From assembly GCA_938074535.1 (NCBI GenBank), contig CALJER010000008.1:23523-87522 (forward strand): a stretch of DNA of 64,000 bases. Reading direction: 5' to 3'. The position numbers were made by a program, and so were the translations under genes. Below are positions 1-64,000 of the stretch, piece after piece; the first letter of the stretch is position 1, and each line of letters begins with the position of its first letter. The stretch is from an uncultured archaeon (lineage in GTDB: Archaea; Hadarchaeota; Hadarchaeia; Hadarchaeales; WYZ-LMO6). The notes under the pieces are model-generated. The model searched no databases. It saw only the letters and a list, made by a program, of their open reading frames with translations, and was not told where the DNA came from.

Positions 1-327
1 CCGGAGGAGAAGGTGCGTGACAACGCGGAGGCGGAGGCCCTGGACCTCATCCTCTGGGAGGCGGTGCAGAGGCACGGAAAAAAGGTGTACGAAATTGACA
101 CGAGCGGGAGGAGAAACACCGTCTCCCTCTTCCTGGAGGCCCTGGAGGAGGGCGTCAAGCTGCCCCCGGGAGGAGTGAGGTGGCTGGAAGAGTACGTGAA
201 TCTGTGGGAGACCAGGCGCTGGAAGCCGAGGGACGGTGGAGGCGGCATCCTCGCAGTCCCCGCAGAGCGGAAGCTCAGAGACGCTGCACCTAAAGTTGAA
301 AACACGAAAGCAAAGGGCCCGCCGTAA
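1..327 (+). CDS. C-terminal fragment of a hypothetical protein; the gene begins upstream of the window
   Basis: Frame 1 is open from nucleotide 1 and ends at TAA 325-327. No family recognised. Confidence 0.3.
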   Translation, partial: PEEKVRDNAEAEALDLILWEAVQRHGKKVYEIDTSGRRNTVSLFLEALEEGVKLPPGGVRWLEEYVNLWETRRWKPRDGGGGILAVPAERKLRDAAPKVENTKAKGPP

Positions 328-328
328 A

Positions 329-604
329 ATGAAGAAAATCCTTGCTTCGGCAGTAGCGGTGCTGGTCGCGTCTGTTCTGGCGGCGGGTCTCATCCACCTG
401 AGCAAAAAAAAACCCGCCGAGGAGCTGCTGGGGCTGGGGAACCTCTACAACATGTGCGGCAACCATCCCCTCTGGCGCCAGTTCCTCATGGACAGGATAG
501 CGGGGCAGGCGCGGGGAGAGGTGGATGGAACCTCCTCGGCGGACCAGGGGACCCCGGGGACTGCTCCTGCGACTACTGCATGCAAGCCTTCAACCGTTGC
601 CTAG
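329..604 (+). CDS. Small putative membrane/secreted protein (N-terminal hydrophobic segment MKKILASAVAVLVASVLAAGL)
   Basis: ATG at 329 lies 1 nt after the upstream stop. Signal-peptide/TM-like N-terminus. No family recognised. Confidence 0.3.
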   Translation: MKKILASAVAVLVASVLAAGLIHLSKKKPAEELLGLGNLYNMCGNHPLWRQFLMDRIAGQARGEVDGTSSADQGTPGTAPATTACKPSTVA

Positions 605-616
605 CCTAACACTCCT

Positions 617-796
617 CGCCGGAGGAACTGCGGCGGCTCTGCACTCCGCGCTGGTAAACAACTTCACCTGGCTCAGCTGGAACGCCCGTAACAGCTTCGA
701 GAACATGGGCGTCACGCTCCAGGAGGCCCATATCCCGTTTGAGGTCGCCTGCAAGGGCGACGTGGTCTTAAACCGCTCACGCCGGAGGAACTGCGG
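617..796. repeat. Perfect 17-bp direct repeat CGCCGGAGGAACTGCGG (617-633 and 780-796)
   Basis: Two exact copies 163 bp apart, inside a region (about 605-1263) with no clean gene model. Confidence 0.8.
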
Positions 797-1263
797 AAGT
801 ACCGGGTCGTGGTGGTGCCCAAAGATTACGACCTCGGGCTGGAAACCCCGAACCTGCTGCAGCAGCACTCCGCCGCCGGGGGCTTCGTCCTGAAGCGAGA
901 CGACTTCGATGATTCCCAGCTCATACCCGCCCTGGGGGGTTCGGGATCGACCTCGGGCTGGGAACGCTCCGGGGGACCTCTCACTGATGGCCCACCGCGG
1001 GAATGGCTCATCCCGCTGCACATGCTCAACTACAGGTACGACAGGGGAGCAAGCGGCTTCTCGGACCTAACCGGAGTGGAGGTGACACTGACCGTCCCGG
1101 AGGGTCTCACCCTGGAGGGAAGAGTGCTGAAGGTTCTCAGCCCGGAGGGAGGGAGCACCGCTCTGGACTTCGAGGTGCGTGGGGGGAGGTCGCGTTCGCC
1201 CTCCCCAGCCTCCACCGTTACTCCCTCGCAGCGTTCGAGTGAGAAGCGGCCCGACACACCGGG

Positions 1264-2217
1264 TCAGCTCAACTCCCACTTGACCTTTTCTCCCTCCTCC
1301 ACCCTCCTCACCCTCCCCCCCTCCTCCAGGTACCTCAGATGGGCCAGGGTCTCACCGGTAGCAAACCATCTCTGAATGGGGGGGAACCTCTCCCAGGGAT
1401 CCTCGAAATCCCAGGTCATACCGGAGGCCAGCTCGTAGGCGGTTTTTCTTCCCCCCTCGAGCAGGGAGAGGACCTCCTCCGCCCTCAGGTGGTGGTGGAG
1501 CTTGAGCTCCTCCACCCTGCCCCTGAGATCCCGGAAGGGCCTCCGGTGGCCGGGGAGAACGAGATCCACTTCCATGGAAGCCACCCTCTCCAGGCTCTTC
1601 AGGTAGTCCCCCAGCGGGTTCTCCTCCTCAGAGAGGGGGGTGATGTTGGGGGTGATGTCCCCCAGCACATGGTCCCCAGAAAGGAGGAGCTTTTGATGGG
1701 GCTCGTAGAGGCAGAGATGCCCCCTCGTGTGGCCCGGAGTTGAGACGCAGACGAAGGAGAACTCCCCCACCTCTATCCTGCTTCCCTCGCCCACGAAGGT
1801 GAAGGTGGGAAGGGCGCTGGGCCCGTACAGACGCCCCGGATGGGTCTCCAGCATCCTGAGGAGCTCCTCTTCTGGGATGCCTGCGAGGAGAATCAATCCC
1901 CCCACTCCCTCCCAGGAAGCGAGGAGCTCTGATTCCGGCCTGTTGAAGTAAACGCGTGAATCCCCTGAGGCAAGGAAGGAGACCAGCCCCAGGTGGTCGG
2001 CGTGGAGGTGGGTGATGAAGAAATCCGTCTTCTGCGGATCCACCCCCAGCTCCCTCAGGGCCCGAAGAAGGACCGAGGCGCACTCCTCACGGTTCATCCC
2101 CGTATCCACCACAAGATCCCTTTCCTCACCCTTCACCACGTAGGAGTTCACCGACTTCAGGGGGCTGCGGGGCAGGGGGACCTCCACCCGGTGGAGGCCC
2201 GGCAGGACCTCCTCCAT
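1264..2217 (-). CDS. MBL-fold metallo-hydrolase with a C-terminal winged-helix-like domain
   Basis: Metallo-beta-lactamase motif THLHADHLG plus downstream His/Asp ligands. Paralogous (about 30% identity by eye) to the CDS at 61220..62140. Confidence 0.85.
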   Translation of the reverse strand: MEEVLPGLHRVEVPLPRSPLKSVNSYVVKGEERDLVVDTGMNREECASVLLRALRELGVDPQKTDFFITHLHADHLGLVSFLASGDSRVYFNRPESELLASWEGVGGLILLAGIPEEELLRMLETHPGRLYGPSALPTFTFVGEGSRIEVGEFSFVCVSTPGHTRGHLCLYEPHQKLLLSGDHVLGDITPNITPLSEEENPLGDYLKSLERVASMEVDLVLPGHRRPFRDLRGRVEELKLHHHLRAEEVLSLLEGGRKTAYELASGMTWDFEDPWERFPPIQRWFATGETLAHLRYLEEGGRVRRVEEGEKVKWELS

Positions 2218-2353
2218 CCCCCCACCTAACCCTGGGGGTATTTATGCCGAACCGTCTGGGAAGAAGTCGGGGCGAATTTTAGAGAAAACCCGGAAAACTT
2301 TTTCCTTTTCCGCCAAACACCCTTTAACCTCCTCCTTTCCCACCACCCCATAC

Positions 2354-2363
2354 CTTTATAAAG
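2354..2363 (+). promoter_or_regulatory. TATA box (CTTTATAAAG) about 25-30 nt upstream of the htpX ATG; a leaderless transcript is likely
   Basis: AT-rich octamer at the canonical archaeal distance from the start codon. Confidence 0.5.
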
Positions 2364-2386
2364 AGCCTTCCCTTTTTCTTTTTTTG

Positions 2387-3247
2387 ATGTGGATTCTTAG
2401 AACCACCCTGCTCCTGGGAGCCATGACCGGGCTCCTGCTGGTGGTGGGGCTGGGGCTGGCCTACGTGGCCGGTCTTCCCTTCCTCCCCACCCTCACGGCA
2501 GCCTTCGTGCTGGCCATGGTGATGAACCTGGTGATGTTCTTCTACGCCGACAAGTGGGTGCTGCGGATGTACAGGGCGAAACTGGTGAGCGAGGAGGAGC
2601 AGCCCACCCTCCACCGCCTCGTTTCCAGGCTGGCGGAGAGGGCGGGAATCCGAAAACCGAGGGTGGCGGTGGTTCCCATGGACGTCCCCAACGCCTTCGC
2701 CACCGGAAGGAACGACAGGAACGCGGTGGTGGCCGTGACCAGGGGGGCCATGGAGGTGCTGAAGGAGGAGGAGCTGGAGGGGGTGATAGGGCACGAGCTG
2801 GCCCACATCAAGAACCGGGACATGCTGGTGAGCACCCTGGCCGCCATCGTGGCCGGTGCCATCTCCTACCTGGCGCTGGTGGGGAGGATGCAGCTCTTCT
2901 TTGGAGGCGGCGACAGGAGGAGCGGGGGAAGCACCCTTCTTCTCCTGCTGGCCCTCATCCTCGTGCCCCTGGCCGCCGTGATGATAAGGCTGGCCGTGTC
3001 CAGGACCAGGGAATACGGGGCGGACGAGGAGGGGGCCAGGATCTCGGGCAAGCCCCTGGCCCTGGCGGCGGCCCTCAGGAGGCTGGAGGAGTACTCCCGC
3101 TCGGAGAGGATGGTGCAGGGGAATCCCTCCACCTCGAACCTCTTCATCGTCAACCCCTTCAGGGGAAGCCACCTGCTGGAGCTTTTCTCCACCCACCCCT
3201 CCACCGACAAGAGGATCCAGAGGCTGGAGGCCCTGGCAAGGGCGTGA
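2387..3247 (+). CDS. htpX: Zn-dependent protease HtpX (peptidase M48)
   Basis: N-terminal TM helices, HEXXH motif (HELAHIKNRD) and a second TM pair. The ORF-track start at 2384 is TTG; ATG at 2387 was chosen. Confidence 0.9.
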   Translation: MWILRTTLLLGAMTGLLLVVGLGLAYVAGLPFLPTLTAAFVLAMVMNLVMFFYADKWVLRMYRAKLVSEEEQPTLHRLVSRLAERAGIRKPRVAVVPMDVPNAFATGRNDRNAVVAVTRGAMEVLKEEELEGVIGHELAHIKNRDMLVSTLAAIVAGAISYLALVGRMQLFFGGGDRRSGGSTLLLLLALILVPLAAVMIRLAVSRTREYGADEEGARISGKPLALAAALRRLEEYSRSERMVQGNPSTSNLFIVNPFRGSHLLELFSTHPSTDKRIQRLEALARA

Positions 3248-3253
3248 GCGGGC

Positions 3254-3412
3254 TCAGAACATCAGGTGGAGGAAAACCACGAGCAGGATGGAGGCCAGGG
3301 AGAAGCCCACCACCGTCCTCGGGGAGACCTTTATCCCCTCACCCTCCTCCGAGAAGTACCTCATCAGACCGGCACCGCTGGGGGGCAGCCTTTCCTCCCT
3401 CCTGCGCATCAT
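3254..3412 (-). CDS. Preprotein translocase Sec61-beta / archaeal SecG (52 aa, C-terminal TM anchor)
   Basis: MMRRREERLPPSGAGLMRYFSEEGEGIKVSPRTVVGFSLASILLVVFLHLMF matches the archaeal Sec61-beta signature (GLxRYF...KxxPxxVV + TM helix). It sits inside a longer spurious ORF (3254..3640). Confidence 0.6.
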   Translation of the reverse strand: MMRRREERLPPSGAGLMRYFSEEGEGIKVSPRTVVGFSLASILLVVFLHLMF

Positions 3413-3430
3413 CCCTCTCCTCTTCCCGCA

Positions 3431-3440
3431 CCTTTTAACC
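3431..3440. promoter_or_regulatory. Possible shared TATA element (CCTTTTAACC) for the divergent leaderless genes Sec61-beta and the PIN/PhoH ATPase
   Basis: Near-palindromic AT core about 20-25 nt from ATG 3412 on the minus strand and from ATG 3464 on the plus strand. Confidence 0.4.
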
Positions 3441-3463
3441 CTTCCGGGAGGAATAGCAGTAAC

Positions 3464-4849
3464 ATGGTGAAGAGGTACCTGCCGGACGAAACCGTGCTGC
3501 TCAACGGAATGCTGAAAAGGAGGGTGGAGGAGGAAGGGGACTGCGAGGTGGTGGTGCCCAATCTCCTGCTGGCCCACCTCGAGGCCCAGGCCAGGGAGGG
3601 AAAGGACTCCGGACTGGTGGGGCTGGCCGAACTCTCCCACCTGAAGAAGCTCTCCGAGGAGGGCAGGATCAAGCTCAGCTTCTGGGGGGAGCGGGAGCTC
3701 CGCGAGGAGGGCAGCCTGAGCCGCCTGCTCAGGGAGGCCGCCGGAGAGTCGGATTCCGTCCTCCTCACCAGCGACCAGGTCACGGCGGAGCTGGCGAGGA
3801 TCGAGGGACTGAGGGTGGAGCTCCTCTCACCGCCTCCGGAGGAGAGGAAGCCCAGACTCCTGGAGTACTTCGGTCCCGACACCATGTCCGTGCACCTGAA
3901 GGCGAAGGTGAGACCCCTGGCCAAGGTGGGGAGACCCGGGAAGCTGAGGGTGCAGTACGCCGGGGAACATCCCCTGAGCGAGAGGGAGCTGAGGGAGATG
4001 GTCCACGAGATCGTGGAGCTGGCCAAGCGCGATCCCGAATGCTTCGTGGAGATAGAGAGGAAGGGCGCCACGGTAATCCAGTACAGGGAGTACAGGATAG
4101 CCATAGCCCGGCCGCCCTTCAGCGACGGCCTGGAGATCACGGCCGTGAGGCCCGTGGCCAAGGTGAGGCTGGAGGACTACAGGCTCTCGAACAAGCTGAA
4201 GGAGAGGCTGAAGGGCAGCGCGGAGGGGATCCTCATCGCCGGCCCTCCCGGCGCGGGCAAGAGCACCTTCGCCCAGGCCCTGGCGGAGTTCTACCGTTCC
4301 TCCCACAAAATCGTGAAGACCATGGAATCACCCAGGGACCTGCAGGTGGGGGACGAGATCACGCAGTACACCTCCCTGGAGGGGGACATGGAGAAGACCG
4401 CCGACATCCTCCTGCTGGTGAGGCCGGACTACACCATCTACGACGAGCTGAGGAAGACCTCCGACTTCCAGATCTTCACCGACATGAGGCTGGCCGGGGT
4501 GGGGATGGTGGGAGTGGTGCACTCCACCAGGGCCATCGATGCCGTCCAGCGCCTCATCGGGAGGGTGGAGCTGGGCATGATCCCCATGATCGTGGACACC
4601 GTCATCTTCATCAAGGAGGGAGAAATCTCGCAGGTCTACTCCCTCAGGTCCTCCATCAAGGTCCCCTCCGGGATGAGGGACGAGGACCTGGCCAGGCCCC
4701 TGGTGGAGGTGCTGGACTTCGAGACCGGGGAGCCTGTCTACGAGATTTACACCTTCGGGGAGCAGGTGGTGGTCAGCGATCTGAGGGAGCTGCGGCAGCA
4801 GGGGAGGGAGGCCCCTCCCTTCAGGTACTCCCGCAGGAGGTGGAGGTAG
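3464..4849 (+). CDS. PIN-domain / PhoH-like P-loop ATPase with C-terminal KH domain (COG1855-type)
   Basis: N-terminal PIN-like acidic residues, Walker A GPPGAGKST and a KH-like C-terminus. The upstream part of ORF 3266.. overlaps Sec61-beta and was rejected. ATG at 3464. Confidence 0.8.
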   Translation: MVKRYLPDETVLLNGMLKRRVEEEGDCEVVVPNLLLAHLEAQAREGKDSGLVGLAELSHLKKLSEEGRIKLSFWGERELREEGSLSRLLREAAGESDSVLLTSDQVTAELARIEGLRVELLSPPPEERKPRLLEYFGPDTMSVHLKAKVRPLAKVGRPGKLRVQYAGEHPLSERELREMVHEIVELAKRDPECFVEIERKGATVIQYREYRIAIARPPFSDGLEITAVRPVAKVRLEDYRLSNKLKERLKGSAEGILIAGPPGAGKSTFAQALAEFYRSSHKIVKTMESPRDLQVGDEITQYTSLEGDMEKTADILLLVRPDYTIYDELRKTSDFQIFTDMRLAGVGMVGVVHSTRAIDAVQRLIGRVELGMIPMIVDTVIFIKEGEISQVYSLRSSIKVPSGMRDEDLARPLVEVLDFETGEPVYEIYTFGEQVVVSDLRELRQQGREAPPFRYSRRRWR

Positions 4850-5351
4850 ATCCGGCCCCTCCCTGGAGGAACCTCCTCTGGACCTCCAGCACCTCCTCGC
4901 TGTTCCTCGCACGGGCATATCCCTCCAGCCGCTCCAGGTTCAGGTCGAAGAAGGAGGGCCCCCACTTGAAGGGCCTCAGCATCTCCTCCGCCTCCTCCCT
5001 GTGCCCCAGGATGAAGAGGGCCGCCGACAGGGCCTCGGCCGTGCTGAGGGTGGTGGGCCTCCCGTAGTGGGTGGGGTTGGCGGCCACCAGATAGGGAAGG
5101 ATCCTGGGCACCAGCCCCCTCGGGGGGACCTGCTCGCAGAGGTGCTTCCAGGAGCAGTCCAGGGCCGCCAGCCCCCTTCTCTCCGCGATCCCCCTGTCCT
5201 CCGGGGAGAGGGCTTTCCCGGCCCTCGGATCCAGCAGGACCGCACCCCGCGGCAGGTGGCTGAAGCGGAAAACCATCTCCACCTTGCCCAGCCTGCGCAG
5301 GCGCAGGGCGGTGCACCTCCTGGGATCGCACTCCCCCGCACCGTAGACCAC
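4821..5351 (-). CDS. tsr3: Ribosome biogenesis protein Tsr3 (18S/16S rRNA aminocarboxypropyltransferase family)
   Basis: The LRIVVYGAGECDPRRCTALRL...LSTAEALSAALFILG signature matches Tsr3/DUF367. A GTG start at 5351 with a GAGGA spacer lies 6 nt after the radical-SAM stop. Confidence 0.7.
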   Translation of the reverse strand: MVYGAGECDPRRCTALRLRRLGKVEMVFRFSHLPRGAVLLDPRAGKALSPEDRGIAERRGLAALDCSWKHLCEQVPPRGLVPRILPYLVAANPTHYGRPTTLSTAEALSAALFILGHREEAEEMLRPFKWGPSFFDLNLERLEGYARARNSEEVLEVQRRFLQGGAGSTSTSCGST

Positions 5352-5356
5352 TATCC

Positions 5357-6409
5357 TCAGAACCCTCCCCCTCCCGAACCTTTGCCCGCGTTCCCAAAGG
5401 GACACTCGGGGTCGGGGGCGGAGGGCCTCCCCTGCACCTTCAGCACCCTGGACATGCACCCGAAGCACTGGTGGAAGTGGGGGCAGGGGGAGCAGGGGGG
5501 CTCCCTCCCCTCCCTGGACTTGAACCTGCGGATGAGCTCCGAGCCCCTCACTTTCTCCCAGGCCCTCCTCAGGCTCTCCTCCGGGTAGCGGGAAAGGGTG
5601 AGAGAGGGAGGGGAGAACATGCAGGGGAGGATCCCACCGTCCGGGGCCAGGTAGAGGGTGGTCCCGCAGGCACATCCCCTCACCTCCGGAATGGTTATCC
5701 CGCTCCTCCCGCCGGGGAGGGAGACACCCTCCCTCTCGGCGAAGGCCCAGAGGAAGGGGGCATCGTAGTAGACCTCCACCCCCCAGTCCCTGCCGTAGAT
5801 CAGGCGCATGGCCCGGAGGTGGTCCCGGGGGGAAAGACCGTAGGCCCTGTAGTAGGGGTCCTCGCCGCCGTCCCTGGGCTGGAGGGGGATGAAGGTCACG
5901 AACTTCCCCCCCTGCCTCCTGACGAACTCCACCGTTTCCCCCATCTGGTGCAGGTTCTTCCTGGAGAGAACCACCGTGACACCGTGGAAGATTCCCTCCC
6001 TGCTGGCCCTCTCCACGCCCCGCTGGAAGGACTGAAAGCTGGCCCCCTCCTTCGTCTCCTCGTAGACCTCCCTGCTCGCCCCGTCCATGGAGAAAACCAC
6101 CCTCACTCCCCTCCTTCCCAGCTCCCTGGCGAGCTCCTCCCCGAGCAGGGAGCCGTTGGTGATGAGGTAGAGGTCCAGCCCCTCCATCTCCGAGAGGAGG
6201 GGGAGCAGGCCCTCCCTCAGGAGGGGCTCTCCTCCCTCCAGGATTACCCAGTCCGGCCTCAGCTCCACTATTTCCTCCGCCAGAGGAAGAAGGAGCTCTC
6301 TGGGCATCTCCTCCGCCTTCTCCGCCAGGCAGTGCCTGCACCTCAGGTTGCACCTGGAAGTTATGGCCCAGTCAACGAAGCGCGGCCCCATCCTCCCACC
6401 AAAACCCAC
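5357..6409 (-). CDS. Radical SAM protein with C-terminal SPASM/twitch Cys cluster
   Basis: CNLRCRHC (CxxxCxxC) near the N-terminus. C-terminal CACGTTLYLAPDGGILPC and CSPCPHFHQCFGC clusters. Start is GTG 6409 or ATG 6391. Confidence 0.8.
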   Translation of the reverse strand: MGFGGRMGPRFVDWAITSRCNLRCRHCLAEKAEEMPRELLLPLAEEIVELRPDWVILEGGEPLLREGLLPLLSEMEGLDLYLITNGSLLGEELARELGRRGVRVVFSMDGASREVYEETKEGASFQSFQRGVERASREGIFHGVTVVLSRKNLHQMGETVEFVRRQGGKFVTFIPLQPRDGGEDPYYRAYGLSPRDHLRAMRLIYGRDWGVEVYYDAPFLWAFAEREGVSLPGGRSGITIPEVRGCACGTTLYLAPDGGILPCMFSPPSLTLSRYPEESLRRAWEKVRGSELIRRFKSREGREPPCSPCPHFHQCFGCMSRVLKVQGRPSAPDPECPFGNAGKGSGGGGF

Positions 6410-6433
6410 CGAGCACCTCCTATAAAAGCGAAG

Positions 6434-6835
6434 CTACTCGAGCTCCACCACCACCCAGCCGCGCTTCCTGAGCTCCTCCGCCACGAAACGCCGGTGGCAG
6501 ATGGAAGAGAGCGGCTCCACGCACATCACACAAACCCTCCTCCTCTCCGCCAGCTTCTCGAGTTTCTCCATCCCCCTGGCGAACTCCTCCGTGCGCATGA
6601 ACCTCCTGTATCCCCCCCTCCTGTAGCCCCCAAGCTCGGGCAGGTGGGAGTAGGAGAGCCCCAGGGAGGGGAGGGACCTCTCCAGCTCCTCCTTTTTGAA
6701 CTCTTCCCTCTTGGAGGTGGGAAAAGCCCTGACGTCCACCACCGCCTCCACCCGGGAGCGACGCAGGAGCTCCGCGAGCTGAGGCAGGGTCTTGTTCCCG
6801 TAACCCACCGTCCAAATCCTCTTCTCCCCGCCCAC
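6434..6835 (-). CDS. DUF488 family protein
   Basis: IWTVGYGNKTLPQLAELL N-terminus and a C-terminal CHR motif, typical of DUF488. Confidence 0.65.
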   Translation of the reverse strand: MGGEKRIWTVGYGNKTLPQLAELLRRSRVEAVVDVRAFPTSKREEFKKEELERSLPSLGLSYSHLPELGGYRRGGYRRFMRTEEFARGMEKLEKLAERRRVCVMCVEPLSSICHRRFVAEELRKRGWVVVELE

Positions 6836-6879
6836 CGGGTTATATCGAGAAAGGGGGAATTTAAAGGGAGGGCGGTGGT

Positions 6880-7992
6880 TTGAGGATCTCCCACGCCAGG
6901 ATCCTGGAGGGAAGAGAGCTGGAGGTGGTGGAGGGCTACCTGGAGATCAAGGAGGGAAGGATAGAGGAGATAGGAAGCGGCTTCACCCCCAGCTCGGACC
7001 TGGATCTGAAGGGAGGGTTCGTTCTTCCTCCCCTGGTGAACGCCCACACCCACCTGGCCGACTCGGTGGCCCGCGAGCTCTACGCCGGCAGAACGCAGGA
7101 GGAAACGGTGGGGCCAGAAGGGCTCAAGCTCAGGGTGCTGGAGGAAACGCCCGAGCGTGAGCTGATCGGGGAAATGCGCCGCACCCTCGGAGGCATGCTG
7201 AGAACGGGGACCCTGGCCCACTGCGACTTCAGGGAGGGCGGGAGGAGGGGCGTGGAGCTCCTGCGCGAAGCTTCCTGGGGGGGCAGGAGCCTGGTGCTGG
7301 GCCGTCCCCTCCCGGGGGAGGGGGTGGAAGAGCTCCTCTCCAGGGCGGACGGGGTGGGCCTGCCCTCCCTCCTGCGGTACCCCCTCGAAGAGCTCCGCAG
7401 CCTCTCGGAAAGGGTCAGGAAAAGGGGAAAGCTTTTCTCCTCCCACGTGGCGGAGCTTCCCCACCAGGCGGAGGAGGAGATCAGGAGGGCCCTCGAGCTG
7501 AAGCCTTCCTTTGTCGTCCACCTCACCCACGCGGGGAGGGAGGACCTCTCCTCCCTCAGGAAAGGGGGAATACCTGCGGTCTTCTGTCCCCGCTCCAACC
7601 TCCTCCTCTCGGCCGGGATCCCGCCCATAGGCGCGGCCCTGGAGGAGGGGCTCCCCTTCATGCTCGGAACCGACAATGTATGCGTTTGCTCCCCCAACCT
7701 CTGGGAGGAACTCAAGTTCGCCTGGGCCTGCGTCAGGAGGGAGAACCCGAGGGCGGGCGGGGAGGAGGCGAGGGCCCTCCTGAGGGCCGCCACCCTCGAG
7801 CCCTCCCGCCTCTTCGGCCTCTCCTGGGGCCCCCTCCAGGAAGGCGGCGAGGCGACCTTCCTCCTCCTCTCCGCGGGAGGGGAGCTGAGGAACCTCAGGG
7901 ACCCCTACTCCGGTCTGGTGAGCCGAACCCAAACCGAAAACCTCAGAGCGGTATGGTGGAGGGGGAAGGATATTTTAAGAAGAAGGGGGTAG
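6880..7992 (+). CDS. Amidohydrolase-superfamily metal-dependent deaminase/hydrolase (MtaD/DadD-like)
   Basis: VNAHTHL metal-binding motif and an (alpha/beta)8 amidohydrolase-like layout. Start is TTG at 6880 (uncertain). TATA-like GAATTTAAAG at 6858-6867. Confidence 0.7.
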   Translation: MRISHARILEGRELEVVEGYLEIKEGRIEEIGSGFTPSSDLDLKGGFVLPPLVNAHTHLADSVARELYAGRTQEETVGPEGLKLRVLEETPERELIGEMRRTLGGMLRTGTLAHCDFREGGRRGVELLREASWGGRSLVLGRPLPGEGVEELLSRADGVGLPSLLRYPLEELRSLSERVRKRGKLFSSHVAELPHQAEEEIRRALELKPSFVVHLTHAGREDLSSLRKGGIPAVFCPRSNLLLSAGIPPIGAALEEGLPFMLGTDNVCVCSPNLWEELKFAWACVRRENPRAGGEEARALLRAATLEPSRLFGLSWGPLQEGGEATFLLLSAGGELRNLRDPYSGLVSRTQTENLRAVWWRGKDILRRRG

Positions 7993-8007
7993 TGTTCTGG
8001 AGCTGGG

Positions 8008-8850
8008 GTGAAGAGCCTGAAGGTAAAGGACGTGATGACGGGGGAGGTGAAGTACGCCGAAATCCCTGGCACCAGAGCTGAGGCCATCGAGCTCCTCAAG
8101 AAGCTGGAGGTCAGCGCCATTCCTGTGGTGAACAGCAACACCAGGGAGCTGGCTGGGATGGTGACCCTCAGGAAGCTGCTGGAGCACCCGGAGGAGGACC
8201 AGCTGGCCATGCTGGTGGACAGGGACGTGCCCAGGGTGAGCCCGGAGGACGAGCTGAAGGTGGCCGCGGAACACATCCTGAGGACGGGAAACCGGAGGCT
8301 CCCCGTGGTGAAAGAGGGGGAGCTGGTGGGGGTGATAACCGTCAGGGACATCGTGTACCGTGCCCTCGCCACTATGAACCTCGAGAGGCCGGCCTCCGAC
8401 TTCATGCATCCCAGCGTGGCCGCCGTCTGGGAGGGAACCCCCCTCAGGGCAGCCGTGGAGATCATGAGCCTCGCAAGGGTAAGGGCCCTGCCGGTGATAA
8501 ACGAAAGCGGGGACCTGGTGGGGATCATCGACGACTCCGATATCATAAAGCTGGCCGAGGTGGAGACCACCTCCAAGATCAGCCAGATGACGGGAAAGAG
8601 CGAGGGGGACAGCTGGAGCTGGGACAGCGAGGCCAGGATCTACATAACCAAGACTGAGCTGAAGCTGCCCCCCACCCCCGTGAAGGAGGTCATGGTGAAG
8701 GACCTGATCTGCATCACGAAAAAAACCTCGGTGAGCAGGTGCGCTCAGCTGATGAAGGAGAACCGCATAGAGCAGACGCCCGTCCTCTCAGCCGACAACA
8801 AGTTCCTGGGGCTGGTGAGGGACATAGACTTGCTGGGTGCTCTCCTCTGA
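8008..8850 (+). CDS. CBS-domain protein (tandem CBS pairs)
   Basis: Repeated CBS signatures (VMTGEV..., VITVRDIV, VINESGDLVGIIDDSDI, LVRDIDLL). GTG start at 8008. Confidence 0.8.
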   Translation: MKSLKVKDVMTGEVKYAEIPGTRAEAIELLKKLEVSAIPVVNSNTRELAGMVTLRKLLEHPEEDQLAMLVDRDVPRVSPEDELKVAAEHILRTGNRRLPVVKEGELVGVITVRDIVYRALATMNLERPASDFMHPSVAAVWEGTPLRAAVEIMSLARVRALPVINESGDLVGIIDDSDIIKLAEVETTSKISQMTGKSEGDSWSWDSEARIYITKTELKLPPTPVKEVMVKDLICITKKTSVSRCAQLMKENRIEQTPVLSADNKFLGLVRDIDLLGALL

Positions 8851-8887
8851 CCAGGGGGTGAAACCCTTGTCGTCGGGGGAGGAGCTG

Positions 8888-10417
8888 ATGGAGCTGGCCA
8901 AGCGCAGGGGCTTCCTCTGGCCCTCTTTCGAGCTCTACGGAGGGGCCAGCGGCTTCTACGACTTCGGCCCCCTGGGCAGCACCCTGAAGAACAAGATTGT
9001 GGAGAAGTGGAGGGAGCACTTCGTGAGGAGGGAGGACTCGCTGGAGATCGACTCCCCCACCCTCACCCCTGAGGAGGTCTTGAGAGCCAGCGGACACCTG
9101 GAGCACTTCGTGGACCTCATGAGCGAGTGCGGGAAGTGCGGGCAGTCCTTCAAAATCTCCGAGCTGGTGAAGGAGAGGACCGGGCTGGATGTGGAGGGGA
9201 AGCCGAGGGAGGAGGTGGAGGCCCTGCTGGAGGAGAAGGGGATCACCTGCCCGGACTGCGGCGGGAGGCTGGGGAAGGTCCTCGAGTTCAACACCATGTT
9301 CAGAACCACCATAGGGCCTGGGGGGAGGAAGGTGGGATACCTCAGGCCCGAGACGGCGCAGGGGATCTTCGTGGACTTCAGGCGCCTTTGGAGGCACGGA
9401 AGGGAGAGGCTCCCCCTCCCCGTGGCGCAGATAGGGAAGGGCTACAGAAACGAGATCTCCCCCAGGCAGGGGATGATAAGGCTCAGGGAGTTCACCATGG
9501 CGGAGCTGGAGGTCTTCTTCGATCCGGAGAACCCCACCCATCCTTCCTTCGGGAAGGTGGCGGGGGAGAGGCTCAGGCTCTGGAGGGCCGAGGACGAGAT
9601 GAAGGGGGAGGAGAGGATGGTGGAGGTGAGCGCTCGGGAGGCGGTGGAGAAGGGGATGGTCTGCCACCAGCTGATGGCCTACTACCTGGCCCTCACCAAG
9701 CGCTTCCTGATGGACCTTGGGTTGCCCGAAGAGCGCCTCAGGTTCCGGGAGCAGACACCAGGACAGAGGGCCCACTACTCCAGGGAAACCTGGGACGCCG
9801 AGGTCAGGACGGAAAGATTCGGCTGGGTGGAGGTGGCGGGAATAGCCTACCGGACGGACTACGACCTTTCCAGGCACGCCGAAGCCAGCGGGGAGAGCCT
9901 CTCCGTGGTCCTGCAGCCGGGAAAGAGAAAGGTGGTGTGCCACGTGGTGGAGCCCTCCTTCGGCATAGACAGGATCTTCTACTGCGTGCTGGAGACGGCG
10001 TACCTGCAGGGAAGGAAGGGGCTGAGGTTCAAGAAAGAGCTCTCCCCCCTGGAGGTGGGTGTCTTCCCCCTCCTCCGCAGGGACGGTCTGCCGGAGAAGG
10101 CCAGGGAGGTGGCGGAGCTGCTGAAGCAGAGGGGGTTCTGGACGGAGTACGACGAGGCGGGGTCCATCGGGAGAAGGTACGCCAGGGCGGACGAGGTGGG
10201 CATCCCCTACTGCGTCACGGTCGACCACCGCACCCTCTCCGACGGCACCGTGACCATCAGGGAGCGGGAAACCGCCAGGCAGGTGAGGACGCCCCTGGAA
10301 AAGCTCCCCTCCGTTCTTTCCTCCCTCCTGAAGGACGAGCTGAGGTTCGAGGAAGCCGGGACCCCCCTAGAGGAGAAAGAGGAGGGGGAAGAGGAGGAAG
10401 AGGGAGAAGAGGGTTAA
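8888..10417 (+). CDS. glyS: Glycyl-tRNA synthetase (archaeal/eukaryotic-type class II)
   Basis: MELAKRRGFLWPSFELYGGASGFYDFGPLG N-terminus, class II motifs and a Zn-ribbon insertion. The C-terminus is a poly-Glu tail. Confidence 0.9.
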   Translation: MELAKRRGFLWPSFELYGGASGFYDFGPLGSTLKNKIVEKWREHFVRREDSLEIDSPTLTPEEVLRASGHLEHFVDLMSECGKCGQSFKISELVKERTGLDVEGKPREEVEALLEEKGITCPDCGGRLGKVLEFNTMFRTTIGPGGRKVGYLRPETAQGIFVDFRRLWRHGRERLPLPVAQIGKGYRNEISPRQGMIRLREFTMAELEVFFDPENPTHPSFGKVAGERLRLWRAEDEMKGEERMVEVSAREAVEKGMVCHQLMAYYLALTKRFLMDLGLPEERLRFREQTPGQRAHYSRETWDAEVRTERFGWVEVAGIAYRTDYDLSRHAEASGESLSVVLQPGKRKVVCHVVEPSFGIDRIFYCVLETAYLQGRKGLRFKKELSPLEVGVFPLLRRDGLPEKAREVAELLKQRGFWTEYDEAGSIGRRYARADEVGIPYCVTVDHRTLSDGTVTIRERETARQVRTPLEKLPSVLSSLLKDELRFEEAGTPLEEKEEGEEEEEGEEG

Positions 10418-11293
10418 GAACATCACCGCCGCCCCGTAGAGACCCTCCTCGCTCCTGTAGGTGTGGGCCAGGATCAGGTTGAAGGCGGCGGGAGGCATGA
10501 GGGAGAGGAGGAGGGAGGGCCTGGGGGAGAGGTCGGAGGCAAAGTTCAGGTCCAGGAGCATCATCGCCAGGATGGTGATGGCCGGGGAGAGCAGGAACCT
10601 CGCCGCCCCTATCACGACCAGCTCCTCTTTGTACTTCCCCGCTCCAACCACCTCCAAGCAGTAGCCCGCGAAGAGCAGCATCAGGAAGAAGAAGGGCCCG
10701 GCCAGGTAGGTGTCGAAGAAAGCACCCACCTCCTCGGGAAGGGGGGCACCCACCGCCACGAAGACCGAGGCGAAGAGGAGGGCCAGGAGGGGCGGAAAGC
10801 CCGTGAAATAATCGAGGAGGTGCCTCCTCCCCCCCGACAGGGAGGAGAGCAGGAAGACGCCCACCAGCAGGTTGGGGACGGCCACGGCCACGGCGTAGAA
10901 GCTGGCCGGGAGCAGGTACTCGGTCCCTAGGAGGGCGTACACCAGGGGCAAACCAAGGTGGCCCACGTTCATGAAAGCCGAGTTCAGGACCACGCCCACC
11001 GTCCTCTCCCTCCTCAGCCCCGCCAGGAGGCAGAGCCCGGTGGAAAAGAGGAAGCATCCCCCCACCGCCAGGAGGGCCATCCACATGGCCGACAAACCGC
11101 CCAGGAGCTCGGAGGAGGAGTACCGGGCCACGGACACCAGCACCGTGAGGGGCAGAACTACGCACATGATCGCCCACTCCAGCAGGCGGAAGAAGGGAGC
11201 GGTGAGGGGCTCCAGCCTCCCCACCCTCCTGAGCCCCACTCCCGCCAGCAGAGGCGCGAGCAGGTAAAGGGCCGTTCCCAGGTAGCCAGGCAT
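10367..11293 (-). CDS. Multi-pass membrane transporter, AEC (auxin efflux carrier)-like
   Basis: About 10 predicted TM helices, about 300 aa. Start placed at the internal ATG (MPGYLG...) because the ORF-track start is TTG. Confidence 0.55.
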   Translation of the reverse strand: MPGYLGTALYLLAPLLAGVGLRRVGRLEPLTAPFFRLLEWAIMCVVLPLTVLVSVARYSSSELLGGLSAMWMALLAVGGCFLFSTGLCLLAGLRRERTVGVVLNSAFMNVGHLGLPLVYALLGTEYLLPASFYAVAVAVPNLLVGVFLLSSLSGGRRHLLDYFTGFPPLLALLFASVFVAVGAPLPEEVGAFFDTYLAGPFFFLMLLFAGYCLEVVGAGKYKEELVVIGAARFLLSPAITILAMMLLDLNFASDLSPRPSLLLSLMPPAAFNLILAHTYRSEEGLYGAAVMFLTLFSLFLLFPLLFLL

Positions 11294-11357
11294 CCATCCC
11301 TCCTCTCCCTTCCTCCATAAAGCCAACCCTTATTTTCCCCGAGGGAGAGAAGGAAAG

Positions 11358-11870
11358 ATGGTCAGCCCAAAACCCTCGATGGACGAGTACTTCCTGGAGC
11401 TGGCCAAGGCGGTGAGCCTGAGGTCCACCTGCCTGAGGAGGAAATTCGGGGCCATCATCGTGAGGGACGGGGTGGTGCTGAGCTCAGGCTACAACGGAGC
11501 GGCGCGGAAGGTAAGGGAGTGCAGGGAGGTGGGCATCTGCCTCAAGGAGCTGGTGAAGGCGCCCCACGGGGAGGGCTACGATGTCTGCCCGGCCGTCCAT
11601 GCCGAGGCCAACGCCCTCGTCAACGCCGCCAGATCAGGCGTGAGCATCCTGGGGGGAACCATGTACCTGCACGGCCAGGACATGCAGGGGAGGGTGGTGG
11701 AGGGGAAGCCCTGCACCTTCTGCCGGAGGCTCCTGATAAACTCCGGCATCGAGAAAATCGTGTTCAGGAGGGAGGACGGCACGATGGGCTGCTACGACAT
11801 CAAGGAGTGGGTGAGGGACGAGTCGCTGGACCACCAGAGGAAGGTCCAGCAGTACACGGGTAAGGGGTAG
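11358..11870 (+). CDS. dCMP/cytidine deaminase family protein (zinc-binding HAE...PCxxC)
   Basis: VHAEANAL and PCTFCRRL motifs. Confidence 0.8.
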   Translation: MVSPKPSMDEYFLELAKAVSLRSTCLRRKFGAIIVRDGVVLSSGYNGAARKVRECREVGICLKELVKAPHGEGYDVCPAVHAEANALVNAARSGVSILGGTMYLHGQDMQGRVVEGKPCTFCRRLLINSGIEKIVFRREDGTMGCYDIKEWVRDESLDHQRKVQQYTGKG

Positions 11871-11871
11871 T

Positions 11872-12564
11872 TCAGAGGTACCTGCTGTCCTCCGGGTACT
11901 TGGAGTAGACGTAGTTCAGCAGGTCCCTGAGCCTCATCTCGTTGAACTTCTTCAGCTCCTCCATCTTCTTCCTGACCTCCTCCGGCAGGGTGCTGAGGAA
12001 CTCCTCCGCCAGTTTTTCTCCCCTGGCGGTCAGGGAGCAGGACACCACCTCAGCGCCTTCCCTCTCCACCTCCACCAGCCCCGCCTTCTCCAGCTCCAGC
12101 ACGGTGTCGGACACCTCCACGGAGTACGGGCCGTGGAGGTGGGGCAGGAAGCGGAAGGGGAGGGAGTCCACCCCCTGCTCCCTCTTGAGGAGGAAGAGGA
12201 GCTTCTGGAGCCTCACGCTCCCCTCCACTTCCCCCCCCAAGGTGCGGAGGAGAACCGAAACCCACTTCTCCCTTTCCCCCACCTTCCTCTCCCTCCCCTT
12301 CGACGGTCTGGAAACCGCCGACATCTCCTGCTTCAGGAGGATGGCCATCTCCACCCCCTGGGGGGTGAGCCTCAGGATCCTCCGGAAGGGCCACACCTTG
12401 GACTCCTCCTCCTCGATCAGGCCCTCCTTCATGAGCTCCCTGATGCGCGTCTCCACCGTGAGGGAGCTCCCCTTCACCTCGGCCTGAAGTTCCCTGACGT
12501 GCTTTGGCCCCCGGAGGAGGCTGAGGAGAATCTCTGGGGCCTTGCTTCTCCTCAACCTGTACAT
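11872..12564 (-). CDS. Two-domain winged-helix regulator (N-terminal wHTH; C-terminal KLQKLLFL...GPY motif resembling Panacea/DUF4065)
   Basis: The N-terminus LSLLRGPKHVRELQAEV...LIEEEE is wHTH-like. The C-terminal RLQKLLFLLKREQG...FRFLPHLHGPYSVEV resembles the DUF4065 consensus. Divergent from nrdG-nrdD. Confidence 0.5.
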   Translation of the reverse strand: MYRLRRSKAPEILLSLLRGPKHVRELQAEVKGSSLTVETRIRELMKEGLIEEEESKVWPFRRILRLTPQGVEMAILLKQEMSAVSRPSKGRERKVGEREKWVSVLLRTLGGEVEGSVRLQKLLFLLKREQGVDSLPFRFLPHLHGPYSVEVSDTVLELEKAGLVEVEREGAEVVSCSLTARGEKLAEEFLSTLPEEVRKKMEELKKFNEMRLRDLLNYVYSKYPEDSRYL

Positions 12565-12744
12565 TCAGAGAATGTTACAGGAAATGTAACGTTTATACCT
12601 TACCCTGCCGCTCCCAGCTCCTGAGCTGACCTTCTGTGTCCGCTCTGCCCTGTATGGCACACCAATACCATATTCTACAACACCACAATAACGTTTTTAA
12701 GAAGCGTTACGTGTTTTAAAAATGATAACACGGAGGGAGGTTGG
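12565..12744. promoter_or_regulatory. AT-rich divergent promoter region with two TATA boxes, each abutted by a GTAACG/CGTTAC motif
   Basis: TTTATAC (12592-12598) is about 30 nt from the regulator start; TTTTAAAAAT (12714-12723) is about 25 nt from nrdG TTG 12745. GTAACG occurs at 12586-12591, TAACG at 12690-12694 and CGTTACG at 12704-12710. Inverted repeat TGTTACA-N5-TGTAAC at 12573-12590. Confidence 0.55.
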
Positions 12745-13491
12745 TTGGGGGTTCTGCTCGAAGAAGTGGTGACCTTCCCTCCCCCCCTAGAGCCCGTGTG
12801 GGGGGGCTTCCAGAAGCTCTCTTTGCTGGACTACCCCGCAAAGGTGGCCTCGGTGCTCTTCGTGAGGGGGTGCAACTTTCGATGCCCCTTCTGCTACAAC
12901 ACCGAGCTGGTCGGGGGACCGCCCGAAAAGGAGCTCCCCTGGAAGGAGATCCTGGGATACCTGAAGAAGAGGAAGGAGTGGCTGGACGGAGTGGTCATCA
13001 CGGGTGGCGAACCCACCCTCTACTCGGGGCTTCCGGGGTACCTGAGGGAGCTGAAGGGGATGGGGCTGAGCGTGAAGCTCGACACCAACGGCTCCAACCC
13101 GGACATGCTGGGGGAGCTCCTGAGGGAGGGCCTGGTGGACTACGTGGCCATGGACGTGAAGGCGCCGCTGAGGGAGGAGGCGTACGCCAGGGCGGCGGGG
13201 GTGAAGGTCCGCCTGGAGGACGTGAGGAGGAGCCTCTCCCTTCTCCTCTCCTCCGGGGTGGAGTACGAGCTCAGGACCACCGTGGTGCCTACCCTGCTCG
13301 GGGAGAAGGACCTCTTGGAGATAGCGGAGGAGATAAGGGGGGCCAGGAGGTACTACCTGCAGCAGTTCAGGCGCACCTCCACCCACGTGGACGAGCGCTT
13401 CTCCCAGATCCACCCCTACCCCAGGGAGTTCCTGGAGGAGGTCGCGAGGCGGATCTCGGGCTGCTTCGGTAAGTGCGGGGTGAGGGGATGA
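12745..13491 (+). CDS. nrdG: Anaerobic ribonucleoside-triphosphate reductase activating protein (radical SAM)
   Basis: CNFRCPFC cluster and the LLDYPAKVASVLFVRGCN signature. TTG start. Its TGA overlaps the nrdD ATG (ATGA). Confidence 0.8.
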   Translation: MGVLLEEVVTFPPPLEPVWGGFQKLSLLDYPAKVASVLFVRGCNFRCPFCYNTELVGGPPEKELPWKEILGYLKKRKEWLDGVVITGGEPTLYSGLPGYLRELKGMGLSVKLDTNGSNPDMLGELLREGLVDYVAMDVKAPLREEAYARAAGVKVRLEDVRRSLSLLLSSGVEYELRTTVVPTLLGEKDLLEIAEEIRGARRYYLQQFRRTSTHVDERFSQIHPYPREFLEEVARRISGCFGKCGVRG

Positions 13492-15560
13492 TCAAGAAGC
13501 TCAGGAAGAGGGACGGGACGCTGCAGGAGTTCGAGCCGGACAGGATAGGGGAGGCCATAAGGAAGGCGGCGGAGGCGCAGGGGCTCTTGGACTTCGAGGG
13601 GGAGGCGAGGAGGCTGCAGGGGCTGGTGGTGCGCAGGCTGGAGGAGAAGGGGTACGGGGAGGAGAGGCCCCCGGACGTGGAGGGGATACAGGACGAGGTG
13701 GAGGAAGTGCTGAGGGAGGAGGGCTACGGGACGCTGGCGGAGAGGTACCACGAGTACAGGAGGAGGCACGACGAGCTCAGGAGGAGCAGGAGCACGGTGT
13801 TCGACGTGGGGAAGATGGTGGAGGAGTTCATAGGGTACAGGGACTGGAGGGTGAGGGAGAACGCCAACCTCAGGCCTTCTATTTCTTCCATGATGTTCAA
13901 CTCGGCGGGGGCGGTGAACGCCAGGTACCTCCTGGACAAGGTCTACCCGCCGGAGGTCAGCGACGCCCACACGGACGGGGACCTGCACCTCCACGACCTC
14001 TACCAGGGCGTCTGCGGGTACTGCTGCGGGCACTCGATGGAGGACATACTGACGAAGGGGCTGGTGAGCGTGGGGAACAACCCCCACTCCAACCCTCCGA
14101 AGCACCTGGACGTGGCCCTGATGCAGGCGGTGAACTACATAGGGGTGATGACGCAGGAGTGGGCGGGGGCGCAGGCCTTCTCCTGGGTGGACGCCTATTT
14201 GGCGCCCTTCATCAGGGAGGACGGGCTGAGCTACAGGCAGCTCAAGCAGCTCCTCCAGATGTTCGTGTACAACCTGAACGTGACCTCCAGGTGGGGTGGG
14301 CAGAGCCCCTTCTCCAACGTGACGCTGGCCTGCGGGGTGCCGGAGCCCCTGAGGGACAGGCCGGCGGTGGTGGGGGGGAGAACCCTGGACAGGACGTACG
14401 AGGAGTACGAGGAGGAAATAGAGATGTTCGACAAAGCCTTCCTCGAGGTGCTGCTCGAGGGGGACGCAGCGGGCAGGCCCTTCACCTTCCCCATTCCCAC
14501 CTTCGCCATCACCGGGGACTTCCCCTGGGAGGACGGGCTCAGCAGCCTCCTCTTTGGGGTGGCGGCGAAGTACGGGCTGCCCTACTTCCAGAACTTCGTG
14601 AGGAGCGACCTGAGCCCCTGGCAGGTCTATTCCATGTGCTGCAGGCTCTCCCTGGACCTGAGGGAGCTGCAGAGGAACGTGACGGGGGGGCTCTTCGGGT
14701 CCAGCCCGAAGACGGGGAGCGTGGGCGTGGTCACCATCAACCTCTCCAGGGCGGGGTACCTGGCGAAGGGGAGCGAGGAGGAGCTCTTCAGGAGGCTGAG
14801 GTACATGTGCATCCTGGCCGGGAGGGCGCTGGAGCACAAGAGGAGGATCGTGGAGAGGAACATCCAGGCGGGCCTCCTCCCGTACACGAAGGAGTACTTC
14901 GGGGACCTGAGCAGGCACTTCTCCACCATAGGGGTGGTGGGGGGGCACGAGATGTGCCTGAACATGGGGATAGAGGGGGGAATAGCGAGCAGGGAGGGGG
15001 CGGAGCTGTGCAGGAGGGTGCTGGAGTTCCTCAGGGGGGAGTGCAGGAGGCTGCAGGAGGAGACCGGGCACCTCTACAACCTGGAGGCCACGCCGGCGGA
15101 GGGGGTGAGCTACAGGCTGGCAAGGCTGGACAGGAGGAAGTTCGGGGCCTCCATACGCACGAGCGGGGAGAGGGAGCCCTTCTACACCAACTCCACCCAG
15201 CTGCCGGTGGACTCCGACCTGGACCTGGTGGACGCGCTCAGGCACCAGGAGCCCCTCCAGACCCTGTACACGGGGGGAACGGTGTTCCACATCTACCTGG
15301 GAGAGAGCCTGGAGGAGGGGGAGAGCTGCAGGAGCCTCATGAGGAAGGTCACCTCCAGGACCAGGCTGCCCTACTTCACCCTCACGCCCACCTACTCCAT
15401 ATGCGGCGGCCACGGGCTGCTGAGGGGGGAGCAGCCCTCCTGCCCGGTGTGCGGGAGGGAGACGGACGTGTACTCCAGGGTGGTGGGGTACTACCGACCG
15501 GTCAAGAACTGGAACGCAGGGAAGCAGGAGGAGTTCAGGCTGAGGAGGAAATACAGCTGA
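13488..15560 (+). CDS. nrdD: Anaerobic ribonucleoside-triphosphate reductase, class III (glycyl radical enzyme)
   Basis: ATP-cone N-terminus, a C-terminal Zn ribbon (C...C...CPVCG) and the glycyl-radical motif RVVGYYRPV. Confidence 0.9.
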   Translation: MIKKLRKRDGTLQEFEPDRIGEAIRKAAEAQGLLDFEGEARRLQGLVVRRLEEKGYGEERPPDVEGIQDEVEEVLREEGYGTLAERYHEYRRRHDELRRSRSTVFDVGKMVEEFIGYRDWRVRENANLRPSISSMMFNSAGAVNARYLLDKVYPPEVSDAHTDGDLHLHDLYQGVCGYCCGHSMEDILTKGLVSVGNNPHSNPPKHLDVALMQAVNYIGVMTQEWAGAQAFSWVDAYLAPFIREDGLSYRQLKQLLQMFVYNLNVTSRWGGQSPFSNVTLACGVPEPLRDRPAVVGGRTLDRTYEEYEEEIEMFDKAFLEVLLEGDAAGRPFTFPIPTFAITGDFPWEDGLSSLLFGVAAKYGLPYFQNFVRSDLSPWQVYSMCCRLSLDLRELQRNVTGGLFGSSPKTGSVGVVTINLSRAGYLAKGSEEELFRRLRYMCILAGRALEHKRRIVERNIQAGLLPYTKEYFGDLSRHFSTIGVVGGHEMCLNMGIEGGIASREGAELCRRVLEFLRGECRRLQEETGHLYNLEATPAEGVSYRLARLDRRKFGASIRTSGEREPFYTNSTQLPVDSDLDLVDALRHQEPLQTLYTGGTVFHIYLGESLEEGESCRSLMRKVTSRTRLPYFTLTPTYSICGGHGLLRGEQPSCPVCGRETDVYSRVVGYYRPVKNWNAGKQEEFRLRRKYS

Positions 15561-15678
15561 TCACGATCCCCCCACTGACCTCCAAGGGGGTAAAAAGGCG
15601 GGGGCAACATCCCCCTGCGAGGGGGTAAGGTTGCCCCCTGCCTCCCCTCGTGTCGGACGCGCACGCACCCTTACGGCT
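15561..15678. terminator. GC-rich nested hairpins between convergent nrdD and the CooC-like gene
   Basis: GGGGGCAAC...GTTGCCCCC encloses CCCCTgcgAGGGG; also CCCCC-N12-GGGGG. Function unproven. Confidence 0.3.
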
Positions 15679-16413
15679 TCAGGGGGGTAGATACCCCAGT
15701 CTCCGGAGGAGTTCCCCCACCCCCAGCAGGGCCGGGGCATCCCCGCGCAGCTGGAAGATGGTTCGCCCCTCCCTGTCCAGCTCCTCCACCTCTTTGTCCT
15801 CCGGCACCCTCCCAAGGACTTCCATGCCTACAGGTACCTCCACCTCCTCCCCCCCCTTCATCCTGTTCAGAACCAGCCCCGCCCTCCTGTACTTCACCGC
15901 CCCCCTGTCCGCCACCCCCTTTATGGTGAAAGCCACTCCCAGCGACCTGGGAGAGGGGTCGGAGACCAGCAGTAGGTCATCCACCTCCCTCATCACCCTC
16001 CGGTTGATCTGCTCCACCCCGGCCTCCCCGTCTATCACCACCACCTCGAAGCTCCTGGAGACCGAGGTGAGGATCTCCCTCAGCAGCTCGTTGACCCTGC
16101 AGTAGCATCCCTCCTCCTCGGGCCTCCCCATCGCCAGCAGCGAGAATCCCCTCCTCTCCTCCATCACCCCCAGCACCCCGTAGTCCAGGGAGAGGGCGAG
16201 CTCCTCCCGGCTCACCTTTCCCAGGGAGGAGATCCATTCCCTCCTCAGGTCCTCCACCGTCCTCCTCACCTCCACCCCCAGGGCCTGGGAGAGACCCGAG
16301 GAGGGATCCGCATCCACCGCGAGCACCCTCCTCCGGCCACCCTCCACCAGCAGCCGCAGGGAGGCTGAGGCCAGGAAGGTCTTCCCCACGCCCCCCTTCC
16401 CGCAGAAAACCAT
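15679..16413 (-). CDS. CooC/AcsF-family (MinD/ParA-type) P-loop ATPase with CXC metal-binding motif
   Basis: Deviant Walker A CGKGGVGKT near the N-terminus and EEGCYCRVNEL (C-x-C) as in Ni-insertion ATPase CooC. Last gene of the HgdAB-like operon. ATG at 16413 preferred over GTG 16428. Confidence 0.7.
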   Translation of the reverse strand: MVFCGKGGVGKTFLASASLRLLVEGGRRRVLAVDADPSSGLSQALGVEVRRTVEDLRREWISSLGKVSREELALSLDYGVLGVMEERRGFSLLAMGRPEEEGCYCRVNELLREILTSVSRSFEVVVIDGEAGVEQINRRVMREVDDLLLVSDPSPRSLGVAFTIKGVADRGAVKYRRAGLVLNRMKGGEEVEVPVGMEVLGRVPEDKEVEELDREGRTIFQLRGDAPALLGVGELLRRLGYLPP

Positions 16414-16424
16414 CACCCCTTCCC

Positions 16425-17135
16425 TCACTTCTTCCCCTCCCTCAGCATCCTATCCCTTATCGCCCTGAGCTCCGCCACGCTCCCGCACACCTCCCTGTAG
16501 TCGCATCTGTCGCAGTCCAGCGAAACCTCCTCCACCATCTTGCCCACGGCCCCCGCTATCTTCCTGGCCTTCTCCCCAAACCCCCAGAGGGCCCTCACGC
16601 CCTCCTCGCAGGTGGAGAAGACCACCTCCGCGGAAGACAAGGGGAAGCCGGAGCGCAGGGCCCTCAGGAGGGCCCCCCCCACCACGGAGAGGGAGAGGCC
16701 CCTCTCCACCGCCTCCCTGCTCACCCTGCTCCAGGCCTTCAGCTGGGAGGGCAGGCCCCTGACCATGTACCCCCTGAGCCCGATCCTGAGCGGAGCCAGG
16801 TTCAGCCTCCGGTACTCCTCATCCCTGACCTCCCTCGATTCCACCAGACAGAGCTGGGCGAAGGGGACCACGCCCCTCAGCCGCGGCAGGTCCTCCCCCC
16901 ACAGGCTCACCCTCCCCTCCTCCACCAGCCCGGGAGTCTCGGTGAGGAGAACCGAGGAGAAGGAGGGGAGCTCCGGCGGACCGAGCTCCACCCACGTATC
17001 CTCCTTCAGAACCACGCCGGATTCCCCCAGGAAGCCGTCCGGGTCGAGGGGCGTGAGCCTCCTCACCCTCCCCCCGCTTTCTCCCCTTTTCAGAAGCTCC
17101 CGCAGGGACCTCAGGTCCTCATCGAAGAGCTTCAT
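16425..17135 (-). CDS. Hypothetical protein with C-terminal CDRCDYREVC motif
   Basis: No family recognised. Placed between activator ATPase 1 and the CooC-like gene with 4-nt overlaps on both sides. Confidence 0.45.
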   Translation of the reverse strand: MKLFDEDLRSLRELLKRGESGGRVRRLTPLDPDGFLGESGVVLKEDTWVELGPPELPSFSSVLLTETPGLVEEGRVSLWGEDLPRLRGVVPFAQLCLVESREVRDEEYRRLNLAPLRIGLRGYMVRGLPSQLKAWSRVSREAVERGLSLSVVGGALLRALRSGFPLSSAEVVFSTCEEGVRALWGFGEKARKIAGAVGKMVEEVSLDCDRCDYREVCGSVAELRAIRDRMLREGKK

Positions 17136-17904
17136 CCGCCCTCTCCCGCGCGAGCAGGCAGGCCCCGTAGGCCCCCGCCAGGATGGGGTCCAGCGGGAGC
17201 CTCCTCACCTTCCTCCCCAGTTGCTCCTCCAGGGCCCTCACGAAGCTCTCCAGCCTGCTCACCCCTCCGGCCACCACCACCTCCCCCCTCATCCCCACCT
17301 TCCTCACGATGGAGGAGACCCTCCCCGCGATGGCCCTGGTGACGGCGGCCACGACGTCCTGCACCTCCTCCCCCTCGTTCAGGAGGGCCACCACCTCGCT
17401 CTCGGCGAAAACCGTGCACTGGGAGGTGATGGAGAGTTTCTTGGTGGAGCGAGACACCGCCTCGTCCCACTCCTCCAGCCCTATGCCCAGGGCTTCCCCC
17501 AGAAGCTCCAGGAACCTCCCCGCCCCGGCCGCGCACCTGTCGTTCGTCCCGTAGTCCACCACCCTTCCCCCCTCCATCACCGCCACCCTGGTGGTGTTGG
17601 CCCCCACCTCCACCACCGTTCCGGCCTCGGGAACCAGGGAGCTGCACGCCCTGGAAAGGCAGAGAAGGACGGGTCTCTCCTCCCTGACGAAGTCCAGACC
17701 CCTCACCCTCTCCCCCGTCCCCACGCAGTAGGCCACCTCCTCCCACCTCCTCCCGGCACCCTCCAGCGCGAGGGCGAAGGCACGCTCCGCCGTCTCCCTG
17801 GCCCTCGGCCCGGTCTCCAGGACGGCGTGGCCCAGAAGGGAACCATCTTCCATGAGGAGGGCCTTCACCCTCCCGCTCCCCACGTCCAGTCCTCCCACCA
17901 GCAT
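17119..17904 (-). CDS. CoA-substrate-specific enzyme activase (HgdC/BcrA/BcrD/BadF/BadG ATPase family), copy 1
   Basis: ASKHA fold; DRCAAGAGRFLE and CTVFAESEV cluster-ligand cysteines. Its start overlaps the stop of copy 2 (TGATG). Confidence 0.8.
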   Translation of the reverse strand: MLVGGLDVGSGRVKALLMEDGSLLGHAVLETGPRARETAERAFALALEGAGRRWEEVAYCVGTGERVRGLDFVREERPVLLCLSRACSSLVPEAGTVVEVGANTTRVAVMEGGRVVDYGTNDRCAAGAGRFLELLGEALGIGLEEWDEAVSRSTKKLSITSQCTVFAESEVVALLNEGEEVQDVVAAVTRAIAGRVSSIVRKVGMRGEVVVAGGVSRLESFVRALEEQLGRKVRRLPLDPILAGAYGACLLARERADEALR

Positions 17905-18686
17905 CAGCTTCCCCCCACCTTCTGCCTGGCGAAGAGGGCCGCCCCGAGGGCCCCCACCAGCTGCGGGTCGAAGTCCAGCCTGAGGAGGGGGACCCCCAGC
18001 ATCTCCTCCAGGTACCTCACCACCCCCACGTTCTTCGCCACCCCTCCGGAGAGGACCACCTCCCTCTCCACCCCCATCCTCGAGGCCAGCGCCTTCACCC
18101 TCGCCGCCATGGCCTGATTCACACCCGCCGCCACATCCTCGGCGCTGGCACCCTCAGCCAGCTGGGAGAGGACCTCCGACTGGGCGTAGACCGCACACAC
18201 GTTGGTGATGGGTATGGGCCTCCTGGAGGAAAGGGAGAGCCTTCCCAGCTCCTCCACTCCCACTCCCAGCGTCTTGGCCATCAGCTCCAGGAACCTCCCC
18301 GTTCCCGCCGCGCACTTGTCGTTCATGACGAAGTTCAGCAGCCTTCCCTCCCCGTCCACCCTTATCACCTTGCAGTCCTGCCCCCCTATGTCTATCACCG
18401 TCCTCACGGAGGGAAGGAGCCAGTGGGCACCCTTTCCGTGGCAGGAGATCTCCGACACGTTCTCCCCCGCGAAAGGAATCCTCACCCTGCCGTAGCCCGT
18501 CCCCACGCAGTAGGCCACCTCCTCCCACCTCCTCCCCGCCTTCCTCAGCGCCTCCTCCATCACCTCCCTGGCCGAGAGCTCCGGTCTGGGTTTGACCCTC
18601 CTCACCTCGTGGGAGAGGATGCGCCCGTCCTCCAGCAGGACGGCCTTGGCGGTGAGGGAGCCCACGTCGCAGCCTGCCACCAGCAT
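17904..18686 (-). CDS. CoA-substrate-specific enzyme activase (HgdC/BcrA/BcrD family), copy 2
   Basis: MNDKCAAGTGRFLE and CAVYAQSEV motifs. Tandem paralog of copy 1; by eye the two differ by more than 50%. Confidence 0.8.
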   Translation of the reverse strand: MLVAGCDVGSLTAKAVLLEDGRILSHEVRRVKPRPELSAREVMEEALRKAGRRWEEVAYCVGTGYGRVRIPFAGENVSEISCHGKGAHWLLPSVRTVIDIGGQDCKVIRVDGEGRLLNFVMNDKCAAGTGRFLELMAKTLGVGVEELGRLSLSSRRPIPITNVCAVYAQSEVLSQLAEGASAEDVAAGVNQAMAARVKALASRMGVEREVVLSGGVAKNVGVVRYLEEMLGVPLLRLDFDPQLVGALGAALFARQKVGGS

Positions 18687-18687
18687 G

Positions 18688-20055
18688 CTAGCCCAGTCCC
18701 ATCGTTTCGTTGAACTCCAAAATCCTGCGCTTGATCTCCGAAACGGGGCTGACCCTGAAGTCCCAGGAGTCAGCCTCCAGCCTGAGGCAGGGCAGGCCCG
18801 TCTCCCTCTGGAGCGCCCTTATGAAGGCCTGGAAGCCCCCCCAAGTGTTCTTGCAGGCAGGATGGCCGGCGAACACGAAGCAGTCCCCTCCCCACTGCTC
18901 CACGCACCACACGTAGTCCTCCAGCCACTGGTCGGGCAGATCCACAGGCCCCCTCTGCTGCCTGGTCATGGGGTAGCTCCAGCACCTCTGCGCCAGCCCC
19001 TCCAGCATGGTGTCCAGGGAGGAGGTGTCGATGGGTTTCTCCGCGTGGAAGAGGGTGAGGACGTCCACCACGTAGCTCATCCCGTTCTCCTCCAGCCAGA
19101 ACCAGAGGTCCATGCTGGGGGGGTAGAAGCCCGTGTACACCCAGATCTGCCTGATGCGCTCCTCCGGCTTCGCTCCTTCCCCCTTCCTGAGCCTGTCCTT
19201 GGAGGCCTCCAGCACGGCCTCGAAGACCCTGGTCCCCTGCGGGGTCCCCACCGAGCTGAACTTCACGCCCTGGAGGAAGATGTTGAAGGAGGAGTGGACG
19301 GGGTTGGGGCGGGCCCTCTTCAGGTCATTTATCTCCAGGTAATACTTCCTGCACTTCTCGCTCTCCTCCACCACCTCCCTCAGCCTCTCCTCCTCCAGTT
19401 TCTTCCCGGCGAACTCCTCCAGCCTCCTCACCTGGTGCCTGTACTCCTTCGTGTAGTAGTCGAAGGCCCTCTCCCCGTGGTAGGTGGGACAGTCTATCCC
19501 CAAATAGGGAACACCCAGGCGGACCGCCATGTACTCGTAGAGCTTGGAGTTGGCGTCGCAGCTTCCTGGGGCGGCGGTAACCACCAGATCCGGGCGCAGG
19601 CCCAAGCCCTTCAGGATGGCCCCGCAGGCTGCCCTCTGGGAGGTGCACATGGTCTCGAGCAGTCCCTCCTCCACGCTCCAGTCGAAGTAGACGTGGGGAT
19701 CCTCGAGGAAAATGGTGGCGAAGGAGGTGAGGACCTCCGGCACCAGCGGGACGAGGTCCAAAGCGTAAAAGACCTCCGGGGCGGTGTTGAAGCTGGAGAG
19801 CACCACCTTCTTTCCCTCCTCCCTCGCCCCCCTCAGCATCCCGAGATACCAGGCCGCCCACCTAGAGACCTCCAGGGCCACCCTCCGGATGGCGGGGTCG
19901 GAGAGGAAGAGATGCCTCAGGACCTCGGCCTGGGAGGGAACGGCCGCCACCAGGTCCTCCATTTCCCTCTCCGTAACGTCCTCGGGGATGGAGGAAGCCG
20001 TGGAAAGAAGGATGAAGAGCCTCTCCTCGAGCGGCAGCTGCCTAGCCTCTTCCAC
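18688..20055 (-). CDS. 2-hydroxyacyl-CoA dehydratase / benzoyl-CoA reductase BcrBC-like (HgdAB/DCCP family) subunit B
   Basis: HgdB/BcrC-family length and conserved Cys pattern (CTSQRAACG..., GSCDANS). GTG start at 20055. Confidence 0.75.
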   Translation of the reverse strand: MEEARQLPLEERLFILLSTASSIPEDVTEREMEDLVAAVPSQAEVLRHLFLSDPAIRRVALEVSRWAAWYLGMLRGAREEGKKVVLSSFNTAPEVFYALDLVPLVPEVLTSFATIFLEDPHVYFDWSVEEGLLETMCTSQRAACGAILKGLGLRPDLVVTAAPGSCDANSKLYEYMAVRLGVPYLGIDCPTYHGERAFDYYTKEYRHQVRRLEEFAGKKLEEERLREVVEESEKCRKYYLEINDLKRARPNPVHSSFNIFLQGVKFSSVGTPQGTRVFEAVLEASKDRLRKGEGAKPEERIRQIWVYTGFYPPSMDLWFWLEENGMSYVVDVLTLFHAEKPIDTSSLDTMLEGLAQRCWSYPMTRQQRGPVDLPDQWLEDYVWCVEQWGGDCFVFAGHPACKNTWGGFQAFIRALQRETGLPCLRLEADSWDFRVSPVSEIKRRILEFNETMGLG

Positions 20056-20377
20056 CAGCCTCCCTCCTCTCGGCCAGCCTCCTCAGCTCCCTCTCCTCCA
20101 GCCTCGGGCGGAGGTAAATCGCGTACCCACCCTGGGTCTTCTCCACCATGAGCTTCCATCCGCCCTTCTCCCCCTCCTCCCTCTCCGACTGTCCTCTCAC
20201 CACCCTGTCCAGCATCTCCTCCATCCCCTCCAACAGCTCCCTGGGAAGTCTGGACCTGAAGTCGGGGCAGATCCTGGTGCTGGCGGGGTTCTCCTCGCTC
20301 CCCTTCAGCTGACACCTTATCCTCTCCCACTCCATCCACGCGGCCCAGAAGCAGTCACCGCACCTAACGGGGCTCAT
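20042..20377 (-). CDS. Small Cys-containing protein (C-x2-C-x14-C-x13-C) between the two HgdAB-like subunits
   Basis: MSPVRCGDCFWAAWMEWERIRC...RIC motif. Its ATG overlaps the upstream stop (ATGA at 20374-20377); its stop lies 14 nt inside the next gene. Confidence 0.45.
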   Translation of the reverse strand: MSPVRCGDCFWAAWMEWERIRCQLKGSEENPASTRICPDFRSRLPRELLEGMEEMLDRVVRGQSEREEGEKGGWKLMVEKTQGGYAIYLRPRLEERELRRLAERREAGGRG

Positions 20378-21507
20378 CTCCCCAGCCTCTCCAGGAAGGC
20401 CTGGATTCTGGTCCTGATCCTCCCCACCTCCGCCAGCGGGCCGTACTGCCTCTCCAGGAGCAGAGTGGGCACCCCCTCCTCCTCCAGCCTCCTGGCGAAG
20501 AGGGTGTTGTCTCCTCCATGCGTGTCGCAGAACTTCATGTGCTCCAGGACCACTCCTTCCACCCTCCATTCTTTGATGAGCCTCCTCAAAAAGTTGAGCT
20601 TCCTCTCGAACTCCCCATAGGTCCTGGCGCAGGGTACGTGGTAGTAGTACCTCCTCACCAGGGCCTCAAAGGGGTCCCCCCCCTCTTCCACCATGTCCAC
20701 GATGGACCTCATGCCGAAGCAGAGGGAGTCCGTGACCACCAGGCCCCCCTGCCCCTCTATCACCCTCACCAGCTCCGGATCGTCGTTCACGCTCCCCACG
20801 AGCATCAGCCTGGTTCCGGAGTACTCCTTTCCCCTCTCCTCCACTTCCTCCAGCGCTTCCTCCAGCAGGCGGTTGTAGACCTCCCTTCTCACAGCCGTGC
20901 TCGCCACGTGGAGGGCCAGGGCCTCCTGCCCGGAAACAGGGGGTCTCTCCCTCTTTCTCCTTTCGTTGAGCTCCAGGAGGAGCCTCCTCCCCCTGTTGTA
21001 CTCCCTGATGGCCTCCTCCAGCTTTTCGGGAGAGAGCTCCGTCCCGAAGTGCCCCTCCATGGCCTTCAAAAGGGAGAAGATCTCGCCCCGGTAGAACTCC
21101 AGCCCGTGCTCCGTGAGGGTGTGGGGGATCCCAAAGTAGTAGAAGAAGGGGGGGAGGTTCCCCGCCGCCTTCCAGCAGTCGTACATCCTCCTCACATGAT
21201 CGCAGGTGCGGGAGATCACGGCCCCATCCAGGAAGTCGTACCTTCCCTCCAGCACCAGCTGCAGGCAGCAGCGCGTGTAGCTGCAGTTGACGGGACCGTA
21301 CCAGGCGTCCGCCAGGGAGGTTCCTGAGCAACCCGTCCCCCTGATCCTGAAGGGAAGCATGCCCAGGGCGTGGACGAGCTCTTCCGGGAAGTAGCTGCAG
21401 GTGTAGCCCACGACCCTCCCTCCTCCCCTCTTCCACTCTTCCAGCAGGGGATTGGAGATCCCCGAGGAGACCCGCTCCAGGGCTTCTAGACTTCCCACTT
21501 CAAACAT
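20374..21507 (-). CDS. 2-hydroxyacyl-CoA dehydratase / BcrBC-like (HgdAB family) subunit A
   Basis: GYTCSYFPEEL...GTGCSG...CSYTRCC motifs of the HgdA/BcrB family. ATG 21507 (MFEVGSLEAL) preferred; ATG 21522 also possible. The upstream ORF extension was rejected. Confidence 0.75.
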   Translation of the reverse strand: MFEVGSLEALERVSSGISNPLLEEWKRGGGRVVGYTCSYFPEELVHALGMLPFRIRGTGCSGTSLADAWYGPVNCSYTRCCLQLVLEGRYDFLDGAVISRTCDHVRRMYDCWKAAGNLPPFFYYFGIPHTLTEHGLEFYRGEIFSLLKAMEGHFGTELSPEKLEEAIREYNRGRRLLLELNERRKRERPPVSGQEALALHVASTAVRREVYNRLLEEALEEVEERGKEYSGTRLMLVGSVNDDPELVRVIEGQGGLVVTDSLCFGMRSIVDMVEEGGDPFEALVRRYYYHVPCARTYGEFERKLNFLRRLIKEWRVEGVVLEHMKFCDTHGGDNTLFARRLEEEGVPTLLLERQYGPLAEVGRIRTRIQAFLERLGR

Positions 21508-21556
21508 GGTTCTTGCGGGCATAAATCTTTTTTTTTGAAGGGGCCAAGAAAAACCG
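21508..21556. promoter_or_regulatory. Divergent promoter region (CATAAATCTTTTTTTTT) between the HgdA-like operon and the saccharopine-DH-like operon
   Basis: AT-rich stretch 20-30 nt from both start codons. Confidence 0.4.
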
Positions 21557-22753
21557 ATGGGAGATAAGAAGGTGGTGGTCCTGGGAGGGGGCGGGGTGGT
21601 GGGAAGAACCGCCGTGAAGGACCTGGCCAAGAGCGGGGTCTTCTCGGAGGTGGTGGTGGCCGACAAGGAGGTGGAGAAGGCGAGGGAGCACCTGGAGGGA
21701 GTTCCCCGCCTCTCCTTCGTGAAGGCAGACCTCACGGAGTTGTCCATCCTCAGGGAGGTGATAAAGGGGGCGGACGTGGTTCTGAACACCGTAGGACCCT
21801 TTTACAAGTTCGGCCCCTTGCTCACGAGGGAGGCCATACGGACCGGGGTGAACTACGTGGACATCTGCGACGACTACGAGGCCACGCTGGAGCAGCTGAA
21901 GATGGACGAGGAGGCGAGGAAGAGGGGTGTGACCGTCCTCACGGGCATGGGCTCTTCACCCGGCGTGGCCAACGTGGTGGCCAAGTTCTGCTCCCAGTTG
22001 CTGGACCAGCCGGAGGAGATCCACATCTACCACATCCACGGGGGGGAGCCGGAAGAGGGGCCCGGGGTGATCTACCACCGCATCCACTACATGACGGGAA
22101 AAATCCCCATGCTGAAGGATGGGAAGATGGTGTACTTCGGGTTCTTCAGTGAGGAAGGGAGAAGGGAAATAGAGGAAGTGGACTTCTACGAGCCCATAGG
22201 GGTGGCGAAGGTTTACCCCTACCCGCACCCGGAGACCATCACCCTCCCCAGGTACATCCCGGGCCTCAGGAAGGTCACCAACAAAGGGTCCGTCCTACCC
22301 CTGGAATACTACGAACTGCTGCGGGAGGCCGTGAAGATGGGTTTAGCCGATGAGAAGCCCCTGAAGGTGGGAGGGGCCTCCGTGGCCCCCATCGACTTCC
22401 TGGTCTCCTTCGTCCTCTCCAAGAGGAAGGAATATGCGAGCAGGCTGCCTGAACCCGTGGGTTGCCTGAAGATCGTGGTGAGGGGGAGAAAGGGGGGAAA
22501 GAGGATGGAGTACAGGTTCGCCATCCCCTCCAGGGGTGCGGGTATGGGGGAGGGAACGGCCATTCCCGCCTCGGTGGGCACGCAGATGGTGGCCAGAGGG
22601 GAGATCGAGGAGAAAGGGGTCCTCCCCCCGGAGGCCTGCGTGGATCCCATGAAATTCTTCGAGGAGGCGAGGAGCAGGGAGGGGATGGGCGGCGTCAGGA
22701 TCATCTTCGAGAGCGTGGACGAGGAGGGGAGGGTGACCAGCATACCCCTTTGA
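21557..22753 (+). CDS. Saccharopine dehydrogenase-like NAD(P)-binding oxidoreductase
   Basis: VVVLGGGGVVGRTAVKDL Rossmann motif and Sacchrp_dh-like layout. Confidence 0.7.
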   Translation: MGDKKVVVLGGGGVVGRTAVKDLAKSGVFSEVVVADKEVEKAREHLEGVPRLSFVKADLTELSILREVIKGADVVLNTVGPFYKFGPLLTREAIRTGVNYVDICDDYEATLEQLKMDEEARKRGVTVLTGMGSSPGVANVVAKFCSQLLDQPEEIHIYHIHGGEPEEGPGVIYHRIHYMTGKIPMLKDGKMVYFGFFSEEGRREIEEVDFYEPIGVAKVYPYPHPETITLPRYIPGLRKVTNKGSVLPLEYYELLREAVKMGLADEKPLKVGGASVAPIDFLVSFVLSKRKEYASRLPEPVGCLKIVVRGRKGGKRMEYRFAIPSRGAGMGEGTAIPASVGTQMVARGEIEEKGVLPPEACVDPMKFFEEARSREGMGGVRIIFESVDEEGRVTSIPL

Positions 22754-22790
22754 CCCAAGCCTTTTTTTCCTCCAGAAAACCACTCTTTTG

Positions 22791-24089
22791 ATGTTCAAGT
22801 GGAGGGAAAAGGAGTACGAGGAGCTTGAGGCTCAGCCCGAGGCCCTCCCCGAGGGGGTGGATCCCGAGGAATACGTCATCGCCACCTACTTCCTCTCCCT
22901 CCCCTCCGCCCTGGATCCCTGGGAGGTGGCTAGGGCCCTGGCCATAGAGCAGAGCACGGGAACCTGGGTGCCCGTTCCCGGGGAGACCCCCGAGGTGAGG
23001 AAGAAGCACGTGGCCAAAGTGGTGGGACTGTACGAGGCCCCCTATCCGGAAGTCCTCTCCCCCACGGAGGCCAGGGAGAGGAACTATGTGGTGCAAATCG
23101 CCTTCCCGCAGGTGAATTTCGGGAAACAGATCCCCATGCTCCTCTCCACGGTGGCGGGGAACCTGATGTGCTGGGAGAAGATCAAGCTCCTGGACCTCCG
23201 CTTCCCCAAGAGCTTCGTGGAGGGCTTCGGGGGCCCCAAGTTCGGGATAGAGGGGATAAGGAAGCTGCTGGGAGTGGAGGAGAGGCCCCTGATCAACAAC
23301 ATGATCAAGCCCTGCACCGGCTTTACACCCGACGTGGGTGCGAGGCTGGCCTACGAAGCGGCGGTAGGGGGAGTGGACATGATCAAGGACGACGAGCTAC
23401 TGGGCAACCCCTCCTTTAACCCCATAGAGGAGAGGGTGCCGAAGTACATGGAGGCTCTGGACAGGGCGAACAGGGAAAAGGGGGAAAAGACCCTCTACAC
23501 GGTCAACATCACGGACGAGGCCTCCAGGGTGATGGAGAACGCGGACAGGGCCATAGAGCTTGGGGCGAACGCCCTCATGATCAACTATCTCACCGCCGGA
23601 ATCTCCCTGCTCAGGGAGCTGGCGGAGGATCCAAGCATCAACGTCCCCATCCTGGCCCACATGGACTTCTCCGGCACCATGTACGTCTCCCCCTACTCAG
23701 GCCTCTCCTCCTCGCTCCTGCTGGGGAAGCTGCCCAGGCTGGCGGGTGCCGACATCTTGGTCTACCCAGCACCCTACGGGAAGGCCCCCTTCATGAAGGA
23801 GAGATACGTGAGGATAGCCCACCACCTGACCTTTCCCCTCTACCACCTCCGCCCCACCTTCCCCATGCCCAGCGGGGGGATCACGCCCTCCATGGTGCCC
23901 GAGGTGGTGGGGGATCTGGGGAAGGACATCGTGATAGGGACGGGGGGAGGGATCCACGCCCACCCCATGGGTCCCAGGGCCGGAGCCAGGGCCTTCAGGC
24001 TGGCGGTGGAGGCGGTGATGAGGGGGATGAGCCTGCAGGAGATGGCCAAGGAGCACGAGGAGCTGAGGGTGGCCCTGCAGATGGGCTGA
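22791..24089 (+). CDS. RuBisCO-like protein (RLP, form IV-like); probably not a carboxylase
   Basis: RuBisCO large-subunit fold motifs are present: IKP (K175), GGVDMIKDDE (K201/D203/E204). K177 is replaced by Cys (MIKPCTG) and the HIHR region reads LAHMD (R295 lost), judged by eye. ATG at 22791. Confidence 0.8.
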   Translation: MFKWREKEYEELEAQPEALPEGVDPEEYVIATYFLSLPSALDPWEVARALAIEQSTGTWVPVPGETPEVRKKHVAKVVGLYEAPYPEVLSPTEARERNYVVQIAFPQVNFGKQIPMLLSTVAGNLMCWEKIKLLDLRFPKSFVEGFGGPKFGIEGIRKLLGVEERPLINNMIKPCTGFTPDVGARLAYEAAVGGVDMIKDDELLGNPSFNPIEERVPKYMEALDRANREKGEKTLYTVNITDEASRVMENADRAIELGANALMINYLTAGISLLRELAEDPSINVPILAHMDFSGTMYVSPYSGLSSSLLLGKLPRLAGADILVYPAPYGKAPFMKERYVRIAHHLTFPLYHLRPTFPMPSGGITPSMVPEVVGDLGKDIVIGTGGGIHAHPMGPRAGARAFRLAVEAVMRGMSLQEMAKEHEELRVALQMG

Positions 24090-24098
24090 GGGGGTTCC

Positions 24099-25598
24099 TT
24101 GGGGTACATCCTGGCCCACGACCTGGGGACGGAGCTCAACAAGGCCGCCCTGGTGGACGAGGAAGGGAGGATAGTCGCCTACTGTACCCAGGAGTACCCC
24201 GTCTCCTATCCCAGGCCGGGGTGGGCGGAGCAGGATCCGGAGCTCTGGTGGGAGGCCGTCAGGGAAACCACGAAAAAGGTGCTGGAGCTGGCGGGGATCA
24301 AACCGGGAGAGGTGGAGGCGCTGGTCTTCGACAGCATGATGTACACGCTGGTGGCGGTGGACCGGGGAGGAAGACCGCTCAGGCCGGCCATCCTCTGGCT
24401 CGACACCAGGGCGAAGGCCCAGGCGGAGGAGCTGATGGGAAGCCTGGACCTGCTGGGGATGCTGGAGAGGGGGGTGATCCCGCCCACCTCGGCCAAGGAC
24501 ATCACCCCGAAGATCCTGTGGGTGAAGCAGGAGGAGCCGCACGTTTTCGAGAAGGCCTGCTTCATCGACAGCAAGGACTACCTGGTCCACCGGTGCGTGG
24601 GGGAGTTCTACACCGACTGGAGCTGCGCCAGCCTCTTCTGCCTCTTCAACTTCAGGGAGAAGAGGTGGGAGGAGGAGCTGGTGGAGGAAATGGGCCTTTC
24701 CCTGGAAAGGCTCTCCAGGCCCGTGAAGAGCACGGAGGTGGTGGGGAACCTCACGGAGGAAGCCTCCAGGGAGCTTGGACTGCCCAGGAAGGTGGAGGTG
24801 GTGTGCGGGTCCGGGGACGCCACCGCGGTGGCGGTGGGAGCGGGGGGACCCCACCTGTACGTGGGGACCTCGGCCTGGATAGGTGCCCACGTGGAGGAGC
24901 CCCTCTTCGACCTGACCGGCGTGGGCAGCATCTGCTCCGCCGATCCCTCCAGGTTCTTCCTGATAGGGGAGATGGAGAACGCCGGGGCCTGCCTGAAGTG
25001 GTTCAGGGAGACCCTGGCCAGGGAGGAGAAGGAAAGGGCGGAGAAGGAGGGAAAAGGCCCCTACCAGCTGCTGGACGAGCTGGCCTCCGGTGCGGAGGCC
25101 GGGTCGGGGAAGCTCCTCTTCCTCCCCTGGATGATGGGGGAGAGGTGCCCCTTCACCCAGTCCACCGCCAGGGGGGCCTTCCTGAACCTCACCTTCGGGC
25201 ACACCAAAGGGCACCTGGTGAGGGCGGTGCTGGAAGGGGTGGCCTACCACATGAGGTGGATCCTGGAGGTGGTGGAAGGGATGGGGCTCTCCCTCCCCTC
25301 CATCAGGGCCTGCGGCGGAGGGGCTAAGAGCGGGGTCTGGCTCCAGATCTTCGCCGACGTGATGGGGAGGAAGGTGGAGAGGGTCTCCTCCCCGCACCAC
25401 GTGGGCTCGCTGGGAGCCGCCACCCTTGCCAGGGTAGGTCTGGGAAAGACGGACTTTTCCTCGGCGGAGAGGTCCGTGAAGGTGGAGGGGGAGTTCCTCC
25501 CCTCGGAGGAAAACCGGGACATCTACGACAGGATGTACGAGGAGTTCAGGGGGATGCAGGGGAGGCTGTCGGAGGTCTTCGAGCGCCTCAACACCTAG
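24099..25598 (+). CDS. FGGY-family carbohydrate kinase (xylulokinase/ribulokinase-like)
   Basis: YILAHDLGTE N-terminus, GWAEQDPELWW and GTSAWIG motifs. TTG start 9 nt after the RLP stop. Confidence 0.8.
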   Translation: MGYILAHDLGTELNKAALVDEEGRIVAYCTQEYPVSYPRPGWAEQDPELWWEAVRETTKKVLELAGIKPGEVEALVFDSMMYTLVAVDRGGRPLRPAILWLDTRAKAQAEELMGSLDLLGMLERGVIPPTSAKDITPKILWVKQEEPHVFEKACFIDSKDYLVHRCVGEFYTDWSCASLFCLFNFREKRWEEELVEEMGLSLERLSRPVKSTEVVGNLTEEASRELGLPRKVEVVCGSGDATAVAVGAGGPHLYVGTSAWIGAHVEEPLFDLTGVGSICSADPSRFFLIGEMENAGACLKWFRETLAREEKERAEKEGKGPYQLLDELASGAEAGSGKLLFLPWMMGERCPFTQSTARGAFLNLTFGHTKGHLVRAVLEGVAYHMRWILEVVEGMGLSLPSIRACGGGAKSGVWLQIFADVMGRKVERVSSPHHVGSLGAATLARVGLGKTDFSSAERSVKVEGEFLPSEENRDIYDRMYEEFRGMQGRLSEVFERLNT

Positions 25599-26017
25599 AT
25601 GTCCACGACCGCCTGGACGACCGTCCTGTCCTTCCCCCTCCTGACCTCCATCAGGTGGTAGGTCACGGCCTTGACCGCCGTTCTTCCCTCGTGCTTCCTC
25701 GGATCGAACCTCTCCCCCCAGGCCCTCCCCCTCAGCTTCCACCTGCCGCCCTCCTCCTCCACCTCCACACGGAAGCGGGAGAAGAGGAGGCCTTCGGCGT
25801 CCCTGAAGTAGAGGAGCCTGTCCAGCCAGTCGTAGAGGAGGGCCTGCTCGTCCTCCGCCTCCAGCTCCACCCCCACCTCCTCCCGAGCCTCCACCCTGCC
25901 CGTGTCCGTCATGACCTCGAAGAGGGCCAGGGCAGCGTTCTCGAAGGCCTCCCCCAGGTCCCTACCGTAGGCCCTGAAGCCCACGTCCGAGGGATGCTCC
26001 ACCCACTCGAACTTCAT
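25595..26017 (-). CDS. Archease (RtcB tRNA-ligase cofactor)
   Basis: MKFEWVEHPSDVGFRAYG signature. Start at the internal ATG. Confidence 0.8.
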   Translation of the reverse strand: MKFEWVEHPSDVGFRAYGRDLGEAFENAALALFEVMTDTGRVEAREEVGVELEAEDEQALLYDWLDRLLYFRDAEGLLFSRFRVEVEEEGGRWKLRGRAWGERFDPRKHEGRTAVKAVTYHLMEVRRGKDRTVVQAVVDI

Positions 26018-26048
26018 CTTCCCAGCTTGGAGGATGGGGGGTAAAGGG

Positions 26049-26450
26049 TCATCGGCGGCCCCTCCTCTCCCTCTCCAGCAGCCTTCCAAGCTTCTCGTCC
26101 AGCTCCCTGATCCTTGCCTCCAGCGCCTCCGTCCCGGGAAGGCTGGTGCCGCGGAGGATGAGGCCTGCCAGCAGACCTATGAGGCTGGCGTAGAGACAAA
26201 TCCCGGAGACCATCAGACCCATCGCCAGGACCTTTCCCCCCGTGGTCACCACCACGATGCTCCCGAAGCCCACCGTGCTCTCGATGGAGAGGGCCAGGAA
26301 GAGGGCGTCCAGGAAACCCTTCAGGTTGGGGTTCTCGCCGCGCTCCACCGCATAGAGCACCAGCGCCCCCACCACCGTCACGAGAAGGAAGACCAGAACC
26401 ACATAGCCCAGCCTGCTTCTCCTCAGAAAGCCCAGCACCCTTCTCACCAA
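26049..26450 (-). CDS. Minimal two-TM K+ channel (selectivity filter TVGFG) with C-terminal coiled-coil tail
   Basis: TM1, pore helix (FLDALFLALSIES), TVGFG filter, TM2. 133 aa. Confidence 0.7.
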   Translation of the reverse strand: MVRRVLGFLRRSRLGYVVLVFLLVTVVGALVLYAVERGENPNLKGFLDALFLALSIESTVGFGSIVVVTTGGKVLAMGLMVSGICLYASLIGLLAGLILRGTSLPGTEALEARIRELDEKLGRLLERERRGRR

Positions 26451-26495
26451 CCTCCCACATCCTGGATGTTTGGGCCTTCCTAAATACTCCGGTGA

Positions 26496-27623
26496 TCAGC
26501 CCTTGAACTTCACGAACCTCTTCCACACCTCCCTGGCCTTCGGATGGTGGAGATGGTCCAAAGCCGTGCCCCTTGCCTCCCTTATCCCCATCCAGTCCAC
26601 CAGCTCCCTGAACCTTCCTCCCGCCAGCCCATCCGCCACCAGGGCGTAGCCCTGCGCCGTTTCCTTGGTGAGCCTCGCCCCCTCCAGTCCACCCACTTCC
26701 CTGATCCCGCCCAGCCTGCGCTCCAGCTCCTCCCTGATCCTCCCTATCCTCGCTAGCCTCCCGGAGACCAGGAGCTCCCTCGCCCCCCCGACCGAGACCC
26801 TCATGGAAGCCACGGCCTTCTCTATTCCCTCCATCATAGCCTCAAAAGCCAGCTCGAACCTCTCCCCCCTTCCCTCCGCGAACCTCTCGGGGTCCATTTC
26901 CCCCGTGATGGTGGCCGCGCCCCCCACGAAGACATCCCCCCTCTCCCACCTCCCCACCAGCTGCACCAGCTCCCCATCGAAAGAGGAAGCCGTGAGGAAG
27001 CCTATTCCGGGAAAGGTGGTTCCCCCTATCCCGTCCACGATCCTCCCTCCCTCCACGCCCAGCACCGCGTTGTAACCGAACCCCAGCTCTGCCAGGATGA
27101 AGGAGACCTCCCCGTAGGGGATGCCGAGCCTGGAGGCCTGGGAGTGGACACCCAGCACCGCCACCGCCATCTTGTCCGCCGTCCCCATGTCCAGCTTGTT
27201 GACCTTCCTGAACTCTGGGACCGTGGGCAGCTCCACCACCGAGGGGATGAAGACCACCGGAAGTCCCTCCCTCCTCATCCAGAGGCAGGCCTCCGTCATG
27301 TTCTTGTAGAGGACCGCGCCGAAGAGCCCCTGCTCGATGGCCTTCAGGACCTCCTCCTTGGTGGTGAGGAGGATGTAGTTGTAGTACCACTGCTCGAACC
27401 TCTCCTCCGGAACCTCCTCTATCCTCGTCAGCTCCACCCCGTACCCGGAGGGTCCGGCGATGAGGTCCACGGGGAGGGCCTCCTCAACCGCCTCCCTGAA
27501 GAGCTCTGGCCTCCTCACCAGCTCGGCGTTGTCCAGCGATCTCTCGTAGACCACCCTGCCGTCCTCCAGACCGCAGAGGTCCATGCTCTTGGTCCCGGGG
27601 TCTATCCCCAGCACCCTCACCAT
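26496..27623 (-). CDS. DUF1464 / ASKHA-superfamily protein (predicted butyrate-kinase-like)
   Basis: MVRVLGIDPGTKSMDL N-terminus typical of the acetate/sugar kinase fold. Confidence 0.5.
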   Translation of the reverse strand: MVRVLGIDPGTKSMDLCGLEDGRVVYERSLDNAELVRRPELFREAVEEALPVDLIAGPSGYGVELTRIEEVPEERFEQWYYNYILLTTKEEVLKAIEQGLFGAVLYKNMTEACLWMRREGLPVVFIPSVVELPTVPEFRKVNKLDMGTADKMAVAVLGVHSQASRLGIPYGEVSFILAELGFGYNAVLGVEGGRIVDGIGGTTFPGIGFLTASSFDGELVQLVGRWERGDVFVGGAATITGEMDPERFAEGRGERFELAFEAMMEGIEKAVASMRVSVGGARELLVSGRLARIGRIREELERRLGGIREVGGLEGARLTKETAQGYALVADGLAGGRFRELVDWMGIREARGTALDHLHHPKAREVWKRFVKFKG

Positions 27624-27638
27624 CGAGTCCCCTCCCTC

Positions 27639-27977
27639 CTAGGTCCCCTCCAGCCTTATCCTGTGCCCCACCCTCACCCCTCCCCTCCTGAGGGTGTCCG
27701 GAGGAAACTCCAGCAGGACCTCGGAGCCCCTCGGGGCCAGGCAGAACCTCCAGGGCTTCATCCTCCTCACCACCTTCACCGCCCTGCCGTCCTTCAGGAA
27801 GAGGAGGTCCAGGGGGAAGCGCATGAGGCAGGTGTGAACGTGCAGACTTCCCCCCCTGAAGAGGAGGGTGGTGGGCTCCTTCCTGAGCATCTGACCCTTC
27901 AGCCTCTTCCAGAAGCCCTCCGCCCTCTCCACCTCCTCCGCCAGCACGCGACCCGTGTCCTCATCCACCACCTTCAT
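27639..27977 (-). CDS. DUF192 family protein
   Basis: FWKRLKGQM...HTCLMRFPLDLLFL motif. Confidence 0.6.
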   Translation of the reverse strand: MKVVDEDTGRVLAEEVERAEGFWKRLKGQMLRKEPTTLLFRGGSLHVHTCLMRFPLDLLFLKDGRAVKVVRRMKPWRFCLAPRGSEVLLEFPPDTLRRGGVRVGHRIRLEGT

Positions 27978-28038
27978 CGATGAACCACCAGATTTTCCCT
28001 CACATAACCCTTAAGGAGAGGGGGGTGAAAGGAGAAAG

Positions 28039-28809
28039 ATGGAAACCGAGATCGCCTCCAGGATCATAAAGGAGTTCTGCCAGGACCTGCTGGAGAGCCT
28101 GAAGCTGGACGTGGTGGTGGCCGGGGCGGGTCCAGCTGGGCTCACCGCGGCGAGGTACCTGGCCAGGAGAGGGAGGAAGGTGGCCGTGTTTGAGAGGAAC
28201 CTCTGGGTGGGGGGAGGAATGTGGGGCGGAGGGATCCTCTTCCCAAAGCTCGTCGTGGAAAGGGAGGCCGCGCCCCTCCTCCAGGAGGCGGGAGTGAGGC
28301 TGAGGGGGGAGGGTCCCCTCCTGACGGCGGATGCGGTGGAGGTGGTGGCCAAGTGCACCTCCTCAGCCCTGGAAGCCGGTGCCAGGATCTTCGTGGGGAT
28401 GGAGGTGGAGGACCTGGTGGTGAGGAACTCCAGGGTCTGTGGGGTGGTCCTGAACTGGAGGGCCGTGAATCTGGCCAGGATGCATGTGGACCCCATAGGG
28501 GTGGAGGCCGGGGTGGTAATCGATGCCACGGGGCACGAGGCCTTCCTGGCGAGGGTCCTGGAGAGGAAGGTACCGGGCGTGAGGTTCCCCACCCCCACCG
28601 GGAAAATCGTGGGGGAGGGACCCATGGACGCTGAAAAAGCTGAGAAGGAAATTGTGGAGAACACGAAGGAGATCTACCCCGGACTGGTGGTGGCGGGGAT
28701 GACGGCCGGAGCCGTCTTCGGCTCTCCCAGAATGGGTCCCGTCTTTGGGGGGATGCTGCTCTCGGGGAGGAAAGCCGCCGAGCTCGCCCTGAAGCTCCTG
28801 CGGGCCTGA
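28039..28809 (+). CDS. thi4: Thiamine thiazole synthase Thi4 family
   Basis: DVVVAGAGPAGLTAARYLA FAD motif and the Thi4 glycine-rich core. Confidence 0.85.
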   Translation: METEIASRIIKEFCQDLLESLKLDVVVAGAGPAGLTAARYLARRGRKVAVFERNLWVGGGMWGGGILFPKLVVEREAAPLLQEAGVRLRGEGPLLTADAVEVVAKCTSSALEAGARIFVGMEVEDLVVRNSRVCGVVLNWRAVNLARMHVDPIGVEAGVVIDATGHEAFLARVLERKVPGVRFPTPTGKIVGEGPMDAEKAEKEIVENTKEIYPGLVVAGMTAGAVFGSPRMGPVFGGMLLSGRKAAELALKLLRA

Positions 28810-28854
28810 GCCCCTCAGGGCTGCCAGCGGCGACCAAAGCAGGGATGGGGAAGG

Positions 28855-28939
28855 CGCCGGGGGAGGGATTTGAACCCTCGGGACCCAAAGGGTCACACGC
28901 TCTCAAGGCGTGCGCCTTACCTGGCTTGGCTACCCCGGC
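28855..28939 (-). tRNA. tRNA-Ser (anticodon UGA), class II with long variable arm
   Basis: Folded by hand: acceptor GCCGGGG/CCCCGGC, anticodon loop CTTGAGA, 16-nt variable arm, T-loop TTCAAAT, discriminator G. Confidence 0.8.
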
Positions 28940-29013
28940 CCAGAAAAACTTGGAAGGGGAGGGTATAGAGCTGACGAAAACCTCTTTTAGTCGGGACCGC
29001 CCCGGTGGAAGGA

Positions 29014-29348
29014 TGGGAGCCGGGCTGGGGGACATTTCCAGGCTGGCCTGGTATCTGGAGCTGCTGGCCTTTTTCTGCGTGGGATTGGGGGTGGTCCTGC
29101 TGGGCGTGGACGCGTACCTGGCGGGGGCCGCGCAGCAGCTCTCCGAGCTGGGGGCCGAGACGGAAGGGGTGGAGAGCACCCTCGACTCCGCCGTGGCGGT
29201 GGTCCTGATCCTGGGAACCATCATGCTGGTGTGCGGCGGGGGATGCTGGTACCTGAGCCACAGGATCCAGAAAATCATGGAGGAGTCCTCCGAGGACCTG
29301 AGAACCATAGAGGTGAGGAGGGCCTCCCGCCAGGCCCCGAGGGAGTAG
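29014..29348 (+). CDS. Small two-TM membrane protein, hypothetical
   Basis: Hydrophobic segments. The upstream part of ORF 28845.. overlaps the tRNA and was rejected. Confidence 0.35.
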
Positions 29349-29360
29349 GTCCTCTCCCAA

Positions 29361-29393
29361 GGTTTATACATCGAAACCGATATCGAAAGTGAT
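29361..29393 (+). promoter_or_regulatory. PadR operon promoter (TATA GGTTTATACA) with adjacent palindromes CGATATCG and ATATC-N7-GATAT
   Basis: TATA about 27 nt upstream of ATG 29394. The palindromes lie between TATA and the start codon; this could be the PadR autoregulatory operator. Confidence 0.4.
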
Positions 29394-29924
29394 ATGCTCG
29401 GGTGGATGCGGGGCAGGGCCGTGCCCAGGGGCCTGCTGCGCTACTACGTGCTGGAGTCCCTGGGCGAGAAACCCATGTCGGGCTCGGAGCTCATGGACGA
29501 GATCGAGGGGAGGAGCGAGGGGTGCTGGAGGCCCAGCCCAGGCTCCATCTATCCCCTGCTGGCCTGGCTCCAGGACACGGGTCACGTGGAGGAGATGCCG
29601 CGCGACCGGAGCGGAAGGAGGCGCTACAGGCTCACGCCCAAGGGGAAAAAGCTCCTCCGGGAGGAGAGGAGGGTGTGGACGAGGGTGGGGGGGACGGACT
29701 TCTTTGTCCCCCCCTTCGGCCCCCCCTGGCACAGGCTGCCCCCCGAGAGGGCGGCGGAAATGAGGAGGGCGATGCGCAAGGTGGTGGTCGCCTTCATGGA
29801 AGCCATGGGAACCCTGGCGGAGGAAGCCTCGGAGGAGGCTCTGGAGGGGATGCGCAGGATCCTGGAGGAAACGGCTGAAAGGTTCGAGGAGGTGAGCCGG
29901 AAGCTCAGGGAGGGGAGGAAATGA
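29394..29924 (+). CDS. PadR-family transcriptional regulator
   Basis: SGSELMDEIEGRSEGCWRPSPGSIYPLLAWLQDTGHV matches the PadR wHTH signature. Its stop overlaps the ABC ATPase start (ATGA). Confidence 0.7.
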   Translation: MLGWMRGRAVPRGLLRYYVLESLGEKPMSGSELMDEIEGRSEGCWRPSPGSIYPLLAWLQDTGHVEEMPRDRSGRRRYRLTPKGKKLLREERRVWTRVGGTDFFVPPFGPPWHRLPPERAAEMRRAMRKVVVAFMEAMGTLAEEASEEALEGMRRILEETAERFEEVSRKLREGRK

Positions 29925-30913
29925 GAGAAATGGTGAGAGCGGAGGAACTCACCAGGGTCTTCAACGGCCTCACCGCCGTGGACCACGTCACCTTCGGGGT
30001 GAGGGAGGGGGAAATCTTCGGTTTCCTCGGGCCCAACGGGGCCGGAAAGACCACCACCATCCACATGCTCACCACCGTCCTGAAGCCCACCGGAGGCAGG
30101 GCGGAGGTTTGCGGCTACGATGTGGTGAAAGAACCGGAGAAGGTGCGGAAGTCCATAGGGGTGGTGCCCCAGGAGTACACGGCGGACGAGGACCTGACCG
30201 GGTACGAGAACGTGATGCTCTGTGCGGACCTCTACGGCCTCCCCAGGGAAGAGGGCAGGAAGAGGGCCCTGGAGCTCCTCTCCCTGGTGCAGCTGGAGCC
30301 CTTCAAGGACAAGAGGGTGGAGACCTACTCTGGAGGGATGAGGAGGAGGCTGGAGCTGGCCTGCGGACTCATCAACCGCCCGAAAGTGCTCTTCCTGGAC
30401 GAGCCCACGCTGGGGCTGGACGTTCAGACCAGGGCCTCCATCTGGGAGCACATCCTCTCCCTGAGGGAGAACTTCGGGATGACGGTCTTCCTCACCACCC
30501 ACTACCTGGAGGAGGCCGACCACCTCTGCGACCGCATCGCCATCATCGACCACGGGAAAATCGTGGAGGAGGGGAGCCCGTCGGAGCTGAAGGACTCGCT
30601 GGGGGGAGACCTCCTCACCCTGGAGTGCGAGGGGGAGGGAGTGGAGGAGATCCTGAGGGCCCTGGAGGGGGTGAGGGAGGTGAAGGCGGAGGGGAGGGAA
30701 TACAGGGTGAAGGTTACCAGGGGGGAAACCGTGGCACCCCTCCTCCTGAAGGCCCTGGGCGAGAAGGGCCTGACGGTCAAACGCCTCTCCCTCGCGAAGC
30801 CCACCCTCGACGAGGTCTACCTGGAAAAGACCGGGAAGTCGCTCAGGGACCAGGGGGAGAGCCCGGAGGAGGTTATAAAACAGAGGGTGACCCTGTGGAG
30901 GGCCAGGAGGTAG
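29921..30913 (+). CDS. ABC transporter ATP-binding protein (ABC-2/DrrA-like exporter)
   Basis: Walker A GPNGAGKTT, signature LSGGMRRRL, Walker B LLFLDEP. Confidence 0.9.
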   Translation: MREMVRAEELTRVFNGLTAVDHVTFGVREGEIFGFLGPNGAGKTTTIHMLTTVLKPTGGRAEVCGYDVVKEPEKVRKSIGVVPQEYTADEDLTGYENVMLCADLYGLPREEGRKRALELLSLVQLEPFKDKRVETYSGGMRRRLELACGLINRPKVLFLDEPTLGLDVQTRASIWEHILSLRENFGMTVFLTTHYLEEADHLCDRIAIIDHGKIVEEGSPSELKDSLGGDLLTLECEGEGVEEILRALEGVREVKAEGREYRVKVTRGETVAPLLLKALGEKGLTVKRLSLAKPTLDEVYLEKTGKSLRDQGESPEEVIKQRVTLWRARR

Positions 30914-31734
30914 GGGGCCGTCCCCTGCAGGGCTTTCTCGCCCTGACCAAAAGGGAGCTGAAAAAGTGGTACAAGGAACCCCTCCTCCTGCTCATCACCG
31001 TCCTCCAGCCCCTCATCTGGATGGTCTTCCTGGGGAAGGCCATGAACCTGGGGGCAGTTTTCGGGGGAGGGGTACCGCCCGAGCTGGCCAGGGGACTCAT
31101 GCTCCGCTCCTTCGGGACCACCGACTACTTCTCCTTCATGGCCACGGGGATGATCGCCGTCACCTGCCTCTTCACCACCATGTTCACCGGGTTCTCCATC
31201 ATCTGGGACCGCAGACTGGGCTTCCTCAACAAGGTCCTGAGCACCCCCGTTTCCAGGGCCTCCGTGATCTTCTCCAAGGTCGTCTACGCCACCCTTCGCT
31301 CTTCCTTCCAGGTCCTCATCATCCTGGTGGCCGCCTTCGCCCTGGGGCTGAAGGTGGGCCCCGGCTTCCATCCCCTCCACCTGCTTGGGGTCTTCCTGGT
31401 CGCCTTCATGGTGTGCGTGACCTTCTCCTCCCTCTTCCTCATGCTGGCCCTCAGGTCCACCAGGTGGGAGGCCCCCATGGCCATGGTGAACCTGATGCTC
31501 ATGCCCCTGATGTTCGCCTCCAACGTCTTCTTCCCCCTGGAGCTGATGCCAGGCTGGCTGAGGGCCATAGCCAGCGTGAACCCCCTCTCCTACACCAACG
31601 ATGCCGTGAGGCAGTTCACCATCTGGAGGCTGGACAGGGGCGCCCTCTTGAGGGACCTGGCCTACCTGGGGCTCTTCAGCCTGACCATCTCTTCCCTGAG
31701 CGTCTACCTGGCCAAGAAGTACCTCTCCCGCTAA
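30895..31734 (+). CDS. ABC-2 type transporter permease
   Basis: Six-TM ABC-2 permease pattern. GTG start at 30895 overlaps the ATPase 3' end. The N-terminal part of ORF 30109.. is shadow sequence. Confidence 0.7.
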
Positions 31735-32117
31735 CCCTTGAGCTCTATCTTGATGTGGACTTCCGGCGGGATCTGCAGGCGCATGAGCTGCCGCATCGCC
31801 CTCTCATCCGCCTTCACGTAGATGAGCCTTTTATGTATCCTGAGCTCCCACTTATCCCAGGTGGCCGTTCCCTCCCCATCCGGAGCCTTCTTCACGGGCA
31901 CCACGATGCGCTTGGTGGGAAGGGGGATGGGACCCCAAACCACCCTCTCCCCTCCCTCCTGGGCCTTCTTCGCCTGGGCCATGATGCGCTTGGGGGGGAG
32001 GGGAATGGGTCCGGACATCTCCACTCCGGTGCGCTGGGCTATCTCCTTGATCTGCGCACATATCTCATCCAGCTTCCTGTGATCCGTACCGGACAGGTGG
32101 ATCTTGGCCCGCTGCAT
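31731..32117 (-). CDS. rps10: 30S ribosomal protein S10 (uS10) carrying a 26-aa in-frame internal duplication/insertion
   Basis: [31 protein letters not shown]...[20 protein letters not shown] matches uS10. [10 protein letters not shown]...[10 protein letters not shown] is duplicated. Confidence 0.85.
31902..32012. repeat. Imperfect 33-bp direct repeat (28/33 identical) 78 bp apart inside rps10; it causes the in-frame duplication of the GPIPLP(P/T)KRI segment
   Basis: cacgatgcgcttggtgggaagggggatgggacc (31902-31934) against catgatgcgcttgggggggaggggaatgggtcc (31980-32012). Confidence 0.7.
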
Positions 32118-32157
32118 CCAGGCACCCCTCACCTTTTACCGGGAGGGTAAAAAAGGT

Positions 32158-33420
32158 TCACTTGGCCTTCACCACGTCTATACACACGCCCGCCGCGATG
32201 GTCATACCCATGTCGCGGATCGCAAACCTGGCGAGCTGGGGTATGTCCGAAACCTTCTCGATCACGAGGGGCTTCGTAGGCTTTACCCTGATGGTGGCCA
32301 TGTCGCCCTTCTTTATGAACTGGGGATGCTCCTCCACCACCTGGCCCGTCCTCGGATCCAGCTTGTTGATAATTTCCGTGATCTGGCAGGCCACCTGGGC
32401 GGTGTGAACGTGGAACACGGGCGTGTAGCCCACCGCTATGGCCGTCGGGTGCTGCAGGACTGCTATCCTGGCCACGAACTCGCTCGCCACCGTCGGCGGG
32501 GAGCTCGGCAGGCCCGCCACGTCACCCCTCCTGATCTCGTTCTTGGCTATCCCCCTTATGTTGAACCCTATGTTGTCCCCCGGTTCAGCCTTGGGGATGG
32601 ACTCGTGGTGCATCTCTATGGACTTCACCTCGCCCGTCTTCCCGGAAGGCTCGAGCACCAGGGTATCACCCACCTTGAGCACCCCCGTTTCCACCCTGCC
32701 CACCGGCACCGTCCCCACACCCGTGATGGAGTACACGTCCTGGATGGGAATCCTCAGGGGCTTGTCTATGGGCTTCGGAGGTATCACGAAAGAGTCGAGG
32801 GCCTGCAGCATGGTGGGGCCGCTGTACCACTTCATCTTCTCGCTGGGCTTCGTCACGTTCTCTCCGTGGAAGGCCGACACGGGAACGAAGGGGAACTTGT
32901 CCGCGTTCCTGAACCCCACCACTCTCAGCATCTCCATGATCTCCGACCTCAGCTTCTCGTAAACCTCCTTCTTGTACTCCACCAAGTCCATCTTGTTGAC
33001 CGCCACCGCCAGCTGCCCCACCCCCAGCGTGAAAGCAAGGGCGGCGTGCTCCCTCGTCTGGGGCATGATCCCATCGTCCGCAGCCACCACCAGGATGCCC
33101 GCATCCGCCTGACTGGCCCCCGTGATCATGTTCTTGACGAAGTCCCTGTGGCCGGGGGCATCTATGAGGGTGAAGTAATACTTGTCGGTCTCGAACTTCC
33201 TGTGGGCCAGGTCAATGGTGAGGCCGCGCTCCCTCTCCTCCTTCAAGTCGTCCATCACCCAAGCGAACTTGAAGGCCTTCCCCTTGTCCCCTAGGGCCTC
33301 GAACTTCTTTATCTCCTCCTCCTTCACCACCCCCGTCTCGAAGAGCAGCCTCCCCAGGAGGGTGGACTTGCCGTGGTCCACGTGCCCCATCGTCACCAGG
33401 TTCAGGTGTGGTTTGGCCAT
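32158..33420 (-). CDS. tuf: Translation elongation factor EF-1 alpha
   Basis: [17 protein letters not shown] and NKMD GTPase motifs; full length. Confidence 0.95.
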
Positions 33421-33471
33421 CTTCTCGACCTTAGTCTCGATTGTCCTCCCGAATTTAAATCTTTTTGTGTT
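33421..33471 (-). promoter_or_regulatory. Internal promoter upstream of tuf (TTTAAAT about 30 nt from the ATG)
   Basis: Minus-strand AAAAAGATTTAAATTCGG in the S7-tuf spacer. Confidence 0.4.
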
Positions 33472-34077
33472 TCACCTGGCCTTCTCGGCTATCCTCTCTA
33501 TCTCTTCCTTCCTGGCCACCGCATAGCTCTTGGAGTCGTACTGGGAGGCCAGGATGATTTCTTCGGCCAAACACTCCTCTATGGGTTTTTTGTTCCTGAA
33601 GGAAGCGGCGAAGGCCCCTGCCGCCAGATTCATCAGGGCCACGTCGATTCCCCTGGCGGGAGAGGCGTCCACCGCCAGATGATAGGTGATGCCTCCGTAG
33701 GTAATCCTGGTAGTTTCCTCCCGGGGAGCGGCGTAGTGGATGGCGTCCACCAGCACCTGCAGGGGGTTCTTCTTCGTCCTTTCCTCTATGATCTCGAAAG
33801 CCCTCTTCACGATGTTGTAGGCCTTGTGCTTCTTTCCGCACGCACCCGCTCCCCGAATCACCTTCCCCCCTATCTTCTTGGCCCCCGGCCCAGACCTCAT
33901 GACCTTGTTTATGAGGCGCTCCACTATCGGCACTTTTGCCTTGCCCAGACTCTCGTAGACATGCCTCCCGCCCGAAGACAGGGCCAGCGTGGGCTGCAAC
34001 CTCAGGTACCTCTTCATCCCCGGGTCCCTGATCTCCACCCCCTCCGCAGACCACTTCCCGAAGTACTTCATCTCCAA
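33472..34077 (-). CDS. rps7: 30S ribosomal protein S7 (uS7)
   Basis: Conserved uS7 sequence. Confidence 0.9.
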   Translation of the reverse strand: MEMKYFGKWSAEGVEIRDPGMKRYLRLQPTLALSSGGRHVYESLGKAKVPIVERLINKVMRSGPGAKKIGGKVIRGAGACGKKHKAYNIVKRAFEIIEERTKKNPLQVLVDAIHYAAPREETTRITYGGITYHLAVDASPARGIDVALMNLAAGAFAASFRNKKPIEECLAEEIILASQYDSKSYAVARKEEIERIAEKAR

Positions 34078-34081
34078 ACCA

Positions 34082-34510
34082 TCACCTCGCGGGCTTTTCC
34101 TTCCTGCCCTTCACCAGCTCCTTCAGGGAAACTCCGTTCACCTTCACCACCCTGTACCTCACCCCGGGGATGTCTCCCTTAGGACCCCCCTGGGCACCGC
34201 CTATCCCCTCTATGATCACCTCGTCGTGCTCGTCGATGAACCCTATGGCACCGTCACCGGGAGCGAAGGCAGTCACCTGCCTGCCGTTCTTCACTATCTG
34301 GACCCTGACGCACTTCCTTATGGCCGAGTTGGGCTGCTTCGCCTCCATCCCCACCTTCTCCAAAACGATAGCCCTGGCCTGGGGGGCCCCTTCCAGGGGA
34401 TCGGCTTTCTTGTCCAGCCCCAGCATCCTCCGCTGGTAAGCCGAGTCCCTCCACCTGAACCTCTGCCTGCTGGACTTCAGCTTCCTGGCCGCAAATTCTC
34501 CCCTTCCCAT
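34082..34510 (-). CDS. rps12: 30S ribosomal protein S12 (uS12)
   Basis: [12 protein letters not shown] signature. Confidence 0.9.
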
Positions 34511-34531
34511 CTCATCCCCTCCGGCGCCCCC

Positions 34532-34956
34532 TCATTTTATTATTATGTTGTGGATTCCACAGTTCCTCTGGGCGAGCCTCTTCGCCCTCTTAATCCTTGC
34601 ACCGCCCTTCCCTATCGCAAGTCCCTTGTCCTGCTGCCTCACCTCAAGCACCGCCACCTTCTTCCCGTCCTCCTCCGCGAAGACCAGGGAACCTATCTGG
34701 GCGGGGGCAAAGAGCAGTCTGAGGAACTCCTCCGGATCCTCCGAGTACCCCACCACCTCCACCTCCTTCCCGAGCATCTTCTTGAGCTTCTTTACGTGGC
34801 ACCCGTTCTTACCCACGCAGAGTCCCACCAGCTCCTTCTGCACCAGAAACACCAGTCTGTTCTCCCCCTCGCTGAGGATGCAATCCCTGGCCTTCACCCC
34901 GCTTACCATCTCCAGGAGGGAAATATATCTCATCTCTTCCTCGCTGAGGACGATGT

Positions 34957-34960
<4 letters not shown>
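34532..34960 (-). CDS. nusA: Archaeal NusA-like transcription termination factor (KH domains)
   Basis: GxxG KH motifs LVGLCVGKNG and AIGKGGARIK. Confidence 0.85.
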
Positions 34961-39039
<4,079 letters not shown>

Positions 39040-39050
39040 CTCCCCACCCC

Positions 39051-42000
39051 TCAGGCCTTATCCCGCAGCTTTATGCGGGCATCCAGGCAGAGCGACCTGA
39101 GCTCGTCCAGCATCAGCTTGAAGGCGTAGGGCATCTCCACGGTGTAGATCTCCGACTCCTCCCCGCAGAAGGAGCAGTAGGTCCTTCCCCTCCTCCTGTC
39201 GTAAACCGCAAAGTGCCCGCACTTCCCGCAGACCAGGGCATCGAACTTGTCCGAGCTCTCCAGGAGCCTGTCCCTGAGGAGCCTGGCCGCACCGTACCCT
39301 ATCAGGCAGTCCCTCTCCATCTCCCCGAACCTGAGCCCCCCTTCCCTCGCCTTTCCCTCCGTGGGCTGGTGGGTGAGGACCTGAACGGGACCCCTGGACC
39401 TCACGTGCACCTTGTCCGCCGCCATGTGATGGAGCTTCTGGTAGTAGCAAACCCCTATGAAGATCTCCGCCGGAATCATCTCCCCTGTCATCCCGTTGTA
39501 CATCACCTCCTTTCCCACCGGCTGGAAGCCCCTCTCCTTCAGCATCTCCCTGATTTTCTCCTCGGGCTCGCCTCCGAAGGTGGTGCCGTCCATCACCCTG
39601 CCTGCCAGCGCCCCCGCCTTCCCCGCCACCATCTCCAGGAGCTGCCCTATGGACATCCTGGAAGGTATGGCGTGCGGGTTGATGATGAGGTCGGGAACGA
39701 TGCCGCTCTCCGTGAAGGGCATGTCCGCTCCGTCCATCACCAATCCCACCACTCCCTTCTGCCCGTGCCTCGAGGCAAACTTGTCCCCCACCTCCGGTAT
39801 CCTGAGGCTCCTCACCCTCACCCTGGCCGCCCTGTTTCCCTCGGCCGTCATCACCAGGTAAACCATGTCGGCTATTCCTTCCTCCCCTGGTTTTATCCGG
39901 ATGGAGCTCTCCCTCCTTCCCACCTCCATCTTCACCCCGAACTCGTCCGTTTCTTCGAAGAACCTCGGGGGGCTGGTCCTACCTATCACCACGTCCTCCA
40001 CCCTGAGCCTGGACTCCGGCTCCACTATTCCCTCCTCTCCCAGGTTGGCGTAGCGGGAGATGTCCGAGTACCCTCTTACCTCCTCGCTGGGTATCTCGAA
40101 CTTGTCCCTCTGCCCTCCGGAGTACCTTCCCTCCTCGGCCTCGTAAATGGTGAAGGAGGTGCTCCTCCCCAGCCCACGGTCTATCGAATCCCTGTTGACG
40201 ATGAGGGCGTCCTCCATGTTGTAACCTCCGTAGCAGGCGATGGCCACCACCAGATTCTGACCGCAGGGCCTCTCCCCCAGCCCCAGGAGGTCCACCACCT
40301 TGGTCCCCACCAGGGGGCGCTGGGGGTAGTGGAGGAAGTAGGCGTGGGTGTCGGTCCTGATGTGCATGCTCACGGAGAAAATTCCCAGGGCCTGCTTCGC
40401 CATGTTCGCCCCGTAGGTGTTCCTGGGAGACTGGTTGTGCTCGGCGTAGGGGATGAGGGAAGCGCTTCCTCCCAGCATGGCCAAGGGGTGAAGCTCCAGG
40501 TGGGTGTGCTCGCTCGTGAGCTCCTCGGGGTTGACCGCCACATAGGTGTTCTCCTCCTCGTCCGCGTCCAGGTACTCCACCACCCCGCTCCTGACGAGCT
40601 CGCTCCAGCTCATCCTGCCGCTCCTGAGCATCTCCAGGTGCTGGTCGGTGACCAGGGGCTTGCCTCCCTCAACCACTATCAGGGGCCTCCGCACCCTCCC
40701 GGGGTCGCACCAGACCGTTACCTCGTTGGTGTCCCTCTTGAACCTGACGTTCACCTGATCGCTGAGCTCTCCCCTCCTCCTTCTCTCCCTGATTTCCCTG
40801 GCAAGCTTCTCCCCATCCCCCACCGTTCCTATCACCCTTCCGTTGAGGAAGACCGCCACCCTGCCGCTGCGCTCCCCCCCCTTCCTGATGGGAAACACTC
40901 CTATCCCGTAAAGGGCCTTCTCCACCTTCTCCTCATCCTCCCCCGTGGAGATCTCAGCGGTGAGGGCAAGGTTCTTGACCAAACCGCAGTTGGGTCCCTC
41001 GGGCGTTTCCGACGGACATATCTTCCCCCAGTGGGTGGGGTGGAGGTCCCTGGCCTCGAAGTGCGGCTGACTCCTGCTCAGGGGGGAGATGATCCTGCGG
41101 AGGTGGGAGAGCGCCGAGAGGTAGTTGGTCCTGTCCAGGAGCTGGCTCACCCCCGTCCTCCCGCCGGGCCAGTTGCCCGTCGCCAGCGTATGCCTGATCT
41201 GCTCGGTGAGGAGGTCCGCCCTGGCCGCCGTCCTGAGGTTGAGCTCCCTGCCCCTGGAATGGGAGCGCTCCAGCTGGTACTTGATGTCCTTGATGAGGTT
41301 GACGAGGGCGACCCTGAAGATGTTCTCCAGCATCTCCCCGCTCAGCTTCAGGCGCTTGTTGCCGTAGTGGTCCTTGTCGTCCACCCCCCTCCTTCCCAGC
41401 GAGAGCTCTATCACCCTCTCCACCATGCTTCCCAGGAAGTACGCCTTGGCCGGCCTGTCCTCGGGGGAGGTGCCTATGTGGGGGAGGAGGTACTTGTCCA
41501 GGACCTCCTGGGCCCTCTGGAGCCTGTAGCTCTTCATCTGCCCTATGGCCACCCTCTTCCCTATGAAGTCGAGCGCGTCCTTCTCCGTTTTTATCTCCAC
41601 CCCCTCCGTCAGGTTCTCGAAAAGCTCCCTCACGATCTCGGGGTCGTCGGAGACCGCCTCCACGATGTCCTTGTCCTTGACCAGGCCCAGGGCCCTCATC
41701 ACCACCACCAGCGGCAGCTGTCCCGGAACCGAGGGGAAGGAAACCCGTATCAGGCCGTCCTTCTTGCGCTCCACCACCACCAGGGCGCGGAAGCCCCTGC
41801 GGCTGGAGAAGACCTTGGCCACCTCCACCCCCAGGCGCTCGTCCCTCTCCACCAGGATGGAGTTCGTGGCCAGGTCGTCCTGGATGACGATGACCCTCTC
41901 GGACCCGTTGATGATGAAGTACCCTCCCGGGTCCATGGGGTCCTCCCCCATGGCCACCAGCTCCTCCTCGCTCTTCCCGTAGAGAACGCATTTCTTGGAC

Positions 42001-42368
42001 TTCAGCATCACAGGAATTTCCCCTATCATCACCGTCTGGGGTGGAAACTTCTGCCCCCCGGAGACGATGCTCATCTCCAGGTAGAGGGGGGCCAGATAGC
42101 TCATGTTGCGCATCCTGGCGATGTGGGGGGTAACGTTGGGTGGTCTGGAGTAGGACCCATCAGCTTCCCTGAACCAGGGCTCGCCCACGGTGATCCTGCC
42201 GAACTCCACGCGGGTTCCCTCTATGTCGAGGTCTATTCCGCCCACGTCGTCTATCACCCGCTGGAGACCCTTCTCGATGAACTCGTTGTAGGAATCCAGG
42301 TGCTGCCTGACCAGGCCCCTTTCCCTCAGGAAGGACTCCACCAGGACCCATCTGTCCCTGAGCACCAA
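39051..42368 (-). CDS. rpoB: DNA-directed RNA polymerase subunit B, unsplit (1105 aa)
   Basis: Full-length Rpo2 with no B'/B'' split. C-terminal Zn ribbon CGKCGH...CSFCG. Confidence 0.95.
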   Translation of the reverse strand: MVLRDRWVLVESFLRERGLVRQHLDSYNEFIEKGLQRVIDDVGGIDLDIEGTRVEFGRITVGEPWFREADGSYSRPPNVTPHIARMRNMSYLAPLYLEMSIVSGGQKFPPQTVMIGEIPVMLKSKKCVLYGKSEEELVAMGEDPMDPGGYFIINGSERVIVIQDDLATNSILVERDERLGVEVAKVFSSRRGFRALVVVERKKDGLIRVSFPSVPGQLPLVVVMRALGLVKDKDIVEAVSDDPEIVRELFENLTEGVEIKTEKDALDFIGKRVAIGQMKSYRLQRAQEVLDKYLLPHIGTSPEDRPAKAYFLGSMVERVIELSLGRRGVDDKDHYGNKRLKLSGEMLENIFRVALVNLIKDIKYQLERSHSRGRELNLRTAARADLLTEQIRHTLATGNWPGGRTGVSQLLDRTNYLSALSHLRRIISPLSRSQPHFEARDLHPTHWGKICPSETPEGPNCGLVKNLALTAEISTGEDEEKVEKALYGIGVFPIRKGGERSGRVAVFLNGRVIGTVGDGEKLAREIRERRRRGELSDQVNVRFKRDTNEVTVWCDPGRVRRPLIVVEGGKPLVTDQHLEMLRSGRMSWSELVRSGVVEYLDADEEENTYVAVNPEELTSEHTHLELHPLAMLGGSASLIPYAEHNQSPRNTYGANMAKQALGIFSVSMHIRTDTHAYFLHYPQRPLVGTKVVDLLGLGERPCGQNLVVAIACYGGYNMEDALIVNRDSIDRGLGRSTSFTIYEAEEGRYSGGQRDKFEIPSEEVRGYSDISRYANLGEEGIVEPESRLRVEDVVIGRTSPPRFFEETDEFGVKMEVGRRESSIRIKPGEEGIADMVYLVMTAEGNRAARVRVRSLRIPEVGDKFASRHGQKGVVGLVMDGADMPFTESGIVPDLIINPHAIPSRMSIGQLLEMVAGKAGALAGRVMDGTTFGGEPEEKIREMLKERGFQPVGKEVMYNGMTGEMIPAEIFIGVCYYQKLHHMAADKVHVRSRGPVQVLTHQPTEGKAREGGLRFGEMERDCLIGYGAARLLRDRLLESSDKFDALVCGKCGHFAVYDRRRGRTYCSFCGEESEIYTVEMPYAFKLMLDELRSLCLDARIKLRDKA

Positions 42369-42372
42369 CCCC

Positions 42373-42627
42373 CTATCCCTCCACCACGTACCTGTACGCC
42401 AAGGCTCTCCCCGCGGTGAAGCTCTCCCTCTTGATCTCCACGATATCCCCGGGCTTGGCCCCGATGGCCCTGGCCACCGGGTCTGAGCTCTTTATCAGGG
42501 GGAGCTGGTGGGGCTTCACCCTGTATCTCCTTAGAACCTCCTCCCCCTCCTCCTTTGACAGCACCCTGTGTTCGGGCACCAGCACGTGCCCCCGGGGATC
42601 TAACTCCTCGCTCATCCTCCCGCCCAT
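42373..42627 (-). CDS. rpoH: DNA-directed RNA polymerase subunit H (Rpb5-like)
   Basis: RpoH C-terminal signature [10 protein letters not shown]...[17 protein letters not shown]. Confidence 0.8.
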
Positions 42628-42628
42628 A

Positions 42629-42703
42629 CGGGCCTGGTGGGATTCGAACCCACGACTCCCGGCTTAAAAGGCCGGTGCGCTAGCCAGACTGCGCTACAGG
42701 CCC
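42629..42703 (-). tRNA. tRNA-Lys (anticodon UUU)
   Basis: Folded by hand: acceptor GGGCCTG/CAGGCCC, anticodon loop CTTTTAA, T-loop TTCGAAT, discriminator G. Confidence 0.85.
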
Positions 42704-42745
42704 AACTAAGCAAGGGGTCGAAACTACTTATATTTATCTCTTTCG
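42704..42745 (-). promoter_or_regulatory. tRNA-Lys promoter (minus strand ATAAATATAA, about 25-35 nt upstream of the tRNA 5' end)
   Basis: Classic archaeal TATA at the canonical distance. Confidence 0.55.
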
Positions 42746-42791
42746 GATGAAGGGCGGACCCTCCCTCCCGTCTCACCATCCCCGCGAAGGC

Positions 42792-44267
42792 CTACTCAAC
42801 TTCGTATACCCTCCCCCTCTCCACCTCCCCGCTCTCGAACCTCTCCCTCATCTCATCCGCTATCCTCTGCGCCAGAGGGGTGGGGTACTCCCCGGTGAGG
42901 CAGCCGAGACAGAGCTCGTCCCTCCTCATCCCGGTCGCCCTCACGAAGCCCTCCAGGGACTGGTAGTGAACGGAATCCGCCCCTATCAGGCGCGCTATCT
43001 CCTCCTCCCCGTGGGTGGAGCCTATCAGCTCACCGAAGGTGGCCATGTCTATGCCGTAGAAGCAGGGGGAGAGGATGCGCGGGAAGGTGAAGTACATGTG
43101 GATTTCCTTGGCCCCGGCCATCCTGAGCTTCCTTATCACCCTCCTGGAGGTGTCCCCCCTCACTATCGAGTCCTCCACCACCGCTATCCTCTTCCCCCGG
43201 AGGTTCTCCGTGACATTCAATTTCTTGGAAATGATCTTTTCCCTCTCCTCCGAGCTCGAGATGAAGGCCCGGTCCACCACGTACCTGTGTCTCCTCACGG
43301 CCCTCTCCCAGGGTATGCCCGTTACCTCGTGCATCCCGTAAGCTGCGTCATCCCCCGTGGAGGGTATGGAGACTATCACGTCCACCCTCCTCTCGAGCTC
43401 CGGATCCTCTCTGGCGAGGTTCCTCCCGAACTCCTCCCTCACCTTGTACACCGACTTACCGTTGCAGAGCAGGGAGTCCGGTCTGGCGAAGTAGGCGAAC
43501 TCGAAGCTGCAGAAAGCCCTTCTCTCCCCCTTCACTATCCTCTCCCTTCTGGCCCCCTCCTCGGACCAGATCAGGAGCTCCCCCGGCTGAACCTCAGCCT
43601 CGTACCTGAACTCGTTTATGTCCAGTCCCACGCTCTCGGAGGACACGGCGAAGGTTTGGTTGTTCGGGCTACAACCGTAGCACAGGGGCTTTATCCCCAG
43701 CGGGTCCCTGAAGGCGAAGAGTTCCCCCCTCTGGGTGATGCCCACCACGGAAAAGGCCCCCTCTATCCCCTTCATGCAGCCCTCCACCGCTGAGACCAGG
43801 TCGGAGCCCTTCAGCCCCTGGAGCAGCTTCCTGGAGAGGAGCTCTATGTCGGAGGAGGAGCGGGGGAGACCCCTCGCCTTCAGCTCCGCCCTGAGCTCCT
43901 TCACGTTCACCAGGTTGCCGTTGAAGGCCAGCACCACCTTCTCCTCCCTCCCCGCCACGAAGGGCTGCATGTCCCTGAGAAGCCAGTACCTGGTGCTCCT
44001 CCCCGAGGTGGCGTACCTCACATGACCTATTCCCACCTTGCCCCTGAAGCTCCGGAAGAGCCTCCTCACCACGGGATGCCTGACGGGGGGGAGAAGGCCG
44101 AGGGAGCGGTGGGCGGCGAAGTCCCCCTCCCTCAGCTCCGCAAAGCCGTACGAATGATGCCCGCGGTGGTTCTGAGAAACCAGGCCCCAGTACACGCACG
44201 GGAAGACTTCCTTACCCTCGAAGTCGAAGGCACCAAAAACTCCGCATGACTCTCCAGAAACCTCCAA
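42792..44267 (-). CDS. purF: Amidophosphoribosyltransferase (glutamine PRPP amidotransferase)
   Basis: N-terminal propeptide then CGVFGA (Ntn Cys), PRTase motif and C-terminal Fe-S cysteines. Confidence 0.9.
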   Translation of the reverse strand: MEVSGESCGVFGAFDFEGKEVFPCVYWGLVSQNHRGHHSYGFAELREGDFAAHRSLGLLPPVRHPVVRRLFRSFRGKVGIGHVRYATSGRSTRYWLLRDMQPFVAGREEKVVLAFNGNLVNVKELRAELKARGLPRSSSDIELLSRKLLQGLKGSDLVSAVEGCMKGIEGAFSVVGITQRGELFAFRDPLGIKPLCYGCSPNNQTFAVSSESVGLDINEFRYEAEVQPGELLIWSEEGARRERIVKGERRAFCSFEFAYFARPDSLLCNGKSVYKVREEFGRNLAREDPELERRVDVIVSIPSTGDDAAYGMHEVTGIPWERAVRRHRYVVDRAFISSSEEREKIISKKLNVTENLRGKRIAVVEDSIVRGDTSRRVIRKLRMAGAKEIHMYFTFPRILSPCFYGIDMATFGELIGSTHGEEEIARLIGADSVHYQSLEGFVRATGMRRDELCLGCLTGEYPTPLAQRIADEMRERFESGEVERGRVYEVE

Positions 44268-44298
44268 TCCCCCACCAACGGGTTTGGGGAGTCCCTTC

Positions 44299-45141
44299 TT
44301 AAAATTTCTTCCCCGTAACCCTTTCGTAACACTCCACGTACCTCCTGGAGGTCTGGAGGACCACCTCGGGAGGGAGGTGCGGAGCGGGGGGCTTCCTGTT
44401 CCATCCTATGCTGGTGAGGTAATCCCTCACGTACTGCTTGTCGAAGCTGGGCGGGTCTCCCCCCTCTTCGTAGCCCTCCAGGGGCCAAAAGCGGGAGGAG
44501 TCGGGGGTGAGGATCTCGTCTATGAGGAGGAGTTCCCCCCGGCTGGAGCCGAACTCGAACTTGGTGTCGGCTATCAGGATCCCCCTCTTCTCGGCCATGG
44601 AAAGGGCCCTTCCGTAGAGGGAGAGGGAGAGCTCCCCGATCTCCTCCGCCACCTCCTTCCCCAGCTTTTCCACCACCTCCTCCCATCGCACCTCCCTGTC
44701 GTGTCCGCTCTCCTCCTTGGTGGTGGGGGTGAGGATGGGCTCCGGCAGCCTGGAGGCCTTCTTGAGGCCTGGGGGAAGGCGGATTCCGCACACGCTCCTC
44801 CCCTTCGCGTAGCTCTCCCAGGCGGAACCGTAGAGGAAGCCCCTGACGATGAACTCGAAGGGAAGGGGGGAGGCCCTCCTCACCAGCATGCTCCTCCCGT
44901 CCACCGCCTCCAGGAAGTGGTTCGGAACGTCCCTGAAGAGAGTGAACCAGAAAACGGAGAGCCTGTTCAGGGCCTCGCCCTTGTGGGGAATGCCGTTGGG
45001 AAGCACCACATCGAAGGCCGAGATCCTGTCGGTGGAGACCACCAGCAGGCTCTCCCCCAGCTCGTAGATGTCCCTGACCTTCCCTCTCTTGAAGAGCCTG
45101 AGGGGAAGTTCCGAGTAAAGGAGGGGCTCCTCTACCTCCAT
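44299..45141 (-). CDS. purC: SAICAR synthetase
   Basis: RGKVRDIY...STDRISAFD signature. Confidence 0.9.
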   Translation of the reverse strand: MEVEEPLLYSELPLRLFKRGKVRDIYELGESLLVVSTDRISAFDVVLPNGIPHKGEALNRLSVFWFTLFRDVPNHFLEAVDGRSMLVRRASPLPFEFIVRGFLYGSAWESYAKGRSVCGIRLPPGLKKASRLPEPILTPTTKEESGHDREVRWEEVVEKLGKEVAEEIGELSLSLYGRALSMAEKRGILIADTKFEFGSSRGELLLIDEILTPDSSRFWPLEGYEEGGDPPSFDKQYVRDYLTSIGWNRKPPAPHLPPEVVLQTSRRYVECYERVTGKKF

Positions 45142-45611
45142 CCTCTCACGGCCGCCTCGTCGGCGGAGAGGACTTCCTCCCTTCTCTTCCTCTGCCAGGA
45201 AGAGAGCTTCTCCGCCAGCCCTCTGTCCACCAAGGAGAGGATCTTGGCGGCTGCCAGGGCTGCCCCCTCAGGATCCGCCACCACCAGGGGAGCCACTCCC
45301 CGGGGCATGCGCAGGGAGGAGAAGATGTCGAAGGGGAAGTTCTCCACCTTCACGGGGCATGAGATCACGGGATGTCTCACCTGCGCGTCCACCATGCCGG
45401 AGAGGGCATTGGACCTTCCCACCACCGTAAGATAGACCAGCTCCTCCCCGCTGCGCTCGTACTCCTCCAGCATCCGAAGGAGCCTGTCGGGGGTCTTGTG
45501 GGCGGAAGCGACCCTCTCTTCGAACTTCACCCCTAGCTCCTTTAGGAGGACCCTGGCCGGCTCGGCGAATTCCACATCGGCCTTGGACCCGTAGAGAATC
45601 ACCACCTTCAT
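45132..45611 (-). CDS. purE: N5-CAIR mutase / AIR carboxylase catalytic subunit
   Basis: MKVVILYGSKADVE...SAHKTP...VGRSNALSG PurE motifs. Start at the internal ATG 45611. Confidence 0.85.
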   Translation of the reverse strand: MKVVILYGSKADVEFAEPARVLLKELGVKFEERVASAHKTPDRLLRMLEEYERSGEELVYLTVVGRSNALSGMVDAQVRHPVISCPVKVENFPFDIFSSLRMPRGVAPLVVADPEGAALAAAKILSLVDRGLAEKLSSWQRKRREEVLSADEAAVRGWR

Positions 45612-45649
45612 CGCATCCGGGTGAGAATTGGTGGGAGGGACTTTTAGTC

Positions 45650-45989
45650 CTATCGTTTCCCCGGTCGAACCCTGGGGCCCATCGCCTCCTCCACCGCCTT
45701 CCTGAGCATTCCTTCGGGTGGACAGGGGTAGCCCCTCCCCCTGCACAAGTAGATCCTGCACCCGAGCCTGCCTTCCCCCTTTCTGATCCCCTCTTGAACA
45801 TCCCTCCCGTTTATCAGCACGGTGGGGGAGCCCTGGAACCCGTGCTTCCTAGCCTTTTCTTCCGTAAAGAGCTTCCACCTCCGCCTCCGCGCCCAGCCCC
45901 TTCATAACCTCCCTGAGCACCTCCCTGGTCTTCAAGAGGCTAGGGCAATCCGGTATGTACAAAACTTGAACCCCTATCTTCCCATCCAC
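45650..45989 (-). pseudogene. Thioredoxin_3/MJ0307-like small redox protein, frameshifted; monothiol CPS instead of CPxC; C-terminal Cys-rich extension
   Basis: Frame A (GTG 45989 to TAG 45849): MDGKIGVQVLYIPDCPSLLKTREVLREVMKGLGAEAEVEALYGRKG*. Frame B continues: ...EEKARKHGFQGSPTVLINGRDVQEG...GCRIYLCRGRGYPCPPEGMLRKAVEEAMG* (stop at 45650). Concatenated, the two frames match the Thioredoxin_3 fold. Shift site near cttt/aaaa at about 45852-45875. Confidence 0.45.
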
Positions 45990-45993
45990 GAAA

Positions 45994-46782
45994 TCACCTC
46001 AGCTCTTTCACCAGCGAAGAAAAAATCTTCCTCCCGTCTCCCCACAGAGGGGGGGACTCCCCCTTTGTCCAATCCGGGAGCTGCCAGCCGAAGACCGCCC
46101 TTTCGGGATGGGGCATCATGCCCATGATCCTGCCCGTGGGGTCGCATATGCCGGCGATATCGAAGAAGGAACCATTGGGGTTCAAGGGATATCTCCCTCC
46201 GGCGGGTCTTCCCTTCCCGTCGCAGTACCTGAAGACCAGCTGATCCTTCTCCAGGAGCCTCCTCAGGTACTCCCTCTCCCTGCCCGCCGGGAAAAGGAAC
46301 TTCCCCTCCGCATGCGCCACGGGCATCCTCACCACCTCCCCCCTTCCCATCCCCCTCGTGAAAAGACACTTCCCTCCGTTCTCCACCCTCAGATACGTCC
46401 ATCTGCACTCGAACCTCGCCGAGTCGTTGAGGGCGAGGGCCGCCTGCACCTCTCCCCACCGGAAGCCGGGCAGGAGCCCCGCCTCCACCAGCACCTGGAA
46501 GCCGTTGCAAATTCCCAGGATGGCTCCACCGTCCTCCACGAAGTCCTTCAGGGCGGAAAGCATCCTGCCGGCCAGCTCCTTTCCCAGAATGGCGCCGGCC
46601 CTCACCCTGTCCCCGAAGGAGAAGCCGCCGGGGATCACCAGCACCTCGCATCCCCTCAGCCCCCTCTCCAGCACCCTCCTGAAGTGGACCAGCTCCACCT
46701 CCGCACCCGCCTCTTCCAGGGCCACCTTGGTTTCGCCGTCGCAGTTGGTTCCTCCCGCCCTCACGATGCAGGCCCTCACCAT
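45994..46782 (-). CDS. purQ: FGAM synthase glutaminase subunit
   Basis: MVRACIVRAGGTNCDGE and the class I glutamine amidotransferase Cys/His. Confidence 0.85.
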   Translation of the reverse strand: MVRACIVRAGGTNCDGETKVALEEAGAEVELVHFRRVLERGLRGCEVLVIPGGFSFGDRVRAGAILGKELAGRMLSALKDFVEDGGAILGICNGFQVLVEAGLLPGFRWGEVQAALALNDSARFECRWTYLRVENGGKCLFTRGMGRGEVVRMPVAHAEGKFLFPAGREREYLRRLLEKDQLVFRYCDGKGRPAGGRYPLNPNGSFFDIAGICDPTGRIMGMMPHPERAVFGWQLPDWTKGESPPLWGDGRKIFSSLVKELR

Positions 46783-49130
46783 GCTGGGCTCCTCCACGCC
46801 CTCCTCAGCTCCTCCGCCCCCACCTCCCACTTCTTCCCCCCCCTCCCCACCCTTAGGAGGCCTTCCTCCAACACCCGGCCTATCCTAGAGGCCCTCCTCC
46901 CCGCCACCCTCCTGAACTCCTCCTCCTTCTCCTTCTTCACCTCCAGCAGGAACCTGCTGTTGGACTCGGAGAAGAGGAGGAAGTCCTCCCTCAGCCTGCC
47001 CCCGGAGGGCACCAGCGAGAGGTCCACCTCCGCCCCCACCTCCCCGCCCAGCACCATCTCGGCCAGAGCCACTGCCAGTCCCCCCTCGGAGAGGTCGTGA
47101 CACGCCCTCACCAGTCCCCTCTGCAGGGCCTCCTCCACCACCCCCAGGTTCCTCCTGGCTTCCCCGAGCCTCACCTTGGGAACGCTCTTCCCCAGGTATC
47201 CCAGCAGGGCATAGTACTCCGAGCCGCCCAGCTCCGGGAAGGTGGTTCCCACGAGGTAAAGGGGATCTCCCTCCCTCTTCAGCTCCACGGAAACGGCCTT
47301 TTTCACCTCGGGTATCACCCCCACCGCTGTGATCAGGAGGGTGGGGGTGACGGGTCCCAAAGGGGACTCGTTGTACAGGCTGTCCTTTCCCGAGATGAAG
47401 GGGGTTCCGAGGCCCCTGGCGAAGCGATAGCATGCCTCGCAGGCCCTGACGAGCGAACCGAGCTGCTCCTCCCTCTCGGGGCTGCCCCACACGAAGTTGT
47501 CCAGCAGGGCTATCCTTCTTCCCCCCACCGCCACGTTGTTCCTCACCGCCTCCTCCAGGCTCGAAGCCGCCATCCAGTAGGGATCTATCTTTCCGTACCT
47601 GGGCTTCAGCCCGCAGGAGAGGACCACCCCCTTCTCCGAAGCGGGGAGGGGCTTCAGCACCACTCCATCGTTGGGCGCCCCGTGCTCACCCTGCAGGGGC
47701 TTGAGGACGGTTCCTCCCTGGACCTCGTGGTCATACGTCCTGATGACCTCCTCCCTGCTGCACAGGTTGGGGGAGGAGAGGAGCCTGAGAAGGACTTTCC
47801 TGGGCTCGGGAGGGGAGAAGCTGGGCTCCTCCAGGGAGGGCGCCCTATACTCCCCCCTCCTCTCCACGAGGGGAGGGGAAAAGAGAAAGTCCAGATCCAG
47901 CTCGGCCACCCTGTGCCCCCTGTAGAAGACCCTGAGCGGACCTTCTTCCATGAACCTCCCGATGGGGGTGGCCTCCACCTCCTCCTCCTCGAAAATCCCC
48001 ACCACCTCCTCCAGGTTCTCGGGCGGGACGCTCAGGGCCATCCTTTCCTGGGATTCCGAGACCCAGATCTCCCAGGGCCTCATCCCCGAGTACTTGAGCG
48101 GAACCTTCTCCAGCCACACCTCCACCCCGCATCCCGCCTCCCTCGCCATCTCCCCGCTGGCGCAGGAAATCCCCCCTCCCCCAAGGTCGGTGATGGAACT
48201 GGCGAGACCCCTGTCCGCTATCTCCAGGATTCCCCTCCTGAGCTTTTCCTCCTCTATGGGATCGGGGATCTGAACGGCCGGCCTGGAGACCTCCTCAGAC
48301 TCCTCGGAGAGTTCCAGCGAGGCGAAGGTAACCCCGTGGATGCCATCCCTCCCCGTCCTTCCCCCCGCCAGCACCAGCAGGTCCCCAGGCTTCGTCCTCT
48401 TCACGTAGTTCTTGAGGGGGAGGAGCCCCACACACCCGCAGTACACCACGGGGTTGCCCACGTAGCTCTCGTCGAAGTAGATGGCCCCGGCCACGGTGGG
48501 AATGCCCATGTTGTTTCCGTAGGCCCCTATCCCGGCCACCACACCCCTGTAGACGTAGCGGGGATGCTTGACCCCGGGGGGGAGTCTGTCGTAGGGGAAG
48601 TTGAGGGGACCGAACCCCAGCACATCCAAGCAGGCTATGGGCTTCGCCCACACGCCCAGGATGTCCCTGATCACCCCACCCACCCCCGTGGCCGCCCCGC
48701 CGAAGGGCTCGATGGCCGAGGGGTGATTGTGTGTCTCCACCTTCACGGCGAGAGCGTGACCGTCCTCGAACTCCACGATCCCAGCGTTGTCTCTAAAGGT
48801 GGAGACGCACCAGGGGGGGGAAAGCTCCTCCGTGGCCCTGGCTATGAAGTCCCTGAAGAGCCTGACCCTCCTCCTCCCCACCCTCACCGTCCCCTTGAAG
48901 GTCTTGTGGAAGCAGTGCTCGGACCAGGTTTGGGCAATCCCCTGCAGCTCCACGTCGGTGGGGTCCCTGCCCTTCCTGGAGAAGTACCTGCGGCACTCCT
49001 CCATTTCCCTCAGGCTCATGGCCAGGCCCATTTCCCGGCTTATCCGGGAAAGCTCCTCCCTGCCCGCCCCCCGCAAGCCTATCTCGTACAGCTCGAAGGG
49101 GAGCGGAAGCCTCCTGTAGAGCTCGCTCAA
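46776..49130 (-). CDS. purL: FGAM synthase II (large subunit)
   Basis: Tandem AIRS-like domains and a conserved N-terminus. Confidence 0.9.
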   Translation of the reverse strand: MSELYRRLPLPFELYEIGLRGAGREELSRISREMGLAMSLREMEECRRYFSRKGRDPTDVELQGIAQTWSEHCFHKTFKGTVRVGRRRVRLFRDFIARATEELSPPWCVSTFRDNAGIVEFEDGHALAVKVETHNHPSAIEPFGGAATGVGGVIRDILGVWAKPIACLDVLGFGPLNFPYDRLPPGVKHPRYVYRGVVAGIGAYGNNMGIPTVAGAIYFDESYVGNPVVYCGCVGLLPLKNYVKRTKPGDLLVLAGGRTGRDGIHGVTFASLELSEESEEVSRPAVQIPDPIEEEKLRRGILEIADRGLASSITDLGGGGISCASGEMAREAGCGVEVWLEKVPLKYSGMRPWEIWVSESQERMALSVPPENLEEVVGIFEEEEVEATPIGRFMEEGPLRVFYRGHRVAELDLDFLFSPPLVERRGEYRAPSLEEPSFSPPEPRKVLLRLLSSPNLCSREEVIRTYDHEVQGGTVLKPLQGEHGAPNDGVVLKPLPASEKGVVLSCGLKPRYGKIDPYWMAASSLEEAVRNNVAVGGRRIALLDNFVWGSPEREEQLGSLVRACEACYRFARGLGTPFISGKDSLYNESPLGPVTPTLLITAVGVIPEVKKAVSVELKREGDPLYLVGTTFPELGGSEYYALLGYLGKSVPKVRLGEARRNLGVVEEALQRGLVRACHDLSEGGLAVALAEMVLGGEVGAEVDLSLVPSGGRLREDFLLFSESNSRFLLEVKKEKEEEFRRVAGRRASRIGRVLEEGLLRVGRGGKKWEVGAEELRRAWRSPAW

Positions 49131-49133
49131 CCC

Positions 49134-49388
49134 TCACCTCCCCAGCTTCCTGACCTCAAAGGAGTAGTCGTCCTTCACGGGATTGGAGAGGAGCTTTCTG
49201 CACATCTCTTCTGTGAGCTTCCTGGCCTCCTGCAGGCTGGAGGCGGTGAGCTCTATCTCGTAAACCTTCGCCACCCCCACGCGGCGTACCCTGTACCTAA
49301 GGTCCTGCAGGGCCCTCCTGGTGCTCTCCCCCTCCGGGTCCAGGTAGCCTGGTTTCAACCTCACCTCCACCCTGCTCAGGTACCTCAT
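49134..49388 (-). CDS. purS: FGAM synthase PurS subunit
   Basis: 84 aa; VEVRLKPGYLDPEGESTRRAL signature. Confidence 0.8.
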   Translation of the reverse strand: MRYLSRVEVRLKPGYLDPEGESTRRALQDLRYRVRRVGVAKVYEIELTASSLQEARKLTEEMCRKLLSNPVKDDYSFEVRKLGR

Positions 49389-49392
49389 CCCC

Positions 49393-50529
49393 TCACCCGT
49401 ACTCGAACTTTCCCGCCCCGCTCTTTATGATCACCCGATTCCTCCCCTTTCCCCTTTCGCACCTGCCTATCACCCTCGCCTCCAGCTTAAACCCCTCTGA
49501 AACCCTCACCACCTCCTCGGCATCCCCGGGATCCACCACCAGCTCGAAGCCCACGCCCATGTTGAAGACCTCGTACATCTCCCTCCACCCCACCCTTCCC
49601 TCCCTCTGCACCAGCAGGAAGATGGGATCCGGCTCGGGAAGCTGGTCCTTCACGTAGACGAGGTTCTTCCCCACCCTGAGGCTCTTGGTGAGACCCCCGC
49701 CCGTGTTGTGCACCATGAGCTTCACCCCTTCCCCCACCCTCCTGAGGACTCTCAGGACCACGGGAGCGAAGAGGCGGGTGGGGGAGAGGATGGCCTCCCC
49801 CACCGTCATGCCAAGCTCGTCCAGGTAATCGTCGAACCTGAACCTTCCACGGTACCTTCCCCGGTCCACCAGCTCCGGATACTTCCTGGTGTACTCCCCC
49901 CTCATGAGAACGTGCCTGGCTAGGGTGATGCCGTTGCACATCATCCCGCTGTTCTCTCTCTTCTCGTACCTCGTCCTTCCCCCGCTCCTGAGGCCCACGA
50001 TGAGGTCGCCTGCCCTTACCCTCTCCCCCCTCCTCACCTCCGACAGCCTCACCCTGGCAGCCAGAACGCCGGCGAGGTCCAGCGTCCTCACCTGGTCGGG
50101 AAGGTCGGCCGTCTCCCCGCCCAGGAAAGGTATCTCCAGCCCCAGGGCCTCGAGCTCCTTGAGGACCCTCCGGAAACCTGAGACCATGTGGAAGAGGAGC
50201 TCGCGCTTGGGGAGAACACGCGGGTTGAGGGTGAGGTAGTCCGCAAAGGCGAGGGGGCGGAAGGGACCCACGCAGACCACATCGTCCACATTCATGGCCA
50301 GAACATCCTGAGCCAGTCCCTCGAACCAGGACGGGTCACCCGTTTCCCTCCAGTGGAGATAGCTCTGCTGGGGCTTGCTCCCCGCTCCGTCCGCGTGGAG
50401 GACCAGGCCCGTCTCCCTTCCCTCCCTCCCCACCGGGCAGAAGGGCATCAGATCCGCATCCAGGAGGGGGAGGAAGAACTCCGTGCCCTCCTTCTTCGCA
50501 TCCACCCCCAGGGAGCGGTAGAGGCTCAC
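49393..50529 (-). CDS. purM: AIR synthase (PurM-like)
   Basis: GVDAKKEG...LVLHADGAGSK N-domain and AIRS C-domain. Slightly longer than typical PurM. Confidence 0.7.
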   Translation of the reverse strand: MSLYRSLGVDAKKEGTEFFLPLLDADLMPFCPVGREGRETGLVLHADGAGSKPQQSYLHWRETGDPSWFEGLAQDVLAMNVDDVVCVGPFRPLAFADYLTLNPRVLPKRELLFHMVSGFRRVLKELEALGLEIPFLGGETADLPDQVRTLDLAGVLAARVRLSEVRRGERVRAGDLIVGLRSGGRTRYEKRENSGMMCNGITLARHVLMRGEYTRKYPELVDRGRYRGRFRFDDYLDELGMTVGEAILSPTRLFAPVVLRVLRRVGEGVKLMVHNTGGGLTKSLRVGKNLVYVKDQLPEPDPIFLLVQREGRVGWREMYEVFNMGVGFELVVDPGDAEEVVRVSEGFKLEARVIGRCERGKGRNRVIIKSGAGKFEYG

Positions 50530-51395
50530 CCCTTCCCCTCCAGCGCCTCCGAAGCTAGGAGGGTGTTATGGAGGAGCATCACGCGCGTCATGGGGCCCAC
50601 CCCGCCCGGCACGGGGGTGAGGTATGAGGCTCTGCGGCTCACGCCCTCGAAGTCCGCGTCCCCCACCAGCTTCCCGCTCACGTAGTTCATGCCCACATCC
50701 ACCACCACGGCACCCTCCCCCACCATCTCGGCCGTGAGGACGAAGGAGGGTCTCCTCCCCACCGCCGAAACCAGCAACCTGGCCTCCCTGGTCCTCTCCC
50801 CCAGGTTCCTCGTCTTGGAGTGGCAGAGAAGGACGCTGGCATCCCTGTCCAAAAGGAGCTTGGCCAGGGGCTTGCCCACCAGATCGCTCCTGTTGATGAT
50901 GACCGCCAGCTCACCCTTCACCTCTATCCCGTACTCATCCAGCAGCCTAAGGATGCCCCTGGGGGTGCAGGGGAGGAGGCTCCTCTCGGGATCGTACTGT
51001 CCCTTCCAGAGCTTCCCCACGTTGTAGGGATGAAGACCGTCCACGTCCTTCTGGGGGGAAATCTCCTCCACCAGGCGCCTAGGGTCCAGCTGCGGCGGCA
51101 CGGGAAGCTGCAGGAAAATCCCGTGAACATCCTCTTCCTCGTTCAGGCGGTGGATGAGTTCCCGGAGCTCCCCCTCCTCCGCCGAGGAGGGGAAAGTGTA
51201 AAGCCTGAAGGAAATTCCCACCTCCGCGCAGTCCCTCCTTTTTCCCTCCACGTAGACCCTGGAGGCCGGGTTGTCCCCGACCAGCAGGGTGGCCAGGGTG
51301 GGGGCCACTCCCTTCCTCTTCAGGGCCGAGACCCTCCCGCGCAGCTCCCCCTTGATCTCCTCCGCCAGGGCCTTTCCGTCCATAAGCACGACCAT
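50526..51395 (-). CDS. folD: Bifunctional methylene-THF dehydrogenase / methenyl-THF cyclohydrolase
   Basis: LDGKALAEEI N-terminus, VGDNPASRVYV, and the GGVGPMT Rossmann region. Confidence 0.85.
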   Translation of the reverse strand: MVVLMDGKALAEEIKGELRGRVSALKRKGVAPTLATLLVGDNPASRVYVEGKRRDCAEVGISFRLYTFPSSAEEGELRELIHRLNEEEDVHGIFLQLPVPPQLDPRRLVEEISPQKDVDGLHPYNVGKLWKGQYDPERSLLPCTPRGILRLLDEYGIEVKGELAVIINRSDLVGKPLAKLLLDRDASVLLCHSKTRNLGERTREARLLVSAVGRRPSFVLTAEMVGEGAVVVDVGMNYVSGKLVGDADFEGVSRRASYLTPVPGGVGPMTRVMLLHNTLLASEALEGKG

Positions 51396-51403
51396 GGTCT
51401 CCC

Positions 51404-52852
51404 TCAGAAGGAGGGGGCAGCCTTCTTCCCCAGCCTCTCCGCGTACCTGGAAAGCACCGGATTCACCTCCCTCTCGAGGAAGCTGTCACACCTCTCCACC
51501 GCGTCGCCCACGTGCCTGGAGGGATCAAGGACCTCTTCCAGCTCCTGGGGGGTCAGAAGGGGTCCCACCACGGGGTCCTCCCTCAGAAGGGAGGGCAGGG
51601 GATTTTCTCCCCCCTCCATGACCCTCTCCCACGCGCGGAGGGAGAGCCTCCTCAGCCTCTCGTGCATCTCCTGCCTGTTCCCCCCCTTCTTCACCAGGAG
51701 CATCAGGAGGGGCTCCAGGGCGGAAAAGGGGGAGAAGAGCTGGAGGTTCCTGGCGATCATGACCCTGTTAACCTTCATTCCCTCCACCAGGGTCTGGTAC
51801 AGGATGAGGATTTCCTCCACCGCCAAAAAGCTCTCCGCCAGGATCACCCTTCGGTTGGCGGAATCGTCCAGGGTGCGCTCCAGGAGGGTGTGGGAGGCGT
51901 TCTCCCAGGCCACCCTGGGAAGGGAGGCCACGTACCTGGCCAGGGAACACATACGCTCCGAGAGCACGGGATTGCGCTTGAAGGGCATGGCGGAGGACCC
52001 CACCTGCGCCTCCCCGAAGGGCTCGGAGAGCTCCCCCCACACGGGGGAATGCAGGTGCCTGAGGTCCGCCCCGAACTTGTGGGCGCTCTGGGCTATCCCC
52101 GCCAGAACGGAGAGGACCATGAAATCCTGCTTCCGGGGGTAGGTCTGCCCGGAGATGGCGAAGTAGGGGAGGCCCAGCTTTTCCATCACCCTGGCCTCCA
52201 CCTCCGCGGGCTTCGCCCTCTCTTCCAGCAGCCTCCTGAAGCCCGCGGAGGTCCCCACCGCCCCCTTCACCCCCTTACCCTTCAGGAACTCGGAGAGCAG
52301 GAGCTCCACCGCCCTCAGGTCCAGGAGGAGGTCCTGGGCGTAGCAGGCCAGCCTGTATCCCAGCGTAGTGGGCTCGGCAGGCTGCAGGTGGGTCCAGCCC
52401 ATGCAGACGGTGCTCCGGTGCTCCTTTATCCTGAGGGAAAGGGAGTGGAGGCAGTTGACCAGCCTGGTGAGGAGGAGGTCGAAGGCCCTCCTCATCCTCA
52501 GCACGTCTGCGTTGTCCTCTATGTCCATCGAAGTGGCCCCGAGGTGGAGTTTCCCACCGCCCCTGGGGCACTGCTGGGAGAAGACCCTCAGTTCCGCCAT
52601 GAGGTCGTGCCTTATTTCCTTCTCCACCTTCTGAGAGAGCTCCAGGTCCACATGTTCCTTTCCCGCCTTCTCCCTGATCTCCCTCAGCTCCTCCTCGGAA
52701 ATCAGTCCGTACTCCGCCTGGGCCTCCGCCAGGGCCCTCCACACCTTTCTCCAGAGGGCCCTGTACTCCAGCTCCGAGAAAAGGGAGCGCATCTCCTCGC
52801 TCCCGTACCTCCAGGTGAAGGGGGACAGAAAGGTTCGGTGGTCGAAGCCCAT
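51404..52852 (-). CDS. purB: Adenylosuccinate lyase
   Basis: Fumarase/ASL signature GSSAMPFKRNP. ATG at 52852 (MGFDHRTF...). The upstream 777 nt of ORF 51404..53629 was rejected. Confidence 0.85.
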   Translation of the reverse strand: MGFDHRTFLSPFTWRYGSEEMRSLFSELEYRALWRKVWRALAEAQAEYGLISEEELREIREKAGKEHVDLELSQKVEKEIRHDLMAELRVFSQQCPRGGGKLHLGATSMDIEDNADVLRMRRAFDLLLTRLVNCLHSLSLRIKEHRSTVCMGWTHLQPAEPTTLGYRLACYAQDLLLDLRAVELLLSEFLKGKGVKGAVGTSAGFRRLLEERAKPAEVEARVMEKLGLPYFAISGQTYPRKQDFMVLSVLAGIAQSAHKFGADLRHLHSPVWGELSEPFGEAQVGSSAMPFKRNPVLSERMCSLARYVASLPRVAWENASHTLLERTLDDSANRRVILAESFLAVEEILILYQTLVEGMKVNRVMIARNLQLFSPFSALEPLLMLLVKKGGNRQEMHERLRRLSLRAWERVMEGGENPLPSLLREDPVVGPLLTPQELEEVLDPSRHVGDAVERCDSFLEREVNPVLSRYAERLGKKAAPSF

Positions 52853-52906
52853 TCTCCCTCCCTTTTCTTGGAAGGTTTTTAACTTTGGGGAGGAGAAAAG
52901 GGGAGA
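52853..52906. promoter_or_regulatory. Divergent purB / purH promoter region (GTTTTTAAC about 25 nt upstream of the purH ATG)
   Basis: AT-rich box in an otherwise GC-rich spacer. Confidence 0.4.
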
Positions 52907-54439
<1,533 letters not shown>

Positions 54440-54501
54440 CGCCCTCCGGCTCTTACCGGACCCCGGCGACCACGCCTGAAAGAGGGGAACCCCGCAAGCC
54501 T

Positions 54502-55029
54502 TCAGCGGAGGGGCTCCACACCCTCCAAATCGCTCAATTCCCCCCTAGTCTCCTTCGCCCAGACCGCCCTCACCCTCATCCCGATGTGCACTTCTTTCGG
54601 ATCCGCACCTATCAACAGAGTGCCCAAGTTGGAATCGGCGCCGTCGAATTTGACGAAAACGGGAATAATAACCTCATCCTCCTGGATGAGGCCCTGCTCC
54701 ACGGGATCCATCCCCAGCACCTTGATCTTCCCCCTTTTGATGGGCGGGCTTATGATGAAGCAGGTGACGGTACCTACGTCGGAAACCACCACCCTACCCT
54801 CCATCTTCCTGTGGCACCTCCCGCACAGGTTCCTGGGAGGCACTATCACCTTCCCGCATCCGAAGCACAGAGAGCCCACCAGCTTCCTCTGTTTTAAACC
54901 CTCCACGAATTCTTCGAGGAGTCTGTTGGCCTTCCAGGTGTAGGCCCCTATGTTCCACTCCCCCTCCACGCCCAGGGTTTCCGGTCTTTCCTCTTTGAGG
55001 TATGGCATCCCCTCACCTCGGAGAGTCAC
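54502..55029 (-). CDS. DUF35 (Zn-ribbon + OB-fold) protein, partner of thiolase-like enzymes
   Basis: CFGCGKVIVPPRNLCGRC rubredoxin-like ribbon followed by an OB fold. Confidence 0.75.
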   Translation of the reverse strand: MTLRGEGMPYLKEERPETLGVEGEWNIGAYTWKANRLLEEFVEGLKQRKLVGSLCFGCGKVIVPPRNLCGRCHRKMEGRVVVSDVGTVTCFIISPPIKRGKIKVLGMDPVEQGLIQEDEVIIPVFVKFDGADSNLGTLLIGADPKEVHIGMRVRAVWAKETRGELSDLEGVEPLR

Positions 55030-56254
55030 CCAGCACCGTCACCGTGGTGTAGTTCGTCACTCCCCCCCATCCGTGGGCCACGGCGTTCCTGACCTCCTTC
55101 GGGACCTGGTGCTCCTCGGCCTTTCCCATCACCTGCAGAGCGGCTTCCAGGATCCTCTGTAAGGCGGAAGACCCTATGGCGTTCGTGGCGAGAACCCCCC
55201 CGGAGGGATCCGTCGGCATTCTGCCGTCGATCTCCATTTCCCCCTCCTCGAGGGCCACCCAGGCCTTTCCCTCGTCAAAAAGCCCCAGCCTCTCGGCGAA
55301 GATGAGCTCCTGACTTGGGAAGGGCTGGTAAATCTCAGCCACATCTATCTCCCTCTTCGGATCCGTTATTCCCGCCATCCTGTAGGCCTTCATCGCGGAA
55401 ACCCTGCACCCCATCTGCTCGGAGGCGTCAAGGATGCCCACTCCCCCGTAGCTCTCGCTCATGAGCTGGTTTTCCTCGTCGGAGTAGGACGCAAGCCCCT
55501 TAACCCAGGCTTTGTCCTCTTTCTTCTTTGCGATATCCTCGGCCGCCACCACAATGGCAGAAGCGCCATCACTCGCGGGGCAGATGTGTCCGAACCTGAA
55601 GGGATACGCCACCATCTCGGTCTTTGCTATGTCCTCCGGGGTGCACCCTGGCCACTGAAGGTGTGCGTACTTGTTCTTCGCGGCGTTTCTCCTGCTCTTT
55701 GCAGCCACCATGTCGAAGTGCTCGATTCTACACCCGGATCTGTGCATGTAGAACATCGCCTGGTAGACGGCGACCCCCGCAGCGGCCCCCACGACGGTGG
55801 TGGCCACCAGACTCTTGAGGTTCATCCCGTAGTTGAAGGCATGGAAGAAATTGGCAAGAGCCACGTGCAGGAGACCGGTGGTTGCCCCGGGCTCTTTGCT
55901 GTCGGAATGCTTCTCCCAGGCCACGGCCAGGACTTTGTCGTACATCCCCGAGGCCACCGCATAGATGGCCCCCTGCCCCACCGATCCCCCTGTGGTTCCA
56001 CCCGTGGCTATTCTCATAACGGGCTTTCCCGGGGCGCCTATCCAATCCCCAATCCACTGGTCTGGCTGGGCGACGCCGCCGAACCCCTGCATGTTCCCCA
56101 CCACGATGGCGTCAATCTCCTCTGGGGTTACCTGGGCATCCTCCATGGCCCTCCAGGCTGCCTCTTCAATCATTTCAGGCAGGCTGACATCCCTTCTCTT
56201 GCTCGAATGCTTGGTCTGTCCGCATCCTATTATGGCGACATTCCTGAACATCAT
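55013..56254 (-). CDS. Thiolase-like protein (SCP-x/Ltp-type fold) lacking the nucleophilic Cys and the C-terminal His/Cys catalytic residues
   Basis: Thiolase-fold glycine-rich motifs. At the N-x2-C-x-SG position it reads RIATGGTTGG. The GHP position reads TNAIGSS and the GMC position reads GWGGVTNY, judged by eye. Confidence 0.7.
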   Translation of the reverse strand: MMFRNVAIIGCGQTKHSSKRRDVSLPEMIEEAAWRAMEDAQVTPEEIDAIVVGNMQGFGGVAQPDQWIGDWIGAPGKPVMRIATGGTTGGSVGQGAIYAVASGMYDKVLAVAWEKHSDSKEPGATTGLLHVALANFFHAFNYGMNLKSLVATTVVGAAAGVAVYQAMFYMHRSGCRIEHFDMVAAKSRRNAAKNKYAHLQWPGCTPEDIAKTEMVAYPFRFGHICPASDGASAIVVAAEDIAKKKEDKAWVKGLASYSDEENQLMSESYGGVGILDASEQMGCRVSAMKAYRMAGITDPKREIDVAEIYQPFPSQELIFAERLGLFDEGKAWVALEEGEMEIDGRMPTDPSGGVLATNAIGSSALQRILEAALQVMGKAEEHQVPKEVRNAVAHGWGGVTNYTTVTVLGDSPR

Positions 56255-57396
56255 CCCTCACCCCCAAGAATGAAAACCCAGTTCTTCTGGGCACACATCC
56301 CGAACTGGCCGTGAGCCAGGGCCCTTCGCACACCCGGAATCTGGTACTCACCCGCCTCGCCCCTTATTTGCTTGGCGGCCTCCACCATCCTCACCAGGCC
56401 CGTCGCGCAAACCGGATCGGCCGCGAGAGCCCCACCGCTGGGGTTAACGGGGATTTCACCGCCCTTCTCCGTTGCCCCCCTCTCCAAGAGGACCTTGCCC
56501 TTGCCCCTCCTGCAGAGGCCCAGGGCCTCGTATATCATCAGCTCCTCGTGGGCAAATTTTTCCGAAACTTCGAAGACGTCAAGCTCCGCGTAGGGATCCC
56601 TTATCCCCGCCATCTCATAGGCATCCTTTGCCGCCTTACGCAGGGAATCAAGCTCGAGGAGGTTCCTGTCACGGAGGTAGAAGTCCTGGCAGACGCCTAC
56701 CCCCTCTATCCAGACGGGAGTGTCGGTGATCTCCTTTGCCTTTTCTTCCGAGGCCAGAACCAGGGCACAGGCGCCGTCGCTGATGGGGGACATCATCAAC
56801 TCCCTTATGGGATGGTAATAAAGTTTGGAGCCGAGCACCTCCTCCACAGTCAGGTCCGGCATCCTCCTCTGGGCAAAGGGGTTCTTCGCGGCATTCGAGA
56901 GATTCTTGACGGAAACCATCGCGATTTCCTCTTCGGAGACTCCGTAGGAGGACATGTACATCCTAGCTTGGATAGCAGCGGCTGAAACATCGTTGAGAAC
57001 TCCTATCTGCCTGTCAAAGAGGGGATCCAAAGTGTAGAAGGATACTTGGTGTGGGTTGAAGGTCGACCCCTGAGTGTGGGCCTCCACCAGAGCTACGTCA
57101 TGTACACCGGAGAGAATCCTCATGAAAGCGTACCAAGCCGCGGAGGTACCATCTTCCTCTGTTTTCGATTCGTCCTTCAGGTAGGCCCCCACCGCCATGC
57201 TGAGAAAAACGCTTGAAATGGTCCTGCCGTCCAGAAAGTCCGTGGAGGCCGTGACCACGGTATCCACCTCCCCGCGCGTGATTCCCGCGTGCGAGAGGGC
57301 CTCTTTGACAACCTCAAAAACCATGTCCTCCCTGGTCTTTTGCATATCGAACTGATGTTGGGTCTGAGCGTAGCCCACTATGGCGACTCTCCTCAA
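56251..57396 (-). CDS. Thiolase-like protein (SCP-x/Ltp-type) lacking the N-terminal nucleophilic Cys
   Basis: No Cys in the first about 110 residues; the C-terminal GMCAQ and NPSGG motifs are retained. Confidence 0.7.
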   Translation of the reverse strand: MRRVAIVGYAQTQHQFDMQKTREDMVFEVVKEALSHAGITRGEVDTVVTASTDFLDGRTISSVFLSMAVGAYLKDESKTEEDGTSAAWYAFMRILSGVHDVALVEAHTQGSTFNPHQVSFYTLDPLFDRQIGVLNDVSAAAIQARMYMSSYGVSEEEIAMVSVKNLSNAAKNPFAQRRMPDLTVEEVLGSKLYYHPIRELMMSPISDGACALVLASEEKAKEITDTPVWIEGVGVCQDFYLRDRNLLELDSLRKAAKDAYEMAGIRDPYAELDVFEVSEKFAHEELMIYEALGLCRRGKGKVLLERGATEKGGEIPVNPSGGALAADPVCATGLVRMVEAAKQIRGEAGEYQIPGVRRALAHGQFGMCAQKNWVFILGGEG

Positions 57397-57400
57397 AGGC

Positions 57401-57877
57401 TCACCTCGAGGGTTTGAAGTATTCTATGTCCGCCAGCTCGCCTCTGGTTGCCTCTCTCCATTTCGGCTCCACTTCCATTCCCTCCCTCACCCCCTCGGGG
57501 TCTATCTCTCCAATCGGCATGAAGATCGTGGAATCGGCTCCTTCCAGCTTTATGGCCCCTATCACCCTTGGTTTTTCCAGGTCCACAAAATTCCCCTCCC
57601 CATCCAGCCCAACATAGGCCGTGGTGTAACCGACCAGAACCCCCCTTCCGGAAAGCTCTACCAAGTTTTTCTCCCCAAGCTTGGTCAAGCATTTTCCACA
57701 CCTCGACCTGGGCGGCACGTAGGTGTACCCACAGCTGGGGCACTTCGCCCCCAGAAGTTTCTTTTCGGCGAGTGACTTTATGAATCTCTCCATCAGAAAG
57801 CCCGTGGACCACTTGAACCGTGCAACGAAAGGCAGACCCTTTACTCGAACTATCCCTTCCCTCTCCAAATGCAACAA
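57401..57877 (-). CDS. DUF35 (Zn-ribbon + OB-fold) protein
   Basis: CPSCGYTYVPPRSRCGKC ribbon plus OB fold. Confidence 0.75.
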   Translation of the reverse strand: MLHLEREGIVRVKGLPFVARFKWSTGFLMERFIKSLAEKKLLGAKCPSCGYTYVPPRSRCGKCLTKLGEKNLVELSGRGVLVGYTTAYVGLDGEGNFVDLEKPRVIGAIKLEGADSTIFMPIGEIDPEGVREGMEVEPKWREATRGELADIEYFKPSR

Positions 57878-57965
57878 AAAAAGTCGCCTAACCCCTTTAA
57901 TAAGCCTTTCGGAAGCCGGCGGTCCAAGAGCTATTTAAGCCCCAACACGGAGAGCTGTTTGGGGA
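57878..57965. promoter_or_regulatory. Divergent promoter region with two TATA-like boxes (CTTTAATAAG, GCTATTTAAG)
   Basis: AT boxes about 25-35 nt from the acyl-CoA synthetase ATG and about 40 nt from the DUF35 start. Confidence 0.4.
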
Positions 57966-59975
57966 ATGGTCTCAGATTCTTTCTCCAGGTACAGACAAAA
58001 GTACTCAGACGGCAACAGAAGAAACAACACTTGGGGCGCCAGACTTGAGATGCTCGCCCACGTGATCCCGGACAGGAGCGCCTTCATCCAAGGAGAGAGG
58101 GAAGTGACTTGGGGGCACTTCAACGAGCGAGTTAACATGTTGGCAAACGCGTTTTTGGACCTCGGGATAAAAAAGGAAGAGAGGGTGGCCATAGTGGGCT
58201 TCAACTGCATTGAGTGGATGGAAACTTACTTCGCCGCTTCCAAGATAGGGGCCGTGCCGGTTAATGTGAACCCCAGGTTCGTTCCGGAGGAGGTCAGGTA
58301 CATCCTCGAGAACTCGGACTCGGCGGCGGTGGTTCTGGAAGGCGAATTCCTCGAAACCGTAGAAAAGGCCTGCCGGGGTCTCTCCTCGGTGAGGCACTGC
58401 ATCGTTTGGGAAGGGAGTCCCCCAGAGGGGATGCTGAGCTATGAAGAACTTCTAAAAAACCGCCCCCCCACCGAACCCGAGCTTGGGTGGGAGGTGACCA
58501 ACGAAGATTTCTGCTTTCTCTTTTACACGGGAGGAACGACCGGATATCCTAAGGGAACCGTGTGGGATTATGAAAGCAGGGTGAGGGGCTTGGATATGCT
58601 GCTTTATCACGCCATGACGCCCCTTCTGGAAAATCTGGCCAAGATGCCGGAAGGTTCATACGTTGGAACCATAAACACCCTTATCCCGCCCGAAGCAGCT
58701 GAATTCTTGCTGCCCACTTTTCAAACACCTCCCGAGTTCGAACCATGGCTGGAGCTAATCAAAACTCTGTACCCTCCCGGGTTTGAGCCCGAGGCTGAAA
58801 AGCTCACGCGATCCCTCGTGGAACTTCTCCGGTCAGTACCGGAGCCGGTAAGGGAAAAAATGATGCGGCTGATGAACACGCCGGCAGAAGAACGCGGCAC
58901 CACGCAGGAAATCTTCCGCGATCCAGCCGTCGTACACTTTTTGAAGGAAACCTTCAGAGTGCTTCTCGGCACACCGCTCGCTTACCTGCTCAACGGCTCG
59001 AGGGTAAGAATTCTGATTGCCGCACCTTTGTTCCACGGTGCAGCCTATGAAGCCAATTTTGCGTACATCGGCACTTCCGGTGCCACAAGCGTTTACCTCA
59101 CCTCCCATCGCTTTAACCCGAGAGAACTTTGGGAAACTGCGGAGAGGAGAAAAGTTAATTATATCCTCATAGTGGGGGACGCCTTTGCCATTCCCATGGC
59201 CGAGGAGCTGGAAAGAAGGAGATACGATCTCGGCTCGCTAGCGGGCATCATCTCATCCGGAGTCACCTGGTCCCCCAAAATCAAGAAAAAGCTGCTCGCA
59301 CACATGCCCAGAGGCCTGGCGCTGGACGAACTGGGGACTACGGAGTTCAGCGGTGCCCACTCCCACATCTCCACTCCTGCGGATGAAGAGATACCTGACC
59401 TCAGAATAAAAATCTCTTCGAACGGGGCCTATCCCTGCCGGGTCGTCGATCCGGAAACGTGCGCAGACACCAAGCCTGGAGAGAGGGGGGAACTCATTTA
59501 CGGAGGCTATATGGCCCTGGGATACTGGAAGGATCCGGAAAGAACCGCCAAATATTTCAGGTGGATAGACGGCAGACGCTGGTTCTTCACCGGGGATGAA
59601 GGAATTGTCGATGAGGACGGATACTTTCATTTCATAGGGAGGGGTGCTCTCGTGATCAACACCGGCGGAGAAAAAGTCTATCCTGAAGAAGTTGAAGAAA
59701 CCATCAAAACACATCCCAAGGTCAGGGATGCTATTGTGACGGGGGTTCCGGATGAAAAGTGGGGTGAGGCTGTCACGGCCCTCGTGGAGCTGAAGGTTGG
59801 AGAAGAGGCAAAAGCGGAAGAAATAGTGGAGTTCTGCAGGGGAAGGCTGGCGGGATACAAAAAACCAAGGCATGTGATCTTCGTGGAGAAAATTCCCAGA
59901 TCCGCCAGCGGAAAAATAGAGAGGGGGGAGATAAAGAAAATGGCGGAAAAAATACTTAAATCTGGGAAGTCCTAA
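57966..59975 (+). CDS. AMP-forming acyl-CoA synthetase / fatty-acid-CoA ligase
   Basis: YTGGTTGYPKG AMP-binding motif; YGGYMALGYW, GDEG and KxPRxxSGKI C-terminal motifs. Confidence 0.8.
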   Translation: MVSDSFSRYRQKYSDGNRRNNTWGARLEMLAHVIPDRSAFIQGEREVTWGHFNERVNMLANAFLDLGIKKEERVAIVGFNCIEWMETYFAASKIGAVPVNVNPRFVPEEVRYILENSDSAAVVLEGEFLETVEKACRGLSSVRHCIVWEGSPPEGMLSYEELLKNRPPTEPELGWEVTNEDFCFLFYTGGTTGYPKGTVWDYESRVRGLDMLLYHAMTPLLENLAKMPEGSYVGTINTLIPPEAAEFLLPTFQTPPEFEPWLELIKTLYPPGFEPEAEKLTRSLVELLRSVPEPVREKMMRLMNTPAEERGTTQEIFRDPAVVHFLKETFRVLLGTPLAYLLNGSRVRILIAAPLFHGAAYEANFAYIGTSGATSVYLTSHRFNPRELWETAERRKVNYILIVGDAFAIPMAEELERRRYDLGSLAGIISSGVTWSPKIKKKLLAHMPRGLALDELGTTEFSGAHSHISTPADEEIPDLRIKISSNGAYPCRVVDPETCADTKPGERGELIYGGYMALGYWKDPERTAKYFRWIDGRRWFFTGDEGIVDEDGYFHFIGRGALVINTGGEKVYPEEVEETIKTHPKVRDAIVTGVPDEKWGEAVTALVELKVGEEAKAEEIVEFCRGRLAGYKKPRHVIFVEKIPRSASGKIERGEIKKMAEKILKSGKS

Positions 59976-59982
59976 ATACTGC

Positions 59983-61206
59983 GTGAACTTTGAACTCACG
60001 GAAGAGCAATCGATATTCAGAAAAACCCTTCGGGAGTTTCTGGACAAAGAAATTTCCCCCATCGCGGACAAAAGGGACAGAAAGGGGCCCCTCACAAAGG
60101 AAGAGGTAATAGGATTTTACAAAAAGTTCAAGGAGATAGGACTGGGCTTCGACCCGGCGACGGCGAGAGTTTGGCTGAAGGACCCAATGTTCTTTGGGAT
60201 TGCCGCGGAAGAGATAAGTCGCGTCTGGGCCAGCCTGTTCGCGGTTTGGGCGTACCAGATCTTTGCCTCCCTTGCTCCCCTAGCTTCTGAGGAAAGCGCG
60301 GAAAGGTTGGCTTCTAAACTGGAGAGGGCAGAGCTCGTCGGCTGCATGGCCGTGACCGAGCCAGGAGCCGGCTCCGACACCTCCAAACTCCAGACCACTG
60401 CGACCCTGGAAGGAGATCATTATGTCATCCAGGGAAGAAAGTGCTGGATAACCAACGCTCCCATAGCCGACGTGGCTCTGGTCGCGGCAACCGAAAAGGA
60501 TACTGGAATGCAGAACTTTTTCTTCATCGATCGGGAAGTTTCCCCCTTCGAAACGACCGAATTACATAAAATAGGTTGGAGAGCCGCGCCCACGGGCGAG
60601 ATGTTTTTTGATAACTGCCGGGTACCCAAGGAGAACGCTTTAACGGAGATGCTCTCCAAAGCCTTCACGGAGAGGGAGGAGATGAGGCCCCCCCTCTTCG
60701 ACCCAGAATCCGGGATAATGAAGTTGGCCACGAAAATTAAACCCCTGAGCGCCATCTTTTGCTTCATGCGGACGGGGATGGCGCTGCAGGCGACAGGGAT
60801 TTCGCAGGCGGCTCTGGACGCCTCGATGAAATACGCAAAGGAGAGAACTCAGTTCGGCAAACCTATCGGGAAGTTCCAGCTCGTTCAGGAGCTACTTTAT
60901 GAAATGACCGCCATAACGGAGTCCTCACGCCTTCTCGCATACCGGGCTTTGGATGTAGCGTGGAGGGGAGACCCCGAGGCGAGAAAGTGGTCTTCTTTGG
61001 CCAAATGTTACGCCTGTGAGGGCTGCATCAAAGTGACTTACAATGCGATACAGCTCCACGGCGGGATAGGTCTCTCGGAGGAACTTCCGCTGGAGAGATA
61101 CTTCCGGGATGCCAGGATAATGACCATCGGTGACGGCACCACCGAAATTCAAAAAATGATCGTGGGGCGCGAACTCCTGGGCAAGGGATTCTCGGCCTAC
61201 GCCTAG
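59983..61206 (+). CDS. Acyl-CoA dehydrogenase
   Basis: MNFELTEEQ N-terminus, the TEPGAGSD motif and the C-terminal QLHGGIG motif. GTG start. Confidence 0.9.
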   Translation: MNFELTEEQSIFRKTLREFLDKEISPIADKRDRKGPLTKEEVIGFYKKFKEIGLGFDPATARVWLKDPMFFGIAAEEISRVWASLFAVWAYQIFASLAPLASEESAERLASKLERAELVGCMAVTEPGAGSDTSKLQTTATLEGDHYVIQGRKCWITNAPIADVALVAATEKDTGMQNFFFIDREVSPFETTELHKIGWRAAPTGEMFFDNCRVPKENALTEMLSKAFTEREEMRPPLFDPESGIMKLATKIKPLSAIFCFMRTGMALQATGISQAALDASMKYAKERTQFGKPIGKFQLVQELLYEMTAITESSRLLAYRALDVAWRGDPEARKWSSLAKCYACEGCIKVTYNAIQLHGGIGLSEELPLERYFRDARIMTIGDGTTEIQKMIVGRELLGKGFSAYA

Positions 61207-61219
61207 AAGCATCACCCGT

Positions 61220-62140
61220 TCATTTGCTGGACGGTCGGGGCAGGCTGAAAAAGAAAGTCCCTTCCCTTTTCACCACCTTTACCCTTCTTTCATTCTGCAG
61301 TTTAACGAGGTGGGCCAGGACAGAATTGTATGTAAAATACGGAAATCCCCCCTCCGGATAGACCGAGTTGACGAGCTCCGAAAGGTCTTTCTCACCCTCC
61401 CCCAGAATTTCCAGCAACTTTTGTTCCGTCCTGAATTTTTGCTGAAGGATCCCGTCTATTCTCTTGTGGACCTCCCCCACCTCCCCACCATGTGAAAGAA
61501 AGGCCTTGTCTATCCTCAGCTTTTTTAGACGCTGGAGCGATTCCAAGAATTCCTCCAGGCTGCCCTGTAGGCACCCTACGAAGGGCGTCCCCCTGACCGT
61601 GATCATGTCCCCGGCGAATATGGTGCGGCTCTCCCCTTCGTAAAGACAAATGTGCCCCGGTGCATGACCGGGCGTGTGAAGAACTTTTAGGGAGAGGTCA
61701 GCCGCTCCAATGGAGTCTCCTTCCCTCAATCTCATGTCGACCTTTGCCGTCTTCACTTTCTCGTAAATGGAAGCTCGCATTCTGGCATGATCCGCGATTA
61801 TGCCAGGCATCTCGCTCAGCACTTCCTCTGGTGGGAGCTGTTTTTTCATGTCCTCTATCAAAGGCGCGGCTACTTCATGCGCCGCTATCTTAACCCCGGC
61901 TCTCTCCTTTATGGAGGCGTTCCCACCGAAATGGTCGATATGCTCATGGGTGTTCACGATCATGGAGACGTCGCTCAAATCGAACCCTATTTCCTCCAAT
62001 TGAGAGGAGAGTTCTCCCACCGATTCCTCATATCCGCTGTCTATCAAAACCGGCGTTTCGCTCTCTACTAAGAAGGCATTTACCCTCTGCAGACCCGGGA
62101 AGCTTGGCTCGAGCGATATCGTGTGTACGCGCAGCCCCAT
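61220..62140 (-). CDS. MBL-fold metallo-hydrolase with C-terminal winged-helix-like domain (paralog of 1264..2217)
   Basis: HEHIDHFGG motif and the same two-domain layout as the first MBL gene. Confidence 0.8.
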   Translation of the reverse strand: MGLRVHTISLEPSFPGLQRVNAFLVESETPVLIDSGYEESVGELSSQLEEIGFDLSDVSMIVNTHEHIDHFGGNASIKERAGVKIAAHEVAAPLIEDMKKQLPPEEVLSEMPGIIADHARMRASIYEKVKTAKVDMRLREGDSIGAADLSLKVLHTPGHAPGHICLYEGESRTIFAGDMITVRGTPFVGCLQGSLEEFLESLQRLKKLRIDKAFLSHGGEVGEVHKRIDGILQQKFRTEQKLLEILGEGEKDLSELVNSVYPEGGFPYFTYNSVLAHLVKLQNERRVKVVKREGTFFFSLPRPSSK

Positions 62141-62232
62141 CTCGGACTCACCACTTTTCTTCTCACCGCTACTTAAATTTGCGGACAGGATCGGGAAGAA
62201 AAGCTTTTTATACTGCGGGGCCCGGGAAAAAT

Positions 62233-63309
62233 GTGATAAAAACCAGACTTTGTGACCTCCTGGAAATAAAACACCCCATCATCCAAGGGGGCATGGGGCC
62301 CTTCCAAACGAACAAGCTAGCAGTTGCGGTTGCAAACGCCGGAGCGCTCGGGGTTATAAGCACCAGCGGAATCGTGCTCAAGAGCATGGGCGTGGATCTA
62401 GGCCCCCTTGCACCCGAAGGGGGTGACCCCTACGAGGTGTTGAGAAGAATCATCCACCAAACCGTGGAAGCCACGGAAGAGCACGGAAAAATCGGAATAA
62501 ACGTGATGGTCTCGGCCGAAATGATGGACGCTGCGAGGGAGCTCGTACGGGCCGCCGTCGACGCCAGGGGCGAGAACCCCTCGGTCCAAAAAAAGCTGAA
62601 GGCGATAATCACCTCGGCGGGTGACCCTCTGCCCTGGACCGACGTGATAAAGCCCTCCGGCCTCACATGGCTGCACGTAGTTCCCTCGGTTCGCGCGGCC
62701 AAAAGGTGTGAAAAGGCGGGAGTAGACGTGATAATAGCCTCGGGACAAGAGGGAGGGGGACACACCGCTTGGGAGCCGGTTCACTCGATGGTTTTGATCC
62801 CAGCTGTCGTCGAGGCCGTCAAAACTCCAGTGGTAGGGGCGGGAGGATTCGCGGACGGGGCTTCCCTGGTAGCGGCTTTGGCCCTGGGGGCTGTGGGAGT
62901 CCAGATGGGTACAAGATTCGTAGCGACCAAGGAAGCCGACTTCGTGCAGATGTGGAAGGAAAGAATAGTGAAAAGTGGGGAAAGAGACACGATCATCGCA
63001 AGGGGTTTTGTGGGACCCTTGAGGTATCTGAAGAATAAGGCCTCCGTCGAACTCGCTGAACAGACGCTGGAAAAAATTCCCAACCTGTTTTTGGGGCGTC
63101 CGGACGTCTCCCTGGATCCCGAAATCCTCAGCAAAGAGCTTGAGGGAACCATGGCCCTCCTGGGGGATGATGATGAGAGGGCCCTGTTTTACGGCGGGGA
63201 GGTCGCGGGGAGGATATCCGACATACCCACCGCCAGGGAACTCATTGAGAGGATAGTGAGAGAAGCGGAAGAAATTTTGAGGGAAATGCCAAAAAAATTC
63301 CTGAGATAG
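62233..63309 (+). CDS. Nitronate monooxygenase / FabK-like FMN-dependent enoyl reductase family
   Basis: IKHPIIQGGMGPF and the ASGQEGGGH motif. GTG start at 62233 with TATA CTTTTTATAC at about 62200-62209. Confidence 0.8.
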   Translation: MIKTRLCDLLEIKHPIIQGGMGPFQTNKLAVAVANAGALGVISTSGIVLKSMGVDLGPLAPEGGDPYEVLRRIIHQTVEATEEHGKIGINVMVSAEMMDAARELVRAAVDARGENPSVQKKLKAIITSAGDPLPWTDVIKPSGLTWLHVVPSVRAAKRCEKAGVDVIIASGQEGGGHTAWEPVHSMVLIPAVVEAVKTPVVGAGGFADGASLVAALALGAVGVQMGTRFVATKEADFVQMWKERIVKSGERDTIIARGFVGPLRYLKNKASVELAEQTLEKIPNLFLGRPDVSLDPEILSKELEGTMALLGDDDERALFYGGEVAGRISDIPTARELIERIVREAEEILREMPKKFLR

Positions 63310-63429
63310 ACGGGGCAGGATACTCGGCTACCCACGTCTGGTCCATCCGGCTCGACGCCGATTCGAGAGCGGATGCTGGCAGGATGGTTCCGTAGAAATG
63401 CTTATACGCTTCCCCTGCAGGATTTTTTG

Positions 63430-64000
63430 ATGGAGAAACTGATCATCACCGCGGCAGTGACCGGGGGGGAGTTTGTTTCCAAGCTGCAAACCGAATATGT
63501 TCCCTGCACTGTGGACGAAATAGTTGAGGAAGTTATCAGGTGCAGGAAGGCGGGCGCCTCGGTGGTTCACCTGCATGCCAAAGATCCCGAAACCGGCAGA
63601 CCCCATCCGGATCCCAATTCAGTTTTTCCGGAATACATCAGAAGAATAAGGGAAAGCGAGGCTTCGGACATCATAATCAATGTGACTACGGGTGGGGGAA
63701 GGCCCCTTCCTAGAGAGATGGCCGAGCTGTTCGGTATCGAGCAAAAGTACACCCCAGAGGAGTATGAGAGGATGGTGGACAAGTGGATGGAGGAGCGAAT
63801 GAAGTTCGGTCAAGAGATGTCCTCGCTCAACATGGGATCGATAAACATCTGGGAGGACATGGGGCTGGAGCCCCTGAGGGACTTCGTGTTCAGCAACCCC
63901 ATCTCCAGAATCGAGCGATGGGCAAAATACATGTACGAGAACAACGTAAAACCAGAACTCGAGATTTACGACACGGGCATGATAAACACGGCCAAAGCCT
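63430..64000 (+). CDS. BKACE-family beta-keto acid cleavage enzyme (3-keto-5-aminohexanoate cleavage enzyme-like, DUF849); 3'-truncated by the window end
   Basis: MEKLIITAAVTGGE...VVHLHAKDPETG signature of the Kce/BKACE TIM barrel. Confidence 0.75.
   Translation, partial: MEKLIITAAVTGGEFVSKLQTEYVPCTVDEIVEEVIRCRKAGASVVHLHAKDPETGRPHPDPNSVFPEYIRRIRESEASDIIINVTTGGGRPLPREMAELFGIEQKYTPEEYERMVDKWMEERMKFGQEMSSLNMGSINIWEDMGLEPLRDFVFSNPISRIERWAKYMYENNVKPELEIYDTGMINTAKA

Follow-up and report, generated by a model that had tools for sequence, protein, structure and literature searches.

A probable foreign, lower-GC genomic island encoding noncanonical thiolase-fold proteins downstream of purH in a Hadarchaeales chromosome

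The window, i.e., the whole stretch of 64,000 nucleotides analysed here, raises the question of whether the lower-GC DNA that follows its purH gene is foreign to the chromosome, and what the genes on it may do. Judged by sequence, the host chromosome is that of a Hadarchaeales archaeon with approximately 63% GC; the best matches of S7 are to Candidatus Hadarchaeales and Hadesarchaea. A preliminary description had placed a lower-GC island between about 54,500 and the window end and had read it as a horizontally acquired β-oxidation-like or C-C-cleavage module.

The GC content of 2-kb windows is 0.60-0.68 until ~54 kb and 0.53-0.56 between 57 kb and the window end. At the gene level, GC falls from 0.636 ± 0.023 in the core (n = 49 genes) to 0.554 in the island (n = 9 genes), and GC3 falls from 0.866 ± 0.040 to 0.680 (Mann-Whitney p = 1.3e-6), with z-scores of -2.5 to -6.0 for the island genes; GC1 is also shifted, and none of the native genes in the first 54 kb has a GC3 like that of the island. 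Similarly, the synonymous-codon log-likelihood under a core model splits the island genes from the core genes (p = 1.8e-6), and the tetranucleotide correlation with the core, previously 0.88-0.96, is 0.82, 0.71 and then 0.64 across the final three 3-kb windows. The sliding-window GC, codon-usage and tetranucleotide checks proposed earlier hence all set the island apart from the core (p ≈ 1e-6), and its lower GC is borne out as far as the window end. The described amino acid shift holds for Ile (×1.48), Asn (1.27), Lys (1.22) and Phe (1.15), which are commoner in the island, and for Arg (0.68), Leu (0.73) and Val (0.85), which are rarer, but not for Tyr, which is nearly flat (1.06), or for Glu, Gly and Pro, whose island/core ratios of 0.93-0.99 indicate no difference. 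Within the island, GC3 has two tiers, 0.66-0.77 in the DUF35-thl-thl-DUF35 operon (54.5-57.9 kb) and 0.63-0.68 in the other genes. The same relative pattern is repeated in two related loci, L132 and L045, which implies that it is a property of the genes themselves rather than a sign of amelioration progressing from the boundary.

The left edge is sharply placed. purH is a native flank, the final gene of a conserved pur/folD block, and its product is 92% identical to PurH of the relative L125. Colinearity with relatives continues through 54444-54452: in blastn comparisons, it stops at 54444 against L046/L130 and at 54452 against L125, to which the window is colinear at 86.9% nucleotide identity up to that point. 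The breakpoint is near 54445-54453 (the purH stop is at 54,439), close to the start assigned before. Compared to L046, window positions 54445-63428 stand in place of 31 bp. The left junction has no direct or inverted repeats of note, and neither the left end nor the 9.5 kb of the island contains an integrase, excisionase, transposase, tRNA or flanking repeat. The island is taken to start at 54,445 and to reach 64,000 or further, with its right edge beyond the window end.

Pfam agrees with the gene content first read from the sequence, namely DUF35, thiolase-like, ligase, acyl-CoA dehydrogenase (ACAD), MBL, NMO and partial BKACE genes (Table 1), while none of the island proteins reaches a curated NCBIfam cutoff. 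DUF35 and thiolase-like genes had been described as occurring together twice; there are two of each, not as separate pairs but in one four-gene operon. The predicted TATA boxes were also recovered as TATA-like boxes, at 57932-57939 upstream of the ligase ATG (57966), 62173-62180 (minus strand) upstream of the MBL ATG (62140), 62205-62212 upstream of the NMO GTG (62233) and 63402-63406 upstream of the BKACE ATG (63430).

Table 1. Features of the purH flank and the island, in window coordinates. Amino acid identity is to the related island copy in L132.
Feature	Position	Strand	Description	Identity to L132	GC3
purH (AICARFT/IMPCHase)	52907..54439	+	Pfam PF01808, PF02142		0.85
Left junction	54440..54501	.	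~13 nt relative-like after purH stop, then island-specific spacer
DUF35b	54502..55008	-	Zn-ribbon + OB-fold; Pfam zf-ChsH2, OB_ChsH2_C; C-x2-C-x10-C-x2-C motif; last operon gene	88%	0.76
thlB	55013..56254	-	SCP2-type thiolase fold; Pfam Thiolase_N, Thiolase_C_1; under every NCBIfam cutoff	94%
thlA	56251..57396	-	Second SCP2-type thiolase-fold paralog (Pfam); ~32% identical to thlB
DUF35a	57401..57877	-	Zn-ribbon + OB-fold; Pfam OB_ChsH2_C, zf-ChsH2; C4 ribbon; PDB matches 3IRB, 6ESQ_E; exact start codon uncertain; first operon gene
Divergent intergenic	57878..57965	.	TATA-like boxes 57896-57903, 57932-57939 (consensus resemblance only)
AMP-forming acyl-CoA ligase	57966..59975	+	669 aa; Pfam AMP-binding, AMP-binding_C in two stretches; ~135-aa insertion in N-terminal domain, PDB matches only to residues 19-209, 345-660; under NCBIfam cutoffs	78%
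ACAD	59983..61206	+	All four ACAD Pfam domains; under NCBIfam equivalog cutoffs	88%
MBL-fold metallo-hydrolase	61220..62140	-	Pfam Lactamase_B; nearest PDB 2ZO4, further matches LACTB2, glyoxalase II	78%
Divergent intergenic	62141..62232	.	TATA-like boxes
FabK/NMO-family FMN oxidoreductase	62233..63309	+	Pfam NMO; GTG start 62233, homologs align from residue 1; nearest PDB FabK 7L00 (E = 7e-46); NCBIfam FabK model 204 bits, cutoff 453
BKACE (beta-keto acid cleavage enzyme)	63430..64000	+	5' 190 codons, cut by window end; Pfam BKACE 144 bits		0.68

In the closest sampled relatives, L125 and L126, whose core proteins are ~90% identical to those of the window and whose GC is the same 63%, the island is absent. 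There, and in L127-129, the CoA-transferase A/B (CoA_trans) genes begin 17-27 nt after purH, and by alignment the L125 junction is like the one in the outgroup L128. The slot between purH and guaB is variable in general and may hold the CoA-transferase A/B genes or a BKACE gene, the two together or neither of them: the order is purH, BKACE, CoA_trans in L130/L131/L046/L047 and purH, BKACE, guaB in L133, and L135 has unrelated genes in the slot, giving at least four states among six close lineages. The BKACE genes native to this slot have a GC3 of 0.95 (L046/L130) or 0.87 (L133), so the composition of the window BKACE assigns it to the island; its partner in an NJ tree is L045 (68% bootstrap), not L130/L133.

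Other copies of the island show that it is not a private feature of this genome. L132 is colinear with window positions 54570-62143 (81.6% nucleotide identity) and 62227-63290, and its island proteins are 78-94% identical to those of the window. It has an extra glyoxalase-family gene at the position of the second divergent intergenic region, and its sequence goes on for another 1.9 kb to enter a hydantoinase gene, a stretch in which no mobility gene is found. L139/L140, which are 99.95% identical to L132, cross the island junction into purH at the same breakpoint as the window (~13-15 nt past the stop), and their purH fragment matches L125 at 96% identity and the window at 90%. On this sequence evidence, the island-bearing lineage is sister to the island-free L125, and the island is neither confined to the present genome nor recent. 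A four-fold-site distance of 0.62 between the window and the related island copy, compared with 0.40 in core genes, likewise implies that the island is not recent; the divergence of the two copies equals or exceeds that of their hosts. The same genes occur together, but rearranged, in an Archaeoglobus MAG (L001), in L045 and in the bacterial loci L137/L138, and homologs of NMO, the thiolase-fold proteins and BKACE are found in Archaeoglobus sp. JdFR-41 (46-80% identity), Dehalococcoidia (63-67%) and Deltaproteobacteria (79-80%, the values for thlB). Best-hit taxonomy had been expected to differ between island and core, but at the order level it is the same: the closest copies of the island genes are from the same order, and thlB and S7 both match Candidatus Hadarchaeales first. 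The transfer that the data reveal took place inside this order.

The segment is therefore probably a flexible genomic island that derives from foreign DNA of lower GC, situated ~13 nt past the purH stop of the ~63% GC Hadarchaeales chromosome. Its horizontal origin, as first proposed, has three independent supports: the atypical composition, codon usage and tetranucleotides, the empty site in the closest relatives and the presence of the gene set in unrelated taxa (the Archaeoglobus MAG and bacteria), where the identity of thlB to the Deltaproteobacteria copies is far above the expectation for vertical descent. The block would have entered the clade horizontally from a lower-GC organism. Afterwards it would have stayed polymorphic, present in some lineages and absent from others, as recombination through the flanking core genes transferred or deleted it, and its composition would have drifted slowly towards the host GC. 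Since island-free L125 has an island-bearing sister, and the window bears the island too, this history needs more than one event: either a loss that recreated an ancestral-looking junction, or a single site that received the island twice, by insertion or by recombinational transfer.

Vertical descent of an ancient module, lost in most lineages and odd in composition owing to weak expression or selection, is improbable. The identical site in two lineages, the Hadarchaeales affiliation of the nearest named homologs, and copies whose divergence, corrected for faster AT-to-GC change, is about that of their hosts would all fit it. However, the island GC3 lies 2.5-6 SD under 49 native genes, with GC1, amino acids and tetranucleotides shifted too, and 54 kb of native DNA contains no similar gene; the purH-CoA_trans junction shared by island-free L125 and L128 would demand several exact deletions, the native BKACE genes of L130 and L133 are fully host-like in GC3, and thlB is too close to its bacterial copies. 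A direct and recent transfer into this genome from another phylum (Archaeoglobi or bacteria) might be suggested by the close homologs in Archaeoglobus sp. JdFR-41, Dehalococcoidia and Deltaproteobacteria, but it is very unlikely given the much closer colinear Hadarchaeales copies at the same chromosomal site, a four-fold-site distance that makes the event old, and gene orders in L001, L045, L137 and L138 unlike that of the window.

The precision of the junction bears on two further readings. An assembly or binning chimera, in which a high-GC archaeal contig was misjoined to the contig of a lower-GC organism, would explain the sharp composition step at an intergenic spacer, and the source contig is metagenome-derived and the L132 contig ends ~120 bp from the junction; yet the purH-island junction recurs in two more independent assemblies from other read sets and a different lineage (L139, L140), and its independent assembly three times argues against a chimera. 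As no shared junction repeat is present to mislead an assembler, and the window returns after the island to BKACE, an occupant of the same slot in relatives, this reading is scarcely credible. The insertion point shared by the window and L139/L140, whose hosts are not closest relatives, could instead reflect a site-specific integrative element aimed at the purH 3' flank, with its integrase and second attachment site past the window end, and island copies more diverged than the core are what independent integrations from a pool would give. This is also decidedly unlikely, because the 9.5 kb contain no mobility gene, tRNA or repeat, all nine genes are metabolic, the additional sequence of L132 adds no mobility gene, and the excess divergence is approximately what amelioration predicts. 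The favoured reading, a foreign island, resembles prokaryotic genomic islands in its atypical GC, codon and oligonucleotide make-up, its sharp boundary beside a conserved core gene, the empty site in the closest relatives and an accessory catabolic cargo also found in unrelated taxa. It differs from them in showing neither a tRNA target nor an integrase or flanking repeat, in its site after purH, and in being common to two non-sister lineages at one site within a multi-state slot.

As for function, the two thiolase-fold proteins are unusual. In alignments with PDB entries, thlB lacks the canonical thiolase catalytic residues, having Gly86, Y309-Q-P-F and T-N358-A, and these noncanonical residues are invariant in 114 homologs; thlA lacks the catalytic Cys/His/Cys, having Thr at the nucleophile position, SEKF for HDCF and ADP for GHP, and its substitutions are kept in orthologs. 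The best PDB sequence matches (E 1e-28 to 1e-36) share the SCP2-type thiolase fold and a co-encoded DUF35 C4 zinc-ribbon/OB scaffold, but both island paralogs are without the nucleophilic Cys, the HDCF motif and the GHP His, and the island is without HMG-CoA synthase. Against the NCBIfam BbsB and archaeal thiolase equivalogs, the island scores 106-177 bits, with cutoffs of 600-750. Enoyl-CoA hydratase and 3-hydroxyacyl-CoA dehydrogenase are absent from the island portion in the window and, because both thiolase-fold proteins also lack Cys/His/Cys, the island is not a β-oxidation set. Of the two halves of the earlier reading, β-oxidation is thus the less well supported, and C-C cleavage stays plausible.

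With low confidence, the island may be regarded as an acyl-CoA processing module. The ligase would activate a carboxylic acid, ACAD and/or the FabK-like flavoenzyme would interconvert acyl- and enoyl-thioesters, and a heteromeric thlA/thlB complex with two DUF35 zinc-ribbon scaffolds would carry out non-thiolytic C-C cleavage. BKACE would turn a beta-keto acid and acetyl-CoA into acetoacetate and acyl-CoA, after which a neighbouring native CoA-transferase would activate acetoacetate; a CoA-transferase is adjacent to the BKACE homologs in L070, L072 and L073, and in L045 an acetoacetate-CoA ligase adjoins the module instead. Within this tentative model, the most likely type of thlA/thlB cleavage would, by analogy, be retro-aldol, since in thlB Gly takes the place of the nucleophile, and an invariant Tyr that of the HDCF His of thiolases. 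The model is incomplete, since without a hydratase the island has no source of its own for the 3-hydroxyacyl-CoA that an aldolase would need.

Retro-aldol cleavage by a thiolase-fold protein with a DUF35 partner has a precedent in Ltp2 and Sal (PMC12329534). The steroid side-chain retro-aldolases Ltp2-ChsH2(DUF35) and Sal-Shy(DUF35) (PDB 6OK1; PMC12329534) resemble the island in pairing an SCP2-thiolase fold with a DUF35 zinc-ribbon protein, in the replacement of the nucleophilic Cys by Gly (Gly86 in thlB), in a Tyr first in the HDCF-equivalent motif (Tyr309 in thlB) and in an ACAD encoded nearby; thlA bears no aldolase hallmark. On the other hand, the thlB motif is Y-Q-P-F and theirs is YDHF or YDCY, the island DUF35 proteins are free-standing and theirs are fused to a MaoC hydratase, a gene class the island lacks, and the island has two thiolase-fold paralogs and two DUF35 genes in anaerobic archaeal or bacterial hosts without a steroid pathway. 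In the PDB, the match reaches no better than E ~1e-17. The Pro of thlB lies at the position of Sal's essential Cys, which speaks against the aldolase reading.

The BKACE family includes Kce of lysine fermentation and the triacetate/3,5-dioxohexanoate acetoacetate-lyase of anaerobic phloroglucinol degradation. The island protein shares with it the Pfam BKACE domain and adjoining acetoacetate-activating genes (CoA-transferase A/B in relatives, acetoacetate-CoA ligase in L045), but its 190 residues in the window score under all NCBIfam equivalog cutoffs, and no lysine-fermentation or phloroglucinol genes lie nearby. Horizontal gain of CoA/β-oxidation genes has already been reported in Hadarchaeota, for Ca. 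Cerberiarchaeaceae (PMC10811742). Those sets agree with the island in phylum and in horizontally gained CoA-ester genes, including an AMP-forming ligase and ACAD, and differ in that the island is without enoyl-CoA hydratase, 3-hydroxyacyl-CoA dehydrogenase and a catalytically competent thiolase, and the window is without Acr genes. In general, this is an ordinary strain-variable island whose gene set recurs in unrelated anaerobes, and its unusual point is the noncanonical residues of its thiolase-fold proteins.

The 54 kb of the window upstream of the island hold ordinary archaeal genes of uniform composition, among them rpoH-rpoB-rpoA'-rpoA'' and ribosomal protein genes, nrdDG, a RuBisCO gene, a set of 2-hydroxyacyl-CoA-dehydratase-like genes and a complete pur/folD block. 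The top matches of ribosomal protein S7 are to Candidatus Hadarchaeales and Hadesarchaea (93%, then at most 77%), and the host is therefore a Hadarchaeales archaeon, with approximately 63% GC. The dehydratase-like set, two subunits and two ATPases, encodes 2-hydroxyacyl-CoA-dehydratase or benzoyl-CoA-reductase-like radical enzymes and is fully native in composition; it shows that CoA-ester chemistry native to the host is already close by. The RuBisCO homolog, also of native composition, is presumably of the archaeal form III nucleotide-salvage type.

The preliminary description had claimed that the last ~9.5 kb are lower in GC than the rest, and the composition bears this out. In sliding windows, GC is 0.60-0.68 across the first 54 kb and 0.53-0.56 from approximately 57 kb to the window end. 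Using the gene set of a codon log-odds caller (which omitted one gene; greedy longest-ORF calling gave wrong-frame ORFs in the high-GC part), 49 core genes were compared with the nine genes after position 54,450: mean GC is 0.636 (SD 0.023) in the core versus 0.554 in the island, and third-position GC (GC3) is 0.866 (SD 0.040) versus 0.680. The GC3 of every island gene lies 2.5 to 6.0 SD under the core mean (Mann-Whitney p = 1.3e-6), and the synonymous-codon likelihood under the core model gives an equally good split between core and island (p = 1.8e-6). The tetranucleotide profile, which elsewhere correlates with that of the core at 0.88-0.96, reaches only 0.82, 0.71 and 0.64 in the three final 3-kb windows. 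In GC, codon usage and oligonucleotides, the island thus deviates from its host as a genomic island does. Amino-acid use differs as well (chi-square p = 4e-16), although the contrast first described was only partly right: Ile, Asn, Lys and Phe are enriched and Arg, Leu and Val depleted in the island proteins, but Glu, Gly and Pro are used as in the core. The named gene content was recovered gene by gene with Pfam, and the reported TATA boxes correspond to TATA-like boxes that precede the start codons of the ligase, NMO, MBL and BKACE genes by ~20-40 nt. An alternative frame for DUF35a was dropped. The GC gradient within the island cannot be read as amelioration proceeding from the boundary; two other loci with related gene sets, L132 and L045, have the same relative pattern from gene to gene.

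Coordinates of the features discussed (window positions unless a locus is named)
Feature	Position	Strand	Observation
Radical-enzyme gene set	16425-21789	minus	
Two BcrAD/BadFG ATPases	17119-18686	minus	
Two HGD-D-type subunits	18688-20055; ~20374-21500	minus	
Gene omitted by the caller	20374-21789		
RuBisCO large-subunit homolog	22788-24089		adjoins a saccharopine-dehydrogenase-like gene and an FGGY kinase
tRNAs	28.9 and 42.6 kb		the only ones in the window
DUF2703 pseudogene (thioredoxin-like)	~45671-45977	minus	between purE and purQ; frameshift, 18-residue deletion, both CxxC motifs gone
purH	52907-54439		last gene of the pur/folD block
purH fragment of L139/L140	~54090-54439	reverse (L139/L140)	2-nt deletion in a G-run (frameshift), 3-nt deletion, 2-nt deletion removing the stop codon
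Colinearity with L046 (L130), end	54444		84.4%
Colinearity with L046 (L130), resumption	63429		one base before the BKACE start
Colinearity with L125, end	54452		86.9%
Island	54445 to at least 64000		
L132 alignment, first segment	54570-62143		81.6% DNA identity
L132 alignment, second segment	62227-63290		79.4% DNA identity
thlB/thlA	55013-57396		
Alternative DUF35a frame (ORF)	57393-57812		no Pfam match
Ligase	57966-59975		~135-residue insertion at residues ~210-345, N-terminal domain
ACAD 3' end	60830-61157; L045 6395-6685		~290-bp remnant in L045
Cargo differences, window and L132	62141-62232; 63310-63429		
Cargo differences, L132 side	L132 1-4061		extra glyoxalase/VOC-family gene between MBL and NMO; hydantoinase-B gene after NMO

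By a PurH search and gene-context comparison, five related lineages were found that share the pur gene order of the window. Over eight concatenated core proteins, identity is 0.90 between the window and L125, 0.85 between the window and L130, 0.84 between the window and L128, 0.71 between the window and L135, and 0.88 between L130 and L133. In L125/L126 and L127-129, purH is followed by CoA-transferase A/B and then guaB, and the CoA-transferase A gene starts only 17-27 nt past purH, leaving the site empty. In L130/L131 (the same loci as L046/L047), BKACE and then CoA-transferase A/B follow purH; in L133/L134, BKACE and then guaB; and in L135/L136, unrelated genes. Since L125 and the more distant L128 have the same purH-CoA-transferase junction, it looks like the ancestral state and not like the scar of a deletion. 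At the DNA level, colinearity with L125 and with L046 breaks off at nearly the same place, ~13 nt past the purH stop by sequence comparison, and 8,984 bp of the window stand in place of a 31-bp spacer in L046/L130. The slot between purH and guaB is thus a local hot spot where genes linked to acetoacetate and CoA are gained and lost. Among six close lineages (the window included), it has at least four contents: CoA-transferase only, BKACE with CoA-transferase, BKACE only, and the island with BKACE.

The same relatives differ in other respects. The DUF2703 gene that is decayed in the window is intact in L125 and L127-129 and missing from L130. The L127-129 lineage (GCA_038867475.1, GCA_038736355.1) has 55% GC over 21 kb of core genes and a purH GC3 of 0.68, compared to 63-67% GC in its relatives, which means that genomic GC has shifted strongly inside a close clade.

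A search with thlB retrieved a 94% match annotated as Candidatus Hadarchaeales, locus L132, where the genes have the same order and orientation as in the window island. In addition to its extra glyoxalase/VOC-family gene, L132 differs in what follows NMO: a hydantoinase-B gene (739 aa, acetone-carboxylase-like) instead of the BKACE of the window. The two island copies therefore hold unequal cargo. With 51% GC over 11.7 kb, L132 could have been taken for a low-GC donor genome. This reading was overturned by L139 and L140, short contigs from other read sets that are 99.95% identical to L132 and belong to the same population: in both, the sequence crosses the left junction and enters a GC-rich purH (GC3 0.85) from its 3' end, and the insertion point coincides with that of the window. 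The purH fragment is 96% identical to the purH of L125 and 90% identical to that of the window, which places the L132/L139 lineage as sister to the island-free L125. The island is accordingly a presence/absence polymorphism among very close relatives, and a chimera is very unlikely, because the same junction was assembled independently three times. The purH fragment itself bears three small deletions that are identical in the two read sets; either it is a pseudogene beside the island, or both assemblies contain the same error. Were the deletions real, that genome would need a second purH copy.

The age of the island was estimated from composition-corrected distances at four-fold degenerate sites (95% CI). 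For core genes, the distance is 0.40 (0.36-0.44) between the window and L125 and 0.54 between the window and L130; for the island, it is 0.62 (0.55-0.69) between the window and L132. These values rule out that the two host lineages exchanged the island recently, since the island distance is larger, not smaller, than that of the core genes; for the same reason, the island copies are at least as old as the host split. An excess of this size (~1.5-fold) roughly matches the additional AT-to-GC change expected in a GC-poor insert under GC-biased pressure; among sites of unequal GC class in the two copies, G/C stands in the window at 212 and in L132 at 154. Two acquisitions from a pool that had already diverged would also account for it.

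The nearest homologs of island and core genes alike belong to the order Hadarchaeales. The nearest core genome, L125, is without the island, the nearest island copy (L132/L139) resides in the sister lineage of L125, and the next-nearest copies are found in L045, Archaeoglobus and bacteria. In L045, a metagenome contig with 47% GC, the island gene set is rearranged, at 64-90% amino-acid identity, with an acetoacetate-CoA ligase adjoining. Only a 3' remnant of the ACAD gene persists in L045, so the gene has been lost there. Archaeoglobus sp. JdFR-41 carries the gene set at 46-80% identity. A core of four genes (thlA, thlB and the two DUF35 genes) occurs alone in a Deltaproteobacteria genome and in another bacterial MAG (L137/L138), with thlA/thlB identities of 79-81%, and this ~80% identity between archaeal and bacterial proteins is itself a sign of lateral spread. 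Based on composition, the empty sites in relatives and the recurrence in unrelated taxa, the horizontal acquisition that had been proposed for the island is supported, with the refinement that the transfer seen here is within the order. Horizontal transfer of CoA-metabolism genes in Hadarchaeota has been described previously (PMC10811742).

The right part of the island involves BKACE, which relatives without the island also carry. In L130 and L133, the GC3 of BKACE equals that of purH (0.95 and 0.87-0.88, respectively), whereas in the window BKACE has 0.68 versus 0.85 for purH. In a neighbour-joining tree of a 190-residue BKACE fragment, L130 pairs with L133 (94% bootstrap) and the window with L045 (68%). 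BKACE is thus part of the island, clearly by composition and suggestively by the tree, and the island consequently reaches at least position 64,000. As for signs of mobility, no integrase or other mobility gene lies in 54.5-64 kb, where all nine genes are metabolic by Pfam, and no transposase was found in the island up to the window end. No repeat of the left-junction sequence occurs inside the window, which stops before the right end of the island, and the search of 52-64 kb for direct or inverted repeats, IS ends and att-like sequences returned only short matches at chance level.

The island genes thlA and thlB are paralogs of the SCP2-type thiolase fold that are labelled thiolase or acetyl-CoA acetyltransferase and also occur in L132, L045, L001 (the Archaeoglobus locus), L137 and L138. 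By aligning them residue by residue with the solved SCP2-type thiolases 6ESQ, 7YVY, 6HSJ and 7PXP, it was found that the nucleophilic Cys is replaced by Gly86 in thlB and by Thr in thlA, the HDCF motif by Y309-Q-P-F and S-E-K-F, and the G-H-P motif by T-N358-A and A-D-P, respectively. The thlB substitutions, including Gly86 and Tyr309, are unchanged in 114 homologs with identities down to 52%, and the thlA pattern is kept in all orthologs recovered. Since archaeal and bacterial homologs all have the same replacement residues, thlA and thlB constitute a conserved non-thiolase subfamily. Together with DUF35a and DUF35b, both of which have a C4 zinc ribbon (C-x2-C-x10-C-x2-C), they form a four-gene cassette common to archaea and bacteria at ~80% identity.

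Two groups of characterised enzymes resemble this cassette. With the DUF35-partnered SCP2-type thiolases (archaeal AACT/HMGCS/DUF35 and BbsAB), the island shares the fold and an adjacent C4-ribbon DUF35 protein (Pfam; PDB 6ESQ and 7PXP matches), but the catalytic Cys nucleophile of these enzymes is missing from thlA and thlB, which score 170-177 bits against the NCBIfam archaeal thiolase model (cutoff 600) and 106-126 bits against the BbsB model (cutoff 750). In Ltp2 and Sal, on the other hand, the change from thiolase to retro-aldolase is marked by a Gly at the nucleophile position and by a Tyr that opens the motif equivalent to HDCF (PMC12329534). Both marks are present in thlB and absent from thlA. 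However, Sal has Cys (YDCY) as its second catalytic residue and Ltp2 has His (YDHF) together with Tyr344; at the Cys/His position, the one compared here, 113 of 114 thlB sequences carry Pro (Pro311). In addition, the DUF35 domain of Ltp2/Sal sits on a MaoC-type hydratase partner, whereas the island DUF35 proteins are free-standing (158-168 aa) and Pfam detected no MaoC domain in the island, L132, L137 or L138. Lacking both the second catalytic residue and the hydratase partner, thlB was not filed as an Ltp2/Sal member, and that it may work like an aldolase is put forward, by analogy, as a hypothesis. It is possible, with a rather low probability, that DUF35a-thlA-thlB-DUF35b forms a novel, uncharacterised heteromeric enzyme, a DUF35-scaffolded C-C lyase or aldolase acting on non-steroid acyl-CoAs, whose cassette has been exchanged between anaerobic archaea (Hadarchaeales, Archaeoglobi) and bacteria (Deltaproteobacteria and others) at ~80% protein identity. 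Such an enzyme would have abandoned thiolysis, because neither subunit has the Cys nucleophile.

The remaining enzymes bear on the earlier suggestion of a beta-oxidation-like or C-C-cleavage module. An acyl-CoA ligase and an acyl-CoA dehydrogenase, as expected for beta-oxidation, are present (Pfam AMP-binding and ACAD), but no ECH, MaoC or 3HCDH domain for an enoyl-CoA hydratase or 3-hydroxyacyl-CoA dehydrogenase was detected by Pfam in the island genes or the colinear L132, and in the alignments neither thlA nor thlB has a nucleophilic Cys with a His/Cys acid-base pair. Of the two alternatives, beta-oxidation is thus disfavoured, and judging from the gene content it is plausible that the island would be a C-C-cleavage-type module. 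The AMP-forming ligase resembles fatty-acyl and aryl-CoA ligases, the 'NMO' protein is closest to FabK-type FMN enoyl reductases, and the MBL protein is of a generic kind; against NCBIfam, all island proteins stay below the curated cutoffs. The insertion in the ligase has no counterpart in solved ligases; the L132 protein (669 aa) retains it. Over the 190-209 residues inside the window, BKACE (PF05853) scores 144 bits (gathering score 24.8); for this gene, cut by the window end, the best NCBIfam equivalogs of the characterised subfamilies (Kce, dioxohexanoate, oxoadipate) give 114-115 bits versus cutoffs of 382-430. BKACE enzymes convert a beta-keto acid and acetyl-CoA to acetoacetate. Acetoacetate-activating genes stand beside BKACE repeatedly: CoA-transferase A/B in the slot of the relatives and in three unrelated loci, and an acetoacetate-CoA ligase in L045. 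These neighbours are consistent with BKACE making acetoacetate, and their recurrence indicates that the island landed beside functionally related native genes.

In general, the initial call of a horizontally transferred island survives testing, and the phenomenon is an ordinary one, a strain-variable metabolic island in an uncultivated archaeal order of the subsurface and hot springs. With empty, filled and intermediate sites all sampled, it provides a clean, dated case of gene flow within Hadarchaeales and helps to reconstruct how these archaea gain CoA-ester metabolism. Transfer of CoA genes in the phylum is already known (PMC10811742). What alone merits further work is the four-gene unit of Cys-less thiolase-fold and DUF35 proteins. 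For annotation, the pipeline labels 'thiolase' and 'acetyl-CoA acetyltransferase' cannot be right for thlA and thlB, which are part of a four-gene unit that is tightly conserved and widely transferred. Should this unit prove to be a new C-C lyase of the aldolase type, metabolic reconstructions for Hadarchaeota, Archaeoglobi and syntrophic bacteria in which it serves as the final beta-oxidation step would be wrong at that point.

Follow-up and report, generated by a model that had tools for sequence, protein, structure and literature searches.

A module of two DUF35 and two cysteine-less thiolase-like proteins in a Hadarchaeota archaeon: a probable relative of the steroid Ltp3-Ltp4 aldol-lyase

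What can two adjacent thiolase-like proteins (TLPs), encoded between two DUF35 genes, do when both appear to lack the thiolase nucleophile? The question is raised by a locus of an uncultured archaeon of the Hadarchaeota, in a 64,000-nucleotide stretch of contig CALJER010000008.1, referred to here as the window. A sequence-only reading had proposed an uncharacterised lyase of C-C bonds in CoA esters, of the Ltp2-ChsH2 kind, or a condensing system, rather than a thiolase. Nothing was found specifically in favour of condensation, while the lyase proposal is favoured by an invariant tyrosine (Tyr309), by the lost thiolase residues, and by the neighbouring acyl-CoA synthetase (ACS) and acyl-CoA dehydrogenase (ACAD) genes. 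Most likely, the module is an uncharacterised relative of the steroid aldol-lyase Ltp3-Ltp4, cutting C-C bonds in CoA esters. This nearest relative had been missed, as had the confinement of probable catalysis to one TLP, the spread of the module, and its BKACE (beta-keto acid cleavage enzyme) partner.

Gene organization and neighbourhood

The ORF check places all four genes on the minus strand in the order DUF35a, TLP1, TLP2, and DUF35b (Table 1), and Pfam domains agree with the DUF35-TLP-TLP-DUF35 arrangement recognized earlier. The overlaps of 4-17 nt ascribed to this gene string are present at the TLP1/TLP2 junction (4 nt, 56251-56254) and at the TLP2/DUF35b junction (17 nt, 55013-55029), but DUF35a and TLP1 are separated by a 4-nt gap. 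A start of DUF35b at Met8 would turn its overlap with TLP2 into a small gap. The intergenic region upstream of the operon contains two A/T-rich TATA-like boxes, TTTAATAA and TATTTAAG, which are candidate promoters.

Table 1. Features of the module and of its surroundings in the window
Feature	Position	Strand	Description	Basis
DUF35a	57401..57877	-	158 aa; zinc ribbon and OB-fold; first gene of the operon	Pfam
TLP1	56251..57396	-	381 aa; thiolase-fold; no thiolase or aldolase catalytic residue	Pfam, alignment
TLP2	55013..56254	-	413 aa; thiolase-fold; putative catalytic aldolase subunit	Pfam, NCBIfam, alignment
DUF35b	54502..55029	-	175 aa; zinc ribbon and OB-fold; last gene of the operon	Pfam
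Divergent intergenic region	57878..57965	.	88 bp; separates the operon from the ACS-ACAD genes	Sequence reading
Acyl-CoA synthetase (ACS)	57966..59975	+	669 aa; insertion of ~135 aa; divergent from the operon	Pfam, NCBIfam
Acyl-CoA dehydrogenase (ACAD)	59983..61206	+	407 aa	Pfam Acyl-CoA_dh_N/M/1
NMO/FabK-like FMN oxidoreductase	62104..63309	+	Start codon uncertain	Pfam NMO, 3e-49
BKACE-family protein	63430..64000	+	Cut by the window end	Pfam PF05853, 5e-42

Both DUF35 proteins match zf-ChsH2 of Pfam (8e-09 for DUF35a, 2e-08 for DUF35b), and OB_ChsH2_C is matched at 1e-10 by DUF35a and weakly by DUF35b. Their zinc-ribbon cysteines are kept in 63 relatives of DUF35a (C46/C49/C60/C63) and 58 relatives of DUF35b (C55/C58/C69/C72). 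As for the neighbouring genes, the synthetase matches AMP-binding (2e-55) and AMP-binding_C of Pfam as well as PRK07798 of NCBIfam (468 bits), and the truncated BKACE covers positions 1-156 of the 274 of its profile. An MBL gene is also present among these neighbours. The ORFs and Pfam domains of the cluster include no HMG-CoA synthase gene, as had been noted from the letters of the sequence.

Residue states and conservation of the two thiolase-like proteins

TLP2 matches Thiolase_N and Thiolase_C_1 of Pfam (E about 1e-33), and its residues were placed by pairwise alignment to solved thiolases and by a 35-sequence alignment. The stretch R81-I-A-T-G-G-T-T-G-G90, picked out by eye as the nucleophile motif, aligns on R-V-E-A-A-C-A-S-G-S, so that the position of the nucleophilic Cys corresponds to Gly86. 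The catalytic His and Cys are also substituted, in agreement with the earlier claim: the HDCF motif of 6esq, 6hsj, and 4bi9 aligns to Y309-Q-P-F (within the motif E-I-Y-Q-P-F), and the position of the GHP His is taken by Asn358. Gly86, Tyr309, and Asn358 are invariant in all 114 TLP2 relatives. Cys is absent from the nucleophile column of both families, which holds Gly in 114/114 TLP2 and Val, Ala, Thr, or Ser in 74/74 TLP1 relatives; the by-eye placement of the motif therefore withstands a proper alignment.

The AF2 model of TLP2 (pLDDT 81.5, pTM 0.88) has, according to Foldseek, an SCP2-thiolase fold (TM 0.83 to 6et9). At active-site positions of this protein, which is 75-80% identical across domains, the polar residues Tyr309, Gln165, Tyr169, Asn358, His223, and His394 are invariant. 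Tyr309 coincides in position with the catalytic Tyr of the steroid retro-aldolases Ltp2 (YDHF) and Sal (YDCY), and Gln165/Tyr169 show the same 4-residue spacing as CtSal Gln161/Tyr165; these equivalences come from transitive alignment and matching offsets, with the equivalence between the known enzymes taken from the study of Sal. According to that study, Tyr takes the place of the HDCF His of SCP2 thiolases in the aldolases (Y294DHF in TcLtp2, Y302DCY in CtSal), its exchange for Phe in Sal all but abolishes activity, and Gln161 and Gly391 are the proposed oxyanion hole. A search of TLP2 for the general acid of Ltp2 (Tyr344) or of Sal (Cys304) found Asn358 and Pro311 at these positions, invariant or nearly so, which leaves the retro-aldol mechanism incomplete. 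TLP2 may be the catalytic aldolase subunit, with Gly86, Gln165, Tyr169, Tyr309, Asn358, and Gly397 as its active-site residues.

TLP1 also matches Thiolase_N and Thiolase_C_1 (4e-33 for the latter); its AF2 model has a pLDDT of 70.8. At the nucleophile position it has Thr79 (mostly Val among its relatives), and S278-E-K-F and Asp327 replace HDCF and the GHP His, respectively; at the position of the HDCF His, the family has Ser, Thr, or His and no Tyr. TLP1 has no Cys before Cys210, in accordance with the earlier statement that its first ~110 residues contain none. The C-terminal GMC, to which that reading had drawn attention, is indeed present (366-368), but only 63 of the 74 relatives keep Cys368, which hence is not a conserved catalytic residue; both TLPs are of the SCP2 type, in which the acid/base Cys sits in HDCF and not in the C-terminal CxG loop. 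TLP1, which is 72-91% identical to its orthologues in Dehalococcoidia and Hadarchaeales, is conserved as strongly as TLP2, and its degenerate active-site loop contains invariant charged residues, a pattern for which a pure scaffold role does not account. Of the two TLPs only TLP2 looks catalytic, and TLP1 would be a non-catalytic or differently functioning partner subunit.

Spread of the module and its possible reaction

The module occurs widely among anaerobic archaea and bacteria, and its conservation across the two prokaryotic domains is very high. Per-locus maps indicate that the four genes travel together, in two fixed orders, in essentially all (about 80/80) related loci of Hadarchaeota, Archaeoglobi, Asgard archaea, Methanolliviera, Dehalococcoidia, Deltaproteobacteria, and Actinomycetota; of the 80 tallied loci, 74 have DUF35a together with the TLP pair. 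The trees of TLP1 and TLP2 mirror each other, and the losses of thiolase residues are fixed in both families. Genes adjoining the module encode ACS (21 of the 80 loci), ACAD (23), MaoC (10), ECH (7), and NMO-family proteins (4), and in one Hadarchaeota locus two adjacent MaoC genes are directly downstream. An unexpected fifth partner that recurs is BKACE: of the 17 loci with a BKACE gene, 15 have it directly adjoining the module on the same strand. The ACS, ACAD, MaoC, and ECH neighbours fit a sequence of dehydrogenase, hydratase, and aldolase.

With somewhat better than even confidence, we read the four genes as encoding one complex, a retro-aldolase acting on 3-hydroxyacyl-CoA rather than a thiolase, in which only TLP2 would have an active site. 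The enzyme is probably heterotetrameric, with a thiolase-fold core formed by a TLP1-TLP2 heterodimer and flanked by the two DUF35 proteins; in archaea, the order of the genes, DUF35a-TLP1-TLP2-DUF35b, corresponds to the alpha-beta-beta-alpha build of the solved Ltp2-ChsH2 and Sal-Shy. At the gene level, complex formation is supported by the conserved four-gene synteny and by the fusion of both DUF35 domains in one protein beside the TLP pair in actinobacteria. The substrate may be made by the adjoining synthetase and acyl-CoA dehydrogenase and by a hydratase, whose gene adjoins the module in some relatives and lies elsewhere in this case. Tyr309 would act as the general base that takes the proton of the beta-hydroxyl, and this hydroxyl would be held by the backbone NH of Gly86, which occupies the position of the lost Cys. 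Gln165 together with the Gly397 backbone would stabilise the enolate of the acetyl- or propionyl-CoA that leaves. Cleavage between Calpha and Cbeta would then yield an aldehyde or ketone and a short acyl-CoA. TLP1 would keep the dimer architecture and probably contribute to the substrate or CoA cleft, and the DUF35 zinc ribbons may shape the entrance and dock a hydratase. The repeated presence of BKACE next to the module points to a beta-keto acid as the carbonyl product or its derivative; BKACE could convert this acid with acetyl-CoA to acetoacetate and a shortened acyl-CoA.

Several observations count against a retro-aldolase. Tyr at this position is also found in TbSLP, BKACE and 3-oxoacid CoA-transferase handle 3-oxo and not 3-hydroxy compounds, and ORFs and Pfam reveal no hydratase gene in the cluster of the window. 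The 3-oxo chemistry of these partners would suit a Cys-independent thiolase-like enzyme, the "thiolase" of a 3-oxo-acid operon, that performs retro-Claisen or Claisen reactions on 3-oxoacyl-CoA without a covalent acyl-enzyme. BKACE is the direct neighbour in the loci counted above and also occurs in the window, in 5 loci the module is followed by 3-oxoacid CoA-transferase A/B genes that pass the NCBIfam cut-offs, and the module operons among the loci inspected directly contain no canonical Cys-bearing thiolase, the extra TLPs checked in them being likewise Cys-less. We nevertheless regard such an enzyme as unlikely: every characterised thiolase, to our knowledge, uses a Cys nucleophile and a His/Cys pair, which both subunits lack, the only replacement that is both conserved and polar, Tyr309, is an aldolase hallmark, and we know of no precedent for such a mechanism in the thiolase fold. 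The absence of all thiolase residues from both TLPs, of any candidate catalytic residue from TLP1, and the documented role of DUF35 proteins as assembly mediators, e.g., in the fatty-acid-synthase complex of Sulfolobus, would also agree with an inert complex that binds acyl-CoA or lipid and in which two pseudo-enzymes organise dehydrogenase, hydratase, and BKACE. The invariant polar residues of TLP2 and its cross-domain identity argue for catalysis, and the known Cys-less TLP/DUF35 complexes are enzymes, which makes a mere scaffold rather improbable.

Generation of an enolate from a carboxylated CoA ester, by analogy with TbSLP or with type II polyketide synthases, would make the module an acyl-CoA decarboxylase, for which we see only a slim chance. 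In the KS/CLF heterodimers of these synthases one "active" subunit is paired with one "degenerate" subunit, as may be the case here; however, CLF-type decarboxylases have Gln at the Cys position, where the TLPs have Gly or Val, and no carboxylase or malonyl-CoA-related gene was found in the neighbourhood. TbSLP, with its YDCF motif, slowly decarboxylates malonyl-CoA, but CtSal does not, and the authors of the Sal study suggest that TbSLP itself is an aldolase. Finally, the top PDB matches in sequence and fold are to the Methanothermococcus thiolase of the archaeal thiolase/HMG-CoA synthase/DUF35 complex, and DUF35 partners are present in both. That the module is of this kind is hardly credible, since it has no HMG-CoA synthase gene, the residue states of either TLP contradict it, AcCoTHIOL_METTL of NCBIfam gives only 170-177 bits against a cut-off of 600, and the module is also bacterial and sits with catabolic genes. 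The earlier description of archaeal DUF35 complexes as containing a Cys-active thiolase and HMG-CoA synthase is incomplete, as the fatty-acid-synthase complex of Sulfolobus, made of thiolase, DUF35, reductase, and dehydratase, has since been described.

Comparison with known systems

The archaeal thiolase/HMG-CoA synthase/DUF35 complex shares with the module its fold (29% identity, TM 0.83) and the adjacent DUF35 gene, but its thiolases keep Cys (AACASG), HDCF, and GHA/GHP, all three of which are replaced in TLP1 and TLP2. Benzoylsuccinyl-CoA thiolase BbsAB and the acyltransferases PhlABC/MucABC likewise combine thiolase-fold and DUF35 subunits, and PhlABC, like the module, pairs two different thiolase-fold proteins. 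However, BbsB and PhlC use the catalytic Cys, PhlA is KAS III-like and not SCP2-thiolase-like, and the NCBIfam scores are far below the cut-offs (106-126 bits vs. 750 for BbsB, 23 vs. 250 for BbsA). The archaeal SCP2-type protein ST0096 of Sulfolobus tokodaii (4yzo), which ranks second among the PDB sequence matches to TLP1 (E 6e-35), also lacks the nucleophilic Cys (DNTSGSG); unlike the TLPs, it retains His in both HD(M)A and GHP, and the tree places it with true archaeal thiolases.

Ltp2-ChsH2, the retro-aldolase of the C3 steroid side chain (6ok1), resembles the module in its Cys-less SCP2-thiolase fold, its DUF35 partner, and the Tyr at the HDCF-His position (Y294DHF vs. Y309QPF). Sal-Shy, the aldolase of the C5 bile-acid side chain (9myr), shares the Tyr base, the Gln/Tyr pair (Q161/Y165 vs. 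Q165/Y169), an amide at the former His position (Gln352 vs. Asn358), and, as far as gene order reflects it, the alpha-beta-beta-alpha architecture with DUF35. In contrast to the TLP pair, Ltp2 and Sal are homodimers whose DUF35 is fused to a hydratase (MaoC in the case of Ltp2), their general acids are replaced in TLP2, and TLP2 shows little similarity to Ltp2 (phmmer E 3e-17, Foldseek rank 22).

Among known systems, it is the actinobacterial double-DUF35/Ltp4/Ltp3 locus, rather than Ltp2, that comes closest. Ltp3-Ltp4 has been described, from genetics alone, as a heteromeric aldol-lyase that acts on sterol side chains branched at C24, and the reported gene order of M. tuberculosis is fadD19-echA19...Rv3521-ltp4-ltp3, Rv3521 being a double-DUF35 protein. 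The likeness was drawn via a Tsukamurella TLP pair, which is placed in the same order and passes NCBIfam PRK08313 (734 bits) and PRK07937 ("lipid-transfer protein", 593 bits). PRK08313, the Ltp3-type model, is also the top model for TLP2, whose 472 bits (next model, 227) are below the cut-off of 514, while TLP1 scores 262 with it and 206 with PRK07937 (cut-off, 419). The module differs in having its DUF35 domains in two separate proteins that flank the TLP pair, in its association with BKACE, and in its anaerobic hosts with no sterol genes in view: a sterol side-chain context (cyp125/142, fadD19, echA19, KstR regulon) was not found, the neighbours in the window being ACS, ACAD, MBL, NMO, and BKACE. 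Common to both loci are two different adjacent TLP genes with two DUF35 domains, and an acyl-CoA synthetase and an NMO-family gene nearby, although these are only 29% and 27% identical, respectively, between the window and Tsukamurella. In the neighbour-joining tree TLP2 groups with the Ltp3-type protein (bootstrap 67) and TLP1 with the Ltp4-type protein and paralogues (bootstrap 48), a grouping supported by shared derived motifs. The first subunits of both systems have a shortened acidic E-x-V-E-x-D loop and no catalytic residues; the second ones, which are 38% identical, share the change of Cys to Gly and the motifs TxGS/T, E-I-Y-x-P-F, and S/T-N-x-I-G (SNxIG in this pair).

Organization of the operon and catalytic positions of its thiolase-like proteins

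Two thiolase-like proteins (TLP1 and TLP2) and two small zinc-ribbon and OB-fold proteins (DUF35a and DUF35b) are encoded on the minus strand by four ORFs with near-zero spacing, which together form the module (Table). TLP1 and TLP2 each match Pfam Thiolase_N and Thiolase_C_1 (E about 1e-33), and DUF35a and DUF35b match zf-ChsH2 and OB_ChsH2_C, the domain pair formerly named DUF35; the Cys4 zinc ribbons of both are intact and conserved. The DUF35-TLP-TLP-DUF35 arrangement proposed in the sequence-only reading is borne out by the gene anatomy, as are the overlaps claimed for TLP1/TLP2 (4 nt) and TLP2/DUF35b (17 nt), while DUF35a and TLP1 do not overlap but are separated by a 4-nt gap. The TATA-like boxes in the spacer upstream of the operon would suit putative bidirectional archaeal promoters. 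Divergent from the operon lie genes of an acyl-CoA synthetase (ACS) and an acyl-CoA dehydrogenase (ACAD), followed by those of an MBL-fold hydrolase and an NMO/FabK-like flavoprotein.

Positions of the module, neighbouring features and related loci outside the window
Sequence	Feature	Position	Strand	Remarks
Window	DUF35a	57877-57401	minus	158 aa
Window	TLP1	57396-56251	minus	381 aa
Window	TLP2	56254-55013	minus	413 aa
Window	DUF35b	55029-54502	minus	175 aa
Window	Whole module	54502-57877	minus	four ORFs
Window	Divergent spacer between operon and ACS	57878-57965		88 bp; two A/T-rich TATA-like boxes
Window	TATA-like box	near 57896		TTTAATAA
Window	TATA-like box	near 57933		TATTTAAG
Window	ACS	57966-59975	plus	669 aa; about 135-residue insertion between AMP-binding profile stretches (33-207; from about 345)
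Window	BKACE-family gene, PF05853	63430-64000	plus	cut by window end
Window	purL, purS, purM, folD, purB, purH	46800-54400		GC 0.63-0.65
Window	DUF35b gene through window end	54500-64000		GC 0.53-0.60
Window	purB-like ORF	51404-53629	minus	741 aa
L053 (Hadarchaeota MAG)	BKACE-DUF35a-TLP1-TLP2-DUF35b-MaoC-MaoC	5410-10692		
L089 (long contig)	Hydantoinase_B/acetone-carboxylase-like	13282-13600		<10 kb from module
L090 (long contig)	Hydantoinase_B/acetone-carboxylase-like	1-1267		<10 kb from module
L090	Paralogue locus	3373-6080		
L015	Paralogue locus	2356-5653		
L042	Paralogue loci	162-3501; 12115-14005		
L090	Single gene call	13565-16060	minus	OrfB_IS605/Cas12f-like TnpB domains and AMP-binding ligase

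TLP1 and TLP2 are members of the SCP2-thiolase branch, in which the acid/base Cys lies within the HDCF motif. They were aligned with solved thiolases of Methanothermococcus (6esq), Pyrococcus (7yvy), zebrafish (6hsj) and Trypanosoma (4bi9 and its C337A mutant 4bia), and a 35-sequence alignment agrees with these alignments on the catalytic positions of both proteins. The nucleophile loop AAC(A/S)SG reads T84-G-G86-T in TLP2 and, with a three-residue deletion, K78-T79-E-E-D-G in TLP1. The alignments thus give Gly86 and Thr79 at the nucleophile position and reveal no conserved Cys there in either protein, in agreement with the earlier claim that both lack the catalytic Cys. The HDCF motif is replaced by Y309-Q-P-F in TLP2 and S278-E-K-F in TLP1, and the His of the GHP motif by Asn358 and Asp327, respectively, so that the substitutions proposed for the C-terminal His and Cys positions of the 413-aa protein hold.

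Gly86, Tyr309 and Asn358 are invariant among 114 relatives of TLP2; the Gln165...Tyr169 pair and Gly397-Gly398 are invariant as well. Among 74 relatives of TLP1, the nucleophile column contains V, A, T or S, and the first HDCF position S, T or H. The Cys of the C-terminal GMC of the 381-aa protein, which the sequence-only reading had noticed, is present (Cys368), but it is substituted in 11 of the 74 relatives and was rejected as a relic catalytic residue. No candidate residue was found in TLP1 at any of the thiolase, Ltp2 or Sal catalytic positions compared (Ltp2 and Sal are the thiolase-fold retro-aldolases acting on steroids and bile acids). TLP1 is as conserved as TLP2 and carries an invariant charged loop with K74, K78, E80 and D82.

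The AF2 model of TLP2 (pLDDT 81.5, pTM 0.88) is stronger than that of TLP1 (pLDDT 70.8). Its fold matches are SCP2-type thiolases and thiolase-like proteins, with nothing nearer, and include 6et9 (TM 0.83), 6hsp, 7yvy, ST0096 (4yzo), BbsB and PhlC; Ltp2 (6ok1) ranks 22nd and Sal (9myr) 44th.

Distribution and genomic setting of the module

For TLP1 and TLP2 alike, the orthologue clusters number well over a hundred (50-94% identity), the nearest named relatives being those of Candidatus Hadarchaeales (91% for TLP1 and 94% for TLP2), and the window therefore probably stems from a Hadarchaeota MAG. When one genome per species was scanned, 240 were positive, among them those of archaea (Hadarchaeota, Archaeoglobi, Methanolliviera, Thermoproteota, Frey-/Jordarchaeia) and bacteria (Dehalococcoidia, Deltaproteobacteria/Thermodesulfobacteriota, Actinomycetota). 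Essentially all of the 80 loci fetched with enough flank contain the complete set of four genes. Archaea and Actinomycetota have the order DUF35a-TLP1-TLP2-DUF35b, whereas TLP1-TLP2-DUF35b-DUF35a is the order of Dehalococcoidia and Deltaproteobacteria. The topologies of the TLP1 and TLP2 subtrees are the same, and therefore the genes are inherited as a unit.

Archaeal and bacterial copies of the module are 75-80% identical, and inter-domain transfer, in either direction, is likely. The pair from the window nests among copies of Dehalococcoidia and Deltaproteobacteria (bootstrap 100, 77-82% identity); in other Hadarchaeota MAGs, a copy with 65% identity groups with Archaeoglobi. The drop in GC content coincides exactly with the DUF35b gene, and the content remains lower through the window end; together with the tree, this suggests that this part of the window was acquired horizontally as a block. 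The GC boundary at 54.5 kb has no tRNA gene nearby, hence no integration-site mark of this kind. In the GC-rich segment, the N-terminus of the purB-like (adenylosuccinate lyase-like) ORF is much extended by a stretch in which G, P, V and Q abound. This extension, which overlaps purH on the opposite strand, is almost certainly an ORF-extension artefact of high GC, with the real start further downstream.

Several genes recur near the module in the 80 loci: ACAD in 23, often as PimC/PimD-like pairs, ACS in 21, the beta-keto acid cleavage enzyme (BKACE) in 17, MaoC in 10 (including 8 of the 18 archaeal loci), enoyl-CoA hydratase in 7, 3-oxoacid CoA-transferase A/B and 3-hydroxyacyl-CoA dehydrogenase in 5 each, and NMO in 4. 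In 15 loci of Dehalococcoidia, Archaeoglobus and Hadarchaeota, the BKACE gene directly adjoins the module on the same strand. Two long contigs also carry hydantoinase/acetone-carboxylase-like genes, one together with a gene of a PFL-like glycyl-radical enzyme (L089) and the other with that of an ACAS-type (acetoacetyl/acetyl-CoA synthetase-like) ligase (L090); this association, seen in two or three long loci, was set aside as too sparse. The TnpB-ligase gene call of L090, located beside a Y1 transposase gene, is probably an IS insertion into a ligase gene or a call merged with it.

In many related genomes, paralogous Cys-less TLP pairs, or single TLPs, and one DUF35 gene adjoin the main module, and the second subunits of these pairs again show the Gly/Tyr/Asn state. 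The residue state was checked in the 117 full-length representatives of 50%-identity clusters nearest to TLP2. Gly/Tyr/x/Asn was the commonest state (at least 35 of the 117), and canonical Cys/His/Cys/His thiolases appeared only at about 35% identity to TLP2 or less; many loci contain extra Cys-less TLP pairs or single TLPs with DUF35 partners. Thus, Cys-less, Tyr-bearing TLPs associated with DUF35 are a large, almost unstudied radiation; an Ltp3-type search gave about 8000 relatives. Public names of the relatives are 'acetyl-CoA C-acetyltransferase', carried by many relatives of both TLPs, or 'thiolase family protein'. The former, a routine pipeline label of thiolase-fold proteins, is almost certainly wrong for this family.

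Proposed function

The invariant Tyr309, the absence of thiolase residues and the ACS and ACAD neighbours support the earlier proposal of an uncharacterised CoA-ester C-C lyase. We consider it reasonably probable that the module encodes a heterotetrameric retro-aldolase, in which catalysis would fall to TLP2, with Tyr309 as the base, and TLP1 would be a conserved partner that is non-catalytic or functions differently. By analogy, the series of ACS, ACAD, hydratase and TLPs fits the steroid-type sequence in which retro-aldol cleavage follows dehydrogenation and hydration. Through BKACE and the CoA-transferase, the module is connected with beta-keto acids and acetoacetate, and the BKACE link offers a concrete clue to the substrate of the module. 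Speculatively, cleavage of a tertiary 3-hydroxyacyl-CoA by the aldolase would yield a ketone or a beta-keto acid, which BKACE would convert together with acetyl-CoA to acetoacetate and a shorter acyl-CoA.

A broader reading, which we regard as unlikely, makes the module the core of an undescribed, widespread anaerobic route of C-C cleavage with BKACE coupling and a second activity of TLP1. Such a route would act where ordinary beta-oxidation is blocked, e.g., on beta-branched isoprenoid-type or carboxymethyl-branched acyl-CoAs. ACAD and a hydratase would form the tertiary 3-hydroxyacyl-CoA, and TLP1-TLP2-DUF35 would perform retro-aldol cleavage with the Tyr base and a general acid unlike that of either known type. 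The ketone or beta-keto acid formed would pass to the co-encoded BKACE and, in some genomes, to acetone-carboxylase-like enzymes and 3-oxoacid CoA-transferase, with the formation of acetoacetate and a shortened acyl-CoA. TLP1 might bear a new thiolase-fold activity, e.g., that of the hydratase absent from most such operons.

The lineages that carry the module (Hadarchaeota, Archaeoglobi, Methanolliviera, Dehalococcoidia, Asgard archaea) are those of the subsurface and of sediments, for which degradation of hydrocarbons, fatty acids and aromatics has been discussed; if the retro-aldolase role is true, their metabolic reconstructions would change.

Relation to known thiolase-fold aldolases

In the retro-aldolases, a catalytic Tyr replaces the HDCF His of SCP2 thiolases (TcLtp2 Y294DHF, CtSal Y302DCY), and Tyr344 serves as the general acid of Ltp2 and Cys304 as that of Sal, as described in the 2025 study of the bile-acid aldolase Sal; in the latter, Gln352 occupies the Tyr344 position, and the proposed oxyanion hole is formed by Gln161 and Gly391 (PMC12329534). 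Tyr309 of TLP2 corresponds to this Tyr, the equivalence being transitive, via the HDCF motif of SCP2 thiolases. The amide residue Asn358 lies at +49 from Tyr309, compared with +50 in Ltp2, Sal and for the thiolase His, with a one-residue deletion in the alignment, and the spacing of Gln165...Tyr169 is that of Gln161...Tyr165 in Sal. Neither known acid is present in TLP2, which has Pro311 at the Sal Cys304 position and Asn358 at the Ltp2 Tyr344 position. Judged from these residues, TLP2 is aldolase-like, with a putative third active-site solution, which combines the Tyr base with neither the acid Tyr of Ltp2 nor the acid Cys of Sal.

Ltp2 and Sal are homodimers with two flanking DUF35 domains (PMC12329534). 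Here, the two TLPs differ from each other, as do the two DUF35 proteins, and the actinobacterial counterpart of the latter is a fusion of both units, which argues for a putative pseudo-symmetric heterotetramer, DUF35a-TLP1-TLP2-DUF35b. The two MaoC genes next to the module in L053 recall the heteromeric ChsH1/ChsH2 hydratase beside Ltp2.

Papers citing Wilbrink 2012 describe Ltp3 and Ltp4 as a heteromeric aldol-lyase essential for the degradation of C24-branched sterol side chains. Naming actinobacterial relatives Ltp3 by homologue search was abandoned, every match being labelled just 'thiolase domain-containing protein', and literature searches on Rv3521-3523 and on Archaeoglobus locus tags found nothing useful. 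A protein search of plasmid records revealed a Tsukamurella locus with the following series: genes of an NMO-family protein, enoyl-CoA hydratase, AMP-binding ligase, a 309-aa double-DUF35 protein and TLPs of 359 and 390 aa. The arrangement matches the published layout of M. tuberculosis (fadD19, echA19 ... Rv3521, ltp4 (Rv3522), ltp3 (Rv3523)), and the TLPs pass the NCBIfam models PRK07937 ('lipid-transfer protein', 593 bits) and PRK08313 (734 bits). Because homologue names are uninformative, the Ltp3/Ltp4 identity of this pair, with which our Ltp3/Ltp4 comparisons were made, rests on gene order and model names. The ACS and NMO of the window were rejected as specific orthologues of the Tsukamurella fadD19-like and NMO genes (29% and 27% identity).

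Identity between TLP2 and the Ltp3-type protein is 38%, and both have the loop motifs T-x-G-S/T, E-I-Y-x-P-F and S/T-N-x-I-G. TLP1 has 30% identity to the Ltp4-type protein, in which its shortened acidic loop (E-S-x-V-E-x-D) recurs along with many residues that are invariant in TLP1. TLP2 scores 472 bits on PRK08313, which falls short of the 514-bit cut-off, while its next-best model lies 245 bits lower. No NCBIfam model matched TLP1 specifically, and its membership in PRK07937 was rejected on score, which leaves the common loop motifs and a weakly supported tree grouping as its links to the Ltp4 type. In an NJ tree, the second subunits (TLP2, Ltp3-type, paralogues) form one group and the first subunits (TLP1, Ltp4-type, paralogues) another, with low bootstrap values (48-67) at the deep nodes, both set apart from true archaeal thiolases. 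We therefore treat the module, as judged via the Tsukamurella pair, as a putative distinct subfamily of the Ltp3-Ltp4 kind, outside the PRK08313 and PRK07937 families. If the retro-aldolase role is true, structural studies of the genetically defined Ltp3-Ltp4 could turn to a tractable, thermostable relative, and thiolase-fold aldolases would gain a third active-site solution. The system is a variant of the Ltp3-Ltp4, Ltp2 and Sal kind of aldolase and not a categorically new one.
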